Part shown: piece by piece, positions 1 to 64,000 of the stretch
How the letters are laid out: each line of letters starts with the position of its first letter
How positions within the stretch are numbered: the stretch's first letter is position 1
NCBI GenBank assembly: GCA_018653085.1
Contig: JABIAY010000057.1
Coordinates: 3,198-67,197, forward strand
Source of the DNA: Nitrospina sp.
GTDB taxonomy: Bacteria; Nitrospinota; Nitrospinia; Nitrospinales; VA-1
Direction of reading: 5' to 3'
DNA: 64,000 bases
The notes under the pieces: generated by a model
Told to the model about the DNA's origin: nothing
Databases searched by the model: none
The model's input: the letters and a program-made list of their open reading frames with translations, nothing else
Made by a program: the position numbers and the translations under genes

Positions 1-1
1 A

Positions 2-304
2 GCGGACAGGGTCAACCGACTGCACTCCATCCCCGAGCGGTTCGGAATTGAAACAGCGTTGAAGATGGCCCTTGCCTCGCATATGGCGATGGTGGTTTTT
101 TTGCTGGTCTTATTGGAACCCACAGTTCTTTTAGGCGGGGTCTATTTGACGGGGGTGGCGTTGGTGACGGGTCTATTGGTTTACGAACATTCGCTGATCA
201 AAAAAGACGATTTGTCGAAAGTGAACATGGCTTTCTTCAACGTCAACGGCATCATAAGTATCGGACTGATGATATTCGTTGTCGTGGACTGCGTTTGGGT
301 TTGA
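2..304 (+). CDS. UbiA-family polyprenyltransferase, C-terminal fragment (5' end lies outside the window)
   Basis: The frame is open from the window edge: ADRVNRLHSIPERFGIETAL precedes the listed TTG at 59. The TM-rich C-terminus (LVTGLLVYEHSLIKKDDLSKVNMAFFNVNG) resembles 4-hydroxybenzoate / dihydroxynaphthoate prenyltransferases. Confidence 0.6.
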   Translation, partial: ADRVNRLHSIPERFGIETALKMALASHMAMVVFLLVLLEPTVLLGGVYLTGVALVTGLLVYEHSLIKKDDLSKVNMAFFNVNGIISIGLMIFVVVDCVWV

Positions 305-452
305 AGAGTTGATGCTTTCCCGAATAAAAGCTCGTAAAAGTATGGAATAGATCAGGCTTTTCTTGTATCTTTCCTACTGAGCTTTATTAAAAGTCAAACT
401 TAGGGAGCTTTTCTTGTCTAAATGCTTGAGAGAAGAACAGGGGAGTCCCTCG

Positions 453-887
453 ATGAGCAGGCGTGCGTTTTTTATTAACGCGTTGATGGGGGTCAGCCTG
501 CTTTCCGGAATTGCCCTGATGGCTTCCTATTTTGTTCGTTTCCTTTTTCCTGTCTCCAACGTCAAAGTCAGCCGCAAACTCTATGTCGGCGATGTCCGGC
601 AGATTCCTCCCGGAAAAAGCACTTCCTTCACCGATCTCAAAGGACAAAAACTGAATATTGTCAATACCGGGGATGAGTTCATCGCGCTTTCCACCAAGTG
701 CACGCATTTGGGTTGTCAGGTGTTCTGGAAAGAGCGTGAGAGGCTGTTTTTTTGTCCCTGTCATGACGGATTTTTTGATGAAAGAGGCAATGTAGTCAAG
801 GGTCCACCGCCTGCTCCACTCACAACCTACAAGGTGGAGGTGGTGGGGCAGGGTGTCTATATTTATGTGGATGAAGTCCATGTTTAA
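453..887 (+). CDS. Rieske [2Fe-2S] subunit of a cytochrome bc-type complex, with Tat signal
   Basis: Rieske boxes CTHLGC and CPCHDG are present. The twin-arginine N-terminus MSRRAFFINALMG follows an AGGGGAG SD, so ATG 453 is preferred over the TTG at 414. The stop overlaps the cytochrome b start region. Confidence 0.9.
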   Translation: MSRRAFFINALMGVSLLSGIALMASYFVRFLFPVSNVKVSRKLYVGDVRQIPPGKSTSFTDLKGQKLNIVNTGDEFIALSTKCTHLGCQVFWKERERLFFCPCHDGFFDERGNVVKGPPPAPLTTYKVEVVGQGVYIYVDEVHV

Positions 888-1941
888 AGAACTCAAATTC
901 GCAAGGGTGGTCGATTGGGTCAAGGAAAGGTTCCCTGTTGATGTGGAGGAGATGAAATCTCTTACCAACGAACCGGTCCCCAATCATTTGAAGCATTGGT
1001 GGTTTGCGTTGGGTGGCACACCCGCCATCTTGTTTGTCATTCAAATCGTCACGGGAGTTTTTCTCTTGTTTCATTATGTTCCCACACCTGAGCAGGCTTA
1101 CGAGAGTGTGGACAAGATCACGAACGAGGTGGCGTTTGGCTGGTATGTGCGAAGCCTGCATAAATGGGCCTCGGAATTAATGATTGTGACGGTCATGTTG
1201 CATATGTCTCGTGTTTTTTTCACTGGCGCATACCGGAAACCCCGGGAACTGAACTGGATGGTAGGGGTGGTCATCTTGTTTGTCACTTTAGGACTGGCTT
1301 TTACTGGTTACTCGCTCATTTATGATCAGCTTTCTTATTGGGCGGCGATGGTGGGAACAGAAATTGCCGCAAGTACCCCGGTTGTCGGTCCGCTTGCCGC
1401 CGATTTTATCCGTGGTGGCCCGGAAGTTTCAGGAAACACTCTGACCCGGTTTTTTGCTTTACATGTAGTCATATTTCCCGCGTTGCTGATCGGGTTGGTG
1501 GTGCTTCATATTGTATTTGTCCGCTTAAACGGGGTGACTCAGTTTGAGTTTGAAGGAGAAAGAAGATCGAGGCATAGAACCTTTCCGCTTTTTCCTGACC
1601 ATGTTCTTACAGAGGCCATGCTTGCAATACTGATTTTATATCTGTTGACCATGATGTCCGTTATTTTTCCGGCGGGTTTGGGTGACAGGGCAGACCCGTT
1701 GATAACGCCGGAACATATTAAGCCGGAATGGTATTTTTTCGCGTCGTTTCGTTGGCTGAAATTGACGAATGTCTATATTGGTATAGTCGGCCAGATATTT
1801 TTTGTGGGACTCATCATTGCATGGCCGTTCATTGATAAAGTTTTCGAAAGTAAATTTCCCAGGGCGGAACTGAGTGTCTGGATCGGGTTTTTAGGTTTTA
1901 CCTTTTACCTGATTTTGACAGTTTGGGAAGCGCTGGTATGA
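853..1941 (+). CDS. Cytochrome b (fused b6 / subunit IV-type, quinol-oxidising core subunit)
   Basis: It has a typical cytochrome b N-domain (WWFALGG..., paired His in TM helices, LHKWASELM) and a C-terminal PEWYF motif. The start is ambiguous: ATG 853, 865, 871 or 880, with the last overlapping the Rieske stop as ATGTTTAA. Confidence 0.9.
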   Translation: MSIFMWMKSMFKELKFARVVDWVKERFPVDVEEMKSLTNEPVPNHLKHWWFALGGTPAILFVIQIVTGVFLLFHYVPTPEQAYESVDKITNEVAFGWYVRSLHKWASELMIVTVMLHMSRVFFTGAYRKPRELNWMVGVVILFVTLGLAFTGYSLIYDQLSYWAAMVGTEIAASTPVVGPLAADFIRGGPEVSGNTLTRFFALHVVIFPALLIGLVVLHIVFVRLNGVTQFEFEGERRSRHRTFPLFPDHVLTEAMLAILILYLLTMMSVIFPAGLGDRADPLITPEHIKPEWYFFASFRWLKLTNVYIGIVGQIFFVGLIIAWPFIDKVFESKFPRAELSVWIGFLGFTFYLILTVWEALV

Positions 1942-1981
1942 ACAATAACTGACGGGCCAGAAAGTCAGAAAGTGGGGAACC

Positions 1982-3448
1982 ATGTCTCTCAATACAAAAA
2001 AAATAGTGATCGCGGTCATCGGGCTGTTTTTTATGGGCGCCCTTTTAATTGTGGGCGGCATTGAAAGCAATAAGCGGGTATTGGGCAAAAAGGCCTATAT
2101 AAAGGTCTCAGCTACCAGTGAAAACTGTGTGGACTGCCATACCGTCACCAGCCCTTCCCTAGTAGAGCAGTGGAGAGACTCTAAACATGCCTTGAAGGGA
2201 GTGGGCTGTGTAGAGTGTCATGCCGCAGAATCTACCGATGCGGATGCCTGGGAGCATGAAGGAACTTTGGTCGCAGTGGTGGTTTCCCCTAAAGATTGCT
2301 CGAAGTGCCACGCCGATGAGAACGAACAGTTTCAGGCTTCCCACCATGCGGATGCCGGGAAAATTATTGGTTCCCTGGATAATGTTCTGGCCGAAGTGAT
2401 AGAAGGCGATATGGGTCGGCTTTCGCTGAATGGGCAGTCCCCTGTGGCCATCAACGGTTGCTGGCAATGCCACGGTTCGGTAGTTAAAATTATGGCTGAT
2501 GGACGGCCCGACCCTGCTACCTGGCCCAATACGGGTATCGGAAGGATTAACCCGGATGGCAGTAAGGGCTCCTGTTCTGCTTGCCACTCCCGGCACCGGT
2601 TTTCGGTGGTGGTCTCCCGCCAGCCGGATAGTTGCGGCAAATGTCATATGGGCCCGGATCATCCACAAAAAGAAATTTATGAGGAGTCCAAACACGGCAT
2701 TGCCTTCAAAGCATTCAAGCAGGATATGAATCTGTCTGCCCAGCCCTGGAGGGCAGGCATTGAGTATTCCGCCGCACCGACTTGCGCGACCTGCCATATG
2801 AGTGCGACGGAAGAATTGCCGGTGACTCATGATGTCGGCATGAGGATCTCCTGGAACCTGCGTCCGCCGATCTCGGAAAAAATAGATGCCAAGGCGATTA
2901 AGGCAGGGGAACAGGTCGTGTCCTGGGAGGACAGAAGGGACAATATGAAAGCGGTCTGCTCGAAGTGTCATTCGGAAAATTATGTGGACGGTTTTTATCT
3001 GCAGTTTGACTCGGCGATCAATTTATATAATGAAAAATATGGCAAGCCCGCCACAGCCATCATCAAGATGATGAAAGCGGGAGGCGTGCTGACCTCTACC
3101 AACTTTGATGAAAAGTTGGAGTGGACCTATTTTTACCTTTGGCATCACGAAGGCAGACGTGCGCGTCATGGGGCTTCCATGATGGCTCCGGACTACACGC
3201 AATGGCATGGTTTTTTTGAAGTGGCCGAGAGGTTCTACATACATTTTGTGCCTGAGGTGCGCGAAGCCTGCGAGGATAGGATCCGTCAGGGAGGGGATGT
3301 GGCCAAGGCGGCAAAAGTGGTTCTGGCGGAACTGGATTCGATCCTGAACCGTGAGGAGCATATGTGGTTCCTTGGGAAAATGACCGGAGATGAAAAGGCC
3401 CGAAGAAAAGCGGCCGCCGAAGAATTTAAAAAACGCTATGCACAGTAA
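1982..3448 (+). CDS. Octahaem cytochrome c of the hydroxylamine oxidoreductase (HAO)-like family, with N-terminal membrane anchor or signal
   Basis: There are eight CXXCH motifs: CVDCH, CVECH, CSKCH, CWQCH, CSACH, CGKCH, CATCH, CSKCH. The C-terminal region (YFYLWHHEGRRARHGASMMAPDYTQWHGFFE) is HAO-family-like. An N-terminal hydrophobic helix IVIAVIGLFFMGALLIVGG is present. The gene starts 40 nt after cytochrome b. Confidence 0.8.
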   Translation: MSLNTKKIVIAVIGLFFMGALLIVGGIESNKRVLGKKAYIKVSATSENCVDCHTVTSPSLVEQWRDSKHALKGVGCVECHAAESTDADAWEHEGTLVAVVVSPKDCSKCHADENEQFQASHHADAGKIIGSLDNVLAEVIEGDMGRLSLNGQSPVAINGCWQCHGSVVKIMADGRPDPATWPNTGIGRINPDGSKGSCSACHSRHRFSVVVSRQPDSCGKCHMGPDHPQKEIYEESKHGIAFKAFKQDMNLSAQPWRAGIEYSAAPTCATCHMSATEELPVTHDVGMRISWNLRPPISEKIDAKAIKAGEQVVSWEDRRDNMKAVCSKCHSENYVDGFYLQFDSAINLYNEKYGKPATAIIKMMKAGGVLTSTNFDEKLEWTYFYLWHHEGRRARHGASMMAPDYTQWHGFFEVAERFYIHFVPEVREACEDRIRQGGDVAKAAKVVLAELDSILNREEHMWFLGKMTGDEKARRKAAAEEFKKRYAQ

Positions 3449-3454
3449 GCCGGC

Positions 3455-3556
3455 GCCACCACTAGGCGTGGGGCCGATGTGCAATCGCTTTTTTTTGCTA
3501 GCGACCGGTTAGCTCGGTTTAATCAACATTGTACAGTTCCCCCCTGATAAGGGGGG
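3455..3556 (+). repeat. Intergenic repeat, family 1 copy (CCACCACTAGGCGTGGGGCC... module) plus a CCCCCCTGATAAGGGGGG palindrome
   Basis: This copy aligns by eye with 27311-27412 and with the 98-bp units at 37876-38169. The palindrome at 3539-3556 recurs at 46634-46649. Confidence 0.8.
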
Positions 3557-3558
3557 TT

Positions 3559-3590
3559 AGACTTTCCAGATTCTGGAGAGTCTTTTTTTT
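3559..3590 (+). terminator. Rho-independent terminator after the Rieske/cyt b/octahaem operon
   Basis: The hairpin AGACTTTCCAGA-t-TCTGGAGAGTCT is followed by T8. Confidence 0.75.
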
Positions 3591-3742
3591 ACAAAAAATC
3601 AGGGCGTGTTTATGGAATATTTTATATCAAATAAGACCTTATAAGTAGAGCCCTGAGTTTGTTAGGGCGGTGATGGAGTCGGTTTCACCTAAGGGGTGTG
3701 ATGCCGGGCTTGTAACTCTAAAAGTTTACGGAGGTAAATGAG

Positions 3743-4999
3743 ATGAGTGAACTTCATGGCAGGAGAGGGGTGGATGGTTTTTTGGTGAAGATGTTGGCTG
3801 TGATGATTTTACTTTCGCTGGCCCTTCTTCTTGTTCCGGTAAAAGATGCCGAAGCGGTTTCGCAATGGTCGCGTAAATATAAAGTGGAATGCAGTACCTG
3901 CCATGTAGCTTTTCCCCGCTTGAATCATTTTGGTGAACAGTTTATGAAGAATGGTTTCCAGTGGCCGGGCGGACCTCCTGATGGTGATAAAGAAGGTAAA
4001 GAAGAGATTTCTGATCAATTGGTTATCGATGAGGTTGGCAACTGGTTGGGAGCCCGGTTGAGCTTGACTCCTTTAAAATTTGAGAGCAACAGCTTAACCA
4101 GAAACAATCAACTCGATGATCAGTTGACGGTGGGAAACACCAAATGGTTGCAGTTTTTTGTTGCGGGTTCCCTCTTCAAGAATGTTTCCATATTCATTGA
4201 GCAGGAGTTTACCGTTGATAGCAGTTTATTCAATTGGTATCACCTGGGGTTCCACAACCTTTATGGAACCTATGTGAACTTTCAGGTGGGGCGAATATCT
4301 CCGGTGGACTTTACTCCGCTTTCCGACCGGCTTCGTCAATGGGCCAAGTCGGATGTAATGAATGTCAATTCCTCTCCCGGAACGTCATCGAGTGAGAACG
4401 CTATCAATGTTCGAACGGATCGACCTGGTTTGCAATATTACGGTTATAAAGGGCCCTGGACCTGGTTTGCCGGGATCGACAATGGGAAGGATGCTACAGA
4501 CACAGACAGTTCTAAGAATTACTGGCTTGGGTTCAAGGCTGAACTTCCGGAGACCGCTAAAAGTGCCTTTGTCGGTAGCAGTGTCGGTTACCATTTTTAC
4601 CAGGGGACAGATAACATTAGCACCTCAACAGCACAAATCACCAACAGGTTTTACCGGCACACGTTCTCCACTAATATCCGCTACAACGAAAACCTGGATA
4701 TCCAGGCTGTTTATCAGTCCGGAAATGATGAAAACGGGACTCTTGCCGCCAGCGCAGTGGAGACTGACTTTGACGGTTTCACTATCATCGCTGGATACCG
4801 GGATTATGACTGGTGGTACATTCTGCAATATGACAATGTAAACTCCAGCGATCTTCCCGCTATTGAGAAGGACAGGATATCCCCCTCTGTCTGGTACTTT
4901 CTCAGGGACAATTTCAAGGCAGGGTTGGCGGTGAGGTTGGACCTTAATGAAAACACTGTGAACCATGAGGCGGCTTTTGAGATTCGCACCATGTTCTGA
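3743..4999 (+). CDS. Cyc2-like fused monohaem cytochrome c / outer-membrane beta-barrel porin (candidate)
   Basis: It has a GGAGG SD and a signal peptide ending AEA|VS. A single N-terminal haem motif sits in the context WSRKYKVECSTCHVAFPRLNHFGEQFMKNGF. About 370 aa of alternating beta-strand-like sequence follow, rich in G/Y/N/D turns and ending in an OMP-type C-terminal Phe (FEIRTMF). Confidence 0.6.
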   Translation: MSELHGRRGVDGFLVKMLAVMILLSLALLLVPVKDAEAVSQWSRKYKVECSTCHVAFPRLNHFGEQFMKNGFQWPGGPPDGDKEGKEEISDQLVIDEVGNWLGARLSLTPLKFESNSLTRNNQLDDQLTVGNTKWLQFFVAGSLFKNVSIFIEQEFTVDSSLFNWYHLGFHNLYGTYVNFQVGRISPVDFTPLSDRLRQWAKSDVMNVNSSPGTSSSENAINVRTDRPGLQYYGYKGPWTWFAGIDNGKDATDTDSSKNYWLGFKAELPETAKSAFVGSSVGYHFYQGTDNISTSTAQITNRFYRHTFSTNIRYNENLDIQAVYQSGNDENGTLAASAVETDFDGFTIIAGYRDYDWWYILQYDNVNSSDLPAIEKDRISPSVWYFLRDNFKAGLAVRLDLNENTVNHEAAFEIRTMF

Positions 5000-5015
5000 T
5001 TTGCAGTAGAGTTTG

Positions 5016-5052
5016 CCTCCCTTCCCCGGTCGGGGTAGGGAGGTTTTTTTTT
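5016..5052 (+). terminator. Rho-independent terminator after the Cyc2-like gene
   Basis: The hairpin CCTCCCTTCCCCGgtCGGGGTAGGGAGG is followed by T9. Confidence 0.8.
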
Positions 5053-5782
5053 AAAGGCTGTTTAAAATTTCCCGGCGTTTTTTCTCATATTCTTCTTTAC
5101 TGATCAATTCTTCCCGTTTCAACTCCTCTAAAACCTTCAGCCTCTCTTTTACGTTAGCGCCATCTTTCTGTTGGGGTTCCTTAAGCACATGTTTTGGGTT
5201 GGGATGGAAACTGGTGAACAGGACCCAATTGGTCATGTCCTGAATCAGATTTTTTTGGCGCTCATGGTTTTTATGTTTTTGCCCGCTCAAAGGAACCAAT
5301 CTCCATGAGTCTCCCGCAATGCTGAAGTCACCTATTTTACGTTTAGAGCGTTTGAGTGTTGTGATTCTCCAGTTCATTCCCTGGCTTGTTAAAAAGGTGT
5401 CCCCTTTCAGCAGGGTTTTCCCTTGACGATTTTTGATTTGGTAGATAACGCGATGATTTTTACTGGCCAGGGCGAATTGCTGTTTGATCCTGGGCGCGAG
5501 GACCTCTACATCGCTTGAGGAAAACACCCTTTTTTTCGAGGACCATGAAACTTTGCGCTCCTGATAAGCCAATGACTGCATGAATCTTTGCAGGGTCTTC
5601 AGGCTGAAAGCATAAGGTTGAATTATCTTCAGGCGGTAGTTGTTTTTTTCCTGATCCTTTAGCGGCGCAATTGCCACGGAATAGTTATGGTCAATATTTC
5701 GGGGTTGACAGAAGGCTTCAACTGCCAGAAGGGAGGACAAAAACACCAGGAATGCTACTCTGAAGAGATGAGGTTTGGGCAT
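5051..5782 (-). CDS. Secreted hypothetical protein with a C-terminal SHOCT-like short helical domain
   Basis: It has a signal peptide (MPKPHLFRVAFLVFLSSLLAVEA). The C-terminus ERLKVLEELKREELISKEEYEKKRREILNSL resembles SHOCT. It lies immediately downstream of the trihaem cytochrome on the same strand. Confidence 0.55.
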   Translation of the reverse strand: MPKPHLFRVAFLVFLSSLLAVEAFCQPRNIDHNYSVAIAPLKDQEKNNYRLKIIQPYAFSLKTLQRFMQSLAYQERKVSWSSKKRVFSSSDVEVLAPRIKQQFALASKNHRVIYQIKNRQGKTLLKGDTFLTSQGMNWRITTLKRSKRKIGDFSIAGDSWRLVPLSGQKHKNHERQKNLIQDMTNWVLFTSFHPNPKHVLKEPQQKDGANVKERLKVLEELKREELISKEEYEKKRREILNSL

Positions 5783-5801
5783 CTAGTTGTGAATAACAAA
5801 T

Positions 5802-6137
5802 TCAAGGTTTGACATGGCATTTTTTGCATGATTTCTTGACACTGAAGGCCTTTTCCCCGTCATGACAGGCTCCGCAGAACTTGCCTCTTTTCATGCTTCG
5901 TTTATTCAGGGCTTTATCCGAATCTGAACTGCCGGTTTTTTTTTGAAAAATGCTGTCATGGCAGTCTGTGCATTGATTGCCAGCCTGACTGTGTTTGTCG
6001 TGACTGAAAATAGCCGGCGCAAACTTTTTAGTATCCTTAAACCAGATGTCTCCGCCGTGCTTCTCCGCGCTGATTGCAGAAACAGGCAGGGAGAAGGCGA
6101 CTATTAATGCCAATGTTGCTGTAATGATGCGACCCAT
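5802..6137 (-). CDS. Periplasmic trihaem c7/c3-type cytochrome c
   Basis: It carries three CXXCH motifs (CTDCH, CGACH, CKKCH) in the pattern FSHDKH...C..CH...CGACHDG.KAF....C..CH. A signal peptide MGRIITATLALIVAFSLPVSAISA is present. The ATG at 6137 follows a GAGGGAAG SD and is preferred over 6182. Confidence 0.8.
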   Translation of the reverse strand: MGRIITATLALIVAFSLPVSAISAEKHGGDIWFKDTKKFAPAIFSHDKHSQAGNQCTDCHDSIFQKKTGSSDSDKALNKRSMKRGKFCGACHDGEKAFSVKKSCKKCHVKP

Positions 6138-6372
6138 AGTTTCTTCCCTCTTCTCTTGACTAAACGGCAATCTACTCTTCATTCAACTCATTTTAGCATA
6201 GCCCCAAATGGAAAACCGAAAAGGCCTGTCTTAGCGACAACTGTTTAGTTGTAAAAAATATTTACATTATTCTCGGTTTGGTAAAAAATAGTTGGCAAAA
6301 ATCTGCCGGGCATTTAGGGCACTCATCTTGTAACACTTTATAAATTAGTGAGTTAATGTTTTGATGGTGTTT

Positions 6373-6388
6373 GGGCATGAACCTTGCT
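6373..6388 (+). promoter_or_regulatory. Possible sigma-54 (-24/-12) promoter element
   Basis: gGGCAtGaaccTTGCT matches TGGCACG-N4-TTGCW with correct GG-to-GC spacing. It lies about 165 nt upstream of the radical-SAM gene start. It is unvalidated and could be a chance match. Confidence 0.25.
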
Positions 6389-6552
6389 AATACCAATGCT
6401 TAAGGGCAAGGCATTGATACTTTGCCAGGATATGGAGAAGAAAGAGTGGGTTTTCCTATTTAAGGAATCGAAGTTACTGGGTTGCGCGTTTTGTTCCTCT
6501 GGGAATAGATTAGGTTATAATGCAAAACTTCTCATTTTTTGGAGTTTTACAG

Positions 6553-7659
6553 ATGCTTTTTGAGTTTGAAGATTCAACATTGAAACCTGTTTTTGAAAAA
6601 GTGAAGGCAGGGCTCCGCCTTTCCTATGAGGATGGAGTCACCCTTTGGCAAACTCCTGATTTGCTGGGTGTGGGGTATATGGCCAATCTGGTGCGGGAAA
6701 GGTTGAACGGGGACAAAACCTATTTTATTCACAACCGGCATATCAATCCGACTAATATTTGTATTCACAGTTGTCAGTTTTGTGCTTTTGGAGTCAAGGC
6801 GGATCACCCTGATGCTTATGAAAAGTCATTGCAGGATATTTTTTCGGATGCGGAGAAATATAATGGTGGAGACGTCAGTGAATTTCATATCGTGGGTGGA
6901 CTGCATCCGGACCTTCCGTTTGGATATTATCTCGAACTGCTGGAAGGATTAAAAGAACGCTTCCCGTTGGTTCATATACAGGCGTTTACAGCTGTGGAGG
7001 TGGAATACTTTTCCCATCTGGCGAAGCTTCCTCTAAAAGACACGCTGGAAAAATTAAAGCAGGCTGGTTTGGGTTCTATCCCAGGCGGCGGTGCGGAGAT
7101 TTTTGCCAAACGGGTGCGTCGAAAAATTTGCGGCGAGAAGATCGATGGCGAAGGTTGGTTGCGGGTTCATGAAACGGCCCATCTTGCCGGACTAAAAAGC
7201 AATGCCACTATGCTTTATGGACATTTGGAAACCGCAGAAGAAAGATCGGACCATCTGGTGCGCCTGCGTGAATTGCAGGACCGGACTCATGGTTTTGTGA
7301 CATTTATTCCGTTAGCGTTTCACCCGGAAAACACCGTGTTAGATTTTTTAAAAACTACACCGGGGCAATTGGATCTCAGGGCGCTAGCGGTTTCAAGATT
7401 GATGCTGGATAATTTTCCACATATGAAAGCATTCTGGATCATGATCACACCTAAAATAGCCCAGTTGGCCCAGTCTTTTGGGGCGGATGATATGGATGGA
7501 ACGGTTGTCGAAGAGAAGATCGTTCATGCCGCCGGTGCGGCCACAGATCAGGTTTTTCATAAGGATCAAATCATTCACATGATTACACAGTCTGGAAGAA
7601 AGCCTGTAGAGCGAGATACTTTGTATGAAAACGTTGAGGAATTGGAGGGGGCATATTAG
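6553..7659 (+). CDS. Radical SAM menaquinone-biosynthesis enzyme of the futalosine pathway (MqnE/MqnC family, aminofutalosine-synthase-like)
   Basis: It has the CIHSCQFCAF radical-SAM cluster motif in the context YFIHNRHINPTNIC, followed by FHIVGGLHPDLPFGYYLELL. ATG 6553 with a TGGAG SD is preferred. A TATAAT box at 6514-6519 would exclude ATG 6520. Confidence 0.75.
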   Translation: MLFEFEDSTLKPVFEKVKAGLRLSYEDGVTLWQTPDLLGVGYMANLVRERLNGDKTYFIHNRHINPTNICIHSCQFCAFGVKADHPDAYEKSLQDIFSDAEKYNGGDVSEFHIVGGLHPDLPFGYYLELLEGLKERFPLVHIQAFTAVEVEYFSHLAKLPLKDTLEKLKQAGLGSIPGGGAEIFAKRVRRKICGEKIDGEGWLRVHETAHLAGLKSNATMLYGHLETAEERSDHLVRLRELQDRTHGFVTFIPLAFHPENTVLDFLKTTPGQLDLRALAVSRLMLDNFPHMKAFWIMITPKIAQLAQSFGADDMDGTVVEEKIVHAAGAATDQVFHKDQIIHMITQSGRKPVERDTLYENVEELEGAY

Positions 7660-7878
7660 ACTGTAAAGTTTAGATATAGTATATTGAATTTGCATTCAAA
7701 GAGCTTGTTTTGACGCAATCTTGACAGAGTCTTAATAAAAACTTTACATTAGGGGTGTATATACTTATACTTAGTTATACACCAAACTAGGGGCTGATTT
7801 TAAGGTTCAGGTTTAACGCGTTCCGGGATTATCCGGGGGGGTAGTTTCAACTTTTTTGTATGAAAAGGAAAAAACGTT

Positions 7879-8256
7879 ATGGGGTATGAAGGGAAAAAAG
7901 TGCTGGTGGTCGATGACTCAGCCGTAATGCGGCAAATTATTAAAAAGAACTTGAAGGAATTGGGTTTTGCCGATCTTACCGAGGCCGAGGATGGGGCTGC
8001 AGGTCTGAAAAAAGCCGGCGAAGCGCCACTGGACCTGATTGTGTCGGATTGGAATATGCCAAATATGACGGGTTTGGAATTCTTAAAAGCCGTTCGCGCC
8101 GATGATAGTTTAAAGGGGATTGCCTTTATTATGGTCACTTCCGAAGCAGATAAGGAAAAGATCATGGAAGCTGTACAGGCTGGTGTCAGTCAGTATATCG
8201 TGAAGCCCTTTAACGCGGTTCAGTTGGAAGAAAAAATTAAGGCAATAAAATTCTAA
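7879..8256 (+). CDS. cheY: Chemotaxis response regulator CheY
   Basis: This is a single receiver domain with the motifs KVLVVDDSAVMR, DLIVSDWNMPNMTGLEFL and YIVKPF. It is the first gene of the che cluster. Confidence 0.9.
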   Translation: MGYEGKKVLVVDDSAVMRQIIKKNLKELGFADLTEAEDGAAGLKKAGEAPLDLIVSDWNMPNMTGLEFLKAVRADDSLKGIAFIMVTSEADKEKIMEAVQAGVSQYIVKPFNAVQLEEKIKAIKF

Positions 8257-8321
8257 ACTTAGAGATGTTTAAGGTTACTTAGTGGAACCAGGATTTCATT
8301 CCAAAAGAAGAGGAACTATTC

Positions 8322-8840
8322 ATGGCAACAATTAATTTCAGCGATGGGAAAATGCCGAGTGTGTTGACGGATGTGAGCCGGGACTCGATACTGTCCATAT
8401 TCAACACAATTTTCGGAGCGGAGCCCAAGTTTGAAGGTGGCGAGAATGGGAAAAGTCTCGGGGATGGAGTGGTGGGAATCATTTCGTTCATGGGGGATGT
8501 GAACTATATCATCATGCTGGCTCTTCCCAAAGATTCGGCAATTGCCATGGCTTCCAAGTTTTGTGGTTTTGACATAGATTATGACAGCCCTGATATGGGG
8601 GATGTGGTTGGAGAACTGGCAAATGTTTTAGCCGGGGATATTGTTGCCAGGATGTCCAAGGAAGATTTTAAAGTAACCATGTCATTGCCAACGATCATGC
8701 GTGGTCACGATGTAGAACCCTTGCTACCCAGAGGCCTGCCTTTAGAGAAGCTCAGCTTTTCAATGGCAGAGGGACATTTCATGCTGAAGGTGGCTGGAGC
8801 TAAATCGGGGGAACTGGTTGGTAGAAAGCCGGGAAGTTGA
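8322..8840 (+). CDS. cheX: CheY-P phosphatase of the CheX/CheC family
   Basis: The D-x3-E-x2-N active-site motif is present (GDVVGELANVLAG). Size is about 170 aa, and the gene lies between cheY and cheA. Confidence 0.75.
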   Translation: MATINFSDGKMPSVLTDVSRDSILSIFNTIFGAEPKFEGGENGKSLGDGVVGIISFMGDVNYIIMLALPKDSAIAMASKFCGFDIDYDSPDMGDVVGELANVLAGDIVARMSKEDFKVTMSLPTIMRGHDVEPLLPRGLPLEKLSFSMAEGHFMLKVAGAKSGELVGRKPGS

Positions 8841-8921
8841 GTTTTTCCCAAGAGAAAATTAGTGCTGAATTAGGGTTCCCCTTTTGAATTATTAAAAGCC
8901 TGTCGAACTGAGGTCATATAA

Positions 8922-11762
8922 ATGAACGATTCAAATAAAGAAGAACCGGTTGCTCCTGACCCGACTGATGGTAGCGAATCAGATCAGGGTGACGGAATGG
9001 GTGAAATCGTCAATGAGTTCCTGGTCGAAAGCTATGAAAACCTGGACCAGTTGGACCAAGATCTGGTTGATTTGGAGCAGGACCCTGGTGACATAAACAT
9101 TCTCTCCAGCATTTTCAGGACCATCCATACCATAAAAGGCACCTGTGGCTTCATCGGTTTCAACAAACTGGAATCTGTGGCGCATATTGGTGAAAACCTG
9201 TTGGGGAAGTTGCGGGATGGCGAACTGAAATTGAGTCCCGCCCGAACCAGTGCTCTTCTGGCTATGGTGGATGCCATTCGTCAGATGCTTTCCTGCATCG
9301 AAAATGATCAAAATGAAGGCAGTGTGGATTATTCCGGTCTGGTTGAAACTTTGACCCGGTTGCAAACGGATGATGGAGCGGCCGAGGCAGTTCCCCCTGT
9401 TGCGGAAACGAAGGAAGAAGTTGCTGTCGAAACGAAACAGGAAGAACCGGCTCCTGAACCTGTCAAGCCTTCTGCTGAAATTGACGAGGATATGGAACCT
9501 ATCGTCAACGAGTTTCTGGTAGAGAGTTATGAGAATCTGGATCGCCTTGATAAAGACCTCATTGAACTGGAGCAGGACCCCGGCAATACAGAAATCCTTT
9601 CCAGCATTTTCAGGACCATCCATACCATAAAAGGTACCTGCGGTTTTATTGGCTTGCACAAACTGGAAAGAGTTGCCCATGTTGGAGAAAACCTGTTGGG
9701 TAAACTTCGGGATGGTGATCTGGCTTTGAATCCTCCAAGAACCAGTGCCCTGTTGGCAATGGTGGATGCTATCCGGCAAATGCTGGACTGTATTGAGAAG
9801 GATCGTGACGAAGGGGATGTGGACTATTCAAAACTGGTGGATACCCTGGGTAAACTGCTGACCGATGCAGGTTGTGCCGAAGTGGCAACTTCCGCACCTG
9901 CTTCCAAGCCTGCGGAAGAGAAAAAAGAAGAGCCCAAAAAATTCGTTGCCGCAGAGGATAAAAAGGATCGCAGGAAGGCTCCTTCGGCGGAAGAGGCAGA
10001 ACATATAGCCAAGAATGGAGACAAACGCGCTACTACAGACCGGCGTAAAGAAACCCGGGGTGTGGCGGATTCCAGCATTCGTGTGGATGTGGATATCCTC
10101 GATCGGCTGATGAATCTTGTTGGGGAACTGGTTCTGGCTAGAAACCAGATACTGCAATATGCTCCCGCCAAGAGCGACTCTTCGTTTATTGCAACCAGCC
10201 AGCATTTGAACCTGGTTACTACGGAATTGCAGGAAGGTGTCATGAAAACCCGGATGCAACCCATTGGCAATATCTGGAGCAAGTTTCCCCGTGTTGTTCG
10301 GGATCTTTCCATGGCCGTTGGTAAAAAGATTCGCCTGGAGATGGAAGGCAAGGAGACGGAACTGGACAAGACGCTGATCGAAGCGATCAAAGATCCTCTG
10401 ACACATATTGTCAGGAACTCCTGCGACCATGGAATAGAATCTCCCGAAAAACGTTTGGAAAATGGCAAGGATGAAGAGGGTGTTTTGTTATTGCGCGCTT
10501 TCCACGAGGGAGGACAGGTCAATATTGAGATCATTGATGATGGTGGCGGGATTGATCCTGAGAAAATTAAAAAGATAGCTCTTAGTAAAAATGTTATCAC
10601 GCAGGAACAGGCGGACAGAATGGGTGATCAGGAACTGGTCAACCTTATTTTTGCCGCCGGATTTTCTACTGCCGAAAAGGTGACCAATGTGTCCGGACGG
10701 GGCGTGGGCATGGATGTGGTTCGTACCAATATTGAGAAAATTGGTGGAACCGTAGTTATTAATAGCTTTCCCGGAAAAGGCACGACCTTGCGAGTCAAGA
10801 TTCCTCTTACTCTGGCAATCATTCCGGCTCTGATTATCACCACTGCCGGGGAACGTTACGCCATTCCGCAGGTGAACCTGCTTGAACTGGTTCGTCTTGA
10901 CGGGGAGGAGGCCAAGAAGTCTGTTGAACAGATTCAGGGTGCTCCGGTTTATCGCTTGCGCGGTAACCTGCTTCCTTTGGTTTCCCTCAATGATGCGTTG
11001 AAGATAGAAGAGGAAGAAGAAAGCGAGGCTATTAATATCGTTGTTCTGCATGCAGACGACCGCCAGTTTGGTCTGGTGGTTGAAGGAATCAGCGATACCG
11101 AGGAAATTGTGGTCAAGCCGCTGAGTAAACAGCTCAAAGGTATCTCCGCATTTTCAGGGGCAACCATAATGGGGGATGGAAAACTGGCATTGATTCTAGA
11201 TGTCATGGGGCTTGCCCAAAAATCCAGCGTTATTTCCGGTCATCAGGATAAGAGTCTCGCCAAAGCGGCATCAGCCCAGGGAGACGCAGGTGATCGTCAA
11301 ACCCTGCTCATCTTTGGTCTGGAGGCAGATGATCGCATGGCGATACCGTTGTCTGAGGTTGCACGTCTGGAAGAATTTAAACGCTCAGAAGTTGAGCAAT
11401 CGGGTGAACAGGATGTGGTGCAGTATCGTGGAGAAATTATGCCTCTGGTTTACCTTAAAAAGGTTCTGCATGGAGATTCCCAGCAGGAAGATTCCCCACA
11501 GGAAGATGCTGATACGGAATTGATGCAGTCTATTGTTTTCACCAAGGATGGCAGGAGCGTTGGGCTGGTCGTTGAGCGCATCGTCGATATTGTGGAAGAA
11601 TCGGTAACGGTTAAACGCGGGGCCAACCGCCCTGGGGTACTGGGAACCATTGTTGTGCAAGATCGGGTGACCGACCTTCTTGACATTGAAAGTGTGGTTG
11701 CATCTGCCGACCCTAGTTTCCTGGTTGATACACAAAGTGTTGCATTATTAGAGGAGGCTTGA
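8922..11762 (+). CDS. cheA: Chemotaxis histidine kinase CheA with two Hpt (P1) domains and two C-terminal CheW-like domains
   Basis: Two near-identical Hpt domains each carry FRTIHTIKGTCGF. They are followed by a dimerisation region, an HATPase_c domain (DDGGGID, GRGVGMD) and two CheW-like modules (ERYAIPQVNLLELV... and DRMAIPLSEVARLEEF...). Confidence 0.95.
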   Translation: MNDSNKEEPVAPDPTDGSESDQGDGMGEIVNEFLVESYENLDQLDQDLVDLEQDPGDINILSSIFRTIHTIKGTCGFIGFNKLESVAHIGENLLGKLRDGELKLSPARTSALLAMVDAIRQMLSCIENDQNEGSVDYSGLVETLTRLQTDDGAAEAVPPVAETKEEVAVETKQEEPAPEPVKPSAEIDEDMEPIVNEFLVESYENLDRLDKDLIELEQDPGNTEILSSIFRTIHTIKGTCGFIGLHKLERVAHVGENLLGKLRDGDLALNPPRTSALLAMVDAIRQMLDCIEKDRDEGDVDYSKLVDTLGKLLTDAGCAEVATSAPASKPAEEKKEEPKKFVAAEDKKDRRKAPSAEEAEHIAKNGDKRATTDRRKETRGVADSSIRVDVDILDRLMNLVGELVLARNQILQYAPAKSDSSFIATSQHLNLVTTELQEGVMKTRMQPIGNIWSKFPRVVRDLSMAVGKKIRLEMEGKETELDKTLIEAIKDPLTHIVRNSCDHGIESPEKRLENGKDEEGVLLLRAFHEGGQVNIEIIDDGGGIDPEKIKKIALSKNVITQEQADRMGDQELVNLIFAAGFSTAEKVTNVSGRGVGMDVVRTNIEKIGGTVVINSFPGKGTTLRVKIPLTLAIIPALIITTAGERYAIPQVNLLELVRLDGEEAKKSVEQIQGAPVYRLRGNLLPLVSLNDALKIEEEEESEAINIVVLHADDRQFGLVVEGISDTEEIVVKPLSKQLKGISAFSGATIMGDGKLALILDVMGLAQKSSVISGHQDKSLAKAASAQGDAGDRQTLLIFGLEADDRMAIPLSEVARLEEFKRSEVEQSGEQDVVQYRGEIMPLVYLKKVLHGDSQQEDSPQEDADTELMQSIVFTKDGRSVGLVVERIVDIVEESVTVKRGANRPGVLGTIVVQDRVTDLLDIESVVASADPSFLVDTQSVALLEEA

Positions 11763-11763
11763 C

Positions 11764-12204
11764 ATGACTGAGCAAAAACAATTTTGTACTTTCTATCTCG
11801 ACAACCATATGTTTGGGGTGAAAGTTGAACAGGTTCAGGAGGTTTTTCGTTACCAGGCGATGACTAAAGTTCCTCTGGCACCTCCCGAAGTGCGTGGGCT
11901 GATCAATCTGCGTGGTCAAATTATCACGGCCCTTGATCTAAGGCGGCGGTTAGGTATGGAAGTCCGGTCTGAAGACAAGTTGCCCATGAATGTGGTGGTG
12001 AGAACGGAAGATGGGGTAGTGAGTCTTCTGGTTGATGAAATCGGAGATGTGCTGGAAGTGTCCGAAGATGTTCATGAACGACCGCCTGAAACCGTCCCTG
12101 AAGGGGTAAGGAAACTGGTGCTGGGTGTCTATAAATTGGAAGGCAAGTTGCTGTTGATTTTGGATTCTGAAAAAGCAGTGGATGTTGGTCACGCAGTAGC
12201 CTGA
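11764..12204 (+). CDS. cheW: Chemotaxis coupling protein CheW
   Basis: It has a CheW-like domain (FCTFYLDNHMFGVKVEQVQEV...GLINLRGQIITALDLRRRLG). The start lies 2 nt after the cheA stop. Confidence 0.9.
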   Translation: MTEQKQFCTFYLDNHMFGVKVEQVQEVFRYQAMTKVPLAPPEVRGLINLRGQIITALDLRRRLGMEVRSEDKLPMNVVVRTEDGVVSLLVDEIGDVLEVSEDVHERPPETVPEGVRKLVLGVYKLEGKLLLILDSEKAVDVGHAVA

Positions 12205-12213
12205 ACCCAACGG

Positions 12214-13305
12214 TTATATCCGCCCCACTTTCAATTTTGCGATGATTTTTTGCCCAACCTGGTTGAGCGGCAGAACTTCATCTGCCAGACCAGCCCGAGC
12301 GACAAAGCCGGGCATTCCCCATACCACGCTACTTTGTTCGTCCTGAACAATCACCTGGCCTCCTGCCTGCTTGATTTGTTCACAGCCTCTAAGGCCGTCC
12401 TGACCCATCCCTGTCAAAATAACCGCTAAGGTTTTGGCACCATAAATTTCCACGACAGATCGAAATAAAGGATCTACCGCAGGCCGGCAGGAATTTTCCT
12501 GAGGGTCCTGATTCGTTTGCAGATAAACCCCAGCTCCCTTTTTTTCAAGAACCATATGGTAGTCTCCCGGCGCGATCCAGGCTTTTCCCGGCTCGAGTTT
12601 TTCACCGGCTTTTCCTTCCTGAACTTCCAGCGGAGATTTCGCTGTCAGTCGTTCTGCAAGGAGCTTGGTGAAAAAGGGTGGCATATGTTGCACCAGAACT
12701 ATTGGCACAGGCAGATCACCCGGAAGAGTAGGGAAGAGCTCTGCCAGGGCATTGGGTCCGCCAGTGGAAACGCCGATTGCGAGAATATCGAATTTCTGGT
12801 TCGGGGACGCTTTGGCAAAAGAGGGTTTTACGGTTGGGGTGCCTGCTTTAGCGGCAGGTTTTGGAACGATAACCGATGAAGTTTGCAACCCCGCTTTTTT
12901 CGCACAAAATATTTTGATCTTGGGGATCAGTTCGTCTCGTATCCTTTGCATGGCAACCGATACGCTTCCCACATTTGCGGGTTTGGTGACATAATCCGTA
13001 GCCCCAAGAGCTAAAGCTTCCAAAGTTTTTGCCCCACCCCTCTCCGTAAGGGTGCTGAACATAATGATGGGTAAGGTGGGGTAGAGTTTTCGCGCTTCGG
13101 CGAGGGTTTCAAGCCCATCCATTTCTGGCATTTCAATATCCAGAGTCAGGATGTCGGGATTGATTTGTGGGATCTTTTGTAAGGCGATTTTACCGTTGGC
13201 GGCGGTAGCCACTACTTCAATATCAGGGTCGCCACTTAGCGTGTCGGTAACAATTTTCCTGACAACTACCGCATCGTCAACAACGAGTACCCTGATTTTT
13301 CGCAT
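12214..13305 (-). CDS. cheB: Chemotaxis protein-glutamate methylesterase CheB (receiver + methylesterase)
   Basis: It has an N-terminal receiver domain (IRVLVVDDAVVVR, DILTLDIEMPEMDG) and a CheB catalytic domain (AIGVSTGGPNAL, HMPPFFT, GMGQDG). It is convergent with cheW. Confidence 0.95.
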   Translation of the reverse strand: MRKIRVLVVDDAVVVRKIVTDTLSGDPDIEVVATAANGKIALQKIPQINPDILTLDIEMPEMDGLETLAEARKLYPTLPIIMFSTLTERGGAKTLEALALGATDYVTKPANVGSVSVAMQRIRDELIPKIKIFCAKKAGLQTSSVIVPKPAAKAGTPTVKPSFAKASPNQKFDILAIGVSTGGPNALAELFPTLPGDLPVPIVLVQHMPPFFTKLLAERLTAKSPLEVQEGKAGEKLEPGKAWIAPGDYHMVLEKKGAGVYLQTNQDPQENSCRPAVDPLFRSVVEIYGAKTLAVILTGMGQDGLRGCEQIKQAGGQVIVQDEQSSVVWGMPGFVARAGLADEVLPLNQVGQKIIAKLKVGRI

Positions 13306-13533
13306 GGCAAAATTAGAAAAACTGGCGAGAGTTTATTGAAAGTTTTGTAAGGCCAAAAAAAACAACATTTTCTAGTGATAACTTTAACCCAAAAGTGTTT
13401 GAATATCCAGTGGAATCCTGAATGCAAACCGTCTATGCCCGTTCCGATATAAGCTTCTACCCCGCAAGGTTGAAACGTTTAGAGGATTAAAGCTGTGTAT
13501 ACTGATGCGACTAACCAATTAGGAGGGTTTACG

Positions 13534-14058
13534 ATGGAAAACTGGTTGATGCTGACACTGGTAGGTAAGGATCGGCCCGGAATTGTTGCCAAAATCAGCC
13601 AGGCTTTATTTGATTTGAGTGGAAACCTTGGGGAAGCATCGATGACCCGCCTTGGCGGCAATTTTACCATCATGCTTATGGTCTGTGTTCAGGAAAAGAA
13701 ATCCGCTGTGCAGGAAAAACTCCAACCTGTATGTGATGAGATGGAACTTTTTTTTCATTTGGATGAGATAGAGGGTAGGTTGCACCAGCATATCGAACCG
13801 GATGTTCGAATCAGTATTCATGGTGCCGACCAGGCCGGTATCGTTGCCCGTGCCACCAGTGCTTTGAGCAAAGCCGGGTTGAATATTCTCAACCTTGAGT
13901 CGGACGTAGGAGGGCACCCGGACAGCCCTGTTTATGTCATGCATATCGAGGGTGTTGCCAGTAAGGGATTAGAAATTCTGGATCAAGCTCTGCAAACATT
14001 GTCGCGTGAAAACGATGTGGTGGCCCGTATGACCCCTATTGATACCATGGTCGGATAA
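13534..14058 (+). CDS. Tandem ACT-domain protein (GcvR-like regulatory protein)
   Basis: Two ACT-like modules are present (LTLVGKDRPGIVAKISQALF... and ISIHGADQAGIVARATSALS...). ATG 13534 follows an AGGAGGG SD and is preferred over GTG 13495. Confidence 0.7.
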   Translation: MENWLMLTLVGKDRPGIVAKISQALFDLSGNLGEASMTRLGGNFTIMLMVCVQEKKSAVQEKLQPVCDEMELFFHLDEIEGRLHQHIEPDVRISIHGADQAGIVARATSALSKAGLNILNLESDVGGHPDSPVYVMHIEGVASKGLEILDQALQTLSRENDVVARMTPIDTMVG

Positions 14059-14060
14059 CC

Positions 14061-14564
14061 ATGGCCCATCTGAATATTCTGCTTTATCCGGATGAAAGAC
14101 TGAAGCAAGCCTCTCAGCCTGTAAAAGAGTTTTCTGAAGACCTTAAGAGTTTTATACATGATCTTGAAAAAACCTTTCGCTCTTTTCCAGGGTGCGTGGG
14201 AATCGCGGCTCCTCAGGTGGGTCGGTTTGAAAGAATTGTTCTGGTAGATATTTCCCACAAACCTCAGCATGCGAATCATGGATTTTTGGTGTTGATAAAT
14301 CCTGAAATCACGTTTTTTGAAGGAAGAAGTATTGGCAGGGAAGGTTGCCTCTCGGTTCCTGATTATACCGGTAAAGTAGAGCGGGCCAAATCTATCAGTC
14401 TGGAAGCTCTGAACGAAAACGGCGAAAAACAGGTGTTCCAAATGTCAGGTTACGAAGCCCGTGCGGTTCAGCACGAGATTGACCATTTGGACGGAAAGCT
14501 GTTTCTGGACCGGTTGGTCAGCAGGCGAAATGCCTTGAACAAAAGGGCAGAGATTTCTATTTAA
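14061..14564 (+). CDS. def: Peptide deformylase
   Basis: All three deformylase motifs are present: GIAAPQVG, EGCLS and HEIDHLDG. Confidence 0.95.
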   Translation: MAHLNILLYPDERLKQASQPVKEFSEDLKSFIHDLEKTFRSFPGCVGIAAPQVGRFERIVLVDISHKPQHANHGFLVLINPEITFFEGRSIGREGCLSVPDYTGKVERAKSISLEALNENGEKQVFQMSGYEARAVQHEIDHLDGKLFLDRLVSRRNALNKRAEISI

Positions 14565-14583
14565 TGTGAAAAGGAGTCTTGCT

Positions 14584-15687
14584 TTATTGGCCTATGGGAA
14601 GTGTAAGGAGCGGGGCATTGTCTTTGATCTTGCCTGCCTGTAATGAAAAAATCTGAGCCAGAAGGGAAAATGTGGACTTGGATGACAAATCCGCATCATC
14701 AATATAAAACCAGGCTCCGCGATAAAAAATAACCATGAAACCCGCTTCCGGGCTTTCGGGGAGAGAACGAATCCTCAACAAGTCACCAGTCACTTCCTTC
14801 CAATCAAAAGTATTTCCGGCTGGCGTTTTTGTACGGGTTACCTTGCCTTGCAAAACATCCTGACTGGGAACCTCAACTGCCTGAGAAAGATAAAATAGTA
14901 TTCCTAAAAGAGAACGAGTCACGACCCGGATCTGGTCTGTCGCATTAAAATCAGGTGAAAAAGTCAGCACGTAGCGGGTTTTCCCAGGCTCTACATTCAT
15001 CGCAAGGGCAAACTGTTTTGCCTCTTCCCGATTTTTATCCTCTTCGTTTATATGCAGAAGTAATTGCGGCATTCCATTGGACTCGTAATAAGACAAGCTT
15101 ATGGCTCCTTGAACTTGTAACGCCCGCAAAAATTTTACAGCCGATGCGAAGCCTTTAAATTTTGGGGCAAGGCTGGGGGTCGGGCCTGATGCGCTGGGAG
15201 CATTTTTTTGGGAGTTCATCTGTTGAAAACATAAACGGAAAATTCTCTCTATGCTCCAGCCGGAATGAAATAGAAGTGCGATGGTCTGTAGGGGCAGGGG
15301 TGATAACACGCGTTGTATGAAATTGTCTCCCTGCAAGGGGGAATAGGTCACGGTTGGTTTTTCGGTCACTCCCATGCTTCCTCCTAATCCAAAGAGCCCG
15401 CTGACACCATTCTGCAAAGTGGCACTGGCATTGGCGGTGGTCGACAAGGTGAACTGGGATGCCACACTGCTGACTTCCATGAAAAACGGGGTGTCCCGGT
15501 ATTTGAGCCGGACCAGATTGAGCAAAAGTTGTTCGTCATTGGTTTTTTGAATCGCGAGATTGTAATTACTTCTTTCGCTTTTTAAAGTTGTTGGGCCCAG
15601 GTTCGCGCAACCCATGAATGACAACAGGAAAAGAGCGATTAGGCAAAGAGGTAATGAAATATTTGAAGAGAAATAACGCGAGTTCAT
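14584..15687 (-). CDS. Hypothetical lipoprotein
   Basis: ATG 15687 gives MNSRYFSSNISLPLCLIALFLLSFMGC, with a lipobox (FMGC). The longer ORF to 15789 would overlap the upstream mscS-like gene. Confidence 0.6.
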   Translation of the reverse strand: MNSRYFSSNISLPLCLIALFLLSFMGCANLGPTTLKSERSNYNLAIQKTNDEQLLLNLVRLKYRDTPFFMEVSSVASQFTLSTTANASATLQNGVSGLFGLGGSMGVTEKPTVTYSPLQGDNFIQRVLSPLPLQTIALLFHSGWSIERIFRLCFQQMNSQKNAPSASGPTPSLAPKFKGFASAVKFLRALQVQGAISLSYYESNGMPQLLLHINEEDKNREEAKQFALAMNVEPGKTRYVLTFSPDFNATDQIRVVTRSLLGILFYLSQAVEVPSQDVLQGKVTRTKTPAGNTFDWKEVTGDLLRIRSLPESPEAGFMVIFYRGAWFYIDDADLSSKSTFSLLAQIFSLQAGKIKDNAPLLTLPIGQ

Positions 15688-15706
15688 AAAAAAATCAGTA
15701 TCGGGT

Positions 15707-16774
15707 TTACGAATTTTCCAATATATCTTGATTTGCCAAATGAATGGTTGAAGTGGGGAATGCCACCTCTGCTCCATTTTGTTCAACAATTTTCAGGATA
15801 TTTAAAAGGATGTCCTGCTTGACGGTGTGATACTTTTCCCAATCCTTTGTTTTGGTAAACGTATAGATGAAAAAATCAAGCGAGGAGGGTGCAAAACTAT
15901 TGAAGTTGACCATCAATGTGTTTTCGGTATTAATTTCAGGATGATTTTTTAACATTTCTTTAGTCTGACTGGTGATCATTTCCATTTTATCTGCATCACT
16001 ATAGCGAATTCCGATGGTTTCCTTGATTCTTCGGCTCAGCATACGTGAGGGGTTCTCCACAGCGACTTGCGAAAAAACCGAGTTTGGAATATACAGAGGC
16101 CGCTTGTCGAAGGTTCTTATCAAGGTGACCCTCCAACCTATTTTTTCGACAATACCTTCCATTTCCCGGTCGGGAGAGCGGACCCAGTCCCCCACCGCGA
16201 AAGGTCGATCCAAATAGATAAAGAGTCCGCCGAAGAAATTTGACAGTAGGTCTTTGGCCGCAAAGCCCACGGCTATACCGCCAACCCCTCCAAAAGCCAG
16301 CACGCCGGAAATGCTAAATCCGAGTGTTTGCAATATCATTAAGACGGCTGTGATGACGACGGATATGCGAGCCAGCTTGGACAACGCATCCAGGGTTGTG
16401 GGGTCAATCTCTTTGTCGGTTTTTAGATAATTCTCTTCGGCTTGCTGGATGGTAAGAACTAAAAGCCCGGCCAGGGCGGCAATGATAACCGCGTCGCGCA
16501 AGGGGGGGAGGGCTTCCAGAATCACTGCTCCGGTAGCCTTATGAATGATCTCGCTGGCGAAGGCGATTCCCGTTACCCAGATAATGGCACTTAGAGGCCG
16601 GGGAATGGAAAGGAGAAGCGCGTCATCCCATTTGTTCTGGGTGCGTTCCGCTTTTTTCGCTAAGGTCCCAAAAATTTTCTTCTGGAATAAATCCGCAACC
16701 AGTGCCACGAATATGACCAGAAATGCCTGGAATACGTATACGTTGTTCTGGGTTAACAGTTGATCGAAATCCAC
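15707..16774 (-). CDS. Mechanosensitive ion channel (MscS family)
   Basis: TM helices are followed by the MscS beta-domain signature (LSNFFGGLFIYLDRPFAVGDWV...GIVEKIGWRVTLIRTFDKRPLYIPNS). Confidence 0.9.
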   Translation of the reverse strand: MDFDQLLTQNNVYVFQAFLVIFVALVADLFQKKIFGTLAKKAERTQNKWDDALLLSIPRPLSAIIWVTGIAFASEIIHKATGAVILEALPPLRDAVIIAALAGLLVLTIQQAEENYLKTDKEIDPTTLDALSKLARISVVITAVLMILQTLGFSISGVLAFGGVGGIAVGFAAKDLLSNFFGGLFIYLDRPFAVGDWVRSPDREMEGIVEKIGWRVTLIRTFDKRPLYIPNSVFSQVAVENPSRMLSRRIKETIGIRYSDADKMEMITSQTKEMLKNHPEINTENTLMVNFNSFAPSSLDFFIYTFTKTKDWEKYHTVKQDILLNILKIVEQNGAEVAFPTSTIHLANQDILENS

Positions 16775-16909
16775 CGTTCACTTCCTTTCCGTAAAGCCAT
16801 TGTCGGTGCTGAAAGTAACATACTTCAAGGGGTGAGGTATATTAAATACTAATTCGTTGATTATTGGTTTGAGTTTATGTAATGTTTCCAAATACTGCTT
16901 TTCAAGACT

Positions 16910-17314
16910 TTGAGGTTTGCCGTGGATCAGGTTAGTGAGTACATGGTAAAGGTTGTGAGGGATATTGATGTGGAGGCCTCTGTAAGGGATGCGGCGGAAA
17001 AACTGGGCTCTTTAGGGATCGGTTCGTTGCTGGTGAAAAAGGATAACGAGTACGTGGGAATGGTCTCGGAAATGGAAATTACCCGCCAGTCGGTGGCGAA
17101 AAACCTTGATTCAAACAGTGCCAAGGTTGGCGATATATTTAATCCCGATATTGACTATATCGGTCAGGAAGAAACCATGTCCCGTGCTATTGCCATAATG
17201 AGGGAGAAAAAACTCCGTTACCTTGTAGTCAGGGATGGAAAAACCGTGACGGGAATTCTTTCGGTAAAAGATCTGCTGACCTATTATGAAAAGTGGTTCC
17301 AATTAATCCTTTAA
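16910..17314 (+). CDS. CBS-pair domain protein
   Basis: It has two CBS motifs (VSEYMVKVVRDIDVEASV...LLV and IGQEETMSRAIAIMREKKLRYLVV). The start is uncertain: TTG 16910 or GTG 16922. Confidence 0.75.
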   Translation: MRFAVDQVSEYMVKVVRDIDVEASVRDAAEKLGSLGIGSLLVKKDNEYVGMVSEMEITRQSVAKNLDSNSAKVGDIFNPDIDYIGQEETMSRAIAIMREKKLRYLVVRDGKTVTGILSVKDLLTYYEKWFQLIL

Positions 17315-17489
17315 AAAACATAAAAAAACGCCCCGCTTTTGCAAGCGGAGCGTCATTGAAGCACAGGAGCTTCCGTTAACTTGTGGTTAACAAATTACTC
17401 CGGAAGCTCCCCAGATACTTTCATAGATCACGGGATCACCTCCTTCTCAGGGGGGTGGTATTACAGTGCCATAGGTTTCCCTGTTAAAC

Positions 17490-17792
17490 CTACCGCCCGG
17501 AAACAACATAGTCCAACTGCAATCCAGAATCCTTGACTACCTTTTTGCAAGAATTTATTTCTCCCTGGCAACGCATATAACAACCGCTCCAATGATCGCA
17601 TTGGACGTAGAGCCAGTGCATGGGCTTGGTTTTAATGTCCTGGCCTAGAATTTCTACCGTCCCCTCTTGATTGACCGTGTATGTTTTTATGGTGCCAGGA
17701 ATGGTTTTGGGAAGAACGAGGCCATTGGAGGCGCAAGAGGTTAGAAAAGAAACTGCGAATACTATTAAAGTTAAACCTATTGTTTTTTTCAT
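17490..17792 (-). CDS. Small Cys-containing lipoprotein, function unknown
   Basis: It has a signal peptide with a lipobox (MKKTIGLTLIVFAVSFLTSC). A hairpin and T-run lie downstream at about 17328-17356. Confidence 0.6.
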   Translation of the reverse strand: MKKTIGLTLIVFAVSFLTSCASNGLVLPKTIPGTIKTYTVNQEGTVEILGQDIKTKPMHWLYVQCDHWSGCYMRCQGEINSCKKVVKDSGLQLDYVVSGR

Positions 17793-17927
17793 TCTCTTCC
17801 CTTTCCTAAGCTTCCAAGTGCCGGGTTAGTATCCAAGTTTCAGTTAACGCTAATTATAGCATCCCTTTTATAAAATCATAAAACATTAGCGCGGAAGAGG
17901 TTGGTTATTCGGGAGGGGGCCTGTGAT

Positions 17928-18095
17928 TTAAATCAGGACATCCAGGATATGTTTTTTGACCTGTTTTTGCGCCTCGGACTTTTTATTGTTCAGGCTTTCT
18001 TCCAATTGTTCCTTGAAGGATTTTTGATCCTTTTTCTTTTTAAATGTCCAGGGTTTTTGTCTGTTCCCGCCAAACAGGGCATCTTCTATTTTCAT
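17928..18095 (-). CDS. Possible 55-aa Lys-rich small protein (below the ORF-track cutoff)
   Basis: I translated this by hand: MKIEDALFGGNRQKPWTFKKKKDQKSFKEQLEESLNNKKSEAQKQVKKHILDVLI. It is preceded by a GAGGA SD. It is the more protein-like alternative to the Phe/Leu-rich + strand ORF at 17901-18206. Confidence 0.3.
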   Translation of the reverse strand: MKIEDALFGGNRQKPWTFKKKKDQKSFKEQLEESLNNKKSEAQKQVKKHILDVLI

Positions 18096-18321
18096 CGATG
18101 TTCCTCACATAATTCAGCTTATGTATTTCTTATCGTTTTCTTAAAAAAAAATCTTTATTTTTTTACAGGAAACGACCTGAAAAACCGTGTTTTATTGAAA
18201 AATTGAGGCTTATCCCCCACGTTTGTGGTGTTTACTTTACATTTAAAAATAATGTAATATTTAGTGGAGAGTGAGAGCTATGGACCGAAGACTGATTTAC
18301 CAGGGAAGGATGGTGTACCCA

Positions 18322-18693
18322 ATGCCAACGGTTCAACGAAAAATACTGATGGTTGACGATGAGGTTAAGGCCTGTCAGCTGTTCTCAAGGTTCCTGTCCA
18401 ATCAGGGGTTTGCAGTTCAAACCGCATCGGATGGGAAAATGGCCCTGACCAAGCTTGATGAATTCCAACCAGACTGTATTTTACTGGATGTGCGGATGCC
18501 CCATGGCGGACTGGAGTTGTTGTCCTCTTGTAGAAAAAAATTGCCGGATGCCATCATCATCATGGTTTCCGCGATTATTGAGCCTGGTCAGGTGGGAGAC
18601 TATTTGGCTGAAGGTGCTTATGCCTGCATTGAAAAACCCGTAGACATGAACATCCTTCTGGAAAAGATTGAGCAGGCCTTGAACCACCACTAG
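18322..18693 (+). CDS. Stand-alone response-regulator receiver protein
   Basis: It has a receiver domain (KILMVDDE, DCILLDVRMP, IIIMVSA, CIEKP). The start is uncertain (18271, 18280, 18310 or 18322). The stop codon is part of the repeat motif CACCACTAG. Confidence 0.85.
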   Translation: MPTVQRKILMVDDEVKACQLFSRFLSNQGFAVQTASDGKMALTKLDEFQPDCILLDVRMPHGGLELLSSCRKKLPDAIIIMVSAIIEPGQVGDYLAEGAYACIEKPVDMNILLEKIEQALNHH

Positions 18694-18800
18694 CCAGCGT
18701 GACGCTGGACCCCATGAGCAATGGCTTTTTATTGCTAGCAATGAGTTTCTCGGCTTAAAAAGTTCTTGCCCAGTAGCCTCCCCCGCCAAGGGGGTCAGGC
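18685..18800 (+). repeat. Intergenic repeat, family 1 variant, filling the whole convergent gap
   Basis: CACCACTAG-CCAGCGTGACGCTGG-...ATGAGCAATGGCTT...TCTCGGCTTAAAAAG...CCTCCCCCGCCAAGGGGG aligns module by module with the 98-bp unit at 37876. Confidence 0.75.
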
Positions 18801-19640
18801 GGCTTGCAAAAACACTTGCAGGGTGGAGTTGATATCTTTGCTGATTTCCTTGCCTAATCCTTCCCGGGATATTCGCAGTTCGAGTTTTTTCCAGGCAGTC
18901 TGATTCATGGGGAAGGGAAACGGGCTTTCCCCGCTATCGCCCAGTGTCAGGGTATTAACAATATGATCTGCTACATGAACGATAGAAGCCTCTTTGGCAA
19001 AGTTGGGATTTTTTCCTGGTTGATGATGATCGCCGACAACCTCCTGGAGAAATACAGGCAGGCCCCAGGTTTTTAAAAGATGCTTGCCGATATCTGCATG
19101 AGTAAACCCCATAATGTCCTTCTCGGATTCATGAAGTGAGATGTTTTCTGACTTGCACCGCATGAATACCGACAGAATATTGAAGGGTACTGTCAGAGCT
19201 ATTATCAGCCGGCCGATATCATGGAGCATGCCCGCCACAAAAAATCTTTCAGTATTAATTTCCCCGCTGTGCGAAGAAATTATTTTCGCCGCCAGCCCAC
19301 AAGCGACACTGTGTCTCCAAAACGAATCCATATTCATCACACTATCTGGAATACCCTTGAACCGTTCCATGATGACGGTTGAGATAACCAGGTTGTTCAA
19401 CTGTTCCAGCCCCACCACCCCGATGGCATGCGATATGGTTTCTATTTTTGAAGGAAACCCGAAGTAAGCACTGTTAACAATTCGCAATAACCTTACGGAA
19501 AGCCCAGGGTCGGTAGCTATGATATCTGAAATTTCCTCAAAAGATCCCTCAGGATTATCCATGGCCTCTTTGAATTTATAATAAACATCTGGAAGCGAAG
19601 GGATCTGTACGTCTGCACTGAAGAGTTCCTGAATTTCCAT
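18795..19640 (-). CDS. HDOD-domain signalling protein
   Basis: It has a typical HDOD N-terminus (LPSLPDVYYKFKEAMDNPEGSFEEISDIIATDPGLSVRLLRIVNSAYFG) and HD-like residues (MLHDIG). Confidence 0.85.
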   Translation of the reverse strand: MEIQELFSADVQIPSLPDVYYKFKEAMDNPEGSFEEISDIIATDPGLSVRLLRIVNSAYFGFPSKIETISHAIGVVGLEQLNNLVISTVIMERFKGIPDSVMNMDSFWRHSVACGLAAKIISSHSGEINTERFFVAGMLHDIGRLIIALTVPFNILSVFMRCKSENISLHESEKDIMGFTHADIGKHLLKTWGLPVFLQEVVGDHHQPGKNPNFAKEASIVHVADHIVNTLTLGDSGESPFPFPMNQTAWKKLELRISREGLGKEISKDINSTLQVFLQAA

Positions 19641-20057
19641 CAGTTCTTACCCAGAACTGCAACGGATGGCATGAGAGGAATCTTCGAAAACAGAAATTCT
19701 ATGGGGTAGAGAAAATGAAACTCAGGTGGGCTGGCTAAAGTTTTGACAGGCGGTAAAAATAAAGTCCCAGAATTGTGATCGAAAGGTTCCATGACTCGTT
19801 CTCCCCAGAAAGTTGGAAACCGTACTAAAAGACATATTCTATGTTGTGAATAGCACTTTTTACATAGCGAATCAAGAGGAAGAAACGCGGAATTTTGCAA
19901 TGCCGAAGTGGGCTAATAATTTGTTTTTTCAATTGGTAGTGAAAGAATTTGAAAAAACGTCAATAAGTAATTATAAGGATAAGGAAAGTCGTTGTTAAAT
20001 GTGCCGCGATTTTTTTAACAAATTTTAAACCATCAAAGAATTTCCCGGGAAAGAAAA

Positions 20058-20084
20058 AGGCATTCAGGACATCCCTGAATGCCT
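20058..20084 (-). terminator. Rho-independent terminator downstream of tRNA-Arg
   Basis: An 11-bp perfect stem (AGGCATTCAGG-acatc-CCTGAATGCCT) is followed by a T-run on the minus strand. Confidence 0.75.
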
Positions 20085-20093
20085 TTATTATAA

Positions 20094-20170
20094 TGGTACG
20101 CCCGAGAGGATTCGAACCTCCGACCCTCGGTACCGGAAACCGATACTCTATCCAGCTGAGCTACGGGCGC
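20094..20170 (-). tRNA. tRNA-Arg (anticodon CCG), CCA encoded
   Basis: The reverse complement GCGCCCGTAGCTCAGCTGGATAGAGTATCGGTTTCCGGTACCGAGGGTCGGAGGTTCGAATCCTCTCGGGCGTACCA folds as a cloverleaf. It has a 7-bp acceptor stem, the anticodon stem TCGGT/ACCGA, the loop TT-CCG-GT and a GTTCGAATC T-loop. Confidence 0.95.
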
Positions 20171-20176
20171 ATTGGT

Positions 20177-20557
20177 TTAGATTATACTTCTGGCCTTACA
20201 ACCTTCCTCGAACCCGGCTACGGTTCCTACTTGAGTATCCAGTTCTCGAGCGAACTCTTTGATCATCTTTAAACGCCAGGTCCACCACTTGGCTTCTGCC
20301 TGCACTTCTTCCGAAGCTTCCGTGGGAACGCGTACATTATATTCTTTATTTGTCTCATCAAAATTGACTTTGATTTCAGGATTGATCTTTAACCCATGCG
20401 CTTCCAGGACTTCAAAGGGATCTTCGGCCAGACTCTTTTTAAATATTTCATCGGTGACCGCTTTAGCCGCAACGGTTTTCCAATTGTCATCGAGTTCTTT
20501 TTTTCTGATGGGGTTGATCGGGGAGCTGGAACCCGTGGCACCCAGTATTTCGCTCAT
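20177..20557 (-). CDS. Hypothetical protein with an NHLP (nitrile-hydratase leader peptide)-like domain; possible RiPP precursor
   Basis: The segment KELDDNWKTVAAKAVTDEIFKKSLAEDPFEVLEAHGLKINPEIKVNFDETNKEYNVRVP resembles the NHLP leader consensus (KAWEDEAFKQ.LL.DP...L.E.GI.LPEGVEVKVVE.T....YLVLP). A GGAAAGGA SD is present. The stop lies 6 nt from the tRNA 5' end. Confidence 0.4.
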   Translation of the reverse strand: MSEILGATGSSSPINPIRKKELDDNWKTVAAKAVTDEIFKKSLAEDPFEVLEAHGLKINPEIKVNFDETNKEYNVRVPTEASEEVQAEAKWWTWRLKMIKEFARELDTQVGTVAGFEEGCKARSII

Positions 20558-20699
20558 GTCTAATCCTTTCCGGGAAATCTAAACCGATTCAGTTAATGGG
20601 TAAGAAGAAATAATACAGGATTCCCTGAATCATTTCTATAGAACTTTCAAGAATGGTGTATGTTGCAGGAGTATTTTGCTCAAGCTTTGGAAGGTGTTA

Positions 20700-20800
20700 T
20701 AAAATCACCCTCACTGCGGCTACGCCTTGCCTCTCCCCTCAAGGGAGAGGAAACAAAAAGTCCCTTCTCCCCTGGAGGGAGAAGGCTAGGATGAGGGGGC
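20700..20800. repeat. Nested GC-rich palindromic repeats (CTCTCCCCTCAAGGGAGAG / CCTTCTCCCCTGGAGGGAGAAGG type)
   Basis: Two adjacent perfect hairpins are flanked by CACCCTCA...TGAGGGGG. The related element CCTCCCCCGCCAAGGGGG occurs at 18777-18795. Confidence 0.7.
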
Positions 20801-20831
20801 TATATAATGATTAACTCCTGTCATATCCGGG

Positions 20832-23468
20832 TCAGGTGGAGCGGATCAATTCTTCTGCTTTTTTGAGGGCTTCATCGAGTTTATCAACCTCGGAACCCCC
20901 GGCCTGTGCCATATCCGGTCTGCCGCCACCACTCCCGCCCACGATTGCGGCTATTTGTTTGATGATATTCCCCGCATGGTATTTATCGGTCAGGTCTTTG
21001 GTGACACCTGCCGCCAGGGAGACTTTACCATCGGCAACAGAGCCCACGACAACAATCCCGGATTTTAACTGGTTCTTGGCATTATCGATAAAAGTGCGCA
21101 GGGTTTTTGCGTCCACACCGTCAAGCTTTTTGATCAGGCACGAAATATCTCCCACCTTTTGCACATCATCGGTGCCGGTAGATTCTTTGCCGCTGACCAT
21201 TTTTTCCTTTAGAGTGGCGACCTCTTTTTCCAACTGCCGGTTTTTTGCCAGTAGCTTTTTCAGTTTTGCAGTTTCTTCGTTAGAGGGGGCTTTTAAAAGT
21301 CCGCGAATTGCCGATAAAGATTCCTGCTCGGCCTGGATGGTGTCATAAGCCGTGGCACCGGTTACAGCCTCGATACGGCGAACGCCGGATGCGATCCCCC
21401 CTTCAGAAGTAATTCGGAACAAACCGATATCCCCTGTCGCGGTAACATGAGTGCCGCCGCATAATTCCTTGCTGAAACCGGGGATATTGACGACACGGAC
21501 CTTCTCGCCATATTTTTCTCCGAACAATGCCATCGCGCCTTCTTTTATGGCACTATCAATATCCATTTCCCGTGTTGAAACCTGAATGTTTTCCCGGATT
21601 TTTTCGTTTACACGGGATTCGATGCGGATTCTTTCTTTGCTCGTCAAGGGAGAAAAATGGGTGTAGTCAAAGCGCAATCGATTGGGTGCGACCAACGAAC
21701 CTGCCTGTTTGATGTGCTCGCCTAAAACTTCCTTGAGTGCCGCGTGCAAAAGGTGGGTGGCAGAATGGTTGAGCGCGGTGTCTCCCCGGGTATGCCGGTC
21801 CACCTCCAGAGTCAGGTTGTCCCCGGTACGAAGGGTTCCCTGAACAACTTTTGCTTTATGAACAATCAGGCCGGGCATGGGTTTGTTCGCGACATCGAGT
21901 GCCAGTTGAATATTTTCATTGAAAGCCCGACCGGAATCCCCGACCTGTCCTCCGGATTCTCCATAAAAGGGAGTCTTGTCGGTTAGAAACTCGATCTCGT
22001 CTCCTGAACTTGCAGAACCTACAGGTTGCTGGTTTTTTAAAATGGCTAATACCCGGCCTTCGCCCTCAGTGGTTCCATAACCTTCAAAGACGGTTGCGGG
22101 AGAGGATTGCAGGTACTCTTTATAAAATGAGGCGACTTCTTTTTCCCCTGATCCTTTCCAGGAGGCCATGGCTTTGGTCTTCTGCTCATTCATGGCTCGG
22201 GTGTATCCCTCCATGTCGAGGGTCAGCCCGGCATCCTTGGCGGTTTCTTCTACCAGGTCTGTTGGAAAGCCATAGGTGTCATAGAGCTTGAATATTTCTT
22301 CCCCGGGTATGGCGGCGAGTTTTTCCTTGCGCACTTTTTCCAGGATTTCTTCCAGGCGTTGGGTTCCATAGTGCAGGGTATTGCCGAAACTTTCTTCCTC
22401 GTTGATGACAACTTTTTGGATGAAGTCTTTGTTATTGTTTAAATCGGGATACGCTTCTCTAAAGTCATCGATGACCTTGCTGGTGATACGATGAAAGAAG
22501 GGGCCTTTCTGGCCGAGAAGCTTTCCGTGGCGCAATCCCCGCCGCATGATTTTACGCAAGACATAACCCCGGCCCTCGTTGGAGGGAATGACTCCATCGC
22601 TGATTAGAAATACCGAGGCGCGGGCATGGTCGGTCAGCACCCGGAGAGAGACATTCACCTCATCCTGTTTGCCATATTCCTTGCCTGTGATGTGAGCGGC
22701 CTCAGTGATGATGGACATCATGAGATCGGTGTCGTAATTGGTGGTGCGGCCCTGAACAACGGCGGTCAGCCTTTCCAGGCCCATCCCCGTGTCGATACAG
22801 GGATTGGGGAGCGGAGTGAGTTTGCCGGATTCATCGCGATCGTATTGCATGAAAACCAGATTCCATATCTCCAGGAACCGGTCGCAATCACAACCAACCT
22901 CACAGGAGGGTTGACCACAGCCTACCGTTTTGCCCTGGTCGATAAATATTTCCGAGCAGGGGCCGCAAGGGCCGGTAGGGCCCATGGCCCAGAAGTTATC
23001 CTTCTCTCCCATCTTGTATATCCGCTCACGCGGCATTTTCACTTCATCAACCCACAGGTTGAAGGCCTCGTCATCATCTTCGAAGACAGAAATATATAAA
23101 CGGTCCCGGGGCAGGCCAATCACATCGGTTAAGAATTCCCAGCCAAACTGAATAGCTTCTTTTTTGAAATAATCCCCGAACGAAAAGTTGCCAAGCATCT
23201 CAAAGAAAGTGTGATGCCGGGCCGTGCGCCCGACCATTTCCAGATCATTATGTTTTCCGCCGGCGCGAACGCATTTTTGCACCGATACAGCGCGGTTATA
23301 ATTCCTTTTTTCTTCACCCAGAAACACATCTTTAAATTGCACCATTCCCGCGTTGGTGAACATAAGGGTTGGGTCGTTTTTGGGGACCAGTGAACAACTG
23401 GGCACAATCGTGTGTCCACGGTCTTTAAAATATTGCAGGAACTTATTTCTGATTTCGTCGCCAGTCAT
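20832..23468 (-). CDS. alaS: Alanine--tRNA ligase
   Basis: At 878 aa it is full length. It has the class II core (FTNAGMVQFK, RHHTFFEMLGNFSFGDYFK), the editing-domain HxxxH motif (NHSATHLLH), and a C-terminal DHHA1-like domain. Confidence 0.97.
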   Translation of the reverse strand: MTGDEIRNKFLQYFKDRGHTIVPSCSLVPKNDPTLMFTNAGMVQFKDVFLGEEKRNYNRAVSVQKCVRAGGKHNDLEMVGRTARHHTFFEMLGNFSFGDYFKKEAIQFGWEFLTDVIGLPRDRLYISVFEDDDEAFNLWVDEVKMPRERIYKMGEKDNFWAMGPTGPCGPCSEIFIDQGKTVGCGQPSCEVGCDCDRFLEIWNLVFMQYDRDESGKLTPLPNPCIDTGMGLERLTAVVQGRTTNYDTDLMMSIITEAAHITGKEYGKQDEVNVSLRVLTDHARASVFLISDGVIPSNEGRGYVLRKIMRRGLRHGKLLGQKGPFFHRITSKVIDDFREAYPDLNNNKDFIQKVVINEEESFGNTLHYGTQRLEEILEKVRKEKLAAIPGEEIFKLYDTYGFPTDLVEETAKDAGLTLDMEGYTRAMNEQKTKAMASWKGSGEKEVASFYKEYLQSSPATVFEGYGTTEGEGRVLAILKNQQPVGSASSGDEIEFLTDKTPFYGESGGQVGDSGRAFNENIQLALDVANKPMPGLIVHKAKVVQGTLRTGDNLTLEVDRHTRGDTALNHSATHLLHAALKEVLGEHIKQAGSLVAPNRLRFDYTHFSPLTSKERIRIESRVNEKIRENIQVSTREMDIDSAIKEGAMALFGEKYGEKVRVVNIPGFSKELCGGTHVTATGDIGLFRITSEGGIASGVRRIEAVTGATAYDTIQAEQESLSAIRGLLKAPSNEETAKLKKLLAKNRQLEKEVATLKEKMVSGKESTGTDDVQKVGDISCLIKKLDGVDAKTLRTFIDNAKNQLKSGIVVVGSVADGKVSLAAGVTKDLTDKYHAGNIIKQIAAIVGGSGGGRPDMAQAGGSEVDKLDEALKKAEELIRST

Positions 23469-23485
23469 AATTTAAATCGGAAGGG

Positions 23486-24484
23486 TTAAACGACACCTGC
23501 TTTGAGGATATCGTGTAGATGGATGATGCCTTCTATTTTTTGTTCACCATTGACCACTACCAGGGAGGTGATGGAATGGTCCTGCATAATTCTAACGGCT
23601 TTAGCCGCGAGGGTATCCTTTAAAATGGTCTTAGGGTGACCGGCCATCATGTCCTTTGCGTGGGTTTGGGAGATGTCTTTTTTCTTTTCAATCAGGCGGC
23701 GTAGATCCCCGTCGGTAACAATGCCGAGAAGCTGATCCTGACCCCCGACTACCAGAGTTGTTCCCAGCCTTTTTTGCGAGATCTCCTTGAGCACCTGATA
23801 GATGTCAGCGTTTTCTTTTACCTTGGGGATGTCCTCGCCAAAATGCATCAGGTCATCGACCGTGGTGAGCAGTTTTCGACCGAGACTGCCGCCGGGATGG
23901 TTGAGCGCAAAATCCTCTTCCTGCACCCCGCGAAGTTCCATGAATGCCATGGCAAGCGCGTCACCCATTGCCAGAGCCGCTGTTGTGCTGGCAGTGGGAA
24001 CCAGGTCCTTCGAGCAGGCTTCCTCTTTAACGCTGATGTCGAGAACATAATCGCTTCGTTTAGCCAGGGAAGATTGCAAGTTGCCGGTCATTCCTACCAG
24101 AGTGCAATGGATGCGATTAAGAACTGGCAATAATTTTACAATCTCTTCTGTTTCCCCGCTGTTGGAAATGGCAATCACCGTATCTCCTTTGGAAATCATT
24201 CCCAGGTCTCCGTGACTGGCATCTGCCGCATGCAGGAAAAGGGTGGGCAGTCCGATGCTTGCAAACGTGGATGCGATTTTTTTTCCAATCAGCCCGGATT
24301 TCCCAACTCCCGTAATAGCAAGGTGCTTGCACTGGTCCAGATGGCGCACGACCTCGACGAATTGAGAATCGATCCGGCCCTCCAATCCCGCTACAGCCTG
24401 ACTCTCAATATTCAGAACTCTGCGGGCGGTTTCGATGATCGACTGATCATCCTGATTTTTTGATGAATCTTTCAAGGCGCGCAT
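23486..24484 (-). CDS. kdsD: KpsF/GutQ-family arabinose-5-phosphate isomerase (SIS + 2 CBS)
   Basis: It has a SIS domain (GVGKSGLIGKKIASTFASIG, AISNSGET) and a tandem CBS pair at the C-terminus. Confidence 0.9.
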   Translation of the reverse strand: MRALKDSSKNQDDQSIIETARRVLNIESQAVAGLEGRIDSQFVEVVRHLDQCKHLAITGVGKSGLIGKKIASTFASIGLPTLFLHAADASHGDLGMISKGDTVIAISNSGETEEIVKLLPVLNRIHCTLVGMTGNLQSSLAKRSDYVLDISVKEEACSKDLVPTASTTAALAMGDALAMAFMELRGVQEEDFALNHPGGSLGRKLLTTVDDLMHFGEDIPKVKENADIYQVLKEISQKRLGTTLVVGGQDQLLGIVTDGDLRRLIEKKKDISQTHAKDMMAGHPKTILKDTLAAKAVRIMQDHSITSLVVVNGEQKIEGIIHLHDILKAGVV

Positions 24485-24626
24485 TTCTTGTGAGGGTTTC
24501 AGTTTAACCCTTTTAATTCAATTAGTTCATAACTATAAGGGAATTTTATAATAACACAATTAATTAGACACGGTAAAGCCGCGACTTTATACTTGGTCAG
24601 CATTTTTTATATTTTAAAGGACAACT

Positions 24627-27320
24627 ATGAGCAAAGCTAAATCCCTCTACCTGATAGACGGTTCTTCCTACATTTTTCGTGCCTATTATGGTATCCGGCA
24701 GTTTTTGACGACATCAAAAGGATTTCCCACCAATGCTCTGTACGGGTTCATCAATATGTTGCAGAAAGTGGTGAAAGACGAAAAGCCGGATTATCTGGTA
24801 GTGACTTTCGACAGTAAGGAAAAGACTTTTCGCCACGAGATATATGCCGATTACAAAGCCAACAGGGAGGTGCCTCCTGAAGACCTGGCAAAACAATTCC
24901 CCTATTTTGAGCCACTGGTACAGGCCTTTAATATTCACAGCGTCCGGGTTCCAGGTTTTGAAGCCGACGATATCATGGGAACCCTGGCTAAAAAAGGTGC
25001 AGAAGAAGGGTTGCAGGTAGTCATAGTCAGCGGCGATAAGGACATGATGCAGTTGGTCGGTCCAGATATACGCATGCTGGATACCATGAAAAACAAATGG
25101 TTTGATATGGAAGCTGTGGAGGAAAAGTTCGGCGTACCTCCACACCGGGTGATTGAGGTGATGGGTTTGATGGGCGATTCGAGCGATCATATCCCCGGTG
25201 TTAAAGGGGTAGGTCCTAAAACCGCCACGGAACTCATACGTAAATTCGGTTCGATAGAGGATTTGTATGAACGGATCGATGAAGTGGACAAACAAAAACT
25301 CAAGGAAAAGCTTGTTCAGGATAAGGAGATGGCGCTACTCAGTCGTCAACTGGTGACCATCAATACGTCTATGGAACTGGAATTTAAACTTGAAGATCTT
25401 AAGCTCAAGTCCCCTGACTATACGGAACTGAAAAAACTGTTTTCTGAATTTGAGTTTTCTTCCTTGCTCGGGGAACTGGAAGATAAGCCCACCTCCGCTA
25501 CAAGTTCACCTGCGATAGTAAGCCAGTATGAAACACTTCTCACCGAGGCCGATTTTGAGAGATGGCTCAAGCAATTAAAGAAGTCGAAAATTTTCGCACT
25601 GGATCTGGAAACCACGAGCTTGCACCCGGTTCAGGCGCAGGTGGTGGGAATTTCGTTTTGCTGTAAACAAGGAGTGGCCTGCTACATCCCGTTATCCCAC
25701 CGCTATCTGGGGGTTCCCGACCAGTTGAATCTCGACTGGGTTGTCCAGAAACTCAAACCACTGCTTGAGGACCCAAAAATTAAAAAAGTCGGACAGAATA
25801 TTAAATACGATTTGATTGTGTTGAGAAATGAAGGGATTAATCTCAAGGGCATTGCCTTCGATACCATGCTGGCTTCCTATATTTTGAATCCCTCAGGCAG
25901 GAGGCACAGTATGGACGCTTTGGCTCAGGATCATCTGGGCCACATGACCATCAAATATAAGGATGTGGTGGGCACTGCGTCCAAAGAGATTGGGTTTGAT
26001 GAAGTGGATGTTGAGCGCGCGACCGAATACGCGGCGGAAGACGCAGACATCACCTGGCGGCTCTACGAAAAACTTTCACCTCTTTTGCAAGGCGATGATC
26101 TTGAGCTTTTTCAGGATTTGGAACTACCGCTTTTAGAAGTCCTGGCAGAGATGGAAATCCATGGAATGAAACTGGATCAAAAACACCTGCAAAATCTTTC
26201 CAAGATCATAGAAGGAAAAATCGAAGAGCATACAAAGAAAATTCATTCCATAGCCGGTGAGGTGTTCAATATCAATTCCCCAAAACAACTTTCGGTAATT
26301 TTGTTTGAAAAACTGGGACTGCCGGTCATCAAGAAAACCAAGAGCGGCTACTCGACAGATGTCACCGTATTGGAACAATTGTCCGAGGAGCACGACCTTC
26401 CGGAAGTGGTATTGGCTTATCGGCAATTGGGCAAACTCAAGTCCACTTACGTGGATGCATTACAGGATGATATATTCCGTAAAACGGGCAGGGTCCACAC
26501 TTCGTTCAACCAGACTGTAGCGGCGACTGGACGGTTGAGTAGCAGTAACCCGAACCTGCAGAACATCCCGATCCGTACCGAAACGGGACGCGAAATTCGC
26601 AAAGCGTTTATAGCGGAAGAGAATAATTACCTGCTTTCAGCGGATTACTCTCAGGTGGAGTTACGGGTTCTCGCCCATCTTTCCGGTGATGAAGCTTTGG
26701 TTGAAGCGTTTCAGTTGGGTGAAGACATTCACACCCGTACCGCTTGCGAAATTTTTGGAACGACCGCAGATCGTCTGGATGCGGAATCCCGCAGAATGGC
26801 TAAAGCGGTGAACTTCGGTATCGTTTATGGCTTGAGTGCTTTTGGTCTCTCCCGGCAGTTGAAAATTTATCCTAAGGAAGCGAAAAAGTTCATCGATCAA
26901 TACTTTGCGCTATATAAAAAAGTCAAAATTTATATGGATGAGACTGTGGCCGAGGCCGAGAAATTGGGTTATACCCAGACTATGATGAATCGAAAACGCT
27001 ATATGCCAGACCTTAAAAGCCAGAACCGGCAAGTGAGGGAGGCGGCAGGAAGGGTTGCGATCAACTCCCCGGTGCAGGGAAGTGCGGCGGACCTGATTAA
27101 ACTGGCGATGATTCGATTGGCGCAACAGATCAGCAAGAAAAAACTAAAATCCCGAATGATCCTGCAAGTTCATGATGAACTGGTGTTTGAATGCCCACAA
27201 GAAGAAGAGCAGGAAATGCGGGCTCTGGTCAAAAAGGAAATGGAAGAAGTGTTTCCTCTTAAAGTTCCTTTGGTAGTGGATATGGGGTGGGGAAAAAACT
27301 GGAACACCGCCCACCACTAG
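24627..27320 (+). CDS. polA: DNA polymerase I
   Basis: It has a 5'-3' exonuclease domain (LIDGSSYIFRAYY), a 3'-5' exonuclease domain (FALDLETTSL), and polymerase motifs (DYSQVELRVLAH, RRMAKAVNFGIVYG, QVHDELVFE). The last codons CAC CAC TAG belong to the adjacent repeat. Confidence 0.97.
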   Translation: MSKAKSLYLIDGSSYIFRAYYGIRQFLTTSKGFPTNALYGFINMLQKVVKDEKPDYLVVTFDSKEKTFRHEIYADYKANREVPPEDLAKQFPYFEPLVQAFNIHSVRVPGFEADDIMGTLAKKGAEEGLQVVIVSGDKDMMQLVGPDIRMLDTMKNKWFDMEAVEEKFGVPPHRVIEVMGLMGDSSDHIPGVKGVGPKTATELIRKFGSIEDLYERIDEVDKQKLKEKLVQDKEMALLSRQLVTINTSMELEFKLEDLKLKSPDYTELKKLFSEFEFSSLLGELEDKPTSATSSPAIVSQYETLLTEADFERWLKQLKKSKIFALDLETTSLHPVQAQVVGISFCCKQGVACYIPLSHRYLGVPDQLNLDWVVQKLKPLLEDPKIKKVGQNIKYDLIVLRNEGINLKGIAFDTMLASYILNPSGRRHSMDALAQDHLGHMTIKYKDVVGTASKEIGFDEVDVERATEYAAEDADITWRLYEKLSPLLQGDDLELFQDLELPLLEVLAEMEIHGMKLDQKHLQNLSKIIEGKIEEHTKKIHSIAGEVFNINSPKQLSVILFEKLGLPVIKKTKSGYSTDVTVLEQLSEEHDLPEVVLAYRQLGKLKSTYVDALQDDIFRKTGRVHTSFNQTVAATGRLSSSNPNLQNIPIRTETGREIRKAFIAEENNYLLSADYSQVELRVLAHLSGDEALVEAFQLGEDIHTRTACEIFGTTADRLDAESRRMAKAVNFGIVYGLSAFGLSRQLKIYPKEAKKFIDQYFALYKKVKIYMDETVAEAEKLGYTQTMMNRKRYMPDLKSQNRQVREAAGRVAINSPVQGSAADLIKLAMIRLAQQISKKKLKSRMILQVHDELVFECPQEEEQEMRALVKKEMEEVFPLKVPLVVDMGWGKNWNTAHH

Positions 27321-27412
27321 GCGTGGGGCCAGTGTGCCATCGCTTTTTTGGGCGAGCAAAATGTTGTCTCGGCTTGAAGAATTATTGCTCACTGCCTCCC
27401 ACGCTAGTGGGT
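27311..27412 (+). repeat. Intergenic repeat, family 1 copy, overlapping the polA stop codon
   Basis: CCACCACTAGGCGTGGGGCCAGTGTGCCATCGCTTTTTTGGGCGAGCAAAATGTTGTCTCGGCTTGAAGAATTATTGCTCACTGCCTCCCACGCTAGTGGG is collinear with the 98-bp unit at 37876. Confidence 0.85.
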
Positions 27413-27439
27413 TGCCAGTTACCAGTGAGGTGCTCCGCA

Positions 27440-27805
27440 TTGACTGATAAACGATTACAATTTGGCCGTGAAGGCGAGTCTGCCGCGTTGACTTTTTTGA
27501 AGAAGAAAGGCTATCGCATTCTTGAAAAAAACTTTCGCACGAAAGTGGGGGAGATAGATATTATTGCCGAGCAGGACGGGGTGATCGTTTTTATTGAAGT
27601 CAAGGCGCGTGCGAGTCACGAGTTCGGTCATCCTTTTACAGCCATAACACCAGCAAAGCAGAAAAAAATTATTCAGACCGCCAAAAGTTTTCTTGCTCGA
27701 AAGAGAATCTCGGACAAGCCTATGCGGTTTGATGTAGTGGCCTTGACATCCGATGCGTCTGATTCCTGGCAAATCGAACTGCTTGAGAACGCTTTCCAAG
27801 TTTAA
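27440..27805 (+). CDS. yraN: YraN-family (UPF0102) endonuclease-like protein
   Basis: The motifs GREGESAALTFLKKKGYRILEKNFRTKVGEIDIIA..VFIEVKAR are typical of the family. I propose an in-frame TTG at 27440. The listed ATG at 27287 lies inside polA and the repeat and would add about 50 repeat-encoded residues. Confidence 0.8.
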   Translation: MTDKRLQFGREGESAALTFLKKKGYRILEKNFRTKVGEIDIIAEQDGVIVFIEVKARASHEFGHPFTAITPAKQKKIIQTAKSFLARKRISDKPMRFDVVALTSDASDSWQIELLENAFQV

Positions 27806-27983
27806 CTCGACCTCATTTCCATTGGCTGAAAGACCGATAATAGACAAGATCGCAGGGGGAGCGTAACTTTATAGAGAATTTTTTCAGGGAATCTGCGACT
27901 TTCTTGTATTTTTGGCATCTATATGAAGAATAGAGAGTTAGTGTGGCATTAGTGGCAAAACCGACTTTACAGGAGACAATCCT

Positions 27984-28775
27984 TTGAATTTTATAAAACG
28001 TTTTTTCACAGGTATGAAACAGGATGTGGAGCCAGAGGCACCGGTAATGGTTGAAGAGGTTGAAAAAAGCATTGAGGTTCCTGAACCCGAACCTGAAACC
28101 GAGCCTGAAACCGAGACGAATTTTCCTGCTGTTCGCAGTGTTCTGCAGATCCCGGCTATTTCTACAGGTGTTTTCCCAAAAGACTCCGCTGAAGTTTTAA
28201 TCAAGGCACAACCCTCTACAACGGGGGACCAGTGCCTTTTCACCGTTAATCGGCCTTTGATGAAGGGGTATTCCTGGTATTTTCCGGATTTTGAAAGTGC
28301 GGTGGAATCTTCTCTGGCTGAAGCTCTGTTTTGCCTGGATGATGTAGAAACCGTCTTGGTATGTGAATCCACCGTGACGGTTACTCGCAAGGATAAAACC
28401 CTCGTTGACTGGGTTCCGCTGGCTAAGGAAGTTGGTCCGGCAATCCGAAATGCACTGGGGACGGGCGAAGGGCTTATCGCTGAAAAAATCGTTTCTAATC
28501 TGCCTTCTGAAGAGGAAATTCGTGAGGGCATTCAAAAAGTGATTGATACCGAGGTGAACCCGGGAGTGGCCGGACATGGTGGAAACATCAGCCTGCTTGC
28601 CATTAAAGGAAATTCAGTCACCATACAAATGGGAGGCGGATGTCAGGGGTGCAGTGCCGCTGATTTGACTCTCAAACAGGGGATTCACACCTCATTCAGA
28701 AAGGCTGTGCCCAGGGTGGGCGCGATCTTCGATGAAACCGACCACACTGCGGGTTTGAATCCGTATTTTTCCTGA
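27984..28775 (+). CDS. Nfu/NifU-type Fe-S cluster carrier (Nfu_N-like middle domain + NifU C-terminal domain) with an acidic PE-rich N-terminal linker
   Basis: The C-terminal motif is VIDTEVNPGVAGHGGNISLLAIKG..VTIQMGGGCQGC. An acidic low-complexity stretch VPEPEPETEPETE is present. The start is TTG. Confidence 0.8.
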   Translation: MNFIKRFFTGMKQDVEPEAPVMVEEVEKSIEVPEPEPETEPETETNFPAVRSVLQIPAISTGVFPKDSAEVLIKAQPSTTGDQCLFTVNRPLMKGYSWYFPDFESAVESSLAEALFCLDDVETVLVCESTVTVTRKDKTLVDWVPLAKEVGPAIRNALGTGEGLIAEKIVSNLPSEEEIREGIQKVIDTEVNPGVAGHGGNISLLAIKGNSVTIQMGGGCQGCSAADLTLKQGIHTSFRKAVPRVGAIFDETDHTAGLNPYFS

Positions 28776-28783
28776 GGGGAACC

Positions 28784-29128
28784 ATGCCGAGAGTCAATAC
28801 GTTTAAAGTTAAAGTGCAAACCGGTCCGCAGGGCATGTCTGAGCCTGTACATTTCAATTTCAATAATCATAAACTGCCTTTTGAAAATGCTACGGGATCT
28901 GCGGAGCCTGGAGAGGTTTTTGAGGGGAGTTTTGATGTGAACAGTTTTGCCCATAGCTTGACTCTGGTTGGGCCGGAGTCCGGGAAGTGGGAGATAGAAA
29001 AAATTACCATCGAGTATGACTGCGAAAATGAGAAACCCTACACGGTCCATTTTGGCGCGATCACTTTGGATGAGACGACAGAAGTGAATATCTGGCAGGA
29101 TCCACCTATTTTAGCTTTTGATGTGTAA
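28784..29128 (+). CDS. Hypothetical small protein (possible PLAT/LH2-like beta-sandwich)
   Basis: FKVKVQTG...GEVFEGSFDV...GKWEIEKITIEY loosely resembles PLAT domains. The start lies 9 nt after the Nfu gene. Confidence 0.4.
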   Translation: MPRVNTFKVKVQTGPQGMSEPVHFNFNNHKLPFENATGSAEPGEVFEGSFDVNSFAHSLTLVGPESGKWEIEKITIEYDCENEKPYTVHFGAITLDETTEVNIWQDPPILAFDV

Positions 29129-30011
29129 AACCGCACTCGCTACAGTAGTTAACTTCCCTGCGGGTGAAGCGGGCGTGCAGATCGCCCAGTAGGATATAGT
29201 CTCTGACGGTGGTTTCAATCGGAACGTAATGTTTGGATATCCAGGCCTGTAGCTCTCCGGTTTTGGTCTTGAAAATTTCTTTTGGCACAATGATGTTGAA
29301 TAACAGCTCATCGTTTTTTTCTCGCTCCTCTGCAACCCTGAACTGTTCCTGATCCTGTTCCGACCAGATATGAACGGAGATTTCATCATGTCCCTTTTCG
29401 GGGACGGTTTTGATTTTGAATTTCCTTCCCTTTTCTAACTTGCCATAAACTCCATTGCGTACATTGTAAAAAGAGGTGAGGATGTCGTTGAAGTCCTTTC
29501 CAGGGGGAATCTCATTCTGTCCTGTTTCCACCTGGTCCTCATTCACATGGACCGCCCAAGAATGCGATCGAGTGACATAATCAAACTTATGATGGGTAGT
29601 TTCTACCTGACTGCCAATGGTAACCTGTCGCAGGAAGGTTTTGGGCCGGAGTTTTTTGCCATTATCAAGGATTTCAAATTCAGTCTTGTAAAAATGTTTG
29701 CGATAGGATGTAAAAAAACCGACAAAGCCTTTGGTGCTGGCTTCCAGAACTGAAAAATATTTCCCCTGTTCCTCAAAAAAGCTCACTTTGGCCGAGGCGG
29801 CATTTTCAAACCACAGGAAGCTGATGTCGTAGTACAGGCTTTCTCCGGAAAACCGGGTTATTTCCCCTGCCGGGAGGAAGTCATTATACTCGCCAGGCGT
29901 TACTGGTTTGGCTGGTTTTTCTCCCAGGGCATGGGTGGTTGAGCAAAAGCAGATCAAGCCGAAAATGGGGATGATCAGGAGAAAATGGCGTTGTAGGGGG
30001 CTGAAACTCAT
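29106..30011 (-). CDS. DUF3108-like secreted protein
   Basis: It has a signal peptide and the motif GESLYYDISFLWFENAASAKVSFFEE, typical of DUF3108. Its 3' end overlaps the convergent gene by 23 nt. Confidence 0.55.
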   Translation of the reverse strand: MSFSPLQRHFLLIIPIFGLICFCSTTHALGEKPAKPVTPGEYNDFLPAGEITRFSGESLYYDISFLWFENAASAKVSFFEEQGKYFSVLEASTKGFVGFFTSYRKHFYKTEFEILDNGKKLRPKTFLRQVTIGSQVETTHHKFDYVTRSHSWAVHVNEDQVETGQNEIPPGKDFNDILTSFYNVRNGVYGKLEKGRKFKIKTVPEKGHDEISVHIWSEQDQEQFRVAEEREKNDELLFNIIVPKEIFKTKTGELQAWISKHYVPIETTVRDYILLGDLHARFTRREVNYCSECGFTHQKLK

Positions 30012-30132
30012 GGTTTCGGGCAGAAAAAAAATGAAAAAAAAGTTGTTATATTTTTTAATATTATTTTAGAATGGGAAAAGATCAGTTTGTTGAACCCTTA
30101 GCCCCTCGGGGGCCATTACCTAATTAGCCGCT

Positions 30133-30453
30133 ATGTCAGTAGAAACATTACCTTTTTCGCCGGGAGTTATTGAGGAATCTGAGGGGGAAACCCGTCGAGC
30201 CTATCTCCCGCTCTATAAAATTATTATGTGGGACGATAACGTCACCACTATGGAATTCGTTATTCGGGTTCTGATTAAATTGTTCAGCAAAGATTACTCG
30301 ACTGCGGAAAAGCTGATGTATGAAGTTCATCTCCATGGTGCGGCCCTTGTCGAGACTCTGCCACTGGAACAGGCTGAGTTTAAGGTGGAACAAGTGCACG
30401 CCGCCGCCGCTATGGAAGAGTTCCCCTTCACTTGCACCATTGAGCCTGTCTGA
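30133..30453 (+). CDS. clpS: ATP-dependent Clp protease adaptor ClpS
   Basis: YKIIMWDDNVTTMEFVIRVLIKLF...AEKLMYEVHLHGAALV matches the ClpS core. Confidence 0.9.
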   Translation: MSVETLPFSPGVIEESEGETRRAYLPLYKIIMWDDNVTTMEFVIRVLIKLFSKDYSTAEKLMYEVHLHGAALVETLPLEQAEFKVEQVHAAAAMEEFPFTCTIEPV

Positions 30454-30465
30454 TTAAGGCAAGTT

Positions 30466-31758
30466 TTACCCCTGCCTGTTTTCGAGCGCAACGTAATCCC
30501 TTTTAGATGAGCCCTTATACAATTGTCGTGGACGACCAATTTTGAACATCTTGTCTTCCTGAAGTTCCTTCCATTGAGCGATCCAGCCCGGTAGGCGGCC
30601 CATCGCGAACATAACCGGAAACATATTAACGGGAATGTTCAAGGCTCTATAAATCAAGCCCGAATAAAAATCCACATTGGGGTAAAGTTTTTTCTCAATA
30701 AAGTAATCGTCTTTAATGGCGACCTCTTCGAGTTGCAAAGCGATATCAAGGAGCGGCTCCTGAACTCCCGGTTTGTTGAAAATTTTGTCGGCCAGTTTTT
30801 TGATGATTCGGCTACGCGGGTCAAAGTTTTTGTAAACCCGGTGTCCAAATCCCATCAGCCGGAAAGGGTCGTTGGAGTCTTTGGCCTTTTGCACATACTT
30901 GTTAACGTCCCCCCCATCATCATGAATGTGCTGTAACATTTCAATGACGGCTTGGTTAGCGCCTCCGTGGAGAGGACCCCACAAAGCATAAATAGCGGAC
31001 GACACCGATGCAAACAGGTTGCACATGGAGCTTCCGACCAGGCGAACGGTACTGGTGGAGCAATTTTGCTCATGGTCGGCATGCAGAATCAATAGAACAT
31101 CCAGAACTTTAGCCGCATCCTCATCTACTTCATAGGGTTCGCAGGGAAGAGAAAACATCATTTTTAAAAAGTTTGCGGAATAGCTCAGAGTATTGTCGGG
31201 ATATTGAAAGGGCTGGCCGATGGATTTTTTATAACTGTATGCCGCAATGGTTGGTAGCTTTGCCATCAGCCTGTGGGTGGCGATTTCCACCTCCCGCTCG
31301 TTTCTGACGTCCAATTCATTTTGATAGAAAGTTGCCAGGGAACCGACAACCGCACTGCATACCGCCATAGGGTGTGGGTTGTTGGGAAATCCATCATAGA
31401 GGTTCTTAATGGATTCATGAACCATGGAATGGTGTACCAAGTGGTGCTTAAAGTAGTCGAGTTGCTCAAGGGTTGGGAGTTCACCATAGATGAGAAGACA
31501 AGCGGTTTCGATAAAGGAACTTTTCTCGGCGATCTGCTCGATGGGATAGCCCCTGTACAGCAGGACCCCTTTTTCTCCATCCAGATAGGTGATCTCGCTC
31601 TGACAGGACCCTGTGCTCATATACCCCGGATCAAAAGTAATCAGTCCTGTGGTATTCCTCAGAGAGGAAATGTCTATAGCTTTTTCTCCGCAGGTACCCT
31701 CTAGAACCGGGAACTCATAGGTTTTTCCCTGATAGGTGAGCTTGACGGTTTCTGCCAT
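30466..31758 (-). CDS. gltA: Citrate synthase (type II)
   Basis: At 430 aa it carries the motifs LILHADHEQNCSTSTVR, GPLHGGAN and GFGHRVYKNFDPR. Confidence 0.95.
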   Translation of the reverse strand: MAETVKLTYQGKTYEFPVLEGTCGEKAIDISSLRNTTGLITFDPGYMSTGSCQSEITYLDGEKGVLLYRGYPIEQIAEKSSFIETACLLIYGELPTLEQLDYFKHHLVHHSMVHESIKNLYDGFPNNPHPMAVCSAVVGSLATFYQNELDVRNEREVEIATHRLMAKLPTIAAYSYKKSIGQPFQYPDNTLSYSANFLKMMFSLPCEPYEVDEDAAKVLDVLLILHADHEQNCSTSTVRLVGSSMCNLFASVSSAIYALWGPLHGGANQAVIEMLQHIHDDGGDVNKYVQKAKDSNDPFRLMGFGHRVYKNFDPRSRIIKKLADKIFNKPGVQEPLLDIALQLEEVAIKDDYFIEKKLYPNVDFYSGLIYRALNIPVNMFPVMFAMGRLPGWIAQWKELQEDKMFKIGRPRQLYKGSSKRDYVALENRQG

Positions 31759-31882
31759 GGTTATCCTCCGGTTATATGGGATTCCGGGTGTTCGTTATGG
31801 TTAAGAATTGCAAAGCCGCTGTTACTCTGTATTATAAACCCTGTTGGCGGGTTTGAAAAACTTTGTTTTTTTAGGATAATTC

Positions 31883-33118
31883 GTGATGAAAAAAAACGGA
31901 CTTTTATATCTGATGGTTGCCGGCATTGTGCTGGGAATTTTTTCCGGATGGATGTTTGGAAGCAAGATGCTGGTGGTGGAGTGGATCGGCGAGATGTTTC
32001 TGGATGCCTTGAAAATGCTGGTGGTGCCCTTAATTATTTCCTCAATGATTGTTGGTATTGCGGGTTTGGGAGACATAAGGAAGGTAGGAAAAACCGGCCT
32101 GATCGCACTGGGATATTTCATGGCCACCACTTGCATTGCCGTAATTATCGGATTGGTGATGGTCAACATTATCGAACCGGGGGTCGCGGTTGAGATGACG
32201 GTGGAACAAGTCCCGGAAAAAGTCGCGGGCAAAGAATCTGTTGGCGTCACCGACATTCTTAAAAGTTTTGTTTCCCCCAACCTGGTGGAATCGATGGTGA
32301 ATATGGACATTCTTCCCCTCATCGTGTTTTCCCTGATATTCGGCGGAGTTTTAACAACCCTGGGTGAGCCGGGCAAACGGGCGATTGACTTTTTTGATAC
32401 CGTCAACGCCGCAGTCATGAAGATTGTTCACCTGTTGATGTATTTTGCTCCGATCGGGGTTTTTGCGTTGATCGCATCCAAACTGGGTGCCGCCGGAGGC
32501 GGGGATCTGTTTCTGGCGGAGTTGGCAAAAATCGGGAAATATGCCACAACCGTTATCTCCGCACTTTTGATTCATGGACTTGTGGTTTTGCCGACGGTTC
32601 TCTATCTGACCACCCGGAGAAATCCTGCTACCTATTTTAAAAATGTGACGGGAGCATTGACTACGGCTTTTTCAACAGCGAGCAGTTCCGCCACCTTGCC
32701 GATCACCATCGAGTGCGCCGAGGAAAACAACCGGGTCTCCCGCAAAGCCTCTCTTTTTGTCCTGCCCCTGGGGGCTACAGTGAATATGGATGGCACGGCT
32801 CTTTATGAATCGGTTGCGGCCTTGTTTATTGCACAAATGTTGGGGATTGAACTGAGTTTCGGAGAACAGATGATCGTATTTCTTACGGCAACACTGGCCG
32901 CCGTAGGTGCGGCTGGAATTCCGGAAGCCGGGCTGGTCACCATGGTGATGGTGCTACAGTCTGTCGGGCTTCCCCTGGAGGGAATCGGTATGCTTCTTTC
33001 CATAGACTGGTTTCTGGACCGATGCAGGACTACGGTCAATGTTTGGGGAGACTCCATTGGTGCCGCAGTGGTAGATACTCTAGAAGAAAAGTGGGTAGAG
33101 AGAGGAGGCGAAAATTGA
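31883..33118 (+). CDS. Dicarboxylate/amino acid:cation symporter (DAACS family)
   Basis: The protein is multi-TM and carries the family motifs SSSATLP, GATVNMDGTALYE and DRCRTTVNVWGDS. Confidence 0.9.
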   Translation: MMKKNGLLYLMVAGIVLGIFSGWMFGSKMLVVEWIGEMFLDALKMLVVPLIISSMIVGIAGLGDIRKVGKTGLIALGYFMATTCIAVIIGLVMVNIIEPGVAVEMTVEQVPEKVAGKESVGVTDILKSFVSPNLVESMVNMDILPLIVFSLIFGGVLTTLGEPGKRAIDFFDTVNAAVMKIVHLLMYFAPIGVFALIASKLGAAGGGDLFLAELAKIGKYATTVISALLIHGLVVLPTVLYLTTRRNPATYFKNVTGALTTAFSTASSSATLPITIECAEENNRVSRKASLFVLPLGATVNMDGTALYESVAALFIAQMLGIELSFGEQMIVFLTATLAAVGAAGIPEAGLVTMVMVLQSVGLPLEGIGMLLSIDWFLDRCRTTVNVWGDSIGAAVVDTLEEKWVERGGEN

Positions 33119-33480
33119 TCACATTGGCGTTGGCCGGAATAGTCATAGGTATTATTTCTTCGGGGTCTGGTCTTGGAGGGGGCTTTCTGGTGGTTCCCCT
33201 GTTGATCTTCCTGGGCCGGGAGGCCAAACTGGCGGTAGGCACAGCCTTTGTTTTTATTCTGATGACGGCGATATCTTCTATTCTAACGCATTACCGGTTA
33301 GGAAATATTGACCTTAGAACCGGATTGATTCTGGCTTTGGGGGGCGTGATCGGCGCGCAAATTGGGCCTCACCTGATGCAACATGTGTCCGACCATAATT
33401 TTAAACGGTTGTTCTCCGTGCTTCTGGTGATCACGGCAGTCTGGCTTTTCGCCAACTCCTTTACCAGTTCTGAAGGATAG
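33115..33480 (+). CDS. Half-size (about 4-TM) TSUP / TauE-SafE-family membrane protein
   Basis: GIISSGSGLGGGFLVVPLLIFLG is the TSUP signature. The proposed TTG start at 33115 follows an AGAGGAGG SD and overlaps the symporter stop (TTGA). The product is only about 121 aa, against about 250 aa for typical family members. Confidence 0.6.
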   Translation: MITLALAGIVIGIISSGSGLGGGFLVVPLLIFLGREAKLAVGTAFVFILMTAISSILTHYRLGNIDLRTGLILALGGVIGAQIGPHLMQHVSDHNFKRLFSVLLVITAVWLFANSFTSSEG

Positions 33481-33481
33481 G

Positions 33482-33922
33482 TCAGGAATCGTTTTTATTG
33501 CAGGTGCCGCGTACCAGCCGAACAGCAAAAGGGCCTTCCCCGAATTTGTTGATCCAACTGGAACGGCCCTTGACCAAACTGAACAGCATGGCGCGCTCGC
33601 CATTGACTGTGTCCGTCCAGGTGCAATCTGCGCATTTGGGCTCGAACTCTGCTGGAATGTGAATTTCAGTATTTCCAAAATCCCGCAGGCTGAAACTTTT
33701 GTCAAAAATAGTTTTGACATCTTCCAGCTTCGGTACCCTCCAGTCGTTGAAACCAGCAAAGTTTTCCGTATTTTTTTCCTCGGCAAACTTCATGGCTTTT
33801 TCCAGATGAATCCATTTTCCCATTAACTGCCGGGAATCCTTCTTAAACCAGGTCAGGCTGGTTTGGTTATCCGTGATGGTATCGTTTCCATTGTCTATGA
33901 ATCGGGACATGGTGAACCTCAT
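33482..33922 (-). CDS. DUF1566 (Lcl C-terminal domain)-like protein
   Basis: FIDNGNDTITDNQTSLTWFKKDS...FNDWRVPKLEDVKTIFD matches the DUF1566 pattern (DNGDGTVTD..TGLMW...DWRLP...EL). No obvious signal peptide is present. Confidence 0.55.
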   Translation of the reverse strand: MRFTMSRFIDNGNDTITDNQTSLTWFKKDSRQLMGKWIHLEKAMKFAEEKNTENFAGFNDWRVPKLEDVKTIFDKSFSLRDFGNTEIHIPAEFEPKCADCTWTDTVNGERAMLFSLVKGRSSWINKFGEGPFAVRLVRGTCNKNDS

Positions 33923-34083
33923 AAAAGTGCATGATCATTGTAGAATGATTGTAGCAGAATTTGGTGGGAGCAGAGAGCTTGCCTGATGAGTTTTCTCTTG
34001 CCGCGAGGGCAGACGGTTTGTTATGCCGAGAGAACATTTTCCAGCGGGGGTTCCCCGCTTGGTGGGAATGCAGGCATAAAAAA

Positions 34084-34112
34084 AGCCGGTAAGGCAATTT
34101 GCCCTACCGGCT
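34084..34112 (-). terminator. Bidirectional-type rho-independent terminator (copy 1)
   Basis: The hairpin AGCCGGTAAGGCA-attt-GCCCTACCGGCT is flanked by an A-run and a T-run. It is nearly identical to the hairpin at 35384-35410. Confidence 0.8.
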
Positions 34113-34146
34113 TTTTCCTCAGGTGAGGCTTAAAACTTTTTATTCT

Positions 34147-34602
34147 TTACTTGAGGTTCTGGTTCATGGTCGGGTGATCGATTTCGCAGTCACCTTGAGA
34201 AACCAGATTTTCCTGCATATAACCTTTGCGGTTCTGGTTCATCGCTTTGCGATACGCACCATCAGAGTTGTCGCCACGGCAGTCGCCTACTACGAGGCCA
34301 ACAACGCCACCAGCATCTTCAACGCTTTTCCATTGTTTCCAAGACTGCTCAGTCTGGGAAGAGCCGAACTGATAATTCTGCATTACACCAGAAATGCTTC
34401 GAGCATTTGCCGCTCTAGAACTCAGGTTGACCGCATTGGTCAAAGCTCTGTCTTTAGCGCCCATTTGCATCATGGTCTGACTTACACCAATACCGGCACC
34501 ATTTGATTGACCATAAGCTCCAGGAATTGTGTTGTCAGCACTAGCCAATGTTGCGAACCCTACGAATGCACTTACTGCTACGAACAAAATTGCTTTTTTC
34601 AT
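34147..34602 (-). CDS. Small secreted protein of unknown function, paralogue A
   Basis: It has a GGAGGAAG SD and the signal peptide MKKAILFVAVSAFVGFATLASA. A G/S/N/Q/A-rich N-half is followed by the conserved C-half QFGSSQTEQSWKQWKSVEDAGGVVGLV.GDCRGDNSDGAYRK.MNQNRKGYM...LVSQGDCE. Confidence 0.7.
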   Translation of the reverse strand: MKKAILFVAVSAFVGFATLASADNTIPGAYGQSNGAGIGVSQTMMQMGAKDRALTNAVNLSSRAANARSISGVMQNYQFGSSQTEQSWKQWKSVEDAGGVVGLVVGDCRGDNSDGAYRKAMNQNRKGYMQENLVSQGDCEIDHPTMNQNLK

Positions 34603-34869
34603 TACTTCCTCCCCTAAGGATGAAATTTGAAATAAAAACTTCCTGATTCTAACGATTTGTTTTTTGCCGGGGTATAGGGTAAACGCTGTTTTTTTGTGTG
34701 GGCGGTAGTCCTATGCGTTGCAGGGTTTGTTTTTAGTGTTGAGTTTTGCGGGAGTCTGAAAAAACAAGGTAGAGGAAAAATTCACAACGATATGATGTGC
34801 TTCGGTTAAGGGTTTTGCTTGAGAATATGTAGTCCTTATGCCTACGCGGTTTTGTTGGCGGTAGGGTGG

Positions 34870-35316
34870 TCAATCCGGGGAAGAAAACTCTATTCCCTGA
34901 AAGCCATAAGGTAGGTAAGAGGGATGGGGTAGCGAGAAGAAACCCCCATCGAAAGGCGGATTGAGTGCTTCTGCAATTACTTTTTTGTAATCATGCTGGC
35001 TTGCCTCGCAGGATCTGAAAAAACACCAGCGGAAATGGACAGGGCGGCTCTTATCTCTTTTGAGGAGGATGCCAAAAATGTCCTTCTCGTTGAAAAAAAA
35101 CTGCAAGCTGAATGCTTTGTGGTTGACCTGATAGGTCTTTCCTCTGGGGAGTTTCGAAATTTCCATGGGGTTGGGGACAGTTACTCCGGTTTGCGGGGAG
35201 GTTTTAAAAGAAACCCTTTCCATGGCCCATAAACAGGGTGGGGATAAGCTGAGCAAAACCGATAACAGATAAACTCTGAAGAATGTTTGCGCCGGAGGGA
35301 GGGGTTTTTTAGGCAT
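34870..35316 (-). CDS. Hypothetical secreted protein
   Basis: It has a hydrophobic N-terminal signal (FFRVYLLSVLLSLSPPCLWA) and no recognisable domain. It lies between the two paralogues. Confidence 0.45.
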   Translation of the reverse strand: MPKKPLPPAQTFFRVYLLSVLLSLSPPCLWAMERVSFKTSPQTGVTVPNPMEISKLPRGKTYQVNHKAFSLQFFFNEKDIFGILLKRDKSRPVHFRWCFFRSCEASQHDYKKVIAEALNPPFDGGFFSLPHPSYLPYGFQGIEFSSPD

Positions 35317-35383
35317 AGTGAGGAAACCAGAAAGGTTGTGACCTCGAATCTTAATCGAACCAAGAGCTGAAATGCAAAAAAAA

Positions 35384-35410
35384 GCCGGTAGGGCAATTTG
35401 CCCTACCGGC
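35384..35410 (-). terminator. Rho-independent terminator (copy 2)
   Basis: A perfect 11-bp stem (GCCGGTAGGGC-aattt-GCCCTACCGGC) is followed by T8 on the minus strand. Confidence 0.8.
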
Positions 35411-35455
35411 CTTTCCCTCTATAAAGAGGTGAAACTTAATTTTGCGATGAAGCGA

Positions 35456-35914
35456 TTATTTCAATGTGGGATGATATGCTTCGCAGTCACCTTGAGAAAC
35501 CAGTCTTTCCGCCATATAACCTTTGCGGTTCTGGTTCATCTGCTTGCGATAGGCACCATCAGAGTTGTCGCCACGACAGTCTCCCGGTACCAAGCCAACA
35601 ACACCACCTGCATCTTCAACACTTTTCCATTGTTTCCAAGACTGCTCAGTCTGGGAAGAGCCGAACTGGAAGTTGCCACCGGAAGCCCCTCCAGAGTAAT
35701 CAGATCTTGCATTACCGGCTCCAGAAGCCAGATTGACCGCGTTGGTCAGAGCTCTCGTGCTGGCTCCCATTGACATCATGGATTGGCTTACACCAATGCC
35801 GGCACCTAGTGTTGATGGAGTATAACCTCCTGGAACTGTCTCATCAGCACTGGCGCTCAATGCCGTGAACCCTAGAAATGCACTTACTGTTACGAACAAA
35901 ATTACCTTTTTCAT
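35456..35914 (-). CDS. Small secreted protein of unknown function, paralogue B
   Basis: The start at MKKVILFVTVSAFLGFTALSASA (ATG 35914, GGGGAGG SD) is preferred over 35965. The C-terminal half is nearly identical to paralogue A. Confidence 0.7.
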   Translation of the reverse strand: MKKVILFVTVSAFLGFTALSASADETVPGGYTPSTLGAGIGVSQSMMSMGASTRALTNAVNLASGAGNARSDYSGGASGGNFQFGSSQTEQSWKQWKSVEDAGGVVGLVPGDCRGDNSDGAYRKQMNQNRKGYMAERLVSQGDCEAYHPTLK

Positions 35915-36395
35915 TACACTTGCCTCCCCAACTGAGATTGGAAAAAAAACTATTAAACTAAACAAGCACTACCAAACAAAATGAATTGACCCCTGTAGGA
36001 GTCAACTGATTATCTTTTCAGGATACCCTACGCATAATGACCATTTATCCTACACCTAAAATAGGTGTAAACGGTCTGTGAATGTCAGAATCTATAACCT
36101 TACGGCCTGTTTGTCAATAAAAAATCGGCTCTTCCTGCAAACTGAATAAAACACAGGTCGAACAAATTTAAAAATGCCCGTTATTTTGTCAATAAACTAT
36201 TGAAAAAAAAGCATTTAATGACTTATATTTTTTCAGTTGTTGGCTTTTTGAAAAAATAGGGATTGTCTGTTTGGTTTGACGGGTTCGGTCTTGAAGGGAG
36301 GGTTTTCCCAAACAAGGGAAAACTGGATAAGTACTCTCAAATTCGTATAATGAAAAAGTGGCTGTGTGAATTACAAACAAACAAAATATATTTTC

Positions 36396-36779
36396 ATGTC
36401 TTCAAAAAAACTTTTTACTCTGGATGAAGCGAATTCCCTGATTCCCCAGTTGTTGAGTTGGGTTCCTGAAATTCAAAAGTTATCTGCTTCAATGAATCGA
36501 GACTTTCCTGATATCCGCAATGCTCGCGAAAAGGCCAAGTGGAACGGCGGAAGTGTTGAGGGGGTTGAGTACCTGAATGTGATCACGAAATATAATCACC
36601 TGACCCGGAAGATTGAATCTGCTGGTTGTGAGATCAAGGGGATTCGTGAGGGCCTGGTGGATTTCCCCTCTCTCCGGGAAGGTCGGGAAGTATATCTTTG
36701 CTGGAGAATGCCGGAAAAAGAGATCCGGTTCTGGCATGACCTTGATTCCGGTTTTGCCGGCCGCCAGCCCATTCACTAG
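36396..36779 (+). CDS. DUF2203-family protein
   Basis: The family patterns KLFTLDEANSLIPQL... and GLVDFPSLREGREVYLCWRMPEKEIRFWHDLDSGFAGRQPI are present. The last codons CAC TAG coincide with the start of the downstream repeat. Confidence 0.7.
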   Translation: MSSKKLFTLDEANSLIPQLLSWVPEIQKLSASMNRDFPDIRNAREKAKWNGGSVEGVEYLNVITKYNHLTRKIESAGCEIKGIREGLVDFPSLREGREVYLCWRMPEKEIRFWHDLDSGFAGRQPIH

Positions 36780-37055
36780 CCGTGAAGGCAGATAGCAATG
36801 GCTTGTTAAGCCGAGAAGAACGGTTGCTAGCCAATAAGCTATTGTTAATTATCAGCGGAGGTTCTCCGCCACTAGCCGCCGGGCCACGCCCGGTGGGAAC
36901 GGGTCAATGGCTTCTTGGGCTGAGAAGAACGGTTGCTAGCCAATAAAAGCTATTGCAGGTTGAGTCCAGCGTCACGCTGGCCAGCGGAGGTTCTCCGCCA
37001 CTAGCCGCCGGGCCACGCCCGGTGGGAGCGGGTCAATGGCTTGACGAGCCTTTGC
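36774..37055 (+). repeat. Composite intergenic repeat block (family 1 variants) filling the convergent gap
   Basis: The module CAGCGGAGGTTCTCCGCCACTAGCCGCCGGGCCACGCCCGGTGGGA.CGGGTCAATGGCTT occurs twice (starts 36853 and 36982). GAGAAGAACGGTTGCTAGCCAATAA occurs twice (36813 and 36922). The palindrome CCAGCGTCACGCTGG is also seen at 18695 (as CCAGCGTGACGCTGG) and at about 50772. Confidence 0.85.
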
Positions 37056-37835
37056 TCATTTCCGCTTTTTCTCTGCGAAAATTTTGCGAACCTGCTGAAC
37101 AAGTTTGGAGTTTCCCACCACTGCGGTTCCTTCTTCAATGCTGGCGCGGTTTCCGGCGAAGTTTGCGAAACGGCCCCCGGCCTCCTGAACCAGAATTTTA
37201 CATGGGGCGTAGTCCCATATTTTGGCAAGCGGGTCCACCATCACGTCCACAACACCTCTTATTGCCATCAGGTGACCGAAGGCATCGGGATAGGTTCTCA
37301 CGATTTCGGCTTCCTGATTCAGGCGGTTGTACAGGAAACTGCACTTTTCACTACGAAAACAATAATGGTCTGCCACGGCGACAAAAGCTCCCTTCAAGCG
37401 GGACTGCGAAGAAACTTTGAGGGGTTGCCCATTTGCAAAGGCACCTTTTCCTTTTACGGCCCAGGCCGTTTCCCCCAGCGCTGGCAGTTCGATGATGCCC
37501 AAAACCGGTTCCCCCTTGTGCAGGAGAGCTATCATGGATGCGAAAAGGGGCAGTCCTCTTACAAATGACCGGGTGCCATCTACAGGGTCAATCGTCCAGA
37601 CCCATTCGGCGTCTTCGTTGTGGTTGCCGAACTCCTCTCCGATGATCCCGTGGTCGGGAAAATATTTGGAAATTTTTTTGCGCAGAATTTCTTCGGCTTT
37701 ACGGTCCGCGATGGTAACGGGACTCAGGTCCTCTTTCACGTCAACGGAAAACTCTCCTCGATACCATTTTAAAACTTCCGCCTTCGCGGGTTTCATCATG
37801 GACAATGCTACATCTTTAACTTCCAGTAAATTCAT
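37056..37835 (-). CDS. Inositol monophosphatase-family phosphatase (SuhB / HisN-like)
   Basis: The motifs IIGEEFG, WTIDPVDGT and WDYAPCKILVQEAGG are present. The start at MNLLEVKD (37835) is preferred, because the 24 upstream residues of the listed ORF are encoded by the 98-bp repeat. Confidence 0.85.
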   Translation of the reverse strand: MNLLEVKDVALSMMKPAKAEVLKWYRGEFSVDVKEDLSPVTIADRKAEEILRKKISKYFPDHGIIGEEFGNHNEDAEWVWTIDPVDGTRSFVRGLPLFASMIALLHKGEPVLGIIELPALGETAWAVKGKGAFANGQPLKVSSQSRLKGAFVAVADHYCFRSEKCSFLYNRLNQEAEIVRTYPDAFGHLMAIRGVVDVMVDPLAKIWDYAPCKILVQEAGGRFANFAGNRASIEEGTAVVGNSKLVQQVRKIFAEKKRK

Positions 37836-37871
37836 GGCTGAAATAACCTTCAGGGTTAAGAAAACTTCCGG

Positions 37872-38176
37872 GTGAGAGGGCCACTCGGCGTGGGGCCAAT
37901 GAGCCATCGCTTAATCTGGCTGGCAAAGAGTTGTCTCGGCATAAAAAGTCTTTGCTCTCTGCCTCCCTCGCTAGAGGGCCACTCGGCGTGGGGCCAATGA
38001 GCCATCGCTTAATCTGGCTGGCAAAGAGTTGTCTCGGCATAAAAAGTCTTTGCTCTCTGCCTCCCTCGCTAGAGGGCCACTCGGCGTGGGGCCAATGAGT
38101 CATCGCTTAATCTGGCTGGCAATGAGTTGTCTCGGCTTGAAAAGTCCTTGCTCTCTGCTTCCCTCGCTAGAGGGCA
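37872..38176 (+). repeat. Tandem array of a 98-bp structured repeat (3 full units plus a partial unit)
   Basis: GAGGGCC starts at 37876, 37974, 38072 and 38170, an exact 98-bp period. Units 1 and 2 are identical, and unit 3 has several substitutions. The unit is homologous to the single copies at 27311, 18685 and 3455. Confidence 0.95.
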
Positions 38177-38276
38177 GGGAAAATATCGTTGCTTTAATCA
38201 CTGTTTAAATTATAATCGACCATTCGTATTCATTAATAATTGAAAAAAATATCGCTTTATATCGGGCTAAAAAAAT

Positions 38277-39170
38277 ATGCGTGACAAGAATTTAATGATT
38301 GGAATTATAGGCTGTTTTGCCATTGCCGTGTTGTTTGTCGGGGTCATCGTCTGGGAGATAAAAAAATCTATCGAACATGATGAGAGAGTACAACAAATGG
38401 CCAAAAAAGCCAATAACGTGGAAGTTTCTGACAATCGGGATTTCAGTATCTATGAAACCCTTGTCGGGGATGATGGGCGGGAAATGATTTTGGTGCCTGA
38501 GGGTATTTTTTCCCGCGGCTCCGACGCAGGGGGCTTTGACGAAAAACCCATGCAGGAAGTTTACCTCAATGCATTTTTTGTGGATAAATATGAGGTGAGC
38601 GTGGAGGCGTATAACAAATATCGCAAGGCGACCGGTTATGTGGAGCCATCGGTTCCGTTTTTTCAGGGGGACAGTGAGGTGATGAAGGTTCCCCGTCATG
38701 CTGTTGTTGGGGTTTCCTGGGACGATGCTGTCAACTATTGTAACTGGGCCGGCAAAAGGCTTTTGACGGAGGCAGAGTGGGAAAAAGCGGCGCGGGGAAC
38801 TCACGGACTCAAATACCCCTGGGGGAACAAGATCCTCTCCAAACGCGCTAACTTAGCTGGTACAGGGGATGGGCATGCCTACATGGGGCCAGTGGGAAGT
38901 TATCCCATGGGGCGAAGCGTTTATGGAGTTTATGATATGGCTGGCAATGTTTCGGAGTGGGTCGATGACTTCTATGACCAGTTCTATTATAAAACTGCCC
39001 CGATGATGAATCCGACCGGTCCTGAGAATAAACGAAACCGCGTTTTCCGTGGCGGCTCATGGGACGCAAGAAGCGTGGACATCCGTACTGCCAAACGTTT
39101 TGCCGCTTCGCCTGGAAGAAAGGATAGTATTCTGGGCTTTCGTTGCGGTCGTTCAAAAGATCCTAAATAG
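38277..39170 (+). CDS. Membrane-anchored formylglycine-generating-enzyme (SUMF1/EgtB/PvdO)-family protein
   Basis: An N-terminal TM helix is followed by an FGE-sulfatase domain (VGVSWDDAVNYCNWAGKRLLTEAEWEKAARG, YDMAGNVSEWVDD, RGGSW, GFRC). Confidence 0.85.
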   Translation: MRDKNLMIGIIGCFAIAVLFVGVIVWEIKKSIEHDERVQQMAKKANNVEVSDNRDFSIYETLVGDDGREMILVPEGIFSRGSDAGGFDEKPMQEVYLNAFFVDKYEVSVEAYNKYRKATGYVEPSVPFFQGDSEVMKVPRHAVVGVSWDDAVNYCNWAGKRLLTEAEWEKAARGTHGLKYPWGNKILSKRANLAGTGDGHAYMGPVGSYPMGRSVYGVYDMAGNVSEWVDDFYDQFYYKTAPMMNPTGPENKRNRVFRGGSWDARSVDIRTAKRFAASPGRKDSILGFRCGRSKDPK

Positions 39171-39203
39171 TCCACTCACAGGAACATGAAAAATCATTCT
39201 ATT

Positions 39204-39282
39204 CGTCATCGCGAGTCGCGAAGCGGCGTGGCGACCCAGGTTTTCTGGATTGCTTCGTCACCGCTGGTTCCTCGCAATGACG
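39204..39282. repeat. Long imperfect hairpin repeat, family 2 (CGTCATCGCGAG...CTCGCAATGACG)
   Basis: The inverted termini enclose GCGAAGC...GCTTCG and CCAG-gtttt-CTGG. Related copies lie at 46665-46735 and 50724-50822. A CAGCGGAGGTACTCCGCC module follows at about 39379. Confidence 0.8.
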
Positions 39283-39342
39283 GGTTATGCAGAGGTCTCC
39301 TCGCATGGGAGATAGGTAATAATGGCTCGTTGAGCCGCGAGA

Positions 39343-42300
39343 ATGTTTGCTAGCGAGAGAAAGATATTGCAAGTTACCAGCGGAGGTACTCCGCCCCGAA
39401 TCTGGATTTTCCTGTTTTTCTTCGTTTCCGGCGCAACCGGGCTGATCTACGAAGTCGTGTGGACTCGTTTGCTCACTTTGGTGATGGGGAATACTCACTA
39501 TTCCATTGCCACCGTCCTGACTGCGTTCATGGGCGGACTTGCCCTGGGGAGCTATGCCGGGGGCAGGATGATCGACAGGAGGTTTTTAGCCCCCCTGACT
39601 GCCTACGCCTTTCTGGAACTGGGCATCGGTTTATATTGCCTGATCATTCCTGGGTTGATCGATTTTGCTTTCCCCGTATTCAAGTGGGTTTACCTCAACT
39701 GGGGAGATTCTTATACCCAGGCCAGCCTGATCCGCTTCTTCATTTGCGTGACCATCTTAATCATTCCCGCCACCTTCATGGGTGCGACCTTACCGGTGCT
39801 CAGCAAGTTTGTGTCCCGGGATGAAGCCCATATCGGGAAAGATGTGGGAACCTTGTATTCTATTAACACCTTTGGTGCGGTTTTTGGGGCCTGGGCTTCC
39901 GCGTTTGTGTTCATGCGGCTTTGGGGAGTCCAGTCCACGATCTGGATGACAGCCCTGTTGAACCTCGCCATTGCCGCAGTTATTTTCCTGGTATTCAAGT
40001 CCCCGGTGCAAGGCTCCACGACTCATGAGCCAAAGAGTTCCCCCCTTGATAACAGGGAAAAATTAATCCTCTTGAGTTTTGGGCTTTCGGGCATGGTAGC
40101 TCTGGTCTACCAGATCGCCTGGAACCGTATTTTGTCTCTTTTACTGGGTTCCTCCGTTTATGCCTTCAGCCTGATTCTGACCGTTTTTATATTGGGACTG
40201 GCATTGGGCACCGCCAGCTTTTCCAGGCTCCTGTCTAAATTTAGTAATTACATGAAGGTTTATGGTATAACTCAAATAATAATAGGAATATCTTCTCTTT
40301 TAATTATCCCATTGTTTGGCTCTATCCCTTTTGCCAACCGCTGGATTTATGAGAACTGGGGATTGCAATTTGAGTTCATTCAGCTGACGAATTTCCTGAT
40401 TATTTTTGCCCTGCTTTTCATCCCTACCTTTTTTATGGGAGCCCAGTTTCCATTGGTCATTAAACTGATGGCGCGAAAGTTGGAAACCCTGGGCAGTCAT
40501 GTGGGCCGGGTCTATGCCAGTAATACCATCGGTGCCATTATCGGATCCTTTATTGCGGGGTTCATCCTGATACCTGAATTGGGATTGCAGACCACTCTCA
40601 TAAGCGGGGTGTTTTCGAATGTTCTGCTGGGAACCGCGATACTCATGCTGGGGGCCCGGCTCAACCTTGGCGTGAAGATCTACGTTCTGCCGGTGTTTTT
40701 GATTTTTTGCGTATTTGCGGCAAAATCCATTGGGCCGTGGGACAAATCTGTGATTTCCAGTGGTTCCTTCATGCCTTACCGCATTGCGGACCTTAAAGCC
40801 GCTGAGCTGAAGAAAAATAAAATCCTTTTCTTTAAGGAGGGTATGCATACAACGGTGACCACCGAACTTTCTGTATCCGGGAATATTTTCCTGCGTGTGA
40901 ACGGAAAGACCGATGCCTCTCTGGCTCTTGATATGCGAACGCAATTGCTTTCCGGTTATCTTCCCATGTTGTTTCACCCTGATCCCAAATCCGTTCTGGT
41001 GGTCGGGCAGGGTAGTGGCATTACTTTGGGGGCAGTGGAACAGTTTCCGGCTAATGAGATCACGCTTGTTGAGATTTCTCCTGCAGTCATCGAGGGTTCC
41101 CGGTTTTTTGATCCCTTCAACCACCATGCGCTGGATGACGATAGAGTGACCCTGAAACTTGAGGATGGACGCAACCATATAGCCCTTTCTGAGAGCACCT
41201 ATGACGTAATCGTTTCGGAACCCTCTAATCCCTGGATTTCGGGGGTGGGGGCTTTATTTACCGTGAACTTTTTCGAATTGCTGAAAAAGCGGTTGAATCC
41301 GGGTGGGGTGGCCTGCATCTGGGTTCACACCAATATGTCGCCGGATAGCTTTAAGTCTATTGTCCGGTCTTTCAGTGAGGAGTTTCCCTTTGTGAGCATG
41401 TGGGAATCCATAGCGGGAGACGACTACCTGCTGATCGGGTCTGAGGAGGAATACGGCTTGTCCTATGAAAAAGCCCGGAAATACTTATCGGATGAAACAG
41501 TCGGGCGCGATTTGCACCGCATTGGCATCAATAATGTCCCGGACCTTTTGAGCTTGATGATCATGTCCCGGAAAAAGCTGTTGGAGTTCAGTGCTTCGGC
41601 TCCCCTGCATACTGACGATAACTCCTTGCTCGAGTTCAATGCCCCGGAATATGTTTATAAAGATGAACGTGCGGTTCTGGTCCGGCAGTTGACGCCTTTT
41701 ATCGAGATAGAGCCGGAGTTTGTCAGCTTTTCTGAAACCGATGGCGACATTCGTGAAAAGGTGATGGCGAAGCTCTTAAAGCTGCAACGATCAGAAAGCC
41801 AGATTGAAGATATCAAGAAGAAGGCCGAACTGGAGAGGCTTTTGGATCAGGCAGTAGAGGCGTTTAATGTCGGCGACATCAGCGGGGCCCTGCAAAGCTA
41901 CCAGAAGATCCTGATATTGGACCCGGAACATGTGATGACCTATTACAATATGGGTAATATTTTTCTTGAACTCAAGTTGACGGATCAGGCCGAGTCTGCT
42001 TACCAAAGTGCTCTTCAGGTCAACCCGTTTTATGTGTTTGGTTCCATAGGTCTGGCCAGGCTCCATGTGTTTTCCGGCCAGCCCGACAAGGCCATCAAGG
42101 TTTTACGTGATACGTTGAAGTGGTATGCAGGGGACCATGAAGTCAGCCTGTACCTTGGATTGGCGTATGCGTTTAAAAAGGATTCTGCAAGGGCCATTCA
42201 GGAGCTTAATAAATCATTGCAGTGGGACCCGGATTTTCCACCTGCGCACTATTACCTGGGGGTCCAGTATCAAACCCGGAGTCCAGCATTAGCCAAAAAA

Positions 42301-42390
42301 CATTTAGAAACATTTTTGCAGTTGGCATCCTCACGGCCGGGTTATGAAAACCTTCAGCCGAGAGCGGAAAAAATATTAAATAAACTTTAA
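39343..42390 (+). CDS. Fused polytopic-membrane (MFS-like) / spermidine-synthase-like / TPR-repeat protein
   Basis: About 12 or more TM helices open with FFFVSGATGLIYEVVWTRLL. A class-I MTase/aminopropyltransferase-like domain follows (VLVVGQGSGITLG, LVEISP, DVIVSEPSNPW), then C-terminal TPR repeats. An alternative TTG start exists at 39367. Confidence 0.85.
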   Translation: MFASERKILQVTSGGTPPRIWIFLFFFVSGATGLIYEVVWTRLLTLVMGNTHYSIATVLTAFMGGLALGSYAGGRMIDRRFLAPLTAYAFLELGIGLYCLIIPGLIDFAFPVFKWVYLNWGDSYTQASLIRFFICVTILIIPATFMGATLPVLSKFVSRDEAHIGKDVGTLYSINTFGAVFGAWASAFVFMRLWGVQSTIWMTALLNLAIAAVIFLVFKSPVQGSTTHEPKSSPLDNREKLILLSFGLSGMVALVYQIAWNRILSLLLGSSVYAFSLILTVFILGLALGTASFSRLLSKFSNYMKVYGITQIIIGISSLLIIPLFGSIPFANRWIYENWGLQFEFIQLTNFLIIFALLFIPTFFMGAQFPLVIKLMARKLETLGSHVGRVYASNTIGAIIGSFIAGFILIPELGLQTTLISGVFSNVLLGTAILMLGARLNLGVKIYVLPVFLIFCVFAAKSIGPWDKSVISSGSFMPYRIADLKAAELKKNKILFFKEGMHTTVTTELSVSGNIFLRVNGKTDASLALDMRTQLLSGYLPMLFHPDPKSVLVVGQGSGITLGAVEQFPANEITLVEISPAVIEGSRFFDPFNHHALDDDRVTLKLEDGRNHIALSESTYDVIVSEPSNPWISGVGALFTVNFFELLKKRLNPGGVACIWVHTNMSPDSFKSIVRSFSEEFPFVSMWESIAGDDYLLIGSEEEYGLSYEKARKYLSDETVGRDLHRIGINNVPDLLSLMIMSRKKLLEFSASAPLHTDDNSLLEFNAPEYVYKDERAVLVRQLTPFIEIEPEFVSFSETDGDIREKVMAKLLKLQRSESQIEDIKKKAELERLLDQAVEAFNVGDISGALQSYQKILILDPEHVMTYYNMGNIFLELKLTDQAESAYQSALQVNPFYVFGSIGLARLHVFSGQPDKAIKVLRDTLKWYAGDHEVSLYLGLAYAFKKDSARAIQELNKSLQWDPDFPPAHYYLGVQYQTRSPALAKKHLETFLQLASSRPGYENLQPRAEKILNKL

Positions 42391-42472
42391 AGAGAAAACT
42401 GGTATACTCGTTGTTCCTCTTGGTCGATGACCCTGCCGGAAAAATTTCCCAGTAACTAGAATTTAAGGTCCC

Positions 42473-43207
42473 ATGCCCGGAAAAATTAAAGCTCTGTGGT
42501 ACTTTTGTATGGTCGTTGTTGTTGCCGGATTTTTGATGCTTGCTGTGCGTGGTGAGATGAATAAAGCCAGCGAGAAGGCAGATGCGGTATATCAATCAGT
42601 GGCTGAAAAACAAAAGGAAATAGACAAAAAAACGATTCAAATAGATCCGATCAAATTAGTTCGTGAACTGAACGCGCTGGGTAAATACCAGGAAGCGGTG
42701 GATATAGCTCAAAAGGCCGGCGAACGGAATCCGGATCGTGCTGAAATCCAGACCTGGTGGGGAATTTCTCTGGTCAAACTGGGTAAGAGAGCGGAAGCCA
42801 TTGAGCATTTTATTCTGGCATCAGAAAAGGATCCCACCGATGAGAAAGCCTATCTGTATTGGGGATTGACGCTGGCAATGGATAAAAAATTTGAGGATGC
42901 CATTGATCATTACAGGACGGTGCTGGAGATCAACCCCGAGCACAGTAATGCTTATGCCTATTGGGGAACATCCCTGAGTGCTTTGGGAAAGTTGGATGAA
43001 GCTGTTTCCAAACTGGAAGAGAGCCTGCAGTTAAACTCATTCAACAGCAATGCTTATGAAGTTCTGATAGATGTTTTATACCAACAACAGAAATATGAAC
43101 GCGCCTGGGAAATGGTTCATAAAGCCCGGGCCGATAATGTTGCCTTGAAACAGAGCTCTATAGACCGCTTATCCAAGGTTTCCCCAGAATCTTCCCAAAA
43201 TCCTTGA
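42473..43207 (+). CDS. Membrane-anchored TPR-repeat protein
   Basis: An N-terminal TM helix is followed by several TPR units (AEIQTWWGISLVKLGKRAEAIEHF, AYLYWGLTLAMDKKFEDAIDHY, AYAYWGTSLSALGKLDEAVSKL). Confidence 0.8.
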   Translation: MPGKIKALWYFCMVVVVAGFLMLAVRGEMNKASEKADAVYQSVAEKQKEIDKKTIQIDPIKLVRELNALGKYQEAVDIAQKAGERNPDRAEIQTWWGISLVKLGKRAEAIEHFILASEKDPTDEKAYLYWGLTLAMDKKFEDAIDHYRTVLEINPEHSNAYAYWGTSLSALGKLDEAVSKLEESLQLNSFNSNAYEVLIDVLYQQQKYERAWEMVHKARADNVALKQSSIDRLSKVSPESSQNP

Positions 43208-43428
43208 AATGTTGAGGGTTTTAAAACGACCAACCTGATATTGGCATAAGAACTGCAACTATGCTTTGAAAGCAGGTTTTGTGTCAATATTGCAAACATT
43301 GAAAATACTGCTTGAAATTGAATGGATTAGAGGTTACTTATTAGTTGTCAGTAATGGTAATCAAGGTCTTTTCAGCAGTCTGCTATTTTACAAACAGGGG
43401 TTTCTAACAAATTCAGGTTTTACAAAAA

Positions 43429-44355
43429 ATGCGGATCATGAATTCAAAAAAAACAAGTAAGGGTTTTTTGCTCTCGGTATTCTTTTTAGTTTTTTGGCTA
43501 GCTCCTTTTTCCTTGGTCAGTGGTGCGGATTTTGATTCCGAGGTGCCTAACTTTGTTACCGATATTACCGAAATCGGTGAGAATGTTTTTGCGCAAACCT
43601 CAGAAGTTACCATCAAGCTGGAAAAGAGAATTCCCAGAAGTACTGATGATTCCTCTATTGAAACCGCTCAGGGAATAGTCAAGTCCTCTCAGGACCCGCA
43701 AGACTACGAAGACATGGAAGATCCTTTTGCCGGGGATAGCGAGGACCTGCCCATAATGTCAGATCCTCTTGAAGGCTATAATCGCTGGATGTTCGGGGTC
43801 AATGAGACCATATACGATAATGTGCTGGAGCCGGTTGCCAGAGGTTATCGGGACACGATACATGAGAACCTGCGTATTGCTCTGAAAAATGTTTTTTCCA
43901 ACGCCATGGCTCCTGTCAAACTTGTCAGCAGTTTGATCCAGTTGGACTTTGAAAAGTCCGGTCGGGTTCTGGCGCGAACCTTGATCAACACGACATTCGG
44001 GATAGGTGGGCTGGCGGATGTGGCCGGTGAAGAATATGATATCCAGGACGTCAACGAAGATTTTGATCAGGCTATGGGGTACTACGGTGTGCCAACGGGA
44101 CCCTATGTGGTTCTGCCGCTTTTTGGACCTTCTACGGCACGAAACATAATTGGGCGGGCGGCGGATTCTTTCATGAGTCCGACCTTTTTATTCGCTCCGG
44201 GTGCTGTCAGCGTTGGACTTTCTGTTGAAGAAAATATCAATGATGCCTCGTTTATCGTGGATGACAAAAAGCAGTTAGAAGAAAGCGCTCTGGATGAATA
44301 TGAAAGCGTTCGCGATTTCTTTCATCAATACCGACATGGATTAGTAAAAAAATAG
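43429..44355 (+). CDS. mlaA: MlaA/VacJ-family protein (outer-membrane lipid asymmetry)
   Basis: The family motifs DPLEGYNRWMFGVNETIYDNVLEPVARGY, NTTFGIGGLADVA, EDFDQAMGYYGVPTGPYVVLPLFGPSTAR are present. It has a signal peptide without an obvious lipobox. Confidence 0.85.
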   Translation: MRIMNSKKTSKGFLLSVFFLVFWLAPFSLVSGADFDSEVPNFVTDITEIGENVFAQTSEVTIKLEKRIPRSTDDSSIETAQGIVKSSQDPQDYEDMEDPFAGDSEDLPIMSDPLEGYNRWMFGVNETIYDNVLEPVARGYRDTIHENLRIALKNVFSNAMAPVKLVSSLIQLDFEKSGRVLARTLINTTFGIGGLADVAGEEYDIQDVNEDFDQAMGYYGVPTGPYVVLPLFGPSTARNIIGRAADSFMSPTFLFAPGAVSVGLSVEENINDASFIVDDKKQLEESALDEYESVRDFFHQYRHGLVKK

Positions 44356-44464
44356 GCCCCCTGTAGTTTTTCCCCTCCTTTATTTCCCCTGTTTTCTCGT
44401 TTATCCCTGCCTCATTTTCCTGTACCCTAGAACACTGTTCCCAAATTTATAGGGTGTTTTTATT

Positions 44465-46654
44465 GTGACCGATATTTCCAACCGTTTGAAAAACGAGACC
44501 AGTCCTTATTTACTGCAACATGCCAGCAACCCGGTTGACTGGTACCCCTGGGGTGCGGAAGCCTTAAAAAAGGCCGAGACGGAAAACAAACCCATTTTTC
44601 TCAGCATTGGATACTCCGCTTGCCACTGGTGCCATGTCATGGCGCATGAATCCTTTGAAAATGCGGAAACCGCAAAAATCATGAATGAGAAGTTCATCAA
44701 CATCAAGGTGGACCGTGAGGAGAGGCCGGATGTGGACGCTGTATACATGAAAGCCCTGGTGACCTTGACCGGTCAGGGTGGCTGGCCGCTCAGTATGTTT
44801 CTTACTCCCGATCAGAAACCTTATTTGGGCGGAACCTATTTTCCTCTCTCTGCGAAATATAATCGTCCCGGATTTTCCGAGTTCATGCAACAGGCGCACG
44901 ACCTTTTCACCGGCAACAAAGATCAACTTGATGTCCGGTCGCAAAATATTCTACAAAAAATTTCCCAGCAAAACCGGGCAGGAAAAGCCAGAGATGTTCC
45001 GCATGACCAGTTGATTCAGGGAGCGGTGGAAATTTTGTCAGACAAGTTTGATGCGGATCATGGCGGATTCGGCTCAGGCATGAAATTTCCCGAACCCATG
45101 TACTACAATCTTCTCTTGCGGCATTGGGCCCAGACAGGGGAGGGCCTGGACATTCTTGACAAGAGTCTGACTGCCATGGCGGAAGGCGGATTGTTTGACC
45201 AGTTGGGCGGCGGGTTTCACCGCTACTCGACCGATCGCAAGTGGCGCGTTCCCCATTTCGAGAAAATGCTTTATGACAATGGACTTTTAGCGAAACTTTT
45301 TCTGGATATGTTTCAGGCCACCAAGCAGGACATTTATCAGGCCACTGCAAGAGAAACGTTCTCCTGGCTCTTGCGTGAAATGACTTCTGATGAAGGTGCG
45401 TTTTATGCCAGTCAGGACGCGGACTCGGAAGGCAAAGAAGGAACTTATTACACATGGGAACTGAAGGAGGTCATGGACCTGTTGGGACCCAAACACGCCA
45501 AGGTATTTGCCAGGGCTTATGGACTGGTTCCTCGTGGGCATATTGAGGGACGCAATGTTCTGCATATCAACGAGTCCGTAGAAAAACTGGCTGAAGCCGA
45601 AAACATTCCTATTTTTGAAGCCGATCATATTTTGAGAAAGGGAAGAGAAACCCTTTTGCAGGTCCGCGAAAAAAGACCCAAACCGGACCGCGATGAAAAA
45701 ATAATCACTGCCTGGAACGGACTCATGATCACAGCTCTGGCGCAGGGGGCTTCTGTGCTGGGGGACTCGAGCTATCTGGACTCCGCCACCCGGTGCGCTG
45801 ATTTCATCTGGTCCAAACAATGGGATTCTGAGAAATGCAAACTATTACGGGTTTATAAAGATGGGCAAAGCAAGATCAACGGCTGTCTGGATGATTACGC
45901 CTATTTTCTCGAAGCGTTGGTTGGGCTCTATGAAGCCGGGTTGGACAGCAAGTGGATCGTCCGAGCTAAAGAACTGGCCAACGCCATGATCGCAGAATTC
46001 TGGGATGAAGAGGAAGGCGGATTTTTTCTTTCCGGTCAGTCAGGGGAACCTTTGATCGTCAAACTGAAAAATCCTGCCGATGAGGCCCTGCCATCTGCCA
46101 ACGCAGTGGCGGCTCTGGCCCTGTTAAAACTGGGGCGACTCACAACAGAGGAAACCTATAGTCAAAAAACAGAACAAACCTTGCAAACCTTTCGTGCGGA
46201 CATGGAAAGAAGTCCGGCAGGGTTCACCGGACTTTTATCTGCAATGAGCGCGTTGAACCTGCCGCCTGCCGAAGTCGTGCTTGCCGGACCGAGGGATCAT
46301 TCTGCTTTCGATGAAATGTTAAAAGTCCTGCACACCGATTATCGTCCTAACAAGGTAGTCCTGTGGAATGATAACGAAACAACCCTGTTACCACTGGCCG
46401 AAGGCAGGACAGCGGAAAAGGGCGAGCCCACCGTTTATCTTTGCCAGAAGGGCACCTGTCACGCTCCGGTGCAAACCGGCACAGCCCTGAATAAACTTCT
46501 CGAAAGGCCGCAGGAGATTCGCCTGAATATTTTTGATGAAGACAAGAAGAATGCGCAGATCCTGGAACAGGAGCAAGCCAACTTCATGGGCGTGATGGGC
46601 AATATCTTCCAACAAGTCGGCATTCAAAAGCCTCCCCCTGATAAGGGGGACTGA
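44465..46654 (+). CDS. Thioredoxin-domain protein of the YyaL/DUF255 family (N-terminal Trx-like domain + (alpha/alpha)6 epimerase-like domain)
   Basis: [47 protein letters not shown] is the family signature. The start is GTG. The last 8 codons are encoded by a palindromic repeat. Confidence 0.9.
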
Positions 46655-46779
46655 GGGGGTTTGTCGTCTTTGCGAACGAAGTGAAGTAATCCAGAAAGTC
46701 TGGATCGCCGCGCCGCTTTGCGGCTCGCGATGACGTATCTGATGGGCTGGGGCGACTTATACCCCCGTTGCCTCCCGCG
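46631..46779. repeat. Repeat block: CCCCCTGATAAGGGGG palindrome, a family 2 hairpin, and a CCTCCCGCGCTAGCGGG end module
   Basis: The palindrome at 46634-46649 equals 3539-3556. CGTCTTTGCGAACGAAGTGAAGTAATCCAGAAAGTCTGGATCGCCGCGCCGCTTTGCGGCTCGCGATGACG is a family 2 copy. The block fills the convergent gap. Confidence 0.8.
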
Positions 46780-47919
46780 CTAGCGGGTAAAAATCCGTCT
46801 CTGCAAATAAATTTCGATGGTGTTTTTGGCGTTGCTGGCTACGGCGATATCGCTCATGCCACTATGGTTGTAATCGCCGCTGGTAATGGCTAGTACGGTG
46901 CCGCCTTCGATCACATAATCACGAGTGGGGTATTTGAAAGTTCCGCTGGCATTGCGGATAACAATCGAAAAAGTGCTGGACCTCGAATTAGCGACGGCGA
47001 CATCTTTCAACTTGTCTGGATTAAAATGCCCGGTGGTGAGAGCAAAGGGTCCGCCTCCGCCTGAAAAGGCGATGGGGTCTTGGAAACTGCCGTCCCCGTT
47101 TGAATAGAGCATATATAAATTGTCTCCCTTGCTCGAAGCAAAAACTAGATCGGTTTTGCCATCGTTATTCATGTCGCTGGCGGTCAGCGCGAGAGGTCCC
47201 AGATTTTCAGCCAGCCGTTTGGGTTGTTGAAAAGTCCCGTCGCCGTTTCCCATAAACAACCGAATGGAACTGGCACCGGAACTGTTGGTGGCCAGGGCAA
47301 TATCCAGGTGCTGGTCGGCATTAAAATCGCGGGTGACTCCGGAGAAGGACCGGGGGCCGGTCTGATAGGTGAGGCCTTTTTTAAAATAGCCATCTCCTGT
47401 ACCGATATACAATTCCATTTTGCCAAAGGTCAGGGTGACTGCGGCATCGAGTTTGTCATCGTGATTGTAGTCTCCCAGAATAATGTTTAACGGGACTCTT
47501 CCGGTTCGGGTGGGAATGGGTTTTCTGAAGCTTCCGTCACCGTTACCTGGGAGCACGACAAACATATCGGCACCACGGGCGTTGACCGCAAGATCAGGGT
47601 ATCCATCCCGGTTGATATCTCCCGTAGTCGACATGGTGGGCTCGGCGGCTACGTTTATATTCAAAGCCGAATGAAAACTGCCTTCGCCTTTACCGTAGAG
47701 GATGCTGAGCGTGCTGTTTTTAGTGTTGGCGGAAACCAGATCCGGCTCTCCATCGAGATTCAAATCAGTGGTGGATAAATGGGACGGGCCCTGACCCACT
47801 GGCATGACATCAAATTTGTAGAACAAATCCGGTGGGGGCTGGGGAAAGTCGCAGGCAGACAGAAGTGAAACGGCGCAGGATATCAGCGCACTCTTCCATG
47901 ATGGACATTTTAAGGGCAT
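46780..47919 (-). CDS. FG-GAP / VCBS-repeat lipoprotein
   Basis: It has a lipobox (LLSAC) and about seven repeats of the pattern D.N.DG..D..V.N..s....l..GnGDGsF. Confidence 0.8.
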   Translation of the reverse strand: MPLKCPSWKSALISCAVSLLSACDFPQPPPDLFYKFDVMPVGQGPSHLSTTDLNLDGEPDLVSANTKNSTLSILYGKGEGSFHSALNINVAAEPTMSTTGDINRDGYPDLAVNARGADMFVVLPGNGDGSFRKPIPTRTGRVPLNIILGDYNHDDKLDAAVTLTFGKMELYIGTGDGYFKKGLTYQTGPRSFSGVTRDFNADQHLDIALATNSSGASSIRLFMGNGDGTFQQPKRLAENLGPLALTASDMNNDGKTDLVFASSKGDNLYMLYSNGDGSFQDPIAFSGGGGPFALTTGHFNPDKLKDVAVANSRSSTFSIVIRNASGTFKYPTRDYVIEGGTVLAITSGDYNHSGMSDIAVASNAKNTIEIYLQRRIFTR

Positions 47920-48089
47920 TTGAAAATCTCTTGATTTTGTGACATGACTATGTAAAAATCTCTCTTTCGCCTAAAATCATTATATAACAGCGAATAAGTA
48001 ACCCCATTTAGTTTGCGCATTTTTGCGCATTTTAACCCCTCGCTCCAGATTAGATCTGGGGCTATTCTTAACCCATGAGGAGGTACGCA

Positions 48090-48482
48090 TTGCGATCTTA
48101 CCAGAGTGTCCTGATTCTTAAACCCGATATTGACGAAGCCCGTGCTGATGAGGCCCTTGAAAAAATAGGCGAGTTCATCAAGAGTAATGGCGGGGCCTGC
48201 CTTAAAATCGAAAAATGGGGCAAAAAACGTCTTGCCTATCGGATAAGAAAAAATAGATTCGGGATATACCTGAATATTTATCATACCCTTGACTCTGCTA
48301 ACGTCACTGATCTGGAAAGTAAATACCGGTTGTTTGATCTGGTCATCAAGTTCATGGTGCTCCGGTTGACAGATGGTGAGTTGGAGAGGGCGCTGGACAC
48401 TGAAACGGCAGAAGATGAAGAGGGTAAAGAAGGTGAAGAAGGTTCCGCAAAAGTCGCGGATAAAGAAGATAAAGACTCCTGA
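48090..48482 (+). CDS. rpsF: 30S ribosomal protein S6
   Basis: (M)RSYQSVLILKPDIDE...IEKWGKKRLAYRI matches S6. A TTG at 48090 six nt after the GAGGAGG SD gives the canonical MRxY N-terminus. The listed ATG at 48075 overlaps the SD. The C-terminal tail is acidic. Confidence 0.9.
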   Translation: MRSYQSVLILKPDIDEARADEALEKIGEFIKSNGGACLKIEKWGKKRLAYRIRKNRFGIYLNIYHTLDSANVTDLESKYRLFDLVIKFMVLRLTDGELERALDTETAEDEEGKEGEEGSAKVADKEDKDS

Positions 48483-48509
48483 TTAACCCAGAGACTGTAA
48501 GGATCTGAT

Positions 48510-48899
48510 ATGGCTTCGTTCAACAAGGTACTTCTGATGGGCAACCTGACTCGGGACCCGGAACTACGTTATACCGCAAGTGGGGCCGCTGTAGCCAGTT
48601 TTGGTCTGGCGGTCAACCGCAAGTTCAAACAGGGCGAGGAATGGAAAGATGAGGTCTGTTTTGTCGATATCACAGTTTGGGCGAAGCAAGGTGAAAACTG
48701 TGCTCAATACCTGAATAAAGGCAGTCTGGTTTTTCTTGAAGGTCGATTGAACTACCAGACCTGGGAGACAGATGGACAGAAACGGAACAAACTTGAAGTG
48801 GTCGCCAACAATGTCCAGTTTTTGACCCGTCAGGGAGACAAGGTGAGCATGGATACGGGGCCTGCTTCCAGTCCACCTGCTGATGATATTCCATTTTAA
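48510..48899 (+). CDS. ssb: Single-stranded DNA-binding protein
   Basis: It has an OB-fold N-terminus (ASFNKVLLMGNLTRDPELRYT) and a C-terminal acidic tip DDIPF. Confidence 0.95.
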   Translation: MASFNKVLLMGNLTRDPELRYTASGAAVASFGLAVNRKFKQGEEWKDEVCFVDITVWAKQGENCAQYLNKGSLVFLEGRLNYQTWETDGQKRNKLEVVANNVQFLTRQGDKVSMDTGPASSPPADDIPF

Positions 48900-48925
48900 T
48901 AAAATAATATAAGAAGAAGGTAATT

Positions 48926-49165
48926 ATGTCTGAAACTAAAAAGCAATTTTTTTCTAACAAGATTTGCAGATTTTGCAACGATGATATGAGCAAGGTTTAT
49001 ATCGATTTTTTTGATGTGAAGGCTTTGAAACCGCTGATCTCCGAAAGGGGCAAGATTGTGCCTTCGCGAATATCAGGGAATTGCGCCAAGTGCCAGAGGA
49101 TTTTGACTCGGGCCATCAAAAAAGCCAGAAACATTGCCTTGTTGCCATTTGCCGTTGAGCATTAG
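48926..49165 (+). CDS. rpsR: 30S ribosomal protein S18
   Basis: The S18 motifs CRFC....[51 protein letters not shown] are present. Confidence 0.95.
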
Positions 49166-49167
49166 TT

Positions 49168-50115
49168 TTGGTTGAGCCGTTACAACCTAAAAATCTGCTG
49201 ATACCTGTAGTTCTTGTTTTTGCTGTTTTTTTTGCTCTGATGGTTTTTCCTCCATTGGGGGCGTTGATCGGGGTTTTATCCCCTTTCCCTCTTGTCTTTG
49301 TATACTTGCAGAGGGGCAGGCAGGCTGGTATTGCCCTGTTTGCGTTGGTTTTTGTGGTGCTCCTGTTATTGGTCGGGGCTACTCAGGCAATGTTGTTTTT
49401 AGCTGAGTATGCGCTGATGGCCTTGTTATTGGGAGAGATGATCCGAATCCAGTTGCCAGGAGACCGGTGCATAGCCATAAGTGCTTTGGTTTCGGGTTTA
49501 GTATCGATCGTGCTTTTAGTGCTTTTGTTAGGCGATCAGGATACTTCTGTTAAAGAGTTTTTTGAGGGGCAGATGCGTGCCCATTTTTCCCAGTCGATGG
49601 AAGCTTTCGAGTCCATGGGGGAGAATAAAGCGGAAGTCGCGGATATGAAGGCATTTGCAGAGCGAACCGCTGAAGGTTTTGCGGCATCTTATCCGGCTTT
49701 TTTACTTATTGGCTCGTTGATTGGTTCAGCGGCCAATTACGCATTGATTCGGATTGCCTGGACCCGACTTTATGGGCCGGGTCTGTTTTCTGGCGGAGCA
49801 TTCTCCGAATGGTTTTGCTCGGAGAACTTGATTTGGGGCTTTATATTGTCCTCAGCGGCTTTGTTTCTGGGGCAGGGCATGGTTGCGGATGCCGGGCTGA
49901 ATGTTTTTCTGGTTGTGCTGGTTATCTACTTTGTCCAGGGACTAAGTATTGTCGTGCATTTTCTGAAAGCCAGAAATGTGCAGGTTTTCTTTTGGTTTGT
50001 TCTTTTTATATTAATATTTGTGCAACCTCTTTTAATAGGTTTGGTGGCTGGATTAGGTGTGTTCGATATCTGGGCGGATTTCAGAAAGCTGAGAAAAGCT
50101 CCGGATATACAATAA
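49168..50115 (+). CDS. DUF2232 (YybS-like) integral membrane protein
   Basis: The protein is polytopic. It sits between rpsR and rplI, as yybS does in other bacteria. The start is TTG. Confidence 0.65.
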   Translation: MVEPLQPKNLLIPVVLVFAVFFALMVFPPLGALIGVLSPFPLVFVYLQRGRQAGIALFALVFVVLLLLVGATQAMLFLAEYALMALLLGEMIRIQLPGDRCIAISALVSGLVSIVLLVLLLGDQDTSVKEFFEGQMRAHFSQSMEAFESMGENKAEVADMKAFAERTAEGFAASYPAFLLIGSLIGSAANYALIRIAWTRLYGPGLFSGGAFSEWFCSENLIWGFILSSAALFLGQGMVADAGLNVFLVVLVIYFVQGLSIVVHFLKARNVQVFFWFVLFILIFVQPLLIGLVAGLGVFDIWADFRKLRKAPDIQ

Positions 50116-50147
50116 AAACACTCCGGTCCTGATGAAAGGAAAAGTTT

Positions 50148-50690
50148 ATGAAGCTGTTGTTAAAGGAAGATGTGGATGGCCTCGGGTTTTGTGGTGATGA
50201 GGTAGAGGTTAAAGACGGGTATGGCAGGAACTTCTTGATCCCGAGGGGCAAGGCTTTGCTTGCGACACCGAATAACCTTAAGGCTTTTAACCACCAAAAA
50301 CTTGTGGTTCAATCCAAGGTTAAAAAAGTGATCGCAACGGTACAGGCCATTGCTGATGAAATCGCAAAGGTGACCTGCACGGTTAAGAAAAAGGTTGGCG
50401 ATACCGGGAAAATGTTTGGCTCGGTGACGGCGCAGGAAATTTCTGACTTGCTCAAGGGCCAGGGCGTGGATATCGACCGGCGTAAAATTCAAATTGCCGA
50501 GCCGATTAAAAAAGCCGGGGAATATAAAGTCCCTGTCAAACTCCATTCGGAAGTAACGGCACAAATCAACCTTGTTGTTGAAGCGGAGCAGGAAGTTGTA
50601 GCACCCGCCGAGGAATCTGCCGCGCCTGCTGAAGAGCCTGCTGAAGAGCCTGCACCGGAAGTTGAGCAAGAAGAGGAAGCTAAAGAATAA
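50148..50690 (+). CDS. rplI: 50S ribosomal protein L9
   Basis: It has the L9 N-terminus MKLLLKEDVDGLGFCGDEVEVKDGYGRNFLIPRGKA and an acidic PAEE-rich tail. Confidence 0.95.
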   Translation: MKLLLKEDVDGLGFCGDEVEVKDGYGRNFLIPRGKALLATPNNLKAFNHQKLVVQSKVKKVIATVQAIADEIAKVTCTVKKKVGDTGKMFGSVTAQEISDLLKGQGVDIDRRKIQIAEPIKKAGEYKVPVKLHSEVTAQINLVVEAEQEVVAPAEESAAPAEEPAEEPAPEVEQEEEAKE

Positions 50691-50693
50691 AAG

Positions 50694-50905
50694 CCACTAG
50701 GCGTGGGGCCAGCTTGCATAACCCGTCATTGCGAACGGAGTGAAGCAATCCAGAAGGTTTTGCTATTGAGTCCAGCGTCACGCTGGCTGGATCGCCACGC
50801 CGCTTTGCGGCTCGCGAAGACGACCCTGTGGGGCTTGGTTTGTCATGCTGAGCTACCGTGATATTTGACCTTGCTTTCGTGCCCCGAAGGGGTGAAGCAC
50901 CTCGC
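50694..50905. repeat. Composite repeat block: family 1 head, family 2 hairpin with a nested CCAGCGTCACGCTGG palindrome, and a third GTCATGCTGAGC...GAAGCACCTCGC element
   Basis: CCACTAGGCGTGGGGCC lies at 50694. CGTCATTGCGAACGGAGTGAAGCAATCCAGAA...CTGGATCGCCACGCCGCTTTGCGGCTCGCGAAGACG spans 50724-50822. The block overlaps the spurious 5' extension of the dnaB ORF. Confidence 0.8.
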
Positions 50906-50915
50906 TGATAGAATT

Positions 50916-52307
50916 ATGGCTGATACCCTGACTGACATTTCTCTGAACAAATTGCCTCCTTATAATAAGGAGGCGGAGCAGAGTGTTTTAGGGGCCTGCC
51001 TGCACTCCGAAGACGCGATCGCCAAAGCCCTTGAAATTCTGAGGGATGATGACTTCTATAAGTCTACCCACAAGAAAATTTTCGCTGTTATGCGCGGACA
51101 GTTTGAGGCTAATGAGCCGATAGATGTCCTTACGTTGGCAGACCAGCTCAGAAGAAAAAATGAGCTGGAAGAGGTAGGGGGCATCGAGTACCTTGGCCTC
51201 CTTGAAGATTTTGTGCCCACTGCTACTGCGGTGGTTCACCACGCTAAAATTCTCCGCGAGAAAAAAATTCTCCGCGACCTGATTCAAACTGCCACAGAGA
51301 TTGTTTCCAGTAGTTACAGCGACAGCGATGATGTGGATACTCTGCTTGATAAAGCCGAGCAGTCAATTTTTGAGATTTCTGAGAAAAGATCCAAACCCAG
51401 TTTTGTCAAACTCCCTGAGATCGTTAAGCAGGGGTTGTCGGATCTGGAAAAACTTTCCCAGCAACCGGGAATGGTTACCGGAGTGCCTTCCGGTTTTACC
51501 GATTTGGATAATATGACGGCGGGTTTCCAGCCATCGGATCTGATCATTCTGGCGGCACGGCCCAGCATGGGTAAAACCAGCTTTGCCTTGGATATTGCCC
51601 GGTACGTTTCTTTAAACAAAAAAATTCCCACTGCTTTTTTCAGTCTCGAAATGTCGAAGCAGCAATTGGGCATGCGGCTTTTGTGTTCCAAAGCACAGGT
51701 GGACTCTTCTAAGGTTCGTACCGGATATCTGGCTAAAAGTGATTGGCCTAAAGTGCATGACGCTGGCAGGGAACTTGCCGAAGCACAACTGTTCATCGAT
51801 GACAGCCCGGCTTTGTCGGCTTTGGATATTCGTGCACGCTCGCGTAGACTTGCCGCTGAACAGCCTTTGGGGCTGATTGTTATCGACTATATGCAGTTGA
51901 TGCAGGGGCGAGGCAGTACCGAGAGCCGACAACTGGAAGTTTCGGAAATATCCAGAGGACTCAAAGCTCTGGCCAAAGAGCTGAATATTCCGATACTGGC
52001 CCTTTCCCAGTTAAGTCGTGCGGTTGAGAGCCGGACGGATAGGCGACCTCTCTTGTCGGACCTTCGGGAATCGGGTTCGATTGAGCAGGATGCGGATGTG
52101 GTCATGTTTATTTACCGCGATGTTGTGTATAATCCCGAAACAGATGATCCGGGTAAAACGGAAATTCTGATTCGTAAACAAAGAAACGGTCCCATTGGGG
52201 AAGCGTTTCTACACTTTGAAAACCAGTTCACACGCTTCTATGATAGAAGTTCCCGCATGGATGTCCCACCCGAAGCAGACTCCTCAAGTTTTGAACCAGC
52301 CTTTTAA
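50916..52307 (+). CDS. dnaB: Replicative DNA helicase DnaB
   Basis: It has the N-terminal motif PPYNKEAEQSVLGA, Walker A (ARPSMGKTSFAL), and the motifs VIDYMQLM and SQLSRAVE. ATG 50916 is preferred over 50865, which lies in repeat sequence. Confidence 0.95.
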   Translation: MADTLTDISLNKLPPYNKEAEQSVLGACLHSEDAIAKALEILRDDDFYKSTHKKIFAVMRGQFEANEPIDVLTLADQLRRKNELEEVGGIEYLGLLEDFVPTATAVVHHAKILREKKILRDLIQTATEIVSSSYSDSDDVDTLLDKAEQSIFEISEKRSKPSFVKLPEIVKQGLSDLEKLSQQPGMVTGVPSGFTDLDNMTAGFQPSDLIILAARPSMGKTSFALDIARYVSLNKKIPTAFFSLEMSKQQLGMRLLCSKAQVDSSKVRTGYLAKSDWPKVHDAGRELAEAQLFIDDSPALSALDIRARSRRLAAEQPLGLIVIDYMQLMQGRGSTESRQLEVSEISRGLKALAKELNIPILALSQLSRAVESRTDRRPLLSDLRESGSIEQDADVVMFIYRDVVYNPETDDPGKTEILIRKQRNGPIGEAFLHFENQFTRFYDRSSRMDVPPEADSSSFEPAF

Positions 52308-53190
52308 TCGCAAACTTTCTTTTGTAATTTGTTTTTTGCTGATGGTTTTGTCGTCAGTGCTGAATGCCAGGGCTCAAACGCATCCTGGTATGGACGGCTT
52401 TCAGTTGCCTCCAAAAGCCAAGGGTGATTATTATTTTTCCCAGGGCAAGTTTAAGGAAGCACTGGAAATTTATAAATCGATTTTACCGGATGAGGCCGAT
52501 CCCGGACCCATTTTTCGTGGCATGGTTAAGGCTTGGAATGCAATGGGGGCATTGGACGAGGCAAAGAAATATTTAAGTGCATACCGCCAGTCTCACGAAA
52601 ACTCCTCTGCGGTCTGGTATGCGTTGGGCTACCTGCATTATTTAAAGGGTGACAACCAAAAAGCCGAAAAGTTATTTAAACGGGCGACAGAATTGGACCC
52701 TGATAATGGCTTGGCCTGGAATAATTGGGCGGCTTCTCTTGCTGAAGGTAAACACTTTCAGCAAGCGGCGGAAAAAGTGCGAATCGCGATTCTAACCAAT
52801 CCGAAAGAGTTGATGTTTTTTGCCAACTTAAAAAAAATATATGAGCAAATGGGCAACGGGCAACGGTTTGAAGCGGAATATAATGACTCTGTGAAAGGAG
52901 GGCCTCTGGCCTGGGGCTATGGAAAGACCCTTGCACGGTCGTTGCGGCAGAAATCATTCGGTGACTATGCCAAAGGCAACAAGGCTGGAGCCATTGCCGG
53001 TTTTGAAAAAATTCTGGATATACATCGGGAAATTGATGATGTGAAGGGGCAGGTGCCTATTTTATTCAGCCTGGGTTTGCTTCATGAAGAAAGTGGAAAC
53101 GCCCAAAAGAGCCAGGATTTTTTCAGGCAGGTGTTATCGATCAACCCGGATCACATTCAGGCTAAAGAGAAAATAAAACCAATGAATTAG
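52291..53190 (+). CDS. Secreted TPR-repeat protein
   Basis: Several TPR units are present (AVWYALGYLHYLKGDNQKAEKLFKRATELDPDN, LAWNNWAASLAEGKHFQQAAEK, ...). The start is uncertain. TTG 52291 would give the signal peptide MNQPFNRKLSFVICFLLMVLSSVLNARA. The listed ATG at 52195 overlaps dnaB by 113 nt. Confidence 0.7.
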   Translation: MNQPFNRKLSFVICFLLMVLSSVLNARAQTHPGMDGFQLPPKAKGDYYFSQGKFKEALEIYKSILPDEADPGPIFRGMVKAWNAMGALDEAKKYLSAYRQSHENSSAVWYALGYLHYLKGDNQKAEKLFKRATELDPDNGLAWNNWAASLAEGKHFQQAAEKVRIAILTNPKELMFFANLKKIYEQMGNGQRFEAEYNDSVKGGPLAWGYGKTLARSLRQKSFGDYAKGNKAGAIAGFEKILDIHREIDDVKGQVPILFSLGLLHEESGNAQKSQDFFRQVLSINPDHIQAKEKIKPMN

Positions 53191-53354
53191 CTTTAGTGAC
53201 CGGGCTTATAAAATTTTTATAGACATTGGCATGAATTGTTGTCGTATTTACTGGGTTTTTTGGTTTAAGCTGATTTAACTATTGACAAATAAGGGGTTTA
53301 AGCGATATTCTCTGATGGATTGTGAGTTTTTCTAACTTCTGTTGAGGAGGTAAT

Positions 53355-54284
53355 GTGGGCAAGGACGAATTTACTATAGTCGTTTTTCCTGGATCACTGA
53401 GCACACCCAAAAAATTACGCCTGCCAAAACGCTTTGTAAAATTTGGCATTCTGGTGTCTTTGGTTGTCTTAATAGGGGTTCTAGGCTCTTCTTTCTATTT
53501 TGTCCAGCAATATTTGCGGTTGCAGGGTAGTGAGACAGAGTTGGTTAAGCTTCGGCGTGAGTCGAAAATCCAAAAAATTCAGGTTGCAAAATTTTCCCAG
53601 CAGGTAAAAAACTTTGAGACGGAAATGGTCCGGCTGGAACGTTTTGAGAAAAAGCTCCGGGTTATTACGGCTCTGGAAAATTCTCCTCGGTCAATTGAGA
53701 AAAACTGGGGAGTGGGTGGTCCTTATGGACTGAGCACAAACAGTTTCACGACAGCTATGGGCCGAGGTGCGGCCAACATGGTGGAACGATTGTCCAATGG
53801 GCTGGATCACCTGGGCAAACAGGCTAAAATCCAGAGCATCAGTTTTCAGGAGTTAGATAATTTCTTTAAGAATCAAAAATCTTTACTTTCTTCAACCCCT
53901 TCAATTTGGCCCACTCGCGGTTGGGTGACCTCCAGTTTTGGATTTCGAAAATCTCCCTTCACGGGTTTAAGAGAAAAACATGAAGGTTGGGATATTGCGG
54001 CCCGAAACGGGGCGCCGGTGCGTAGTACGGCTGATGGTGTGGTGGTGGTCGAAGGAAGAGAGTATGGTTATGGGAACCTGGTTGAGATCGACCATGGTTA
54101 TGGCCTTGTCACGCGCTATGGACACAACTCCAAGCATCTGGTCAAAGTAGGGGACAGGGTCAAGCGTGGGCAGGTCGTTACGCTGGTTGGAAACACAGGG
54201 CGTAGCACCGGGCCGCATCTCCATTATGAAGTACTGCTCAATGGTGTGCCGGTCAATCCCAAGAACTATATTTTAGAAGACTAG
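53355..54284 (+). CDS. M23-family metalloendopeptidase with N-terminal TM anchor and coiled coil
   Basis: M23 motifs are present (HEGWDIAA, GYGNLVEIDHGYGLVTRYGHN, GNTGRSTGPHLHYEV). The GTG start follows a GAGGAGG SD. Confidence 0.9.
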   Translation: MGKDEFTIVVFPGSLSTPKKLRLPKRFVKFGILVSLVVLIGVLGSSFYFVQQYLRLQGSETELVKLRRESKIQKIQVAKFSQQVKNFETEMVRLERFEKKLRVITALENSPRSIEKNWGVGGPYGLSTNSFTTAMGRGAANMVERLSNGLDHLGKQAKIQSISFQELDNFFKNQKSLLSSTPSIWPTRGWVTSSFGFRKSPFTGLREKHEGWDIAARNGAPVRSTADGVVVVEGREYGYGNLVEIDHGYGLVTRYGHNSKHLVKVGDRVKRGQVVTLVGNTGRSTGPHLHYEVLLNGVPVNPKNYILED

Positions 54285-54430
54285 GTTGTCCGGTTATTGA
54301 ATCGGCAAAACTCGAGTTATTCCCCCCTACCCGATACCCCGAAGTTTTCTGTGTGTATCCTTTTGAGTGAGCTTTCCTGTATTGTTATTTTTTGAACTCC
54401 AGGCTGTAAATTGATTTTTAAGGATTTGAT

Positions 54431-56992
54431 ATGGTGTTAAGTTTTATCAAAAAACTTGTAGGTACTCATAACGACCGCGAGATTAAACGGATTCAGGCGA
54501 AGGTCGATGCTGTGAATGCCTTGGAAAGTGAGATCAAGGCACTTTCTGATGACCAACTGAAAGCTAAAACACCCGAACTGCAAGGCAAGCTGGCTAACGG
54601 TTCCACACTGGATGATATCCTGCCTGAGGCGTTTGCGGTGGTCCGCGAAGCCAGTTGGAGAGTGCTTGAAATGCGTCCTTTTGATGTGCAGATTATAGGT
54701 GGAGTGGTTCTGCATGAAGGAAAAATAGCGGAAATGAAAACCGGTGAAGGAAAAACCCTGATGGCAACCCTGCCGGTTTACCTGAACGCCTTAACAGGGA
54801 AGGGCGTGCATGTTGTAACGGTTAACGATTATCTGGCTACTCGTGACAGCGAGTGGATGGGCCAGATTTATAAGTTTCTGGGTTTGTCTGTGGGCATGAT
54901 CTATCACGATATTCCTGAAGATGAAAGAAAGGCCGCTTATTCCGCAGATGTGCTGTATGGCACCAACAATGAATTCGGTTTTGATTATCTTCGCGACAAT
55001 ATGAAGTTCTCAAAGGAACAAATGGTCCAGCGGGATCTGAATTTTGCCATTGTGGATGAGGTGGACAGTATTTTAATTGATGAAGCCCGGACTCCTTTAA
55101 TTATTTCTGGTCAGGCGGAAGAATCCACGGAAAAATATTACACGGTGAACCAGATCATCCCCAAACTGAAAAAAGAAGAACATTACCTGATTGATGAAAA
55201 AGCCAAGACGGCTTCCCTGACGGATGAGGGGATTGCCATCATGGAAAAATTGTTGGGCTTGGAGAACCTTTATGATCCGGCCAATATAGAAACGCTTCAT
55301 TGCCTTAATCAAGGGGTTAAAGCACATGGCTTGTTTAAAAATGAAGTGGACTATGTGGTGAAGGATGGGGAAGTCGTCATTATCGATGAGTTCACCGGTC
55401 GCATGATGGCAGGAAGGCGCTACAGCGATGGACTGCATCAGGCGTTGGAGGCGAAAGAGGGCGTAAAAATAGAAAATGAAAATCAGACCCTCGCGAGCAT
55501 CACTTTCCAGAACTATTTTCGTATGTATGAAAAACTGGGAGGTATGACCGGAACCGCAGATACGGAAGCGGAAGAATTTGGCTCGATTTATAAACTCCAC
55601 GTTATTGTGGTTCCTACCAACCAGCCCATGATTCGAGAAGATTGCCCGGATTTAATTTATAGAACGGAAGAGGAAAAATTTGATGCTGTCATCGAAGAGA
55701 TTAAGGAGTTGTATGAGGTGAAGAGGCCTGTTCTGGTGGGTACAATATCCATCGAAAGGTCAGAACTGTTGAGTAGAAAGCTGAAAAAATCCGGTATCAA
55801 ACACAATGTTCTGAATGCCAAGCATCATGAACAAGAGGCGGAAATCATTGCGCAGGCCGGGCAACCAGGAGCCGTGACCATTGCCACAAATATGGCAGGA
55901 AGGGGAACGGATATTGTTTTGGGTGAAGGCATCCCGGAACTGGGTGGACTTCATATTCTCGGAACCGAACGCCATGAAAGCCGACGCATTGATAACCAGT
56001 TGCGGGGGCGTTCTGGAAGGCAGGGAGATATGGGTTCTTCCCGTTTTTATCTAAGCCTTGAGGATGATTTATTGCGTATCTTCGGGTCCGATAAAATTTC
56101 TCCTTTAATGGCCCGGTTGGGAATGGAAGATGGGCAACCGATTGAGCATGCCATGGTTTCTAAAGCGGTTGCCAATGCCCAGAAAAAAGTGGAAGCCCAT
56201 AACTTTGATATCCGAAAACATCTTCTGGAATATGATGATGTTATGAATCGTCAAAGGGAGGTTCTCTATGCATTGCGCCGTGAAATCATCAATACGGATA
56301 ATGCAAAAGAACTTCTGTTGGATATGGCGGATGAAGTGATGGATGATGCGCTGGCTGATATTGCCCAGGAAAAGATATATCCGGAAGAGTGGGACATTGA
56401 AGCTTTGAATGAGTTTTTGGAAAGGCAGTTTGCGGTTCACATCGAAAAAACCGGTGACCAGGAACTGACTCTCCAGGGGAATACGAAGCTGGAGCTGGAA
56501 AACTGCAACAGGGCAATACTTCACGATACCATCATGGAAACAGTGGTACGTGCCTATGAGGCGAAAGAAGAGGGCATTGAGGTTGATTTCATGCGGCATA
56601 TCGAAAAAGTTATCATGCTTCAGGTTCTGGATGCTCTTTGGAAAGATCACCTGTTAGGAATGGATCATCTGAAGGAAGGTATTGGTTTGCGGGGTTATGC
56701 CCAGAAAAATCCTCTGACAGAATATAAGAAAGAAGGGTTCGACTTGTTCGGTGCCATGATGGCCCGCATCAAAGAGGAAACTACGGAATATTTGTTCAAG
56801 GTTCAGGTTAATCAGGAAATTGAAATGCCGGATGAACGAGCCGGCAAACCTCCACAGGTTGTGGAACATCGGGGAAACTCGGAAGTTTCAGCAACACCGG
56901 TAACGGTTCGGCGTGAGGAAGAAAAAGTGGGTCGGAACGAGCCCTGCCCGTGTGGGAGTGGTAAAAAATACAAAAAATGCCACGGAAAGTAA
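54431..56992 (+). CDS. secA: Preprotein translocase ATPase SecA
   Basis: It has the motor motifs [38 protein letters not shown]. The C-terminal zinc-binding tail is [14 protein letters not shown]. Confidence 0.97.
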
Positions 56993-56999
56993 GAGGGGG

Positions 57000-57713
57000 C
57001 TAAACGTTCTCGGTCGCTTCCTGGCATTCAATGCATAAAGATGTCAGCGGCATAATTTGCAGACGCTTCAAGCTAATCCTTTTTTCGCAGGACTCACATT
57101 CCCCGTAAGTACCGTTGGTTATTCTAAACAGAGTGTCCTCGATTAACTTGAGCTCATTGCGGTCCCTGCTCGACAATTGAAAAATCATTTCCCTCCCCTC
57201 CAGGCTTGAGGCAAGGTCAATTTCGTTGCTGAAAGTCAGATCCCCAGCATCTCGCTCCACAGACTGTGAAGACCGGATTAATTTCAATAACTCGGTGCGA
57301 TTGGCAATAAGCCGTTCACGGATTTTATGGACCGCAGGATCCAGATGCGGGTGATCCTGTTTGATCAGGCGCAACTTTCCCGGTTTGAGAGCAGATTTTT
57401 TAGTCTTGGCTTTCTTTTTCGTCGAGGCAGGTTTTGCGGCCTTAGCCTTTTTTACCGGTGTTTTGGTCGGTTTTTTAGCCTTGGCTTTTTTCTTCGGAGA
57501 AGCCTTTTTTGCCACAGCCTTCTTTTTAGCGGGTTTTTTTGCAGGCTTGCTGGCTTTCTTGGCCGTTACTTTCTTTTTCGCCGCTTTTTTCTTAGTGACT
57601 TTCTTCTTGGCGGACTTTTTCGCGGGCTTGCTGGTTTTCTTGGCAGTTACTTTCTTTTTTGCCACTTTTTTCTTCGTCGTCTTTTTCTTTGTGGCCTTTT
57701 TTTTTGTTGCCAT
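57000..57713 (-). CDS. DksA/TraR-family C4 zinc-finger protein with a ~110-aa histone-H1-like Lys/Ala/Pro-rich N-terminal extension
   Basis: The C-terminal part aligns with DksA (SNEIDLASSLEGREMIFQLSSRDRNELKLIEDTLFRI..GTYGECESCEKRISLKRLQIMPLTSLCIECQ; C-x2-C-x17-C-x2-C). The N-terminus is ATKKKATKKKTTKKKVAKKKVTAKK..., with an 81-bp internal DNA repeat (57544 / 57625). Confidence 0.8.
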   Translation of the reverse strand: MATKKKATKKKTTKKKVAKKKVTAKKTSKPAKKSAKKKVTKKKAAKKKVTAKKASKPAKKPAKKKAVAKKASPKKKAKAKKPTKTPVKKAKAAKPASTKKKAKTKKSALKPGKLRLIKQDHPHLDPAVHKIRERLIANRTELLKLIRSSQSVERDAGDLTFSNEIDLASSLEGREMIFQLSSRDRNELKLIEDTLFRITNGTYGECESCEKRISLKRLQIMPLTSLCIECQEATENV

Positions 57714-57961
57714 TGCCGAATCTCCTGTATAGGGAACTCTAAAGTGAATTCATTCGGGAAGGTAACTCAAAACCTTAGCGTTTTACCCACATCCGGGTAA
57801 AAATTCTTTGAACCTTAGCATTTGAAAAAATAAAGTACAACAGTTTATTTGCCGGAAGGCATTAAAAACCGAGGGTTTCTGGAAAAGTCCAGATCAACAC
57901 CAGCGCGAGTATTTTGGTTACATTCAGCACTAGCGGAAAATCAGGTGAAAACTGAAGCCTT

Positions 57962-58252
57962 TTATTCGGTTTCATAGTCCACAACGATAGATGAAGAACA
58001 AAGGGAACGCATTTTTTCTACAACGGGTAAATGATTTTTATGGCCCGCATAGGCTTTTAATCCTTCGCGATTGTCAAAAAAGGCCGTAAGAACGATATCG
58101 TAGCTTCTCTCCGAGCCTAAAAAATCTGTTCCTATTTCTATAAATTTCTGGGTTTCAATATTTCCCTGCAGGCTGTTAAGAGCCGCGATGGCCTGGCCCA
58201 GATTTTCCGGATTCTTCTCTGCGAGTTTGAACATAACAATATGTTTGATCAT
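57962..58252 (-). CDS. Dabb (stress-responsive A/B barrel) family protein
   Basis: The N-terminus MIKHIVMFKL, a length of about 96 aa, and the motif H..F......P are typical of the family. Confidence 0.75.
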   Translation of the reverse strand: MIKHIVMFKLAEKNPENLGQAIAALNSLQGNIETQKFIEIGTDFLGSERSYDIVLTAFFDNREGLKAYAGHKNHLPVVEKMRSLCSSSIVVDYETE

Positions 58253-58382
58253 TAACTATTTCCTCCGTTGGGGTTGATTTTTAGAAAGGGTTTTTCATTT
58301 TTCAGGGCCTGCTGCTCTGGGAAGGGCACAACCCTGTTTATGCTATAGTGCCAGCCTGCATAACGTAAATGGGAAATTGTAT

Positions 58383-59105
58383 ATGTCATGGTGGAGAGGC
58401 GCAGGTTTGGGTTTTTTACGAGGCGGTCCTTTGGGTGCCGTTATCGGAGGTACCATTGAACATTTTCTTGCTAAAAAACTCCAGAAAAAAGTGCAGGATA
58501 GCTTGCCCGGCATTATCCACCAGGGTGAATTTATTTCATGTCTGGTTATCATTCTAACTCGTGTGGCCATGGAGTCAGGGCCCTTAAACCCAAAAAAAGT
58601 GGGAGTGATACATAAATTCTTTATGAAGAACCTGGGCTATGGCTCTCCGGATTTAAAACAGCTTGACCAGTTGATGGAGGAAGTCCAGTCCAAAAAACCC
58701 GATATTGACCGGTTTGTAGAGGAATATAAAAAATCCTGTCGAGATAATTACAATCTTTTGCTTCTTGCCCTGTGTTATCAGATTTCTTTGGTTGAGGATG
58801 CCCTGAATGATGAGACCCAATCCATGATAAAAAATATCGGATTGGTATTGGAGGTGTCTTATGACAAACATAACGAAGTCAGGGAGAAGTACTTACTCGA
58901 TCCCTTTAGAACGCCTTATCATATATTAGAGCTTTCTTCCGATGCCTCGAATGATGAAATCAAAAAGGCTTACCGGAAAATGGCCAGTCAGTATCACCCT
59001 GACCGGGTTTCCAGAGAGGATGAAAAGACGGTTCAGAAGGCCCACATGAGGTTTCTGGAAATCCAGTCCGCTTATCAGGAACTGGGAAAGGTCAGAAAAA
59101 TTTAA
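58383..59105 (+). CDS. DjlA-like co-chaperone (N-terminal glycine-rich membrane segment, TerB-like middle domain, C-terminal J domain)
   Basis: The J-domain motif is [30 protein letters not shown]. The N-terminus is [21 protein letters not shown]. Confidence 0.8.
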
Positions 59106-60367
59106 GGGGTTTCTTTATTCATGTCTGCGGGGTCCAGCTTACGGATGATGAGGGCTTGTATTTTACGTTTGCTGGCTTCTTTGACCGTTATTCGGTAGAG
59201 CCCGACTATAACCTGATCGCCGGGGTTTGGAATTCTTTCCAGCCTGTCAATGGTCAAACCCGCCAGTGTATCGAAATCTCCACTTGGGATATCCCAGTTC
59301 AGGCTGTCATTGAGAACGTTTATTTCGGTGCTTCCATCGACAAGGTATCCTCCATCTGCATAATGTTCGTAGATTTTTTCGGGTTTGTCGTATTCATCCT
59401 CGATCTCTCCGACAATTTTTTCAAGCAGATCCTCAATTGTTATCAATCCGATACATCCTCCATATTCATCCACCACGATGGCCATATGCAAGCCTCTTTG
59501 CTGGAGTTCCTTGAGGAGGTCATCAATTTTTTTATTAGGGGGTACATAATAGGCGGGCCGGATGAGATTGGTAATTGGGGTGCTGTCAACAGGCTGGTCC
59601 AGTAGATCGAAGGTGTTTAAAATCCCTATAAGGTTGTAGATTCTTTCGTGAAAAATAGGCATTCTGGAAAAGCCGGAATCGTTTGCGACATCATGCGCCT
59701 CCGTCATTGTCGCGGTATCTTTCAGGGCGGTCATTTGGATGAGGGGTACCATGCAATGTTCTGCCCGAATTTCTCCGAAATTGAAAATATTATGAATGAT
59801 TTTCTTTTCCGTCACTCCCAAGTCTACGGTCTGCGATTCCAGGCTCAGAACCCGTTGTAGCTGATCCCGGCTAAAAGTCTTATGTTCTTCCGTTGAGGAC
59901 AGTTGTACCTGGCTGGTGAATCTCGCCGATGCTTTTGATAGCCAGATTATAAACGGAGACAGAATCTTATAGAAAAAAATTAGCGGATAAATCATGAATA
60001 ACATGATGGAATCCGCACGGTGCTGAAATATGACTTTTGGAATGATTTCTCCGCCAAAAAATATCAGTGGGGAAATAATCAGCATGGCCATCCACTCTCC
60101 GGAGTTTCCAAAATGGATGACCATGAAGGCGGTGAATATAGCGGTGCTGGCTACCATCGCCAGATTGGTTCCCAGCGAGGTAGTGGTGAAGAGCCGCTCA
60201 GGGTTCTCGAGCAACTTCAAGACAGCCTTTGCGGCCGAATTTCCATCATCGGCCAGCTGTTTCATTTTTATCCGGTTTACAGAAACCATGCCGATTTCAG
60301 AGCCGGAAAAAAACGCTTCCAGCAGTATTCCCAGAAATACAAGTATGAGGGTTGTCGCGAAATCCAT
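59102..60367 (-). CDS. CNNM/TlyC-family protein (DUF21 + CBS pair + CorC_HlyC)
   Basis: It has a DUF21 TM domain ([14 protein letters not shown]), a CBS pair and a CorC C-terminal domain. Its ATG overlaps the upstream paralogue's TGA (ATGA-type coupling). Confidence 0.9.
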
Positions 60368-61668
60368 CAGTCGTCCTGAACCTTATTTTGTTCTTCTTCA
60401 TGTGGTGGAGGAGGATTCAAAAGGGTAAGGTGAAGACTCAAAATTCTTGACCCTTTCATTTTTTCGACACGAAATTTAAACCTGTCAACGGTGGTCGATT
60501 CGCCCGAACGTGGAATTCTTCCAAACAGCCCAAAAACATAGCCGCCGACCGTGTCGTAATCATCCTGCGGTAATTCGCTCTGAAAATGTTCATTGTATTC
60601 TGCCAGACTGTATGCGCCCAAAATGCGAAAATGGTTTTCATTAATTTCTTTCAACGGGAGTTCTTCCTGCCGCATTTCACTGTCTATTTCTCCGACCAGT
60701 TCCTCAATAATATCTTCCAGCGTGACCAGTCCGCAGACGCTTCCATACTCATCCAGGACGGTGGCCATATGACGTTTCATTTTGCGAAACTCTTCAAGCA
60801 TTTCCTTGATCTTTTTTGACTGCGGAACTGAAATGGTGGAATGCAGAATACTTTTTAAGTTAACTTTTTCACGAGGCAAATGTTTAAGCCGTGTCAGGTC
60901 CTTGGTAAACAAAATTCCAAGAATTTCTTTTTCATCGGTGTCGTACACAGGGACCCGGGAATAAAAATTTTCTATAATCCGGGGCAGTATGTCATCCAGG
61001 CTGTCCTCAACATTTACGGTGAACATGTCTATTTTCGGGGTCATGATTTCCCCCACAGTCGTATCACCAAACTCAATGACATTCTGGATCAACTCTCGTT
61101 CATCGGAATCAATAACGCCTTCCCCTTCGCCTACCTGGACCATGGTCCGGAACTCCTCGTCGGTGATGGGGGATTCTTTAACGCTCTGAGGCAATATCCC
61201 CAGAGACCCGATGATCTTTTCGGTCCATATAGTGAATAATTTCTGGGCGGGCTGAACAATTTTGGCAAAGCCCTGCAAAGGATATGCGGAAAACAAGGCA
61301 TAGGGTTGGGCAAACTTGATTGAAATGCTTTTTGGGATGATATCTCCGAAAACCAGCAGGAGCATAGTGCTGACCCCAATCGCTATGCCCACACCGATGC
61401 TCCCAAACATACTGATGGCAACGGAGGTGACTACGACAGATATGGCAATATTGACGAACTCGTTGCCGATATAAATGGTAATGAGTAGTTCGCGTGGCTT
61501 GTCCAGGAGGGAGTTTACAAGCCGGCCCAATCGTCCTTTTTTCTCTGACATCTCGCTGAGTTGAAGAGAGTTTAGAGAGAAATAGGCGACCTCACAGGCA
61601 GAAAAGAAGGCCGAACACAGAAGTAGAAACACCAGTAACAGTGAACGGGCAAACAGTGAGTCGTCCAA
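60367..61668 (-). CDS. CNNM/TlyC-family protein (DUF21 + CBS pair + CorC_HlyC), tandem paralogue
   Basis: It has the same architecture (SAFFSACEVAYFSLN, CBS pair, CorC domain). Confidence 0.9.
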   Translation of the reverse strand: MDDSLFARSLLLVFLLLCSAFFSACEVAYFSLNSLQLSEMSEKKGRLGRLVNSLLDKPRELLITIYIGNEFVNIAISVVVTSVAISMFGSIGVGIAIGVSTMLLLVFGDIIPKSISIKFAQPYALFSAYPLQGFAKIVQPAQKLFTIWTEKIIGSLGILPQSVKESPITDEEFRTMVQVGEGEGVIDSDERELIQNVIEFGDTTVGEIMTPKIDMFTVNVEDSLDDILPRIIENFYSRVPVYDTDEKEILGILFTKDLTRLKHLPREKVNLKSILHSTISVPQSKKIKEMLEEFRKMKRHMATVLDEYGSVCGLVTLEDIIEELVGEIDSEMRQEELPLKEINENHFRILGAYSLAEYNEHFQSELPQDDYDTVGGYVFGLFGRIPRSGESTTVDRFKFRVEKMKGSRILSLHLTLLNPPPPHEEEQNKVQDD

Positions 61669-61761
61669 AATTTTTAAGAAACCTCAAGTTTGGCTGGCGC
61701 TTGTAAATCGAAGTGCTTTATAGTCGATTTGGCAATTTGCAAGTAGGGGGTTTGCTTGAAT

Positions 61762-62763
61762 TTAAAAATGATTGAAGCCTTCTAACTGCGGAAGAACTTT
61801 ATCTCTTCCATCACTCTTTTCAAGTAATACTTTTTTTGGTTTGAGAGTGATTTCCCCGATTTGCGTAACAAGTGCTTTGGCCTTTAAAAATTGCCTTTTT
61901 AAATTTTTAACACCATCAGGTGGCAAAGTAAACAGTAATTCATAGTCCTCTCCTCCATTTAAAAGAAACGGAAAAGGGTCAATCTGGTCCCTGTCGCAGA
62001 TGCGTGAAAGCTCCCGGGATCGTGGGAGCCTGTCCTCATGAATCCGGGCACCTACCTTGGAGGCTTTGCAAATATGATAAAGGTCCTGAACCAGCCCATC
62101 ACTGATATCTATCATTGAGGTGATATTTATCCTGGACCGGGCCAGAATGCCGGCTTCCAGGACTCTTGGTGTCGGGTCCAAATGTCTCCCAATCAGGAAT
62201 TTGTGGTCTTTGGCCTCTCGTTTCTTTTTACTCAACAGCTTTAAGCCAAGACTTGAGTCGCCCAAAGTTCCTGTTACGAAAATGAGATCCCCAGGCCTGG
62301 CACCCTGGCGGGTGAACACACGCTTTGCTTCACCGATGATCGAAACATTTATGAAGAAACATTTTGGCGAAGAGACGGTATCTCCACCGGCAAGCTCGAC
62401 CTTGTATCGATTGCAAATTGTGTTAAATCCTGCATAGAGCCTGTCCAGAAAGGACACGGAAATCTTTTTCGGAATGCCAAGTGTCACCAGCACTCTTTTG
62501 GGCACGCCCCCCATGGCCGCGATGTCACTGAGGCTGGCAGACAGGGCTTTGCGACCCAGTGCTTCAGGAGTTGTTGTGGAAAGTTTGAAATGGATATCCT
62601 CGACCAGCGCGTCTGTGGAGATGACTTCATTCGTCCCCGACTTAACCGGGTAGACCGCACAGTCGTCGCCAATACCCAGAACAGTATTGGGAGCGCGGAA
62701 CTTTAAACGCGAAGAAAGACGATGGATGAGCTCGAATTCACCCAGTTCTTTTATTTTGCTCAT
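61762..62763 (-). CDS. thiL: Thiamine-monophosphate kinase
   Basis: It has AIR-synthase-related N- and C-domains (LGIGDDCAVY, TDALVEDIHF, SDIAAMGG, GGDT, DISDGL). Confidence 0.9.
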   Translation of the reverse strand: MSKIKELGEFELIHRLSSRLKFRAPNTVLGIGDDCAVYPVKSGTNEVISTDALVEDIHFKLSTTTPEALGRKALSASLSDIAAMGGVPKRVLVTLGIPKKISVSFLDRLYAGFNTICNRYKVELAGGDTVSSPKCFFINVSIIGEAKRVFTRQGARPGDLIFVTGTLGDSSLGLKLLSKKKREAKDHKFLIGRHLDPTPRVLEAGILARSRINITSMIDISDGLVQDLYHICKASKVGARIHEDRLPRSRELSRICDRDQIDPFPFLLNGGEDYELLFTLPPDGVKNLKRQFLKAKALVTQIGEITLKPKKVLLEKSDGRDKVLPQLEGFNHF

Positions 62764-62854
62764 AAACGGTGCTTGCTGTTATTAGTGACCCGATAGAGAG
62801 TAGTGCCTTTCTTATGTTACCAAAAGCACAACGGTATGGAGGCAATTTTTGCTC

Positions 62855-63085
62855 CTATTGTGGTTTTAGTAAATCACGGGTCAGGGAATCGACATCGAAC
62901 TTCTTTTCGATTTTAATGGAAATCTTGTTTCCCTCCTCAAGACCATCTTTTTTGAGATCATGAACATAACATGTCAATTCCACATGTTCTCCGGTTTCCG
63001 GGACCCAGATAGTGAGCTCCCGAAACTGGTCGGCTTTATTGGGGGGAGTATTGACCTCCGTGATTTCTCCATCTAACAGAATCAT
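62855..63085 (-). CDS. Hypothetical small protein (76 aa)
   Basis: This ORF lies between selO-like and thiL on the same strand. No recognisable motif is present. Confidence 0.4.
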   Translation of the reverse strand: MILLDGEITEVNTPPNKADQFRELTIWVPETGEHVELTCYVHDLKKDGLEEGNKISIKIEKKFDVDSLTRDLLKPQ

Positions 63086-63119
63086 TATTTCCTTTCTGCA
63101 ATCTGTGGGATTGCTTCAA

Positions 63120-64000
63120 CTATGCGGAACAACTGGTTTGCTGGCCAAGAAATGTTTCCGGAGTATCCTGTGCATAATACTCGGAGTCGATTTCGTATTC
63201 CTCAAAAATTTTCGGTCGTTCCTGAAACGGATTTTCCAGAAGAATTCTAAGGCGCTTGACTTCAGAGAAATCCGATTCCTTGAGTGCTTTGTCCAGAGCT
63301 GATTGAATTAAATGATTTCTCAAAATATATTTTGGGTTCACGCAATCCATTTGTAATTTTCGTTCTTCATGGCTTATGCCTTCACGCCGGGCCAGTTCAA
63401 GGTATTGTTTCAGCCACGATCCCAGCTCGTCACCCCCACTGTTTTGTGGGTTATTTGCCGGTTGTGGAGTGCCGGGATAATCGGCCAGAAACCTGAAGAA
63501 ATTTGTGTAGTCTAATTGATAGTCCTGAAGCAGTTGGAACATTCTCTGAACCAATTGTGTGAACTCCGAGTCCAGAATAGCGAGCCCAAGTTTTTTACCC
63601 ATTTCTTCACGGTAGAAGCGATTGAAAAGCGGCTGGTATTGCTGAACTTCCTCTTGCAGATTTTCAGTGCCCATCAATGGAACGAGGGCTTCGGCTAATT
63701 TGTTGAGATTCCAAAAACCAATTTCGGATTGCTGGCTGTATGCGTATCGACCGTGTGTGTCGGAATGATTGGGCGTGTGATGGGGAACAAATCGGTCCAT
63801 AAACCCATAGGGGCCGTAGTCAAAAGTGGTGCCGGTGATGGTCATGTTGTCAGTGTTCATCACTCCATGGATGAACCCCACTGCTTGCCATTTAGCGATA
63901 AGTTTCGCGGTGCGCTGGAGGGTGCGTTGAAAAAATATGCGATAGCGGTCGGTTTCCTGAACAATATCGGGGTAATAATTTTGAATGCAAAACTCCAACA
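63120..64000 (-). CDS. selO: SelO/YdiU-family protein adenylyltransferase, C-terminal part (5' end outside the window)
   Basis: GFIHGVMNTDNMTITGTTFDYGPYGFMD is the SelO catalytic-loop signature. The frame is open to the window edge. Confidence 0.9.
   Translation of the reverse strand, partial: LEFCIQNYYPDIVQETDRYRIFFQRTLQRTAKLIAKWQAVGFIHGVMNTDNMTITGTTFDYGPYGFMDRFVPHHTPNHSDTHGRYAYSQQSEIGFWNLNKLAEALVPLMGTENLQEEVQQYQPLFNRFYREEMGKKLGLAILDSEFTQLVQRMFQLLQDYQLDYTNFFRFLADYPGTPQPANNPQNSGGDELGSWLKQYLELARREGISHEERKLQMDCVNPKYILRNHLIQSALDKALKESDFSEVKRLRILLENPFQERPKIFEEYEIDSEYYAQDTPETFLGQQTSCSA

What the first reader, a model, noticed from the sequence alone, without database searches (positions are those of the whole stretch)
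414..6137. Rieske/cytochrome b operon with an HAO-like octahaem subunit, followed by a Cyc2-like cytochrome-porin and a trihaem cytochrome: candidate outer-membrane-to-quinone electron conduit
Seen directly in the sequence:
- The Tat-signal Rieske gene (453-887) overlaps the cytochrome b start region (853/880-1941).
- An 8 x CXXCH membrane-anchored cytochrome (1982-3448) follows only 40 nt later, so the three genes look like one operon. It closes with a strong terminator at 3559-3590.
- Next comes a gene with its own SD and terminator (3743-4999). It encodes a signal peptide, one CXXCH motif and a long beta-barrel-like body ending in Phe.
- A trihaem periplasmic cytochrome and a secreted SHOCT protein lie on the opposite strand (5051-6137).
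- The block is bracketed by a UbiA-type prenyltransferase fragment (2-304) and an MqnE/MqnC-type radical-SAM enzyme (6553-7659). These are menaquinone-biosynthesis genes.

Established knowledge:
- Cyc2-type fused cytochrome-porins are the outer-membrane Fe(II) oxidases of acidophilic and neutrophilic iron oxidisers. They feed bc-type complexes in uphill electron-transport models.
- Rieske/cyt b complexes with HAO-like octahaem subunits have been proposed for anammox bacteria.

Inference:
- These genes may form a single module. It would link an extracellular or periplasmic redox substrate (Fe(II), or an N-oxide or hydroxylamine handled by the octahaem protein) to the menaquinone pool.
- I am not aware of this exact combination being described as a unit.
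Basis: partly seen in the sequence, partly recalled or inferred. Interest (0 to 1): 0.85.

Follow-up and report, generated by a model that had tools for sequence, protein, structure and literature searches.

The report
Nitrite-reductase bc operon beside Cyc2-like porin
A Nitrospina-like genome places a known type of quinol-linked octahaem (probable nitrite-reducing) cytochrome bc operon next to a variant of the Cyc2 outer-membrane iron-oxidase cytochrome-porin; the genes are real and correctly identified, but they look like two separate known modules rather than one new electron conduit.

Summary

- **Module A (453-3590).** This is a Rieske / unsplit cytochrome b / membrane-anchored HAO-family octahaem operon ending in a strong terminator. 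The same trio recurs in 7 of 8 sampled genomes, usually without any porin and twice followed by napDAB. The arrangement is already described in Nitrospira as an octahaem nitrite reductase coupled to the quinol pool.
- **Module B (3743-6182).** This is a fused monohaem cytochrome and 16-strand porin. It is homologous to Cyc2 but carries a variant signature, AxSQWSRKY instead of AxPxFAR[QK][TY], which none of 120 family members matches strictly. In Nitrospinota it sits next to a c7-type trihaem cytochrome and a secreted 243-aa protein of unknown function.
- **Link between the modules.** Modules A and B are adjacent only in this lineage and in one Deltaproteobacteria genome assembled from a metagenome (MAG). 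Related Nitrospinota keep them apart, so the "single conduit" reading is weakly supported.
- **What does support the general idea.** Across phyla, the Cyc2-variant family is often next to quinone-linked modules: Rieske/cyt b or NapC/NirT-type genes in 16 of 51 loci. Two of these are tight porin-cytochrome c-Rieske-cyt b-nonahaem operons. This gives real support to an outer-membrane-to-quinone link for the porin family in general.

The finding is of moderate interest, as a new variant of known kinds.

The parts
2..304 (+). C-terminal fragment of an MqnP/UbiA-type menaquinone prenyltransferase (context only, cut by the window edge)
   Evidence: NCBIfam MqnP models E 4e-24, partial; Pfam UbiA E 4.6e-7
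453..887 (+). Rieske [2Fe-2S] subunit with a Tat-type SRRAFF N-terminus (the longest ORF starts at 414)
   Evidence: PF00355 50.2 bits; closest NCBIfam models are b6f-type Rieske. The Shine-Dalgarno sequence and ATG at 453 were read directly.
853..1941 (+). Unsplit cytochrome b (b6 plus subunit IV fused, 362 aa); its start overlaps the end of the Rieske gene
   Evidence: PF00033 E 3.5e-53, PF13631, PF00032. The closest NCBIfam model is cytb_ExtP at 243 bits, below the cutoff of 290.
1982..3448 (+). Membrane-anchored HAO-family octahaem cytochrome c (ONR/epsilon-Hao-like), third gene of the operon
   Evidence: 8 CXXCH motifs. PF13447 96.1 bits. PDB 4qo5 (deposited as 'Hypothetical multiheme protein') E 1.2e-47, and hydroxylamine oxidoreductase entries E about 4e-20. 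90% identical to a protein annotated 'hydroxylamine oxidoreductase [Nitrospina sp.]'.
3559..3590 (+). Intrinsic terminator closing the Rieske-cyt b-octahaem operon
   Evidence: 11-bp stem, 3-nt loop, T7 run
3743..4999 (+). Cyc2-superfamily fused monohaem cytochrome and 16-strand outer-membrane porin, variant-motif clade (AVSQWSRKY-KVE-CSTCH-VAF-PRL)
   Evidence: Invariant C50/C53/H54 and C-terminal MF in 32 homologues. AlphaFold2 pLDDT 85.5 with 16 strands. Foldseek matches 16-strand porins including OprP and OprO. hhalign to canonical-motif proteins gives 98% probability. A profile search reaches canonical-motif proteins at E 1e-23 to 1e-29.
5015..5050 (.). GC-rich hairpin plus T9 between the convergent porin and 243-aa genes (probable bidirectional terminator)
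   Evidence: Read directly from the sequence
5051..5782 (-). Secreted 243-aa protein of unknown function with a C-terminal SHOCT-like helix; conserved partner of the c7 gene in Nitrospinota
   Evidence: Homologues at 40-42% identity next to c7 and the porin in L001, L008 and L010. Pfam SHOCT is below cutoff. The single-sequence AlphaFold2 model was unusable, pLDDT 45.5.
5802..6182 (-). Periplasmic c7-type trihaem cytochrome (probable start at 6137)
   Evidence: TIGR04257 75 bits against a cutoff of 40; PF14522. Three invariant CXXCH motifs plus conserved His residues in 4 Nitrospinota orthologues.
6520..7659 (+). Aminofutalosine synthase MqnE (context only)
   Evidence: TIGR03700 489.9 bits against a cutoff of 434.55

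Best explanation
The region holds two adjacent, separately transcribed respiratory modules of known kinds in a Nitrospinaceae-like genome.

**Module A (453-3590).** This is a three-gene operon: Rieske, unsplit cytochrome b, and a membrane-anchored HAO-family octahaem cytochrome.
- It most likely works as a menaquinol-oxidising complex. The Rieske/cyt b core would pass electrons to the octahaem subunit in the periplasm.
- There, nitrite (or hydroxylamine/NO) would be reduced, probably to ammonium.
- This would match the octahaem nitrite reductase (ONR) module of Nitrospira and the epsilon-Hao module of Caldithrix.
- Shown: gene identities, operon structure and conserved synteny. Inferred: substrate and direction.

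**Module B (3743-6182).** This is an outer-membrane fused monohaem cytochrome-porin of the Cyc2 superfamily, with a variant signature motif. A convergent two-gene unit encodes a periplasmic c7 trihaem cytochrome and a secreted 243-aa protein.
- By analogy with Cyc2, it most likely exchanges single electrons with a dissolved extracellular redox species such as Fe2+.
- It would then relay them to periplasmic cytochromes.
- Shown: homology, fold and a conserved partnership within Nitrospinota. Inferred: substrate, direction and periplasmic route.

**Adjacency.** The adjacency of A and B may reflect some sharing of the periplasmic cytochrome pool. It is not a conserved unit.
For: **Module A**
- Pfam, NCBIfam and PDB assignments.
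- Gaps of 40 nt or less, or overlaps, between the genes, and a strong terminator after the third gene.
- The same Rieske-cyt b-octahaem order in L076 (Nitrospinaceae), L077 (Leptospiraceae), L079, L034, the P0265 contig and the P0002 contig.
- napD-napA-napB directly downstream in L077 and L079. Glutamate synthase 2.5 kb downstream in L076.
- In L078 a NapC/NirT-type partner replaces the bc core.
- In Nitrospira, ONR and the two upstream Rieske/cyt b genes are co-expressed. They are proposed to reduce nitrite for assimilation using quinol (PMC6606698; PMC6311188). Caldithrix has an epsilon-Hao gene beside Rieske/cyt b genes.

**Module B**
- More than 130 homologues with an invariant CXXCH.
- A 16-strand barrel model matching OprP/OprO-type porins, as published for Cyc2.
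- Same spacing as the Cyc2 consensus, and the PxL motif is present.
- hhalign 98% probability, E 1.5e-13, against canonical-motif proteins.
- The family profile hits full-length canonical-motif proteins at E 1e-23 to 1e-29, and 18 of 33 of these pass the strict motif.
- porin + 243-aa + c7 are together in all 5 close Nitrospinota contexts.

**Separation of A and B**
- Each has its own terminator.
- The trio occurs without the porin in L076, L077, L079 and the P0265 contig.
- The porin module occurs without this trio in L001, L008 and L010.
Against: - No experiment or expression data exist for this organism.
- Orthology of the octahaem protein to the Nitrospira ONR was not tested directly.
- The tyrosine cross-link that separates oxidative from reductive HAOs could not be resolved. 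Alignment to Nitrosomonas HAO stops at chain residue about 404-410.
- The window has no nap or N-assimilation genes beside the trio.
- Adjacency of A and B recurs in the closest relative (P0002 contig, 79% porin identity).
- It also recurs independently in a Deltaproteobacteria MAG (L034), about 4 kb apart on the same strand.
- Bc-type complexes lie within 10 kb of the porin in 7-9 of 51 loci. Some functional coupling therefore cannot be excluded.
Confidence: 0.6

Rival explanations
1. All six genes form one conduit. Electrons from extracellular Fe(II) or another reductant enter through the Cyc2-like porin and pass via c7 to the octahaem subunit. They are then either pushed uphill through the Rieske/cyt b core into menaquinone, or used directly by the octahaem haem centre to reduce nitrite.
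For: - The genes are adjacent here and in the P0002 contig.
- There is an independent co-location of an orthologous trio (E 3.7e-149) with a family porin in L034.
- Rieske + cyt b lie within 10 kb in 7 of 51 distinct family loci, plus L052 (partial) and the P0002 contig. The figure is 0 of 21 for the distant Geobacteraceae-type loci.
- L004 and L042 are tight operons of porin, monohaem c, Rieske, cyt b and nonahaem cytochrome.
Against: - A strong terminator separates the octahaem gene from the porin gene.
- The trio is usually found without any porin, and its conserved neighbours are nap genes.
- Nitrospinota relatives carry the porin module with a different, split-b6 bc operon or with none.
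- The multihaem subunits in L004 and L042 are not HAO-type.
Confidence: 0.2
2. The Cyc2-variant porin works outward. Quinol-derived electrons leave the cell via NapC/NirT-type or bc-type quinol oxidases, periplasmic cytochromes and the porin haem, and reach an extracellular acceptor such as Fe(III), Mn(IV) or humics.
For: - The commonest operon in the family is porin, class-I monohaem c, NapC/NirT-family 3-4-haem protein (PF03264 above cutoff) and a small membrane protein.
- From general knowledge, NapC/NirT/CymA proteins are typically quinol dehydrogenases.
- The family is common in lineages generally regarded as mainly anaerobic or facultative: Aminicenantes, Ignavibacteria, Calditrichota, Marinimicrobia and Eisenbacteria.
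Against: - Validated Cyc2 proteins are Fe(II) oxidases with a potential near +208 mV (PMC8406198).
- Sideroxydans has a CymA-type protein in its Mto pathway (PMC13390432 and PMC12016527, listed). I recall that pathway being proposed to carry electrons inward, so the partner type does not fix the direction.
- The host here is related to aerobic nitrite oxidisers.
Confidence: 0.12
3. The porin mainly serves as a substrate channel (for example for nitrite or another anion) for the neighbouring periplasmic reductase. Its haem would have a sensing or protective role rather than a respiratory one.
For: - The barrel matches anion-selective OprP and OprO among its hits.
- Haem-free AlgE-type porin genes (PF13372) lie beside the Rieske-cyt b-octahaem-napDAB clusters in L077 and L079.
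Against: - The invariant haem motif and the conserved haem-domain signature are shared with Cyc2.
- The most frequent neighbours are cytochromes: 34 of 51 loci have another c-type cytochrome within 5 kb.
- In most loci there is no N-oxide reductase nearby.
Confidence: 0.06

Closest known systems
Nitrospira octahaem nitrite reductase (ONR/OCC) with two upstream Rieske/cytochrome b genes (N. moscoviensis, N. japonica)
   Same: The gene order is the same: Rieske, cytochrome b, octahaem cytochrome of the HAO/multihaem family. The host is related to nitrite oxidisers. A link to the quinol pool is proposed in both cases (PMC6606698, PMC6311188).
   Different: Direct orthology was not tested here. 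In Nitrospira the cluster sits in an N-assimilation region. Here it sits between menaquinone-biosynthesis genes and next to a Cyc2-like gene.
Epsilon-Hao reductive octahaem protein beside Rieske/cyt b in the Nap cluster of Caldithrix abyssi
   Same: An HAO-family octahaem gene lies adjacent to Rieske and cyt b genes. Homologues of the window's trio are followed by napDAB in L077 and L079.
   Different: There are no nap genes in this window. Absence of the cross-linking tyrosine was not established here.
Cyc2 fused cytochrome-porin Fe(II) oxidase (Mariprofundus PV-1, Acidithiobacillus ferrooxidans, Leptospirillum Cyt572)
   Same: Shared features are a signal peptide, a single CXXCH, a conserved upstream signature with identical spacing, a PxL motif downstream, a 16-strand OprO/OprP-like barrel and a length above 365 aa. 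Profile-level homology is significant.
   Different: The signature here is A-x-S-Q-W-S-R-K-Y rather than A-x-P-x-F-A-R-[QK]-[TY]. None of 120 family members passes the published screen. The partners differ too: c7 trihaem plus a 243-aa protein here, and monohaem c plus a NapC/NirT-type protein or a bc complex elsewhere. Fe(II) oxidation is untested.
Geobacter sulfurreducens extHIJKLMNOPQS cluster
   Same: An outer-membrane porin gene is clustered with multihaem cytochromes, a Rieske protein (ExtO) and a b-type cytochrome (ExtP) (PMC5877670). The window's cyt b scores best against the ExtP model.
   Different: The paper describes ExtI as a porin-like protein and lists the cluster's c-type cytochromes separately from it. 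The Geobacter cytochromes are 4- to 12-haem proteins, not HAO-type. The cyt b match is below the ExtP cutoff.
Anammox Rieske/cyt b complexes with HAO-like subunits (Kuenenia)
   Same: A Rieske/cyt b core is encoded with an HAO-family octahaem protein. The octahaem protein matches Kuenenia HAO-like structures (6h5l, 4n4j) at E 1e-16 to 1e-21.
   Different: No extra NAD(P)-linked or further haem subunit genes are present here. The closest solved relative is PDB 4qo5, not an anammox protein.
Sideroxydans MtoA-MtoB-MtoD-CymA Fe(II) oxidation cluster
   Same: The family-level operon (outer-membrane redox porin, small monohaem c, NapC/NirT-type inner-membrane cytochrome) has the same three-compartment logic.
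   Different: Mto uses a separate decahaem MtoA inside the MtoB porin, whereas here the haem domain is fused to the porin. In this window a c7 trihaem replaces the monohaem c, and there is no NapC-type gene.

Membership tests
Cyc2 fused cytochrome-porin (definition of Keffer et al. 2021, PMC8406198) | N-terminal signal peptide followed by a single CXXCH | tested here: met
   There is a hydrophobic N-terminus ending AEA-VS, then a single CSTCH at residues 50-54. C50, C53 and H54 are invariant in 32 aligned homologues. No dedicated signal-peptide predictor was run.
Cyc2 fused cytochrome-porin (definition of Keffer et al. 2021, PMC8406198) | AXPXFAR[Q/K][T/Y] signature upstream of CXXCH (used as an inclusion screen, PXFAR[Q/K][T/Y]) | tested here: not met
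   The window has AVSQWSRKY with the same 3-residue spacing. None of 120 family members matches P.FAR[QK][TY]. The typical family motif is [SA]Q[WF][SA]RKY.
Cyc2 fused cytochrome-porin (definition of Keffer et al. 2021, PMC8406198) | PXL motif just downstream of CXXCH | tested here: met
   CSTCH-VAF-PRL in the window. 113 of 120 family members have P-x-[LV] at this position.
Cyc2 fused cytochrome-porin (definition of Keffer et al. 2021, PMC8406198) | 16-strand beta-barrel porin, at least 365 aa, OprO/OprP-like | tested here: met
   The protein is 418 aa. The AlphaFold2 model has pLDDT 85.5 and pTM 0.83, with 16 strands between residues 102 and 417. Foldseek against PDB hits 16-strand porins including 2o4v (OprP) and 4rjw (OprO) at E 6e-11 to 7.5e-10.
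Cyc2 fused cytochrome-porin (definition of Keffer et al. 2021, PMC8406198) | Detectable sequence homology to proteins carrying the canonical signature | tested here: met
   hhalign of A1 against A2 (relatives of the Methylocystis plasmid protein WP_165050654, which carries AVPSFARQT) gives 98% probability and E 1.5e-13 over 121 columns. The A1 profile finds full-length proteins at E 1e-23 to 1e-29, and 18 of 33 of these have the strict motif. No biochemically validated Cyc2 sequence was available for comparison.
Cyc2 fused cytochrome-porin (definition of Keffer et al. 2021, PMC8406198) | Score above the FeGenie Cyc2 HMM cutoffs; Fe(II) oxidase activity | not testable with these tools
HAO / octahaem multihaem cytochrome c family | Eight CXXCH motifs and a match to the family model and to solved members | tested here: met
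   8 CXXCH motifs. PF13447 96.1 bits against a cutoff of 21.9. PDB 4qo5 E 1.2e-47 (7.9e-66 with the family profile). Hydroxylamine oxidoreductase entries 1fgj, 4fas and 6m0p, plus 6h5l, 4n4j and hydrazine dehydrogenase 6hif, at E 1e-15 to 1e-26.
HAO / octahaem multihaem cytochrome c family | Cross-linking tyrosine that marks oxidative (hydroxylamine/hydrazine-oxidising) members | tested here: inconclusive
   HMMER alignments to Nitrosomonas HAO end at chain residue about 404-410, before the tyrosine region. No residue-level structural alignment tool was available.
Quinol-linked octahaem nitrite reductase module (Nitrospira ONR / epsilon-Hao with Rieske/cyt b) | Conserved gene order Rieske, cytochrome b, octahaem cytochrome as one operon | tested here: met
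   In the window there is one overlap and one 40-nt gap, with a terminator after the third gene. The same order occurs in 7 of 8 sampled contexts.
Quinol-linked octahaem nitrite reductase module (Nitrospira ONR / epsilon-Hao with Rieske/cyt b) | Association with nitrogen-oxide or N-assimilation genes | tested here: inconclusive
   This feature is met in relatives: napDAB in L077 and L079, and GOGAT near the trio in L076. It is not met in the window itself, whose neighbours are mqnP, mqnE, the Cyc2-like gene and chemotaxis genes.
Quinol-linked octahaem nitrite reductase module (Nitrospira ONR / epsilon-Hao with Rieske/cyt b) | Orthology to the Nitrospira ONR; nitrite-reducing activity | not tested
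   No Nitrospira ONR sequence was retrieved. Only the best 120 of more than 8000 hits were listed, and none was named Nitrospira.
Anammox-type Rieske/cyt b complexes | Additional subunits beyond Rieske, cyt b and an octahaem protein (NAD(P)-linked and extra haem subunits, from my own knowledge of the Kuenenia clusters) | tested here: not met
   There are only three genes between the upstream intergenic region and the terminator at 3559.
c7-type trihaem cytochrome (PpcA-like) | Three CXXCH motifs in a domain of about 70 residues matching the family model | tested here: met
   TIGR04257 75 bits against a cutoff of 40; PF14522 59.3 bits against a cutoff of 24.8. The motifs are invariant in 4 orthologues.

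The most novel reading that the evidence does not exclude
The Cyc2-variant porin and the c7 cytochrome deliver electrons from extracellular Fe(II) (or another reductant) to the HAO-type octahaem subunit of the neighbouring Rieske/cyt b complex. This would give a relative of nitrite oxidisers one of two things. It could be an Fe(II)-driven periplasmic nitrite reduction, or a dedicated bc-type entry point for uphill electron flow into menaquinone. More broadly, this motif-variant Cyc2 clade would be the outer-membrane end of a family of conduits that are hard-wired to quinone-linked modules. These are bc complexes in some phyla and NapC/NirT-type proteins in others.
Probability: 0.13. Interest if true: 0.8.

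Novelty: new variant of a known kind. Interest (0 to 1): 0.4.

Why it matters
How electrons taken up by Cyc2-type outer-membrane cytochromes reach the quinone pool is still largely a model, not a demonstrated route.

- **A possibly overlooked clade.** This family fails the published Cyc2 motif screen in all 120 members checked, yet is clearly homologous. Surveys that apply that screen could therefore miss it. It occurs in Nitrospinota, Aminicenantes, Ignavibacteria, Calditrichota and other phyla.
- **Genetic linkage to quinone-linked modules.** The family is repeatedly next to Rieske/cyt b or NapC/NirT-type genes. L004 and L042, where the linkage is a tight operon, are better test cases for such a link than this window.
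- **Reading of this window.** The practical message is more sober. The octahaem bc operon is most simply read as the known quinol-linked nitrite-reductase type. Its adjacency to the Cyc2-like gene should not be taken as proof of a combined pathway.

Tried and rejected
- **Family libraries.** Pfam and NCBIfam gave no hit for the porin.
- **Retrieving a validated Cyc2 sequence.**
  - The supplements of the Keffer paper hold no sequences.
  - The N-terminal alignment in the supplement of PMC9769843 is machine-read and visibly corrupted, so it was not used.
  - The supplements of PMC11995701 mention neither the MAG OFTM324 nor cyc2.
  - tblastn against plasmids gave one weak hit (E 0.03). This turned out to be a canonical-motif protein on a Methylocystis plasmid, and it was used as the bridge.
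- **Tyrosine cross-link of the octahaem protein.** Alignments stop short of the relevant region.
- **243-aa protein.** Single-sequence AlphaFold2 gave pLDDT 45.5 and was unusable. An alignment-based job was not possible, because homologues from fetched loci are not accepted by that tool.
- **Menaquinone-gene bracket as functional evidence.** Rejected. It is conserved only in the closest relative, where toxin-antitoxin genes are inserted, and it is absent in L076, L001, L008 and L010.
- **Rest of the window.** It holds only chemotaxis and housekeeping genes and one tRNA-Arg, with no nxr, oxidase or nitrogen-metabolism genes to fix the physiology.

Full report
**Observation**

- **Rieske.** ORF 414-887, with a probable ATG at 453 preceded by GGGGAG and encoding MSRRAFF. 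It matches PF00355.
- **Cytochrome b.** 853-1941, overlapping the end of the Rieske gene. It is an unsplit 362-aa protein (PF00033 E 3.5e-53 plus PF00032). Its best NCBIfam model is the Geobacter ExtP b-type cytochrome, below cutoff.
- **Octahaem.** 1982-3448, starting 40 nt after cyt b. It has eight CXXCH motifs and an N-terminal hydrophobic anchor, and matches PF13447 (96.1 bits against a cutoff of 21.9).
- **Terminator.** The best terminator-like site in the first 8 kb lies at 3559-3583 and is followed by T7.
- **Porin-cytochrome.** 3743-4999 has its own GGAGG Shine-Dalgarno sequence. A GC-rich hairpin with T9 separates it from the convergent genes.
- **Convergent genes (minus strand).** A c7-type trihaem cytochrome lies at 5802-6137/6182 (TIGR04257, 75 bits against a cutoff of 40). 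A secreted 243-aa protein lies at 5051-5782, and its SHOCT match is below threshold.
- **Flanks.** An MqnP fragment and MqnE, the latter above its equivalog cutoff.

**The octahaem operon**

- The octahaem protein is 90% identical to a protein annotated 'hydroxylamine oxidoreductase [Nitrospina sp.]'. It belongs to a very large family, with more than 8000 scored hits at 55-60% identity across many phyla.
- Its closest solved relative is PDB 4qo5, deposited as 'Hypothetical multiheme protein' (E 1.2e-47). I recall this entry as the membrane-associated octahaem cytochrome of Ignicoccus hospitalis.
- Next come hydroxylamine oxidoreductase entries, Kuenenia HAO-like proteins and hydrazine dehydrogenase.
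- I sampled eight genomic contexts. Rieske-cyt b-octahaem occurs in the same order in seven:
  - the window;
  - the P0002 contig;
  - L034;
  - L076, a Nitrospinaceae MAG with 80% identity, no porin nearby and glutamate synthase 2.5 kb downstream;
  - L077, Leptospiraceae;
  - L079;
  - the P0265 contig.
- In L077 and L079 the trio is followed directly by napD-napA-napB. In L078 (Teredinibacter) a NapC/NirT-type cytochrome replaces the bc core.
- This matches published descriptions.
  - Nitrospira moscoviensis and N. japonica carry an octahaem nitrite reductase with two upstream Rieske/cyt b genes. The three are co-expressed and are proposed to couple assimilatory nitrite reduction to the quinone pool (PMC6606698; PMC6311188).
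  - Caldithrix abyssi has an epsilon-Hao gene beside Rieske/cyt b genes in its Nap cluster (PMC5317091).
  - Lücker et al. noted bc-like operons with octahaem cytochromes in Nitrospina gracilis, Kuenenia and Methylomirabilis (PMC3578206).
- The trio is therefore a new member of a known kind.
- I could not determine whether the protein has the cross-linking tyrosine of oxidative HAOs, because the alignments stop before that region.

**The porin-cytochrome**

- The protein has no Pfam or NCBIfam match. It has more than 130 homologues, all unannotated, in Nitrospinota, Aminicenantes, Thermodesulfobacteriota, Marinimicrobia, Bacteroidota, Nitrospirota, Eisenbacteria and an Arcobacter MAG.
- In 32 aligned sequences, C50, C53, H54 and the terminal MF are invariant.
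- The AlphaFold2 model built with this alignment is confident (pLDDT 85.5, pTM 0.83) and shows 16 strands.
- Foldseek against PDB returns 16-strand general porins, including OprP (2o4v) and OprO (4rjw). These are the templates reported for Cyc2 (PMC8406198).
- Keffer et al. define Cyc2 by three features: a signal peptide, one CXXCH, and the signature AXPXFAR[Q/K][T/Y] upstream with PXL downstream. They screened their tree by the PXFAR[Q/K][T/Y] part.
- The window reads AVSQWSRKY-KVE-CSTCH-VAF-PRL. The spacing is the same, the A, R, K and Y positions and the PxL motif are kept, but P, F and A are replaced.
- None of 120 family members passes the strict pattern.
- Homology is nevertheless clear.
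  - More distant relatives in genome contigs grade into S-x-FARKY (Gemmatimonadota) and AIPAFTRQY (Geobacteraceae).
  - A canonical-motif protein on a Methylocystis plasmid (AVPSFARQT-GQP-CATCH-TAF-PEL) and its relatives align to the family profile. The hhalign probability is 98% and the E-value 1.5e-13, over the haem domain and the first strands.
  - An exhaustive profile search of 1.84 billion representatives finds 83 clusters at E <= 1e-30, 954 at <= 1e-10 and 3212 at <= 1e-3.
  - Of 33 relatives at E 1e-23 to 1e-29, most are aligned over nearly the full length and 18 carry the strict canonical motif.
- I therefore file the protein as a motif-variant clade of the Cyc2 superfamily, not as Cyc2 in the strict sense.
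- cyc2-like genes in Nitrospinaceae MAGs have been reported (PMC11995701). L010 comes from a MAG whose 'OFTM' isolate prefix matches the MAG names in that paper, but I could not confirm that this exact gene was the one called.

**Is it one module?**

- In the five close Nitrospinota contexts, the porin is always accompanied by the convergent c7 gene and the 243-aa gene. These contexts are the window, the P0002 contig, L001, L008 and L010. That three-gene set is the conserved unit.
- The octahaem trio is next to this unit only in the window and the P0002 contig. In the P0002 contig, toxin-antitoxin genes are inserted between mqnP and the Rieske gene.
- L001 and L008 have a different bc operon a few kb away on the other strand, with a split b6 and other multihaem cytochromes. 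L010 has no bc operon in the available flank. L076 has the trio alone.
- Together with the terminator at 3559, this argues for two independent transcription units and against a fixed six-gene module.
- On the other hand, across 51 distinct family loci:
  - 7 have both Rieske and cyt b within 10 kb, plus L052 (partial) and the P0002 contig;
  - 11 have a NapC/NirT-family cytochrome, with Pfam above cutoff in the two I scanned;
  - 16 have one or the other;
  - 20 have an adjacent monohaem class-I cytochrome c;
  - 34 have some other c-type cytochrome within 5 kb.
- None of the 21 distant Geobacteraceae-type loci has a bc complex.
- With one to three bc operons per genome, chance adjacency within 20 kb would be roughly 1%. 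This is my estimate, not a computed control.
- Two loci are tight operons.
  - L004: monohaem c, porin, Rieske (23 nt later), cyt b, nonahaem cytochrome, NapC-type cytochrome and a small membrane protein.
  - L042: porin, monohaem c (4 nt later), Rieske, cyt b and nonahaem cytochrome.
- L034 carries an orthologous octahaem trio (E 3.7e-149) about 4 kb upstream of porin, monohaem c and a NapC-type gene, all on the same strand.
- The general idea that this porin family is wired to quinone-linked modules is therefore supported. The specific claim that the HAO-type bc operon of this window is its partner is only weakly supported.

**Comparison with known systems**

- The closest precedents for the trio are the Nitrospira ONR module and the epsilon-Hao modules.
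- For the porin, the closest precedent is Cyc2.
- For an outer-membrane porin clustered with Rieske and cyt b genes, it is the Geobacter extHIJKLMNOPQS cluster (PMC5877670).
- For the family-level operon logic, it is the Sideroxydans Mto pathway with its CymA-type cytochrome.
- Anammox-type Rieske/cyt b complexes share the HAO-like subunit. As far as I know, they include additional subunits that are absent here.

**Verdict**

- The most likely reading (confidence about 0.6) is two adjacent modules of known kinds.
- The combined-conduit reading gets about 0.2. A more specific novel version, Fe(II)-driven nitrite reduction or uphill entry through the octahaem subunit, gets about 0.13.
- Interest is moderate (0.4). 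Its value lies in the variant Cyc2 clade and its recurrent linkage to quinone-linked modules in other phyla.

Noticed in passing
L004:9440-15159 and L042:9989-14401: These are tight same-strand operons combining the Cyc2-variant porin, a class-I monohaem cytochrome c, Rieske, unsplit cytochrome b and a nonahaem cytochrome. L004 adds a NapC/NirT-type cytochrome and a 78-aa membrane protein. They are the strongest genetic link seen here between a Cyc2-type protein and a bc complex.
   Followed up: partly
L006:10001-12523, L012, L016, L033, L053 and others: The commonest operon of the family outside Nitrospinota is porin, monohaem cytochrome c (115-172 aa), a NapC/NirT-family protein of about 200 aa with 3-4 haems, and a 73-95 aa ORF. 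This parallels the MtoB/MtoA-MtoD-CymA logic.
   Followed up: partly
L057-L072 (Geobacteraceae and Desulfuromonadaceae MAGs), porin ORFs near 10000-11500: This is a distant subfamily of longer fused cytochrome-porins (465-541 aa) with the signature AIPAFTR[QA][YNH]. Each is preceded by a 9-10-haem cytochrome and followed by a monohaem cytochrome of about 120 aa, in a conserved block with two other ORFs (319-331 and 249-258 aa).
   Followed up: no
L077:11557-13344 and L079:3118-4440: Haem-free AlgE-type outer-membrane barrel genes (PF13372) lie beside the Rieske-cyt b-octahaem-napDAB clusters. They may be an anion channel for the periplasmic reductases.
   Followed up: no
L075:4833-8603 (Methylocystis sp. 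MJC1 plasmid NZ_CP107559.1): A 553-aa canonical-motif Cyc2-type cytochrome-porin (AVPSFARQT...CATCH) is annotated as hypothetical. It is followed by three c-type cytochrome genes on a 354-kb plasmid of a methanotroph. Its family is very large, with 4991 hits among 8000 scored candidates.
   Followed up: partly
L002/L007/L009 (Aminicenantes MAGs), about 9495-12845: The porin gene sits between a 101-aa RtcB fragment and a full-length 473-aa RtcB gene, both on the opposite strand. This looks as if the porin gene was inserted at a partial rtcB duplication. No cytochrome genes are nearby.
   Followed up: no
P0002 contig, between mqnP and the Rieske gene: The closest relative has five extra genes inserted upstream of the Rieske gene: DUF6883, DUF4926, a 219-aa ORF, and a PhdYeFM antitoxin with a ParE toxin. 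These are absent from the window.
   Followed up: no
window 8922-11762: The CheA histidine kinase carries two nearly identical N-terminal Hpt domains (roughly residues 25-140 and 185-300). It lies in a cheY-cheX-cheA-cheW cluster, with cheB on the opposite strand.
   Followed up: no
window 34147-34602 and 35456-35965 (minus strand): These are two paralogous small secreted proteins with similar signal peptides (MKKAILFVAVSAF and MKKVILFVTVSAF). Neither has a Pfam match.
   Followed up: no
window 387-983 (minus strand): A 198-aa ORF lies antisense to the Rieske gene and the start of cyt b. It is almost certainly a spurious shadow ORF.
   Followed up: no
window 39343-42390: This is a 1015-aa protein combining a membrane (MFS-like) region, a spermidine-synthase-like domain and C-terminal TPR repeats. 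A similar 866-aa spermine-synthase-domain gene lies near the trio in L076.
   Followed up: no

What the first reader, a model, noticed from the sequence alone, without database searches (positions are those of the whole stretch)
3743..4999. Stand-alone gene with the architecture of a Cyc2 fused cytochrome-porin
The sequence shows a cleavable signal (…VKDAEA|VS) and a single haem-binding motif about 10 residues into the mature protein. The motif sits in the context WSRKYKVECSTCHVAFPRLNHFGEQFMKNGF. No other Cys pair is present. About 370 residues of amphipathic beta-strand/turn sequence follow, ending with the beta-signal-like FEIRTMF. From memory, the motif context ([FW][AS]R..…C..CH…FP.LN.FG..F…G[YF]) matches the conserved N-terminus of Cyc2-family proteins. 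If correct, this organism would carry a marker gene for outer-membrane Fe(II) oxidation or other extracellular electron exchange.
Basis: partly seen in the sequence, partly recalled or inferred. Interest (0 to 1): 0.75.

Follow-up and report, generated by a model that had tools for sequence, protein, structure and literature searches.

The report
Divergent Cyc2-type fused cytochrome-porin gene

Summary
The ORF at 3743-4999 (+) exists as described. It encodes 418 aa with a signal peptide ending AEA|VS, one CSTCH, only two Cys, and a C-terminal RTMF.

- **Haem motif:** it is not chance. All 114 homologues that include the N-terminal region have exactly one CXXCH.
- **Fold:** the AlphaFold2 model (pLDDT 86) has 16 long strands and matches 16-strand porins, including OprP and OprO, as published for Cyc2.
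- **Homology:** a family profile runs without a break into proteins carrying the canonical Cyc2 signature. It hits 120 of 120 such proteins from named genomes. An HMM built only from canonical proteins scores the target at 163-178 bits, and the barrel and N-terminus also score separately.
- **Strict motif:** AXPXFAR[Q/K][T/Y] is not met (the target has A-V-S-Q-W-S-R-K-Y). The gene belongs to a distinct clade that the published motif filter would drop.
- **Cluster placement:** unresolved.
- **Context:** the gene is monocistronic and sits between a Rieske/cytochrome b/octahaem operon and a trihaem c7 gene. Distant clade members form operons with cytochrome c and NapC/NirT-type genes.

Most likely role: an electron conduit across the outer membrane, with Fe(II) oxidation the leading guess. 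Cyc2-like genes in Nitrospinota were already reported in 2019, 2022 and 2025. Interest is modest.

The parts
3559..3593 (+). Intrinsic terminator after the upstream octahaem gene. It isolates the target as its own transcription unit.
   Evidence: 11-bp stem with 5 G-C pairs, followed by a T-run.
3730..3734 (+). Shine-Dalgarno GGAGG, 8 nt before the ATG.
   Evidence: Read directly from the sequence.
3743..4999 (+). CDS for a 418-aa Cyc2-type fused monohaem cytochrome-porin (divergent clade).
3743..3856 (+). Signal peptide, aa 1-38. It has a basic n-region (R7, R8, K16), a hydrophobic core at aa 17-33, and A at -3 and -1 (AEA|V).
   Evidence: Sequence. The AF2 model has a helix at 12-29 and low pLDDT at 32-38. 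A38 is at least 90% conserved. No dedicated signal-peptide predictor was available.
3854..3958 (+). Cytochrome signature segment, aa 38-72: A-V-S-Q-W-S-R-K-Y-x3-CSTCH-x3-P-R-L-N-x-F-G-x2-F-x-N-G-F.
   Evidence: This is the most conserved part of the family. On its own it scores 71-73 bits against HMMs built from canonical Cyc2-type proteins.
3890..3904 (+). CSTCH haem c attachment motif (C50, C53, H54).
   Evidence: Invariant. Present exactly once in 114 of 114 homologues that include the N-terminal region.
3914..3922 (+). P58-R59-L60, the PXL motif starting 4 residues after H54.
   Evidence: Sequence. R59 is invariant, and P58 and L60 are at least 90% conserved. The criterion comes from PMC8406198.
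3959..4042 (+). Gly/Pro/acidic linker plus a short hairpin, aa 73-100.
   Evidence: pLDDT is about 59-76. Short strands at 86-90 and 93-96.
4043..4996 (+). 16-strand beta-barrel porin domain, aa 101-418. A 41-residue loop lies between strands 5 and 6, in the position of the L3 loop of general porins.
   Evidence: DSSP gives 16 long strands. Foldseek finds OmpU, OmpF, PorB, OprP (2o4v) and OprO (4rjw) at E 5e-14 to 4e-9. The barrel alone scores 84-96 bits against canonical Cyc2-type HMMs.
4985..4996 (+). C-terminal R-T-M-F, the clade-specific end of the last strand. It has a terminal Phe (beta-signal-like) and an invariant Met417.
   Evidence: M417 invariant. (R-x-M-[FIL] in 49 of 51 clade members and 0 of 167 P-x-F proteins).
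5015..5052 (.). Hairpin plus U-run terminator, shared with the convergent downstream gene.
   Evidence: MFE -23.6 kcal/mol, z=-3.78, 0 of 200 shuffles fold as well.
414..3448 (+). Context, probable electron-transfer partners: a Rieske (414-887), cytochrome b (853-1941) and membrane-anchored 8-haem HAO-like cytochrome (1982-3448) operon.
   Evidence: The same neighbourhood is present beside P0002, P0004 and P0064.
5051..6182 (-). Context: a conserved convergent pair, a secreted 243-aa protein of unknown function with a weak SHOCT-like tail (5051-5782) and a secreted 3-haem c7-type cytochrome (5802-6182).
   Evidence: The pair is conserved in L001 and L125, at 45-49% and 53-66% identity.

Best explanation
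The gene encodes an outer-membrane c-type monohaem cytochrome fused to a 16-strand porin. It is a divergent clade of the Cyc2 superfamily. The inferred mechanism runs as follows. The protein is exported by Sec and cleaved after A38. The cytochrome c maturation system attaches haem to C50 and C53, with H54 as the proximal ligand. The barrel is inserted in the outer membrane with the short N-terminal haem segment held in or at the pore. A dissolved reductant that enters the pore, most likely Fe2+, reduces the haem. The electron then passes to periplasmic cytochromes. Candidates in this genome are the adjacent trihaem c7 and the octahaem protein. From there it goes to the Rieske/cytochrome b complex or a terminal oxidase. 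Shown here: the architecture, the invariance of the haem motif, homology of both halves to canonical Cyc2-type proteins, the porin fold, and linkage to respiratory genes. Inferred only: haem incorporation, localisation, the substrate, and the direction of electron flow. My confidence that it is a Cyc2-superfamily cytochrome-porin is about 0.93. The figure below is for the whole statement, including Fe(II) as the substrate.
For: The ORF, the motif and the two-Cys count are. Exactly one CXXCH occurs in 114 of 114 homologues that include the N-terminal region. The AF2 model has pLDDT 86, pTM 0.83 and 16 long strands. Foldseek matches 16-strand porins including OprP and OprO, the same structural relatives published for Cyc2 (PMC8406198). 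The exhaustive profile search found 3,390 cluster representatives at E<=1e-3. Full-length hits carrying A-x-P-x-F-A-R-K-Y-x3-CxxCH had whole-library E-values of 1e-51 to 1e-23. The profile hit 120 of 120 canonical-motif proteins from named genomes at 36-199 bits, including Ca. Nitrospira defluvii at 184 bits and Mariprofundus at 69 bits. hhalign against a Zetaproteobacteria family gave probability 98.4%, E=8e-15, 356 columns and 19% identity. That identity is within the published 17-23% between Cyc2 clusters. The reverse HMM scored the whole protein at 163-178 bits, the barrel at 84-96 and the N-terminus at 71-73, against at most 8.3 for shuffles. Context: a Rieske/cyt b/multihaem cluster and a c7 gene lie next to the gene in the window and beside three relatives. 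Distant clade members show a recurring operon: Cyc2-like, monohaem cyt c, membrane-anchored NapC/NirT-type cytochrome, small membrane protein. It is complete in L126 and L128, interrupted by the Rieske/cyt b/multihaem genes in L004, and only partly present in L127. Fe(II) oxidation has been shown biochemically for one Cyc2 in each of the three published clusters (PMC8406198).
Against: The strict family signature AXPXFAR[Q/K][T/Y] is not met (P to S, F to W, A to S). There is no experimental datum for any member of this clade. Its closest canonical relatives are Nitrospirales proteins, which are Cluster 3 according to bioRxiv 10.1101/2024.12.25.630300. That cluster's function is called the most uncertain, and it also holds the proposed Mn(II)-oxidising Cyc2. 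The named relatives come from lineages not known to oxidise iron: Nitrospinae, Aminicenantes, Marinimicrobia and Arcobacter. NapC/NirT-type partners are classically quinol oxidases that send electrons outward. Two of ten contexts examined showed no redox neighbours. The position of the haem segment relative to the barrel could not be checked, because no model coordinates were available.
Confidence: 0.55

Rival explanations
1. The architecture is the same, but the physiological substrate is Mn(II) or another soluble metal. This has been proposed for the Cyc2 of Candidatus Manganitrophus.
For: Cyc2 is a core, expressed candidate Mn(II) oxidase in Ca. Manganitrophaceae (PMC9040806). That protein and the Nitrospira Cyc2 proteins both fall in Cluster 3. 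The Nitrospirales proteins are the target clade's closest canonical relatives.
Against: Mn(II) oxidation by any Cyc2 is itself unproven. Mn(II)/Mn(III) chemistry needs a much higher haem potential. Nothing in the window points to Mn.
Confidence: 0.1
2. The protein is an outer-membrane conduit that runs outward or in both directions. Electrons would go from the quinol pool, through Rieske/cyt b or NapC/NirT and periplasmic cytochromes, to an extracellular acceptor. Alternatively it takes up electrons from donors other than Fe2+, such as cathodes or redox shuttles.
For: In distant clade members the gene lies in an operon with a monohaem cytochrome c and a membrane-anchored 3-4-haem NapC/NirT-type protein. 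That family typically oxidises quinol. A Cyc2 homologue is also found in the electrode-oxidising Ca. Tenderia.
Against: A single haem inside a narrow porin is thought to react only with dissolved species (PMC8406198, PMC9040806). All characterised Cyc2 proteins act as oxidases of an external donor.
Confidence: 0.15
3. The role is non-respiratory. The haem-bearing porin might serve iron acquisition (reducing or oxidising iron at the pore), redox sensing, or detoxification rather than energy conservation.
For: Several carriers are presumed heterotrophs or nitrite oxidisers. Some copies have no redox neighbours. One copy lies about 1.7-2.7 kb upstream of an Rrf2 regulator gene and a ferritin gene.
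Against: In eight of the ten contexts examined there is a cytochrome gene within two genes. In seven there is a Rieske/cyt b or NapC/NirT module that interacts with quinones. That argues for a respiratory link.
Confidence: 0.1
4. It is an ordinary diffusion porin whose CXXCH is fortuitous.
For: The top PDB fold matches are plain porins. No Pfam or NCBIfam cytochrome model matches.
Against: CXXCH is invariant and single in 114 of 114 homologues. The N-terminal 85 residues alone score 71-73 bits against canonical Cyc2-type HMMs. The flanking motif is the most conserved part of the protein.
Confidence: 0.01

Closest known systems
Cyc2 of Nitrospirales (for example Ca. Nitrospira defluvii, FP929003, locus L011), assigned to Cyc2 Cluster 3 in bioRxiv 10.1101/2024.12.25.630300
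   Same: Signal peptide, a single CXXCH with the same spacings (R-K-Y-x3-C, H-x3-P-x-L-N), and the G-E-x-F-x-x-N-G-Y-Q continuation. The barrel is homologous over its full length. These are the best-scoring canonical group, at 157-199 bits, and lie near the target clade in the NJ tree.
   Different: They carry the canonical A-I-P-A-F-A-R-K-Y, are longer (450-482 aa), and lack the R-x-M-F C-terminus. Their function is also unknown.
Cyc2 of Mariprofundus ferrooxydans PV-1 (AKN78226, Cluster 1), the biochemically validated neutrophilic Fe(II) oxidase (Keffer et al. 2021, PMC8406198)
   Same: The published architecture matches: signal peptide, one haem, PXL, at least 365 aa, and a 16-strand porin resembling OprO/OprP.
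   Different: I could not retrieve its sequence for direct comparison. The Zetaproteobacteria protein I did compare (SPV1_10541/EAU55163 and relatives) is a different paralogue. The target fails the P-x-F-A part of the signature.
Cyc2 of Acidithiobacillus ferrooxidans (Cluster 2) and Cyt572 of Leptospirillum (Cluster 3), the acidophile Fe(II) oxidases
   Same: The same fused cytochrome-porin concept. A Leptospirillum fragment (L099) is recognised by the target-family profile at 37 bits over 130 aa.
   Different: Their hosts are acidophiles. They are very distant, since identity between clusters is only 17-23%. No direct comparison with the A. ferrooxidans protein was possible.
Cyc2 of Candidatus Manganitrophus noduliformans (proposed Mn(II) oxidase)
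   Same: A fused monohaem cytochrome-porin in a lineage related to nitrite oxidisers. It is Cluster 3, like the Nitrospirales proteins.
   Different: The proposed substrate is Mn(II). It is not verified biochemically, and I made no direct sequence comparison.
Porin-cytochrome complexes MtoAB/MtrAB/PCC
   Same: They also move electrons across the outer membrane through a beta-barrel.
   Different: In those systems a separate multihaem (10-12 haem) cytochrome is threaded through a larger separate porin. Here one haem and a 16-strand barrel lie on a single polypeptide.
General and phosphate-selective 16-strand porins (OmpF, OmpU, PorB, OprP, OprO)
   Same: The barrel fold matches, with Foldseek E down to 5e-14 and target-normalised TM up to 0.71.
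   Different: They have no N-terminal haem segment and only 10-17% identity. No sequence-level PDB match was found.

Membership tests
Cyc2 fused cytochrome-porin (criteria of Keffer et al. 2021, PMC8406198, and FeGenie) | N-terminal signal peptide (outer-membrane targeting) | tested here: met
   Basic n-region, hydrophobic core at aa 17-33, and A-E-A|V obeying the -3/-1 rule. AF2 gives a helix at 12-29 followed by a disordered stretch at 32-38. A38 is at least 90% conserved. No SignalP-type tool was available.
Cyc2 fused cytochrome-porin (criteria of Keffer et al. 2021, PMC8406198, and FeGenie) | A single CXXCH haem-binding motif near the N-terminus | tested here: met
   CSTCH at aa 50-54, with only two Cys in the protein. 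It is invariant, and exactly one copy occurs in 114 of 114 homologues.
Cyc2 fused cytochrome-porin (criteria of Keffer et al. 2021, PMC8406198, and FeGenie) | AXPXFAR[Q/K][T/Y] (screened as PXFAR[Q/K][T/Y]) just upstream of CXXCH | tested here: not met
   The target reads A38-V-S-Q-W-S-R-K-Y46. A, R, K and Y match. P is replaced by S, F by W, and A by S. The register and spacing (Y-x3-C) are the same as in canonical proteins. The whole clade has [S/A/T]-Q-[W/F/Y] at this position.
Cyc2 fused cytochrome-porin (criteria of Keffer et al. 2021, PMC8406198, and FeGenie) | PXL motif 4 residues downstream of CXXCH | tested here: met
   H54-V-A-F-P58-R59-L60. R59 is invariant, and P58 and L60 are at least 90% conserved.
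Cyc2 fused cytochrome-porin (criteria of Keffer et al. 2021, PMC8406198, and FeGenie) | Length of at least 365 aa | tested here: met
   418 aa.
Cyc2 fused cytochrome-porin (criteria of Keffer et al. 2021, PMC8406198, and FeGenie) | C-terminal 16-strand beta-barrel porin resembling OprO/OprP | tested here: met
   The AF2 model has pLDDT 86 and 16 long DSSP strands between aa 102 and 417. Foldseek finds 16-strand porins including 2o4v (OprP) and 4rjw (OprO).
Cyc2 fused cytochrome-porin (criteria of Keffer et al. 2021, PMC8406198, and FeGenie) | Sequence homology to recognised Cyc2 proteins (HMM match) | tested here: met
   Tested by proxy. HMMs built here from 97 full-length proteins that meet all the published sequence criteria scored the target at 163-178 bits, against at most 8.3 for shuffles. 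The forward profile hit 120 of 120. hhalign gave 98.4%. The FeGenie HMMs themselves could not be run.
Cyc2 fused cytochrome-porin (criteria of Keffer et al. 2021, PMC8406198, and FeGenie) | Placement inside Cluster 1, 2 or 3 of the reference phylogeny | tested here: inconclusive
   No labelled cluster references could be retrieved. In my NJ tree the clade (55 sequences, bootstrap 71/100) sits beside an intermediate-motif group and then the Nitrospirales proteins. Those are Cluster 3. However, PMC9769843 placed Cyc2 homologues from Nitrospinota and DTB120 in Cluster I. I cannot tell whether those are the same clade.
Cyc2 fused cytochrome-porin (criteria of Keffer et al. 2021, PMC8406198, and FeGenie) | Covalent haem, outer-membrane location and Fe(II)-oxidising activity | not testable with these tools
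   This needs expression with the ccm genes, fractionation, and an Fe(II) reduction assay as in PMC8406198.
Ordinary 16-strand diffusion porins (OmpF/OprP type) | Barrel without a prosthetic group or a conserved N-terminal cytochrome segment | tested here: not met
   The invariant CXXCH segment is the most conserved part of the protein. No Pfam porin model matches.
Porin-cytochrome complexes (MtoAB/MtrAB/PCC) | A separate multihaem cytochrome plus a larger separate porin | tested here: not met
   One haem motif and one polypeptide with about 16 strands.

The most novel reading that the evidence does not exclude
The clade marked by [S/A]-Q-[W/F] at the N-terminus and R-x-M-F at the C-terminus could be a functionally distinct lineage of fused cytochrome-porins. 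The altered haem pocket, possibly with the invariant Met417 as distal ligand, might shift the redox potential and the substrate away from the Fe2+ used by classical Cyc2. That would give relatives of nitrite-oxidising Nitrospinota and several heterotrophic phyla an unrecognised route for extracellular electron exchange. The route would be wired either to a Rieske/cytochrome b-octahaem complex or to a dedicated cytochrome c plus NapC/NirT module.
Probability: 0.15. Interest if true: 0.65.

Novelty: new variant of a known kind. Interest (0 to 1): 0.35.

Why it matters
Cyc2 is the most widely used genetic marker for neutrophilic Fe(II) oxidation. This gene shows that a well-populated clade has the complete Cyc2 architecture and clear homology to it. 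The first search found 133 clusters at 90% identity, and 55 of the 229 sequences in my tree belong to the clade. Its named members come from Nitrospinae, Aminicenantes, Thermodesulfobacteriota, Marinimicrobia, Nitrospirae, Bacteroidetes and others. Yet the clade carries a shifted signature that the motif filter used for the reference phylogeny would remove. Surveys that rely on that motif therefore under-count the family, while surveys that rely on HMMs will call these genes iron oxidases without any functional support. If the protein does oxidise Fe(II) or Mn(II), relatives of marine nitrite oxidisers would have an extra lithotrophic option. The conserved links to Rieske/cytochrome b and to cytochrome c plus NapC/NirT modules give concrete partners to test. 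It does not change the picture of how such proteins work.

Tried and rejected
- **Family libraries.** Pfam and NCBIfam scans of the target found nothing. No Cyc2 model exists in either library.
- **Solved structures.** The PDB sequence search found nothing meaningful.
- **Reference sequences.** The supplements of Keffer 2021 hold no sequences, only an identity table and a figure legend.
- **Source names.** Looking up source names for ten canonical-motif representatives gave almost nothing. The one useful result was a Gallionellales MAG protein. Searching with that protein reached only a tiny subfamily and no reference Cyc2.
- **Mariprofundus route.** The Mariprofundus protein found by the genome pattern scan led to SPV1_10541 of strain PV-1. 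I rejected it as the validated Cyc2 of PV-1. The accession differs from AKN78226. Its 59% identity to Ghiorsea proteins also does not fit the published 38.9% between PV-1 and TAG-1. It is probably the second Zetaproteobacteria paralogue. The locus tag appears in no searchable paper.
- **Cluster placement.** Placement by proxy gave conflicting signals.
- **Model coordinates.** They are not exposed. Barrel closure, the position of the haem segment, and the distance from Met417 to His54 could not be examined.
- **Variant motif in the literature.** A search for the motif strings found nothing relevant.
- **Chance explanation.** I considered and rejected a chance CXXCH in an ordinary porin.
Full report
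**Observation.** The ORF is real. It runs 3743..4999 on the + strand, starts at an ATG and encodes 418 aa. A GGAGG lies 8 nt upstream. There is a signal-peptide-like N-terminus ending ...VKDAEA|VS. The single CSTCH is at aa 50-54 (nt 3890-3904), with no other cysteines. The C-terminus reads ...FEIRTMF. A strong terminator follows the upstream gene (3559-3583 plus a T-run). A -23.6 kcal/mol hairpin with a U-run follows the stop codon (5015-5052; z=-3.8). The gene is therefore its own transcription unit.

**Is the haem motif more than chance?** Yes. The first database search found 133 homologues at 37-100% identity, none with a functional name. Of the 120 listed, all 114 that include the N-terminal region have exactly one CXXCH. 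The six without it are truncated gene calls, and three of those start at the internal Met right after the motif. In a 43-sequence alignment C50, C53, H54, F57 and R59 are invariant. The stretch S-Q-W-[AS]-R-K-Y-x3-CxxCH-x3-P-R-L-N-x-[FY]-G-E-x-F-x-x-N-G-[FY]-Q is the most conserved part of the protein.

**Fold.** AlphaFold2 with this alignment gave a confident model (pLDDT 86.1, pTM 0.83). It shows a signal-peptide helix, a short structured haem segment and a low-confidence acidic/Gly-Pro linker. Sixteen long beta strands then run from residue 102 to 417, with a 41-residue loop between strands 5 and 6. Foldseek against the PDB returned 16-strand porins: OmpU, OmpF, PorB, OprP (2o4v) and OprO (4rjw), at E 5e-14 to 4e-9. 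OprO and OprP are the structural relatives published for Cyc2 (PMC8406198). Closure of the barrel and the position of the haem segment are therefore inferred, not seen.

**Is it Cyc2?** Pfam, NCBIfam and the PDB sequence search gave nothing. Keffer et al. 2021 define the family by six features: a signal peptide, one CXXCH, an AXPXFAR[Q/K][T/Y] motif upstream, PXL four residues downstream, at least 365 aa, and a 16-strand porin. The target meets all of these except the upstream motif. There it reads A-V-S-Q-W-S-R-K-Y, in the same register and with the same Y-x3-C spacing.

Four tests of homology all point the same way:

- **Exhaustive profile search.** The family profile, searched against 1.84 billion cluster representatives, found 3,390 proteins at E<=1e-3 and 1,006 at E<=1e-10. 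Below the close relatives, the list passes without a break into full-length proteins with the canonical A-x-P-x-F-A-R-K-Y-x3-CxxCH-x3-P-x-L-N-x-F-G. Their whole-library E-values are 1e-51 to 1e-23.
- **Named genomes.** They include Mariprofundus and Zetaproteobacteria MAGs, Leptospirillum, Chlorobiaceae, Ca. Nitrospira defluvii, Ignavibacterium album, Brocadiales and a Nitrospinaceae MAG. The target-family profile recognised all 120 at 36-199 bits. Nitrospirales scored 157-199 and Mariprofundus 69.
- **Profile-profile comparison.** Against a Zetaproteobacteria family that includes M. ferrooxydans PV-1 SPV1_10541, hhalign gave 98.4% probability, E=8e-15, 356 aligned columns and 19% identity. 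The published identity between Cyc2 clusters is 17-23%.
- **Reverse test.** HMMs built only from canonical-motif proteins scored the target at 163-178 bits, its barrel alone at 84-96 and its first 85 residues alone at 71-73. The best of 200 shuffles scored 8.3.

Both halves are thus homologous to Cyc2-type proteins. The protein is a member of the superfamily, but it falls outside the motif-defined family.

**Position in the family.** I built a neighbour-joining tree of 229 full-length sequences. All proteins with [S/A/T]-Q-[W/F/Y] in place of P-x-F form one clade of 55, with bootstrap 71/100. When the tree is rooted on the Zetaproteobacteria group, the next branches outward are a 13-member group with intermediate motifs and then the canonical Nitrospirales clade. 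The intermediate motifs are A-T-A-A-F-A-R-K-Y, A-T-P-A-F-A-R-S-T and A-V-P-A-F-A-R-V-N, and that group includes a Gallionellales MAG protein. The clade also has its own C-terminal signature. R-x-M-[FIL] occurs in 49 of 51 clade members and in 0 of 167 P-x-F proteins, and Met417 is the only invariant Met.

Cluster assignment is unresolved. Nitrospira Cyc2 proteins are Cluster 3 according to bioRxiv 10.1101/2024.12.25.630300. A Southwest Indian Ridge study, however, placed Cyc2 homologues from Nitrospinota and DTB120 in Cluster I (PMC9769843). I cannot tell whether those belong to this clade. The tree is rough: it is NJ, has no labelled references, and its root is arbitrary.

**Context.** The window is ordinary chromosome, with AlaRS, PolA, citrate synthase, DnaB, SecA, one tRNA-Arg and a chemotaxis cluster.

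- **In the window.** Upstream on the same strand lie Rieske (414-887), cytochrome b (853-1941) and a membrane-anchored 8-haem HAO-like cytochrome (1982-3448). Downstream and convergent lie a secreted 243-aa protein of unknown function and a secreted 3-haem c7 cytochrome.
- **In close relatives.** The same neighbourhood is kept beside homologues of 79%, 61% and 52% identity. The last is in a Nitrospinaceae MAG.
- **In distant clade members.** The gene heads a recurring operon: Cyc2-like, monohaem cytochrome c, membrane-anchored NapC/NirT-type 3-4-haem protein, small membrane protein. The operon is complete in L126 and L128. In L004 the Rieske/cyt b/multihaem genes sit between the Cyc2-like gene and the NapC/NirT-type gene. 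L127 shows only the cytochrome c.
- **No redox neighbours.** Two copies, labelled Aminicenantes and Arcobacter, stand among unrelated genes.

In seven of ten contexts the gene is linked to an inner-membrane module that interacts with quinones. That fits a conduit joining the outer membrane to the respiratory chain.

**Mechanism and rivals.** The best-supported reading is a Cyc2-type conduit. Haem c is attached at C50/C53 with H54 as ligand at the very start of the mature protein, and is held in or at a 16-strand pore. It would be reduced by a dissolved donor, most likely Fe2+. It would then pass electrons to periplasmic cytochromes and on to the Rieske/cytochrome b complex or an oxidase. Architecture, homology and linkage are shown here. 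Haem loading, location, substrate and direction are inferred.

The rivals are Mn(II) as substrate, as proposed for Ca. Manganitrophus Cyc2; outward or otherwise different extracellular electron transfer, suggested by the NapC/NirT partners; a non-respiratory role; and an ordinary porin with a chance CXXCH. The conservation data exclude the last.

**Novelty.** The protein type has been known since the A. ferrooxidans work and was defined in detail in 2020-2021. Cyc2 homologues have been reported in a Nitrospinae bin (PMC6850669), in Nitrospinota MAGs (PMC9769843) and in Nitrospinaceae MAGs (PMC11995701). What I did not find described is the clade's shifted signature. The PXFAR[Q/K][T/Y] screen used for the 1,593-sequence reference tree would remove it. 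At least one Nitrospinaceae MAG also carries a canonical-motif copy (L019). The earlier reports may therefore refer to either type. I rate this a new variant of a known kind, of modest interest.

Noticed in passing
window 414-3448 (+): There is an operon of Rieske protein, cytochrome b and a membrane-anchored 8-haem HAO-like cytochrome. The cytochrome's best NCBIfam hit is hydrazine dehydrogenase at 75 bits, far below the 900-bit cut-off. From my own knowledge, this resembles the Rieske/cyt b complexes with octahaem subunits known from anammox bacteria. The operon is conserved next to the Cyc2-like gene in P0002's contig.
   Followed up: partly
window 5051-5782 (-) and 5802-6182 (-): A conserved convergent gene pair lies here. 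One gene encodes a secreted 243-aa protein with no family match except a weak C-terminal SHOCT-like tail. The other encodes a secreted 3-haem c7-type cytochrome. Both recur next to the Cyc2-like gene in L001 and L125, at 45-49% and 53-66% identity.
   Followed up: partly
L004 5440-11159; L126 6001-8523; L128 6001-8609; L127 6001-7680: Distant clade members show a recurring operon: Cyc2-like, monohaem cytochrome c, membrane-anchored NapC/NirT-type 3-4-haem protein, small membrane protein. It is complete in L126 and L128. In L004 the Rieske/cyt b/multihaem genes interrupt it. L127 shows only the monohaem cytochrome c. The monohaem cytochrome has a shared P-D-L-S-x-V-G motif and hits Pfam PF00034 in L004 and only weakly in L128. 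The operon would make a complete route from the outer to the inner membrane.
   Followed up: partly
window 4985-4996 (aa 415-418) versus 3854-3880 (aa 38-46): The clade-specific N-terminal motif [S/A/T]-Q-[W/F/Y] co-occurs with a clade-specific C-terminal R-x-M-[F/I/L] (49 of 51, against 0 of 167). Met417 is the only invariant Met. It could be the distal haem ligand or a contact between the haem segment and the last strand. The association is confounded by shared ancestry, and it could not be tested without model coordinates.
   Followed up: partly
proteins P0067, P0069, P0072 (homologues): Three homologues were called from the internal Met of F-M-R-N-G just after the haem motif. As deposited they therefore lack the CXXCH and would be read as plain porins. 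This is an annotation artefact that hides family members.
   Followed up: no
L019 1573-1617 (Nitrospinaceae MAG OFTM6, JAJDBE010000023): This Nitrospinaceae MAG carries a canonical-motif Cyc2 (A-I-P-L-F-A-R-K-Y). The family therefore holds both the canonical and the divergent type. Published 'cyc2-like' calls in Nitrospinaceae may refer to either.
   Followed up: no
P0304 = SPV1_10541 / EAU55163.1, Mariprofundus ferrooxydans PV-1: This protein has the full Cyc2 architecture (canonical motif, 483 aa) and is conserved at 55-90% identity across Mariprofundaceae and Ghiorsea. UniRef labels it 'probable cytochrome c1 protein'. It is not the validated Cyc2 of PV-1 (AKN78226) and is probably the second Zetaproteobacteria paralogue.
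   Followed up: partly
window 6520-7659 (+): A radical-SAM CofH/MqnC-like gene, probably for futalosine-route menaquinone synthesis, lies just beyond the c7 gene. It is also present at the same place in P0002's contig.
   Followed up: no
window 8322-13305: A chemotaxis cluster (CheX, CheA with tandem Hpt, CheW, CheB) lies close to the respiratory genes. The same arrangement is present in P0002's contig.
   Followed up: no
window 14584-15789 (-): This 401-aa ORF (TTG start) has no Pfam match at E<=1e-5. It overlaps the start of the neighbouring MscS-type channel gene by about 80 nt. It may be a mis-called start or an unknown protein.
   Followed up: no

Follow-up and report, generated by a model that had tools for sequence, protein, structure and literature searches.

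The polA gene of the Nitrospina sp. DNA studied here, a stretch of 64,000 nucleotides that we call the window, ends in two histidine codons and a TAG stop, and a dispersed repeat begins at the same place. The question is why a repeat should lie at, and even supply, the end of an unrelated gene. A preliminary description of the window reported repeat heads at or close to the stop codons of genes at five of six loci, and proposed either that the element inserts with specificity for stop-proximal CTAG/TAG or that it is a 3'-UTR module that has been recruited repeatedly. The supply of stop and His codons and the placement at gene ends hold, whereas neither explanation holds in the form proposed. 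In our judgement the repeat is probably a dispersed, non-coding REP/MITE-like palindromic repeat endemic to Nitrospinaceae, with stop donation as a by-product.

The repeat unit and the gene ends that it supplies

The repeats form a genuine family: in the window, the 17-mer CCACTAGGCGTGGGGCC, with at most three mismatches, occurs 8 times against 0.08 expected, and nhmmer finds 10 non-overlapping copies. Reading of the sequence adds the composite copy and the partial copy D3, which brings the window to 12 copies at 8 loci (Table 1). The unit is about 98 nt long and consists of two short terminal hairpins that enclose a conserved ~70-nt core. The head follows the pattern NNNC-T(A/C)G(G/C)C-GNNN and then GGCC, and the tail follows CCCNN-GCTA(A/G)-NNGGG; the loops can be summarized as T(A/C)GGC and GCTA(A/G), and the family consensus has the head CCAC-TAGGC-GTGG-GGCC and the tail GCCT-CCCCT-GCTA-AGGGG. 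Each of the two hairpins is an inverted copy of the other, and both loops contain (C)TAG, directed inward on the loop's own strand and preceded by the stem triplet CAC; TCG replaces the loop TAG in nearly half of the heads (~45%).

Table 1. Repeat copies in the window, with their parts and neighbouring genes
Feature	Position	Strand	Evidence and parts	Context
Copy A	3456..3556	+	nhmmer; extended head CCACCACTAG from 3456; tail hairpin CCCCCCT-GATA-AGGGGGG, 3539-3556	7 nt past TAA of multihaem cytochrome gene; separate canonical terminator downstream, 3560-3590
Copy C	18685..18794	+	nhmmer; variant head hairpin CCAGCG-TGA-CGCTGG, 18694-18708; tail hairpin CCCCC-GCCAA-GGGGG, 18780-18794	end of receiver gene (18271-18693; CAC CAC TAG, 18685-18693); stop of convergent HDOD gene (TCA, 18795-18797)
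Copy B	27311..27411	+	nhmmer E = 8e-24, model positions 1-97; extended head CCACCACTAG from 27311; head hairpin CCAC-TAGGC-GTGG, 27314-27326, followed by core; tail hairpin CCCAC-GCTA-GTGGG, 27398-27411	end of polA (24627-27320; last His codon, 27315-27317; TAG, 27318-27320)
Copy D1	36771..36868	-	reverse orientation; tail hairpin on + strand TTCAC-TAGCC-GTGAA, 36769-36783	end of DUF2203 gene (36366-36779)
Copy D2, CAGCGGAGGTTCTCCGC module and truncated copy D3	36869..37045	-	families D6, D10; D2, ~36869-36981; D3, 36998-37045	convergent spacer after DUF2203 gene
Tandem array	37881..38175	+	3 units, 98-nt period	divergent spacer between inositol monophosphatase and FGE-sulfatase genes
Reverse copy with CAGCGGAGGTACTCCGC module	39297..39392	-	nhmmer	adjoins 'family 2' repeat
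Composite copy	46655..46787	+	'family 2' module and tail hairpin CCCGC-GCTA-GCGGG, 46774-46787	fills convergent spacer; end of gene 46780-47919 (minus strand; TAG, 46780-46782)
Copy E	50694..50790	+	canonical head, diverged core, variant tail CCAGCG-TCA-CGCTGG	3 nt past TAA of rplI (ribosomal protein L9)

Judged from the sequence and from the ends of orthologues, the terminal His and the stop of three genes are element-derived, as the preliminary description had it. The polA gene ends GCC CAC CAC TAG, in which the last His codon and the TAG come from the head of copy B; six orthologues (67-81% identity), which lack the element, end ...AH* with TAG or TAA. The receiver gene ends AAC CAC CAC TAG, and its orthologues form a series of C-termini from ...KL*/NL* through NH* to NHH*. 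The stop of the convergent HDOD gene abuts the tail of copy C with 0 nt between them, so that the whole convergent spacer is copy C. The DUF2203 gene ends ATT CAC TAG, with the His codon and the stop contributed by copy D1; more than 100 orthologues end ...GRQPI*, and ...PIH* is confined to the window protein and its two closest relatives. At none of these genes do the element-free orthologues end in HH-TAG; they end in AH*, PI*, and NL* or KL*. Since the ends of the repeat carry a CTAG loop and a CAC stem, the His-TAG ends of all three genes would be by-products.

Some details of the earlier account change. The five copies next to gene ends were said to share one orientation relative to the gene that they follow, but this is wrong: copy D1 (36775-36850) lies on the minus strand (E = 3e-11 vs 3e-3 for plus), with its tail hairpin across the end of the gene; it looks alike because the two ends of the repeat are inverted repeats. 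For the two heads said to follow a TAA stop, the distance of 7 nt at copy A is correct, whereas copy E lies 3 nt rather than 4 nt downstream. The sixth locus (37875-38175) is the three-unit tandem array in a divergent spacer.

Stop donation also occurs at a gene that the preliminary description does not mention. The minus-strand gene at 46780-47919 takes its TAG and its last two codons from the tail loop of the composite copy, and its orthologue in the fetched locus L037, where the element is missing at that place, ends ...RVFK* with TGA.

Placement and turnover across Nitrospinaceae

The census sample consists of the window and 110 fetched 8-kb loci, which were picked via the head motif, and its gene map is a crude longest-ORF map; within this sample nhmmer finds 123 copies. 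More than 110 loci bear the pattern, most of them from Nitrospina/Nitrospinaceae MAGs, and nearly all copies in the fetched loci lie in Nitrospina/Nitrospinaceae genomes. The loop TAG serves as the stop of 14-15 genes, of which the 10 that were checked encode unrelated housekeeping domains; in other Nitrospinaceae genomes, 14 unrelated genes end His-TAG within the head loop.

Position relative to genes is not random. Among heads that face a gene 3' end, 42 of 44 lie within -45..+13 nt of the stop, and in 52 single-element co-directional spacers the median stop-side share of the residual spacer is 0.01 (KS p ~1e-17). The non-random placement at gene ends, like the donation of stop and His codons, is real and statistically strong. 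Occupancy by spacer type is 58/19/18 for co-directional, convergent and divergent spacers against a background of 317/96/100; divergent spacers make up about 19% in both (18/95 vs 100/513). Copies persist in every type of intergenic spacer and end hard against the neighbouring stop.

If the repeat inserted with sequence specificity for CTAG, TAG or TAA, like an IS630- or IS5-type MITE, stop codons would be its commonest tolerated targets. In line with this, no 4-bp palindrome is rarer in the window than CTAG, and 16 of the 41 occurrences of CTAG lie inside repeat elements; of the stops that touch heads, most are TAA or TAG and few are TGA, and 6-7 heads abut TAA or TAG directly. However, heads away from gene ends show stop-like triplets only at background, both upstream (9/29, 31%, vs 0.29) and abutting (1/29, 3%, vs 0.05). 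Empty sites share no motif (TAA/A, ATT/TAG, CAY/TAG and TTT/AAATGA), no consistent direct repeats flank the 37 full-length copies, and the comparisons of empty with filled sites show no target-site duplication. Moreover, CTAG sits inside hairpins that covary (see below), which makes it part of the element rather than a duplicated target. A TA/CTAG target model is incompatible with this covariation and with the empty sites, and insertion specificity, the first of the two explanations offered earlier, is very improbable and already largely refuted. The repeat adjoins real gene ends rather than DNA motifs that resemble stops, and it does not avoid divergent spacers.

Comparison of related genomes shows that one and the same site can acquire a copy, lose it, multiply it in tandem or exchange it for another. 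A spacer that is empty and 33 nt long in the window contains an insertion of ~245 nt in L037, which starts 1 nt past the TAA. The DUF2203 convergent spacer, which copies D2 and D3 and the CAGCGGAGGTTCTCCGC module fill, measures 276 nt in the window and 47 nt in a relative, and the tandem array has three units in the window vs two in a contig of 99.7% identity. Orthologous sites hold different family members when L037 is compared with the window and L094 with L067; at the site of copy E, L037 has a member with the head CTGC-TAGCC-GCAG. The nearest neighbour of 27 of 34 copies lies in another genome, and the median pairwise identity is 62%. At the receiver gene, L196 reads AACC-TGTAA-ACCACTAG, that is, its own TAA followed by the repeat head; if the 8 nt that separate the AACC repeats are removed, the result is identical to the sequence of L197 (NH*), and if TGTAA is removed, it is identical to that of the window (NHH*). 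A further locus, L200, is 99.4% identical to the window and is therefore uninformative for the empty-site comparison.

Mobility is deduced only from such presence/absence differences: the window and the fetched loci yielded no transposase, no parent IS and no target-site duplication. The only inward-facing pair of heads in this material, 1.85 kb apart in L026, was considered as the ends of an autonomous IS, but it encloses ordinary genes, and duplicated 150-aa ORFs at 34-36 kb of the window gave no match in a Pfam search.

Insertion might also be coupled physically to gene ends, and not to a sequence, for example through a single-strand DNA transposase acting on DNA that is exposed past the stop, where translation uncouples from transcription. 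Such coupling would lead to stop-proximal, transcription-oriented insertions of any REP-like element. It would agree with an adjacency found at real gene ends only, regardless of the stop codon or the flanks, with a repeat boundary no more than 1 nt from the stop in three empty/filled comparisons, with the different subfamily members that lie 3 and 8 nt past the same rplI stop in two lineages, and with a moderate orientation bias. Placement within ~6 nt of stops is also sharper than simple tolerance predicts, which could mean gene-end targeting. On the other hand, copies occur in divergent spacers as often as the background predicts, and the series of micro-deletions at the receiver gene accounts for fusion without targeting; we therefore regard it as improbable.

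The REP/MITE-like reading that we prefer explains the same adjacency by where a copy can be tolerated. In compact spacers, the position next to a stop would be the only DNA without promoter or ribosome-binding-site function, and small deletions could then close the remaining gap between the stop and the repeat. Where an end of the repeat overlaps the last one or two codons, the gene is re-terminated in the loop at a cost of one or two new residues, usually His. We infer that the repeat is no evidence for a dedicated termination module.

Hairpin covariation and a possible RNA role

The two terminal local hairpins, with stems of 4-5 bp, are the only parts of the repeat that covary: 82.7% of cells are paired, 8 of 9 pairs show double changes, and none of 500 shuffles reaches as high a pairing. 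Copy B by itself folds as one long hairpin (-46 kcal/mol, z = -4.1), but a long hairpin over the whole element was rejected as a family structure (66.3% of cells paired vs 67.1% in shuffles, no covariation), as was a central helix GCGAGC...GTCTCGGC, which does no better than shuffles. The Rfam scan of the window returned tRNA only, with no family on the repeat at the gathering threshold, and in E-value mode the best match on the repeat has E = 1.4. Tail hairpins are not followed by a T run and a terminator scan is not above shuffles, which rejects an intrinsic terminator; G-U and A-C pairs in the stems number 5 vs 8, an absence of asymmetry that rejects a strand-specific RNA signal.

These results bear on the second explanation, a selected 3'-UTR RNA module that has been repeatedly recruited, whose hairpin acts on the upstream gene from within the footprint of the terminating ribosome and could stabilise the mRNA 3' end or stall termination, thereby tuning expression. 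REPs of E. coli that lie at most 15 nt from a stop reportedly have the second effect, stalling termination and tuning expression, and an RNA role is favoured in the REP literature. Besides the covariation, several observations fit: tail loops are mostly of the GNNA type, heads lie 0-13 nt from stops, co-directional copies are biased to the sense strand (40 vs 21 antisense), copy A would be transcribed because it is placed between a stop and a separate true terminator, and the family persists in many species. As originally stated, however, the module does not agree with divergent spacers at the background rate, with antisense orientation of one third of the co-directional copies, with the frequency of TCG in head loops, or with the absence of a terminator. 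The lack of a G-U excess, of covariation in the core and whole-element helices and of a matching Rfam family, together with the replacement rather than conservation of copies at orthologous sites, also tells against it. It is the least unlikely of the alternatives to the REP/MITE-like reading, but we still doubt it. The covariation, the GNNA-type loops and the persistence across species suggest that the hairpins themselves are under selection, so that the element is perhaps not merely selfish. It may in addition function as a hairpin at the 3' end of the mRNA.

Relation to known repeats and significance

Stop donation and stop-proximal placement are already described for REP repeats in other bacteria. 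According to Di Nocera, De Gregorio and Rocco (2013; PMC3733652), REP termini tagged with GTAG or CGTC donate TAG stops, and DNA polymerase I is among the REP-decorated proteins; Nitrospinota is not among the phyla reported. REP stems measure 5-13 bp. Like REPs, the Nitrospinaceae repeat is a short, GC-rich palindromic unit in many copies (123 here), often in inverted pairs and clusters, forms lineage-restricted families, lies near the 3' ends of ORFs, decorates protein C-termini and donates TAG. Unlike REPs, it has no unpaired GTAG or CGTC tag in the head or tail consensus, the TAG lying in the hairpin loop; its stems only reach the lower limit of the REP range, its hairpins are linked by the conserved core, and it does not avoid divergent spacers. 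A weak test, tblastn with a YafM query, found no RAYT in the window and ~1.3 Mb of loci (best E = 1); the low-scoring matches, to an MBL hydrolase on the opposite strand, are spurious.

REPINs are reportedly inverted REP doublets mobilised by RAYT transposases. The Nitrospinaceae repeat resembles them as two inverted REP-like hairpins in one unit of ~100 nt, and copy B folds accordingly, but the long hairpin lacks family-wide support. In E. coli, BIME/RIP elements are REP pairs that flank an IHF site. The order of REP, conserved linker and inverted REP within ~100 bp is similar, as are the mosaic combinations with other small motifs; however, the sequences are unrelated, and an IHF site in the core was rejected, since just 4 of the 123 copies contain the perfect consensus.

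Bacterial MITEs such as ERIC/IRU, Correia and Nezha have been reviewed by Delihas (2011; PMC3184786). The terminal inverted repeats and the 98-nt unit fall within the definition of a MITE (TIRs, 50-500 bp); the intergenic location, the insertion polymorphism between relatives (empty and filled spacers, array length), the nesting and tandem amplification, and the capacity to alter gene ends are also MITE-like. The covarying terminal hairpins are not, and the copies are old and diverse rather than products of recent bursts; the window and the fetched loci yielded neither a target-site duplication nor a parent IS that shares these ends.

The family appears to be undescribed: a literature search found no paper that connects Nitrospina with palindromic repeats, REPs or RAYT. 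In the sea, nitrite is oxidised mainly by Nitrospinaceae, and the repeat and its companion modules make up a sizeable share of many intergenic spacers in the window and in the fetched loci. The repeat alters the annotated C-termini of housekeeping proteins, among them Pol I, RNase PH, HisG, NAD kinase and NADH-quinone oxidoreductase subunits, and it creates tandem arrays that differ between near-identical strains and probably cause contigs to break in metagenome assemblies. The behaviour of REPs at stop codons is thereby extended to a new phylum and to a different hairpin design, and the data tell apart two explanations that are commonly lumped together, adjacency to real gene ends and adjacency to stop-like DNA motifs. 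It is conceivable, though unlikely, that the placement is not survivorship and that this repeat and, by extension, REP-like repeats in general owe their insertion or retention to a mechanism that recognises true stops of translation; candidates would be single-strand DNA transposition at the stretch where ribosomes are released, or selection for a hairpin in the ribosome footprint that tunes termination or coupling. If so, hundreds of hairpins that abut stops at graded offsets would make Nitrospinaceae a clean natural system in which one could test why REP-type repeats hug stop codons.

Copies, structure and distribution of the element

The copy at the end of polA (27311-27411; CCACCACTAGGCGTGGGGCC...GCCTCCCACGCTAGTGGG) belongs to a repeat family with the consensus CCACTAGGCGTGGGGCCAATGAGCAATAGCTTTTTCTGGCGAGCAAAGAGTTTTCTCGGCTTAATGAGCCATTGCTCTTTGCCTCCCCTGCTAGGGGG, which consists of a head hairpin, a conserved core and a tail hairpin. 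With at most 3 mismatches allowed, the window has 8 occurrences of the 17-mer head against 0.08 expected. Ten non-overlapping copies were identified by repeat finding, by blastn and with an nhmmer profile, and reading of the sequence added two more, so that the 64-kb window has ~12 copies, distributed over 8 loci. CTAG, the rarest 4-bp palindrome of the window (41 occurrences, observed/expected 0.61), lies within the repeat copies in 16 of the 41 cases; these copies make up ~2% of the window.

Positions of repeats and associated features in the window
Feature	Position	Strand	Remark
Element copy	3459-3553	+	nhmmer/blastn/repeat finding
Element copy	18706-18793	+	nhmmer/blastn/repeat finding
Element copy, polA end	27314-27410	+	nhmmer/blastn/repeat finding
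Element copy, DUF2203 end	36775-36850	-	nhmmer/blastn/repeat finding
Element copy	36898-36962	-	nhmmer/blastn/repeat finding
Element copies, three tandem units	37881-38173	+	nhmmer/blastn/repeat finding; 98-nt period, array to 38175
Element copy	39297-39375	-	nhmmer/blastn/repeat finding
Element copy	50694-50740	+	nhmmer/blastn/repeat finding
Element copy, truncated	36998-37045		added by reading sequence
Element copy, composite	46655-46787		added by reading sequence
Small hairpin modules	18694-18708, 36966-36980, 50776-50790; 36853-36869, 36982-36998, 39377-39393; 50880-50895
Second repeat family	39205-39295	-
Second repeat family	46660-46745	+
Second repeat family	50715-50835	+
Paralogous ORF	34147-34602	-	duplicated segment
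Paralogous ORF	35456-35965	-	duplicated segment

Structure tests were carried out on 34 aligned copies. RNAalifold predicts a 4-bp head hairpin and nothing else. The structure with both head and tail hairpins is 82.7% paired, with changes on both sides in 8 of 9 pairs, and 0 of 500 shuffles scored as high. Head stems include CCAC/GTGG, CTGC/GCAG, CAAC/GTTG, CTAC/GTAG and GCAC/GTGC, and tail stems include CCCCT/AGGGG, CCCTC/GAGGG, CCCAC/GTGGG, CTCCT/AGGAG and CCAGCG/CGCTGG. Tail loops are mostly GNNA (GCTA, GATA, GCCA, GCAA); head loops include TAGGC (36), TCGGC (30) and TGGGC (5), with TAG in barely half of the heads. The polA-end copy can fold into a hairpin spanning the whole element (-46 kcal/mol, z = -4.1); as a family property this hairpin was rejected (66% paired, equalled by shuffles), and a central helix was unsupported by the test on aligned copies. 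Stem mismatches show no excess of G-U over A-C (5 vs 8), and thus neither strand is marked as a functional RNA. The element has no match in Rfam. It contains no terminator, and no T run follows its tail. Immediately 3' of the copy at 3456-3556, positions 3560-3590 hold a canonical intrinsic terminator (GACTTTCCAGATTCTGGAGAGTC and then T8); that copy therefore lies between the stop codon of the cytochrome gene and a separate, real terminator. A perfect IHF-type consensus, AATCAAGCNCTTG, is found at the same place of the core in 4 of 123 copies (model ~62-75; for example, L092:2352-2461), and a one-base deletion destroys it in most of the others.

Scanning 185,579 species genomes with CCACTNGGCGTGGGGCC yielded at least 110 loci. 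Among the matches listed, most are from Nitrospina, Nitrospinaceae or Nitrospinota MAGs, and those in other phyla are scattered lone 17-mers with the rest of the element absent. The window itself can be assigned to the Nitrospinaceae, because the Nitrospina contig L037 is syntenic with 44475-51856 (83-91% identity) and the DUF2203 homologues are labelled Nitrospina or Nitrospinae. An iterated nhmmer profile detected at least 123 copies (E < 1e-3) in the window and the scanned loci. Among 34 full-length copies the median pairwise identity is 62%, and the nearest neighbour is in a different genome for 27. Judged by sequence, the family is old, diverse and common to several species rather than a recent burst. 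Units consisting of the head alone occur behind a Dus-like and a TatA-like gene of a Nitrospinota MAG that is more distant (L026:2490-2516 and L026:4352-4379); both have an identical 7-nt linker (TAG/TAA-CGGCGAA-CCACTNGGCGTGGGGCC), and the two genes are unrelated. These units suggest that the small head hairpin can occur as a singlet repeat.

Several other repeats are present in the window. A second, unrelated family (~90-110 nt), with CTGGATCGCC(G/A)CGCCGCTTTGCGGCTCGCGA, has copies adjoining those of the element, and the two jointly fill whole spacers. A ~1.3-kb segment is duplicated at 34078-35965, with two paralogous ORFs (~150-170 aa, no Pfam match), each having its own copy of the canonical terminator AAAAAAAGCCGGTARGGCAATTTGCCCTACCGGC. 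An 81-nt tandem repeat (57520-57681) lies within ORF 57000-57713 (-), and a 300-nt internal repeat with 76% identity (9006-9800) within the 946-aa ORF 8922-11762.

Gene ends within the element

The ORF of polA (24627-27320) terminates GCC CAC CAC TAG, with both the stop and the final His codon inside the repeat. The preliminary description had reported such ends for polA, a receiver gene and a DUF2203 gene, and all three match; the gene identities it gave are also right, and Pfam gives DUF2203, Response_reg, a multihaem cytochrome and ribosomal protein L9. It also had five copies all oriented alike relative to the gene they follow, which is incorrect: the DUF2203 copy is reversed (E = 3e-11 on minus vs 3e-3 on plus). 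Because the element ends are inverted repeats, CACTAG is present at both, and the tail acts likewise on the other strand. A further case, overlooked earlier, is gene 46780-47919 (-; 379 aa, ...RIFTR*), which takes its stop from the TAG of a tail-hairpin loop (CCCGC-GCTA-GCGGG, 46774-46787); its orthologue in L037 ends ...RVFK* with a TGA stop and no element there.

Comparison with orthologues indicates clearly that the terminal His and stop of polA, DUF2203 and the receiver are element-derived. For polA, all six metagenomic orthologues (67-81% identical across their final 199 residues) end ...NW-N-(D/E)-A-H* with TAG or TAA and lack a downstream element, and more distant ones have ...EAH* or other endings; HH-TAG in element-free orthologues had been named beforehand as a refuting observation, and HH* occurs in none. 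All sampled DUF2203 orthologues of 89% identity or less have 126 aa and end ...GRQPI*, and ...PIH* is confined to the protein of the window and the two relatives nearest to it (99% and 94%). At the DNA level, the empty site reads 'att TAG cc...' (L191, L192), and filled sites read 'att CAC TAG ccgtgaagg...' (window) and 'atc CAC TAG ccgccgggcc...' (L193-195). Towards the convergent inositol monophosphatase gene, one relative has a spacer of 47 nt and the window one of 276 nt. Receiver orthologues form a series, from ...KL* or ...NL* through ...NH* to ...NHH*. In L196, the gene retains its own stop with the head immediately after it (AAC CTG TAA ACCACTAGCC); without the 8 nt between its two AACC repeats it would read precisely as L197 does (AAC CAC TAG), and without TGTAA precisely as the window does (AAC CAC CAC TAG).

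His-TAG in the head loop terminates 14 genes, four of which end HH* and come from the CCACCACTAG subfamily. The 10 that were checked have unrelated housekeeping domains: a TPP-dependent enzyme, RNase PH, two NADH-quinone oxidoreductase/antiporter subunits, a glycosyltransferase, NAD kinase, HisG, a GAF-SpoIIE phosphatase, an HTH-MBL protein and a phosphoglucomutase-like protein.

Placement and turnover

Using a crude, longest-ORF gene map, we found that 44 of 86 heads face a gene 3' end, 30 a start and 7 another element, and that 5 have no called head-side neighbour. Of the stop-facing heads, 42 lie at -45 to +13 nt from the stop. The loop TAG serves as stop in 15, the stop exactly abuts the head in 6, and in 8 the ORF continues to in-element stops at +20 or +26. 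Copies in co-directional spacers are sense in 40 cases and antisense in 21. The original observation is real and generalises strongly, with one detail (the orientation) wrong and one case missed; its interpretation is partly supported. Tails mirror heads on the other strand (12 of 20 stop-facing tails at -25 to +16 nt, three using the tail-loop TAG). Most start-facing heads are 38-1114 nt from the start. In 52 co-directional spacers with a single element, the stop side has a median share of 0.01 of the residual spacer (<0.1 in 35, >0.9 in 6; KS vs uniform, p ~1e-17). Occupied spacers comprise 58 co-directional, 19 convergent and 18 divergent ones, compared with 317, 96 and 100 among all spacers of the same loci; the element neither favours regions containing 3' ends nor shuns divergent promoter regions.

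Copies also differ between related genomes. The 33-nt window spacer at 50116-50147 is empty, and L037 has there a ~245-nt insertion with a reversed element; the insertion starts 1 nt past the TAA, and the downstream spacer is kept entire. After rplI, a CCAC/GTGG head lies 3 nt beyond the TAA in the window and a CTGC/GCAG head 8 nt beyond the same TAA in L037, where the body is different and shorter. In L094 and L067, an orthologous MBL-fold gene is followed, at the identical site past its ...TTC TCC, by different family members. The tandem array at 37881-38175 has three units vs two in L201, an otherwise 99.7% identical contig, which is a strain-level copy-number polymorphism. Small hairpin modules (CCAGCG-TSA-CGCTGG, CAGCGGAGGTWCTCCGC and GTGCCCCGAAGGGGT), present also in Nitrospina loci L040, L055, L075, L084 and L107, replace the head or tail or are nested in copies, as in BIME-like mosaics.

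Association with stop codons and relation to known repeats

Two explanations had been offered for this placement. The first, insertion specific for CTAG or TAG (or TAA) as DNA sequence, is not supported by the data. The CTAG sits within covarying hairpins. No flanking duplications were seen at copies, and no motif is common to the empty sites. Upstream of start-facing heads, a stop-like triplet occurs within 8 nt in 9 of 29 cases (background 0.29) and abuts the head in 1 of 29 (background 0.05). The second explanation, a selected 3'-UTR module, is weakened because the divergent share is at background, one third of copies are antisense, many heads have TCG, and strand asymmetry is absent.

The simplest account that fits is that the element enters or persists in spacers of any kind and that copies breaking promoters, 5' UTRs or ribosome binding sites would be lost. 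Since the median length of co-directional spacers in the background is just 56 nt, scarcely more than the first nucleotides past the stop would be tolerable. Micro-deletions, as documented in the receiver series, may then remove the residual gap. Fusion of a gene to the element end would be harmless, because a single CAC codon is followed in frame by the loop TAG and the other frames stop at +20 or +26. The peak is sharp, and three boundaries lie within 1 nt of the stop; these points leave some plausibility to two alternatives, namely that insertion is coupled to genuine gene ends, or that a hairpin in the footprint of the ribosome is selected for.

In known REP families, convergent REPs are separated by <20 bp from the 3' end of either ORF, co-directional ones lie near the upstream ORF at a variable distance from the downstream ORF, and the decorated proteins include DNA polymerase I (Di Nocera et al. 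2013, PMC3733652). The present family resembles them in its behaviour at gene ends. However, it lacks the defining unpaired GTAG or CGTC, its TAG being located in the loop. Its stems are shorter, its conserved linker is long, and divergent spacers are not avoided. A search for an associated RAYT, which is a weak test, found none. Like MITEs, the family has inverted ends, suitable size and insertion polymorphism; a target duplication and a parent IS were not seen for it. We therefore classify it as a repeat that works in the REP/MITE manner, and do not claim membership of the GTAG/CGTC REPs or REPINs. The phenomenon has clear precedent, and the repeat seems undescribed in this phylum. The Nitrospinaceae data sharpen, without answering, the question why REP-like repeats lie so close to stop codons.
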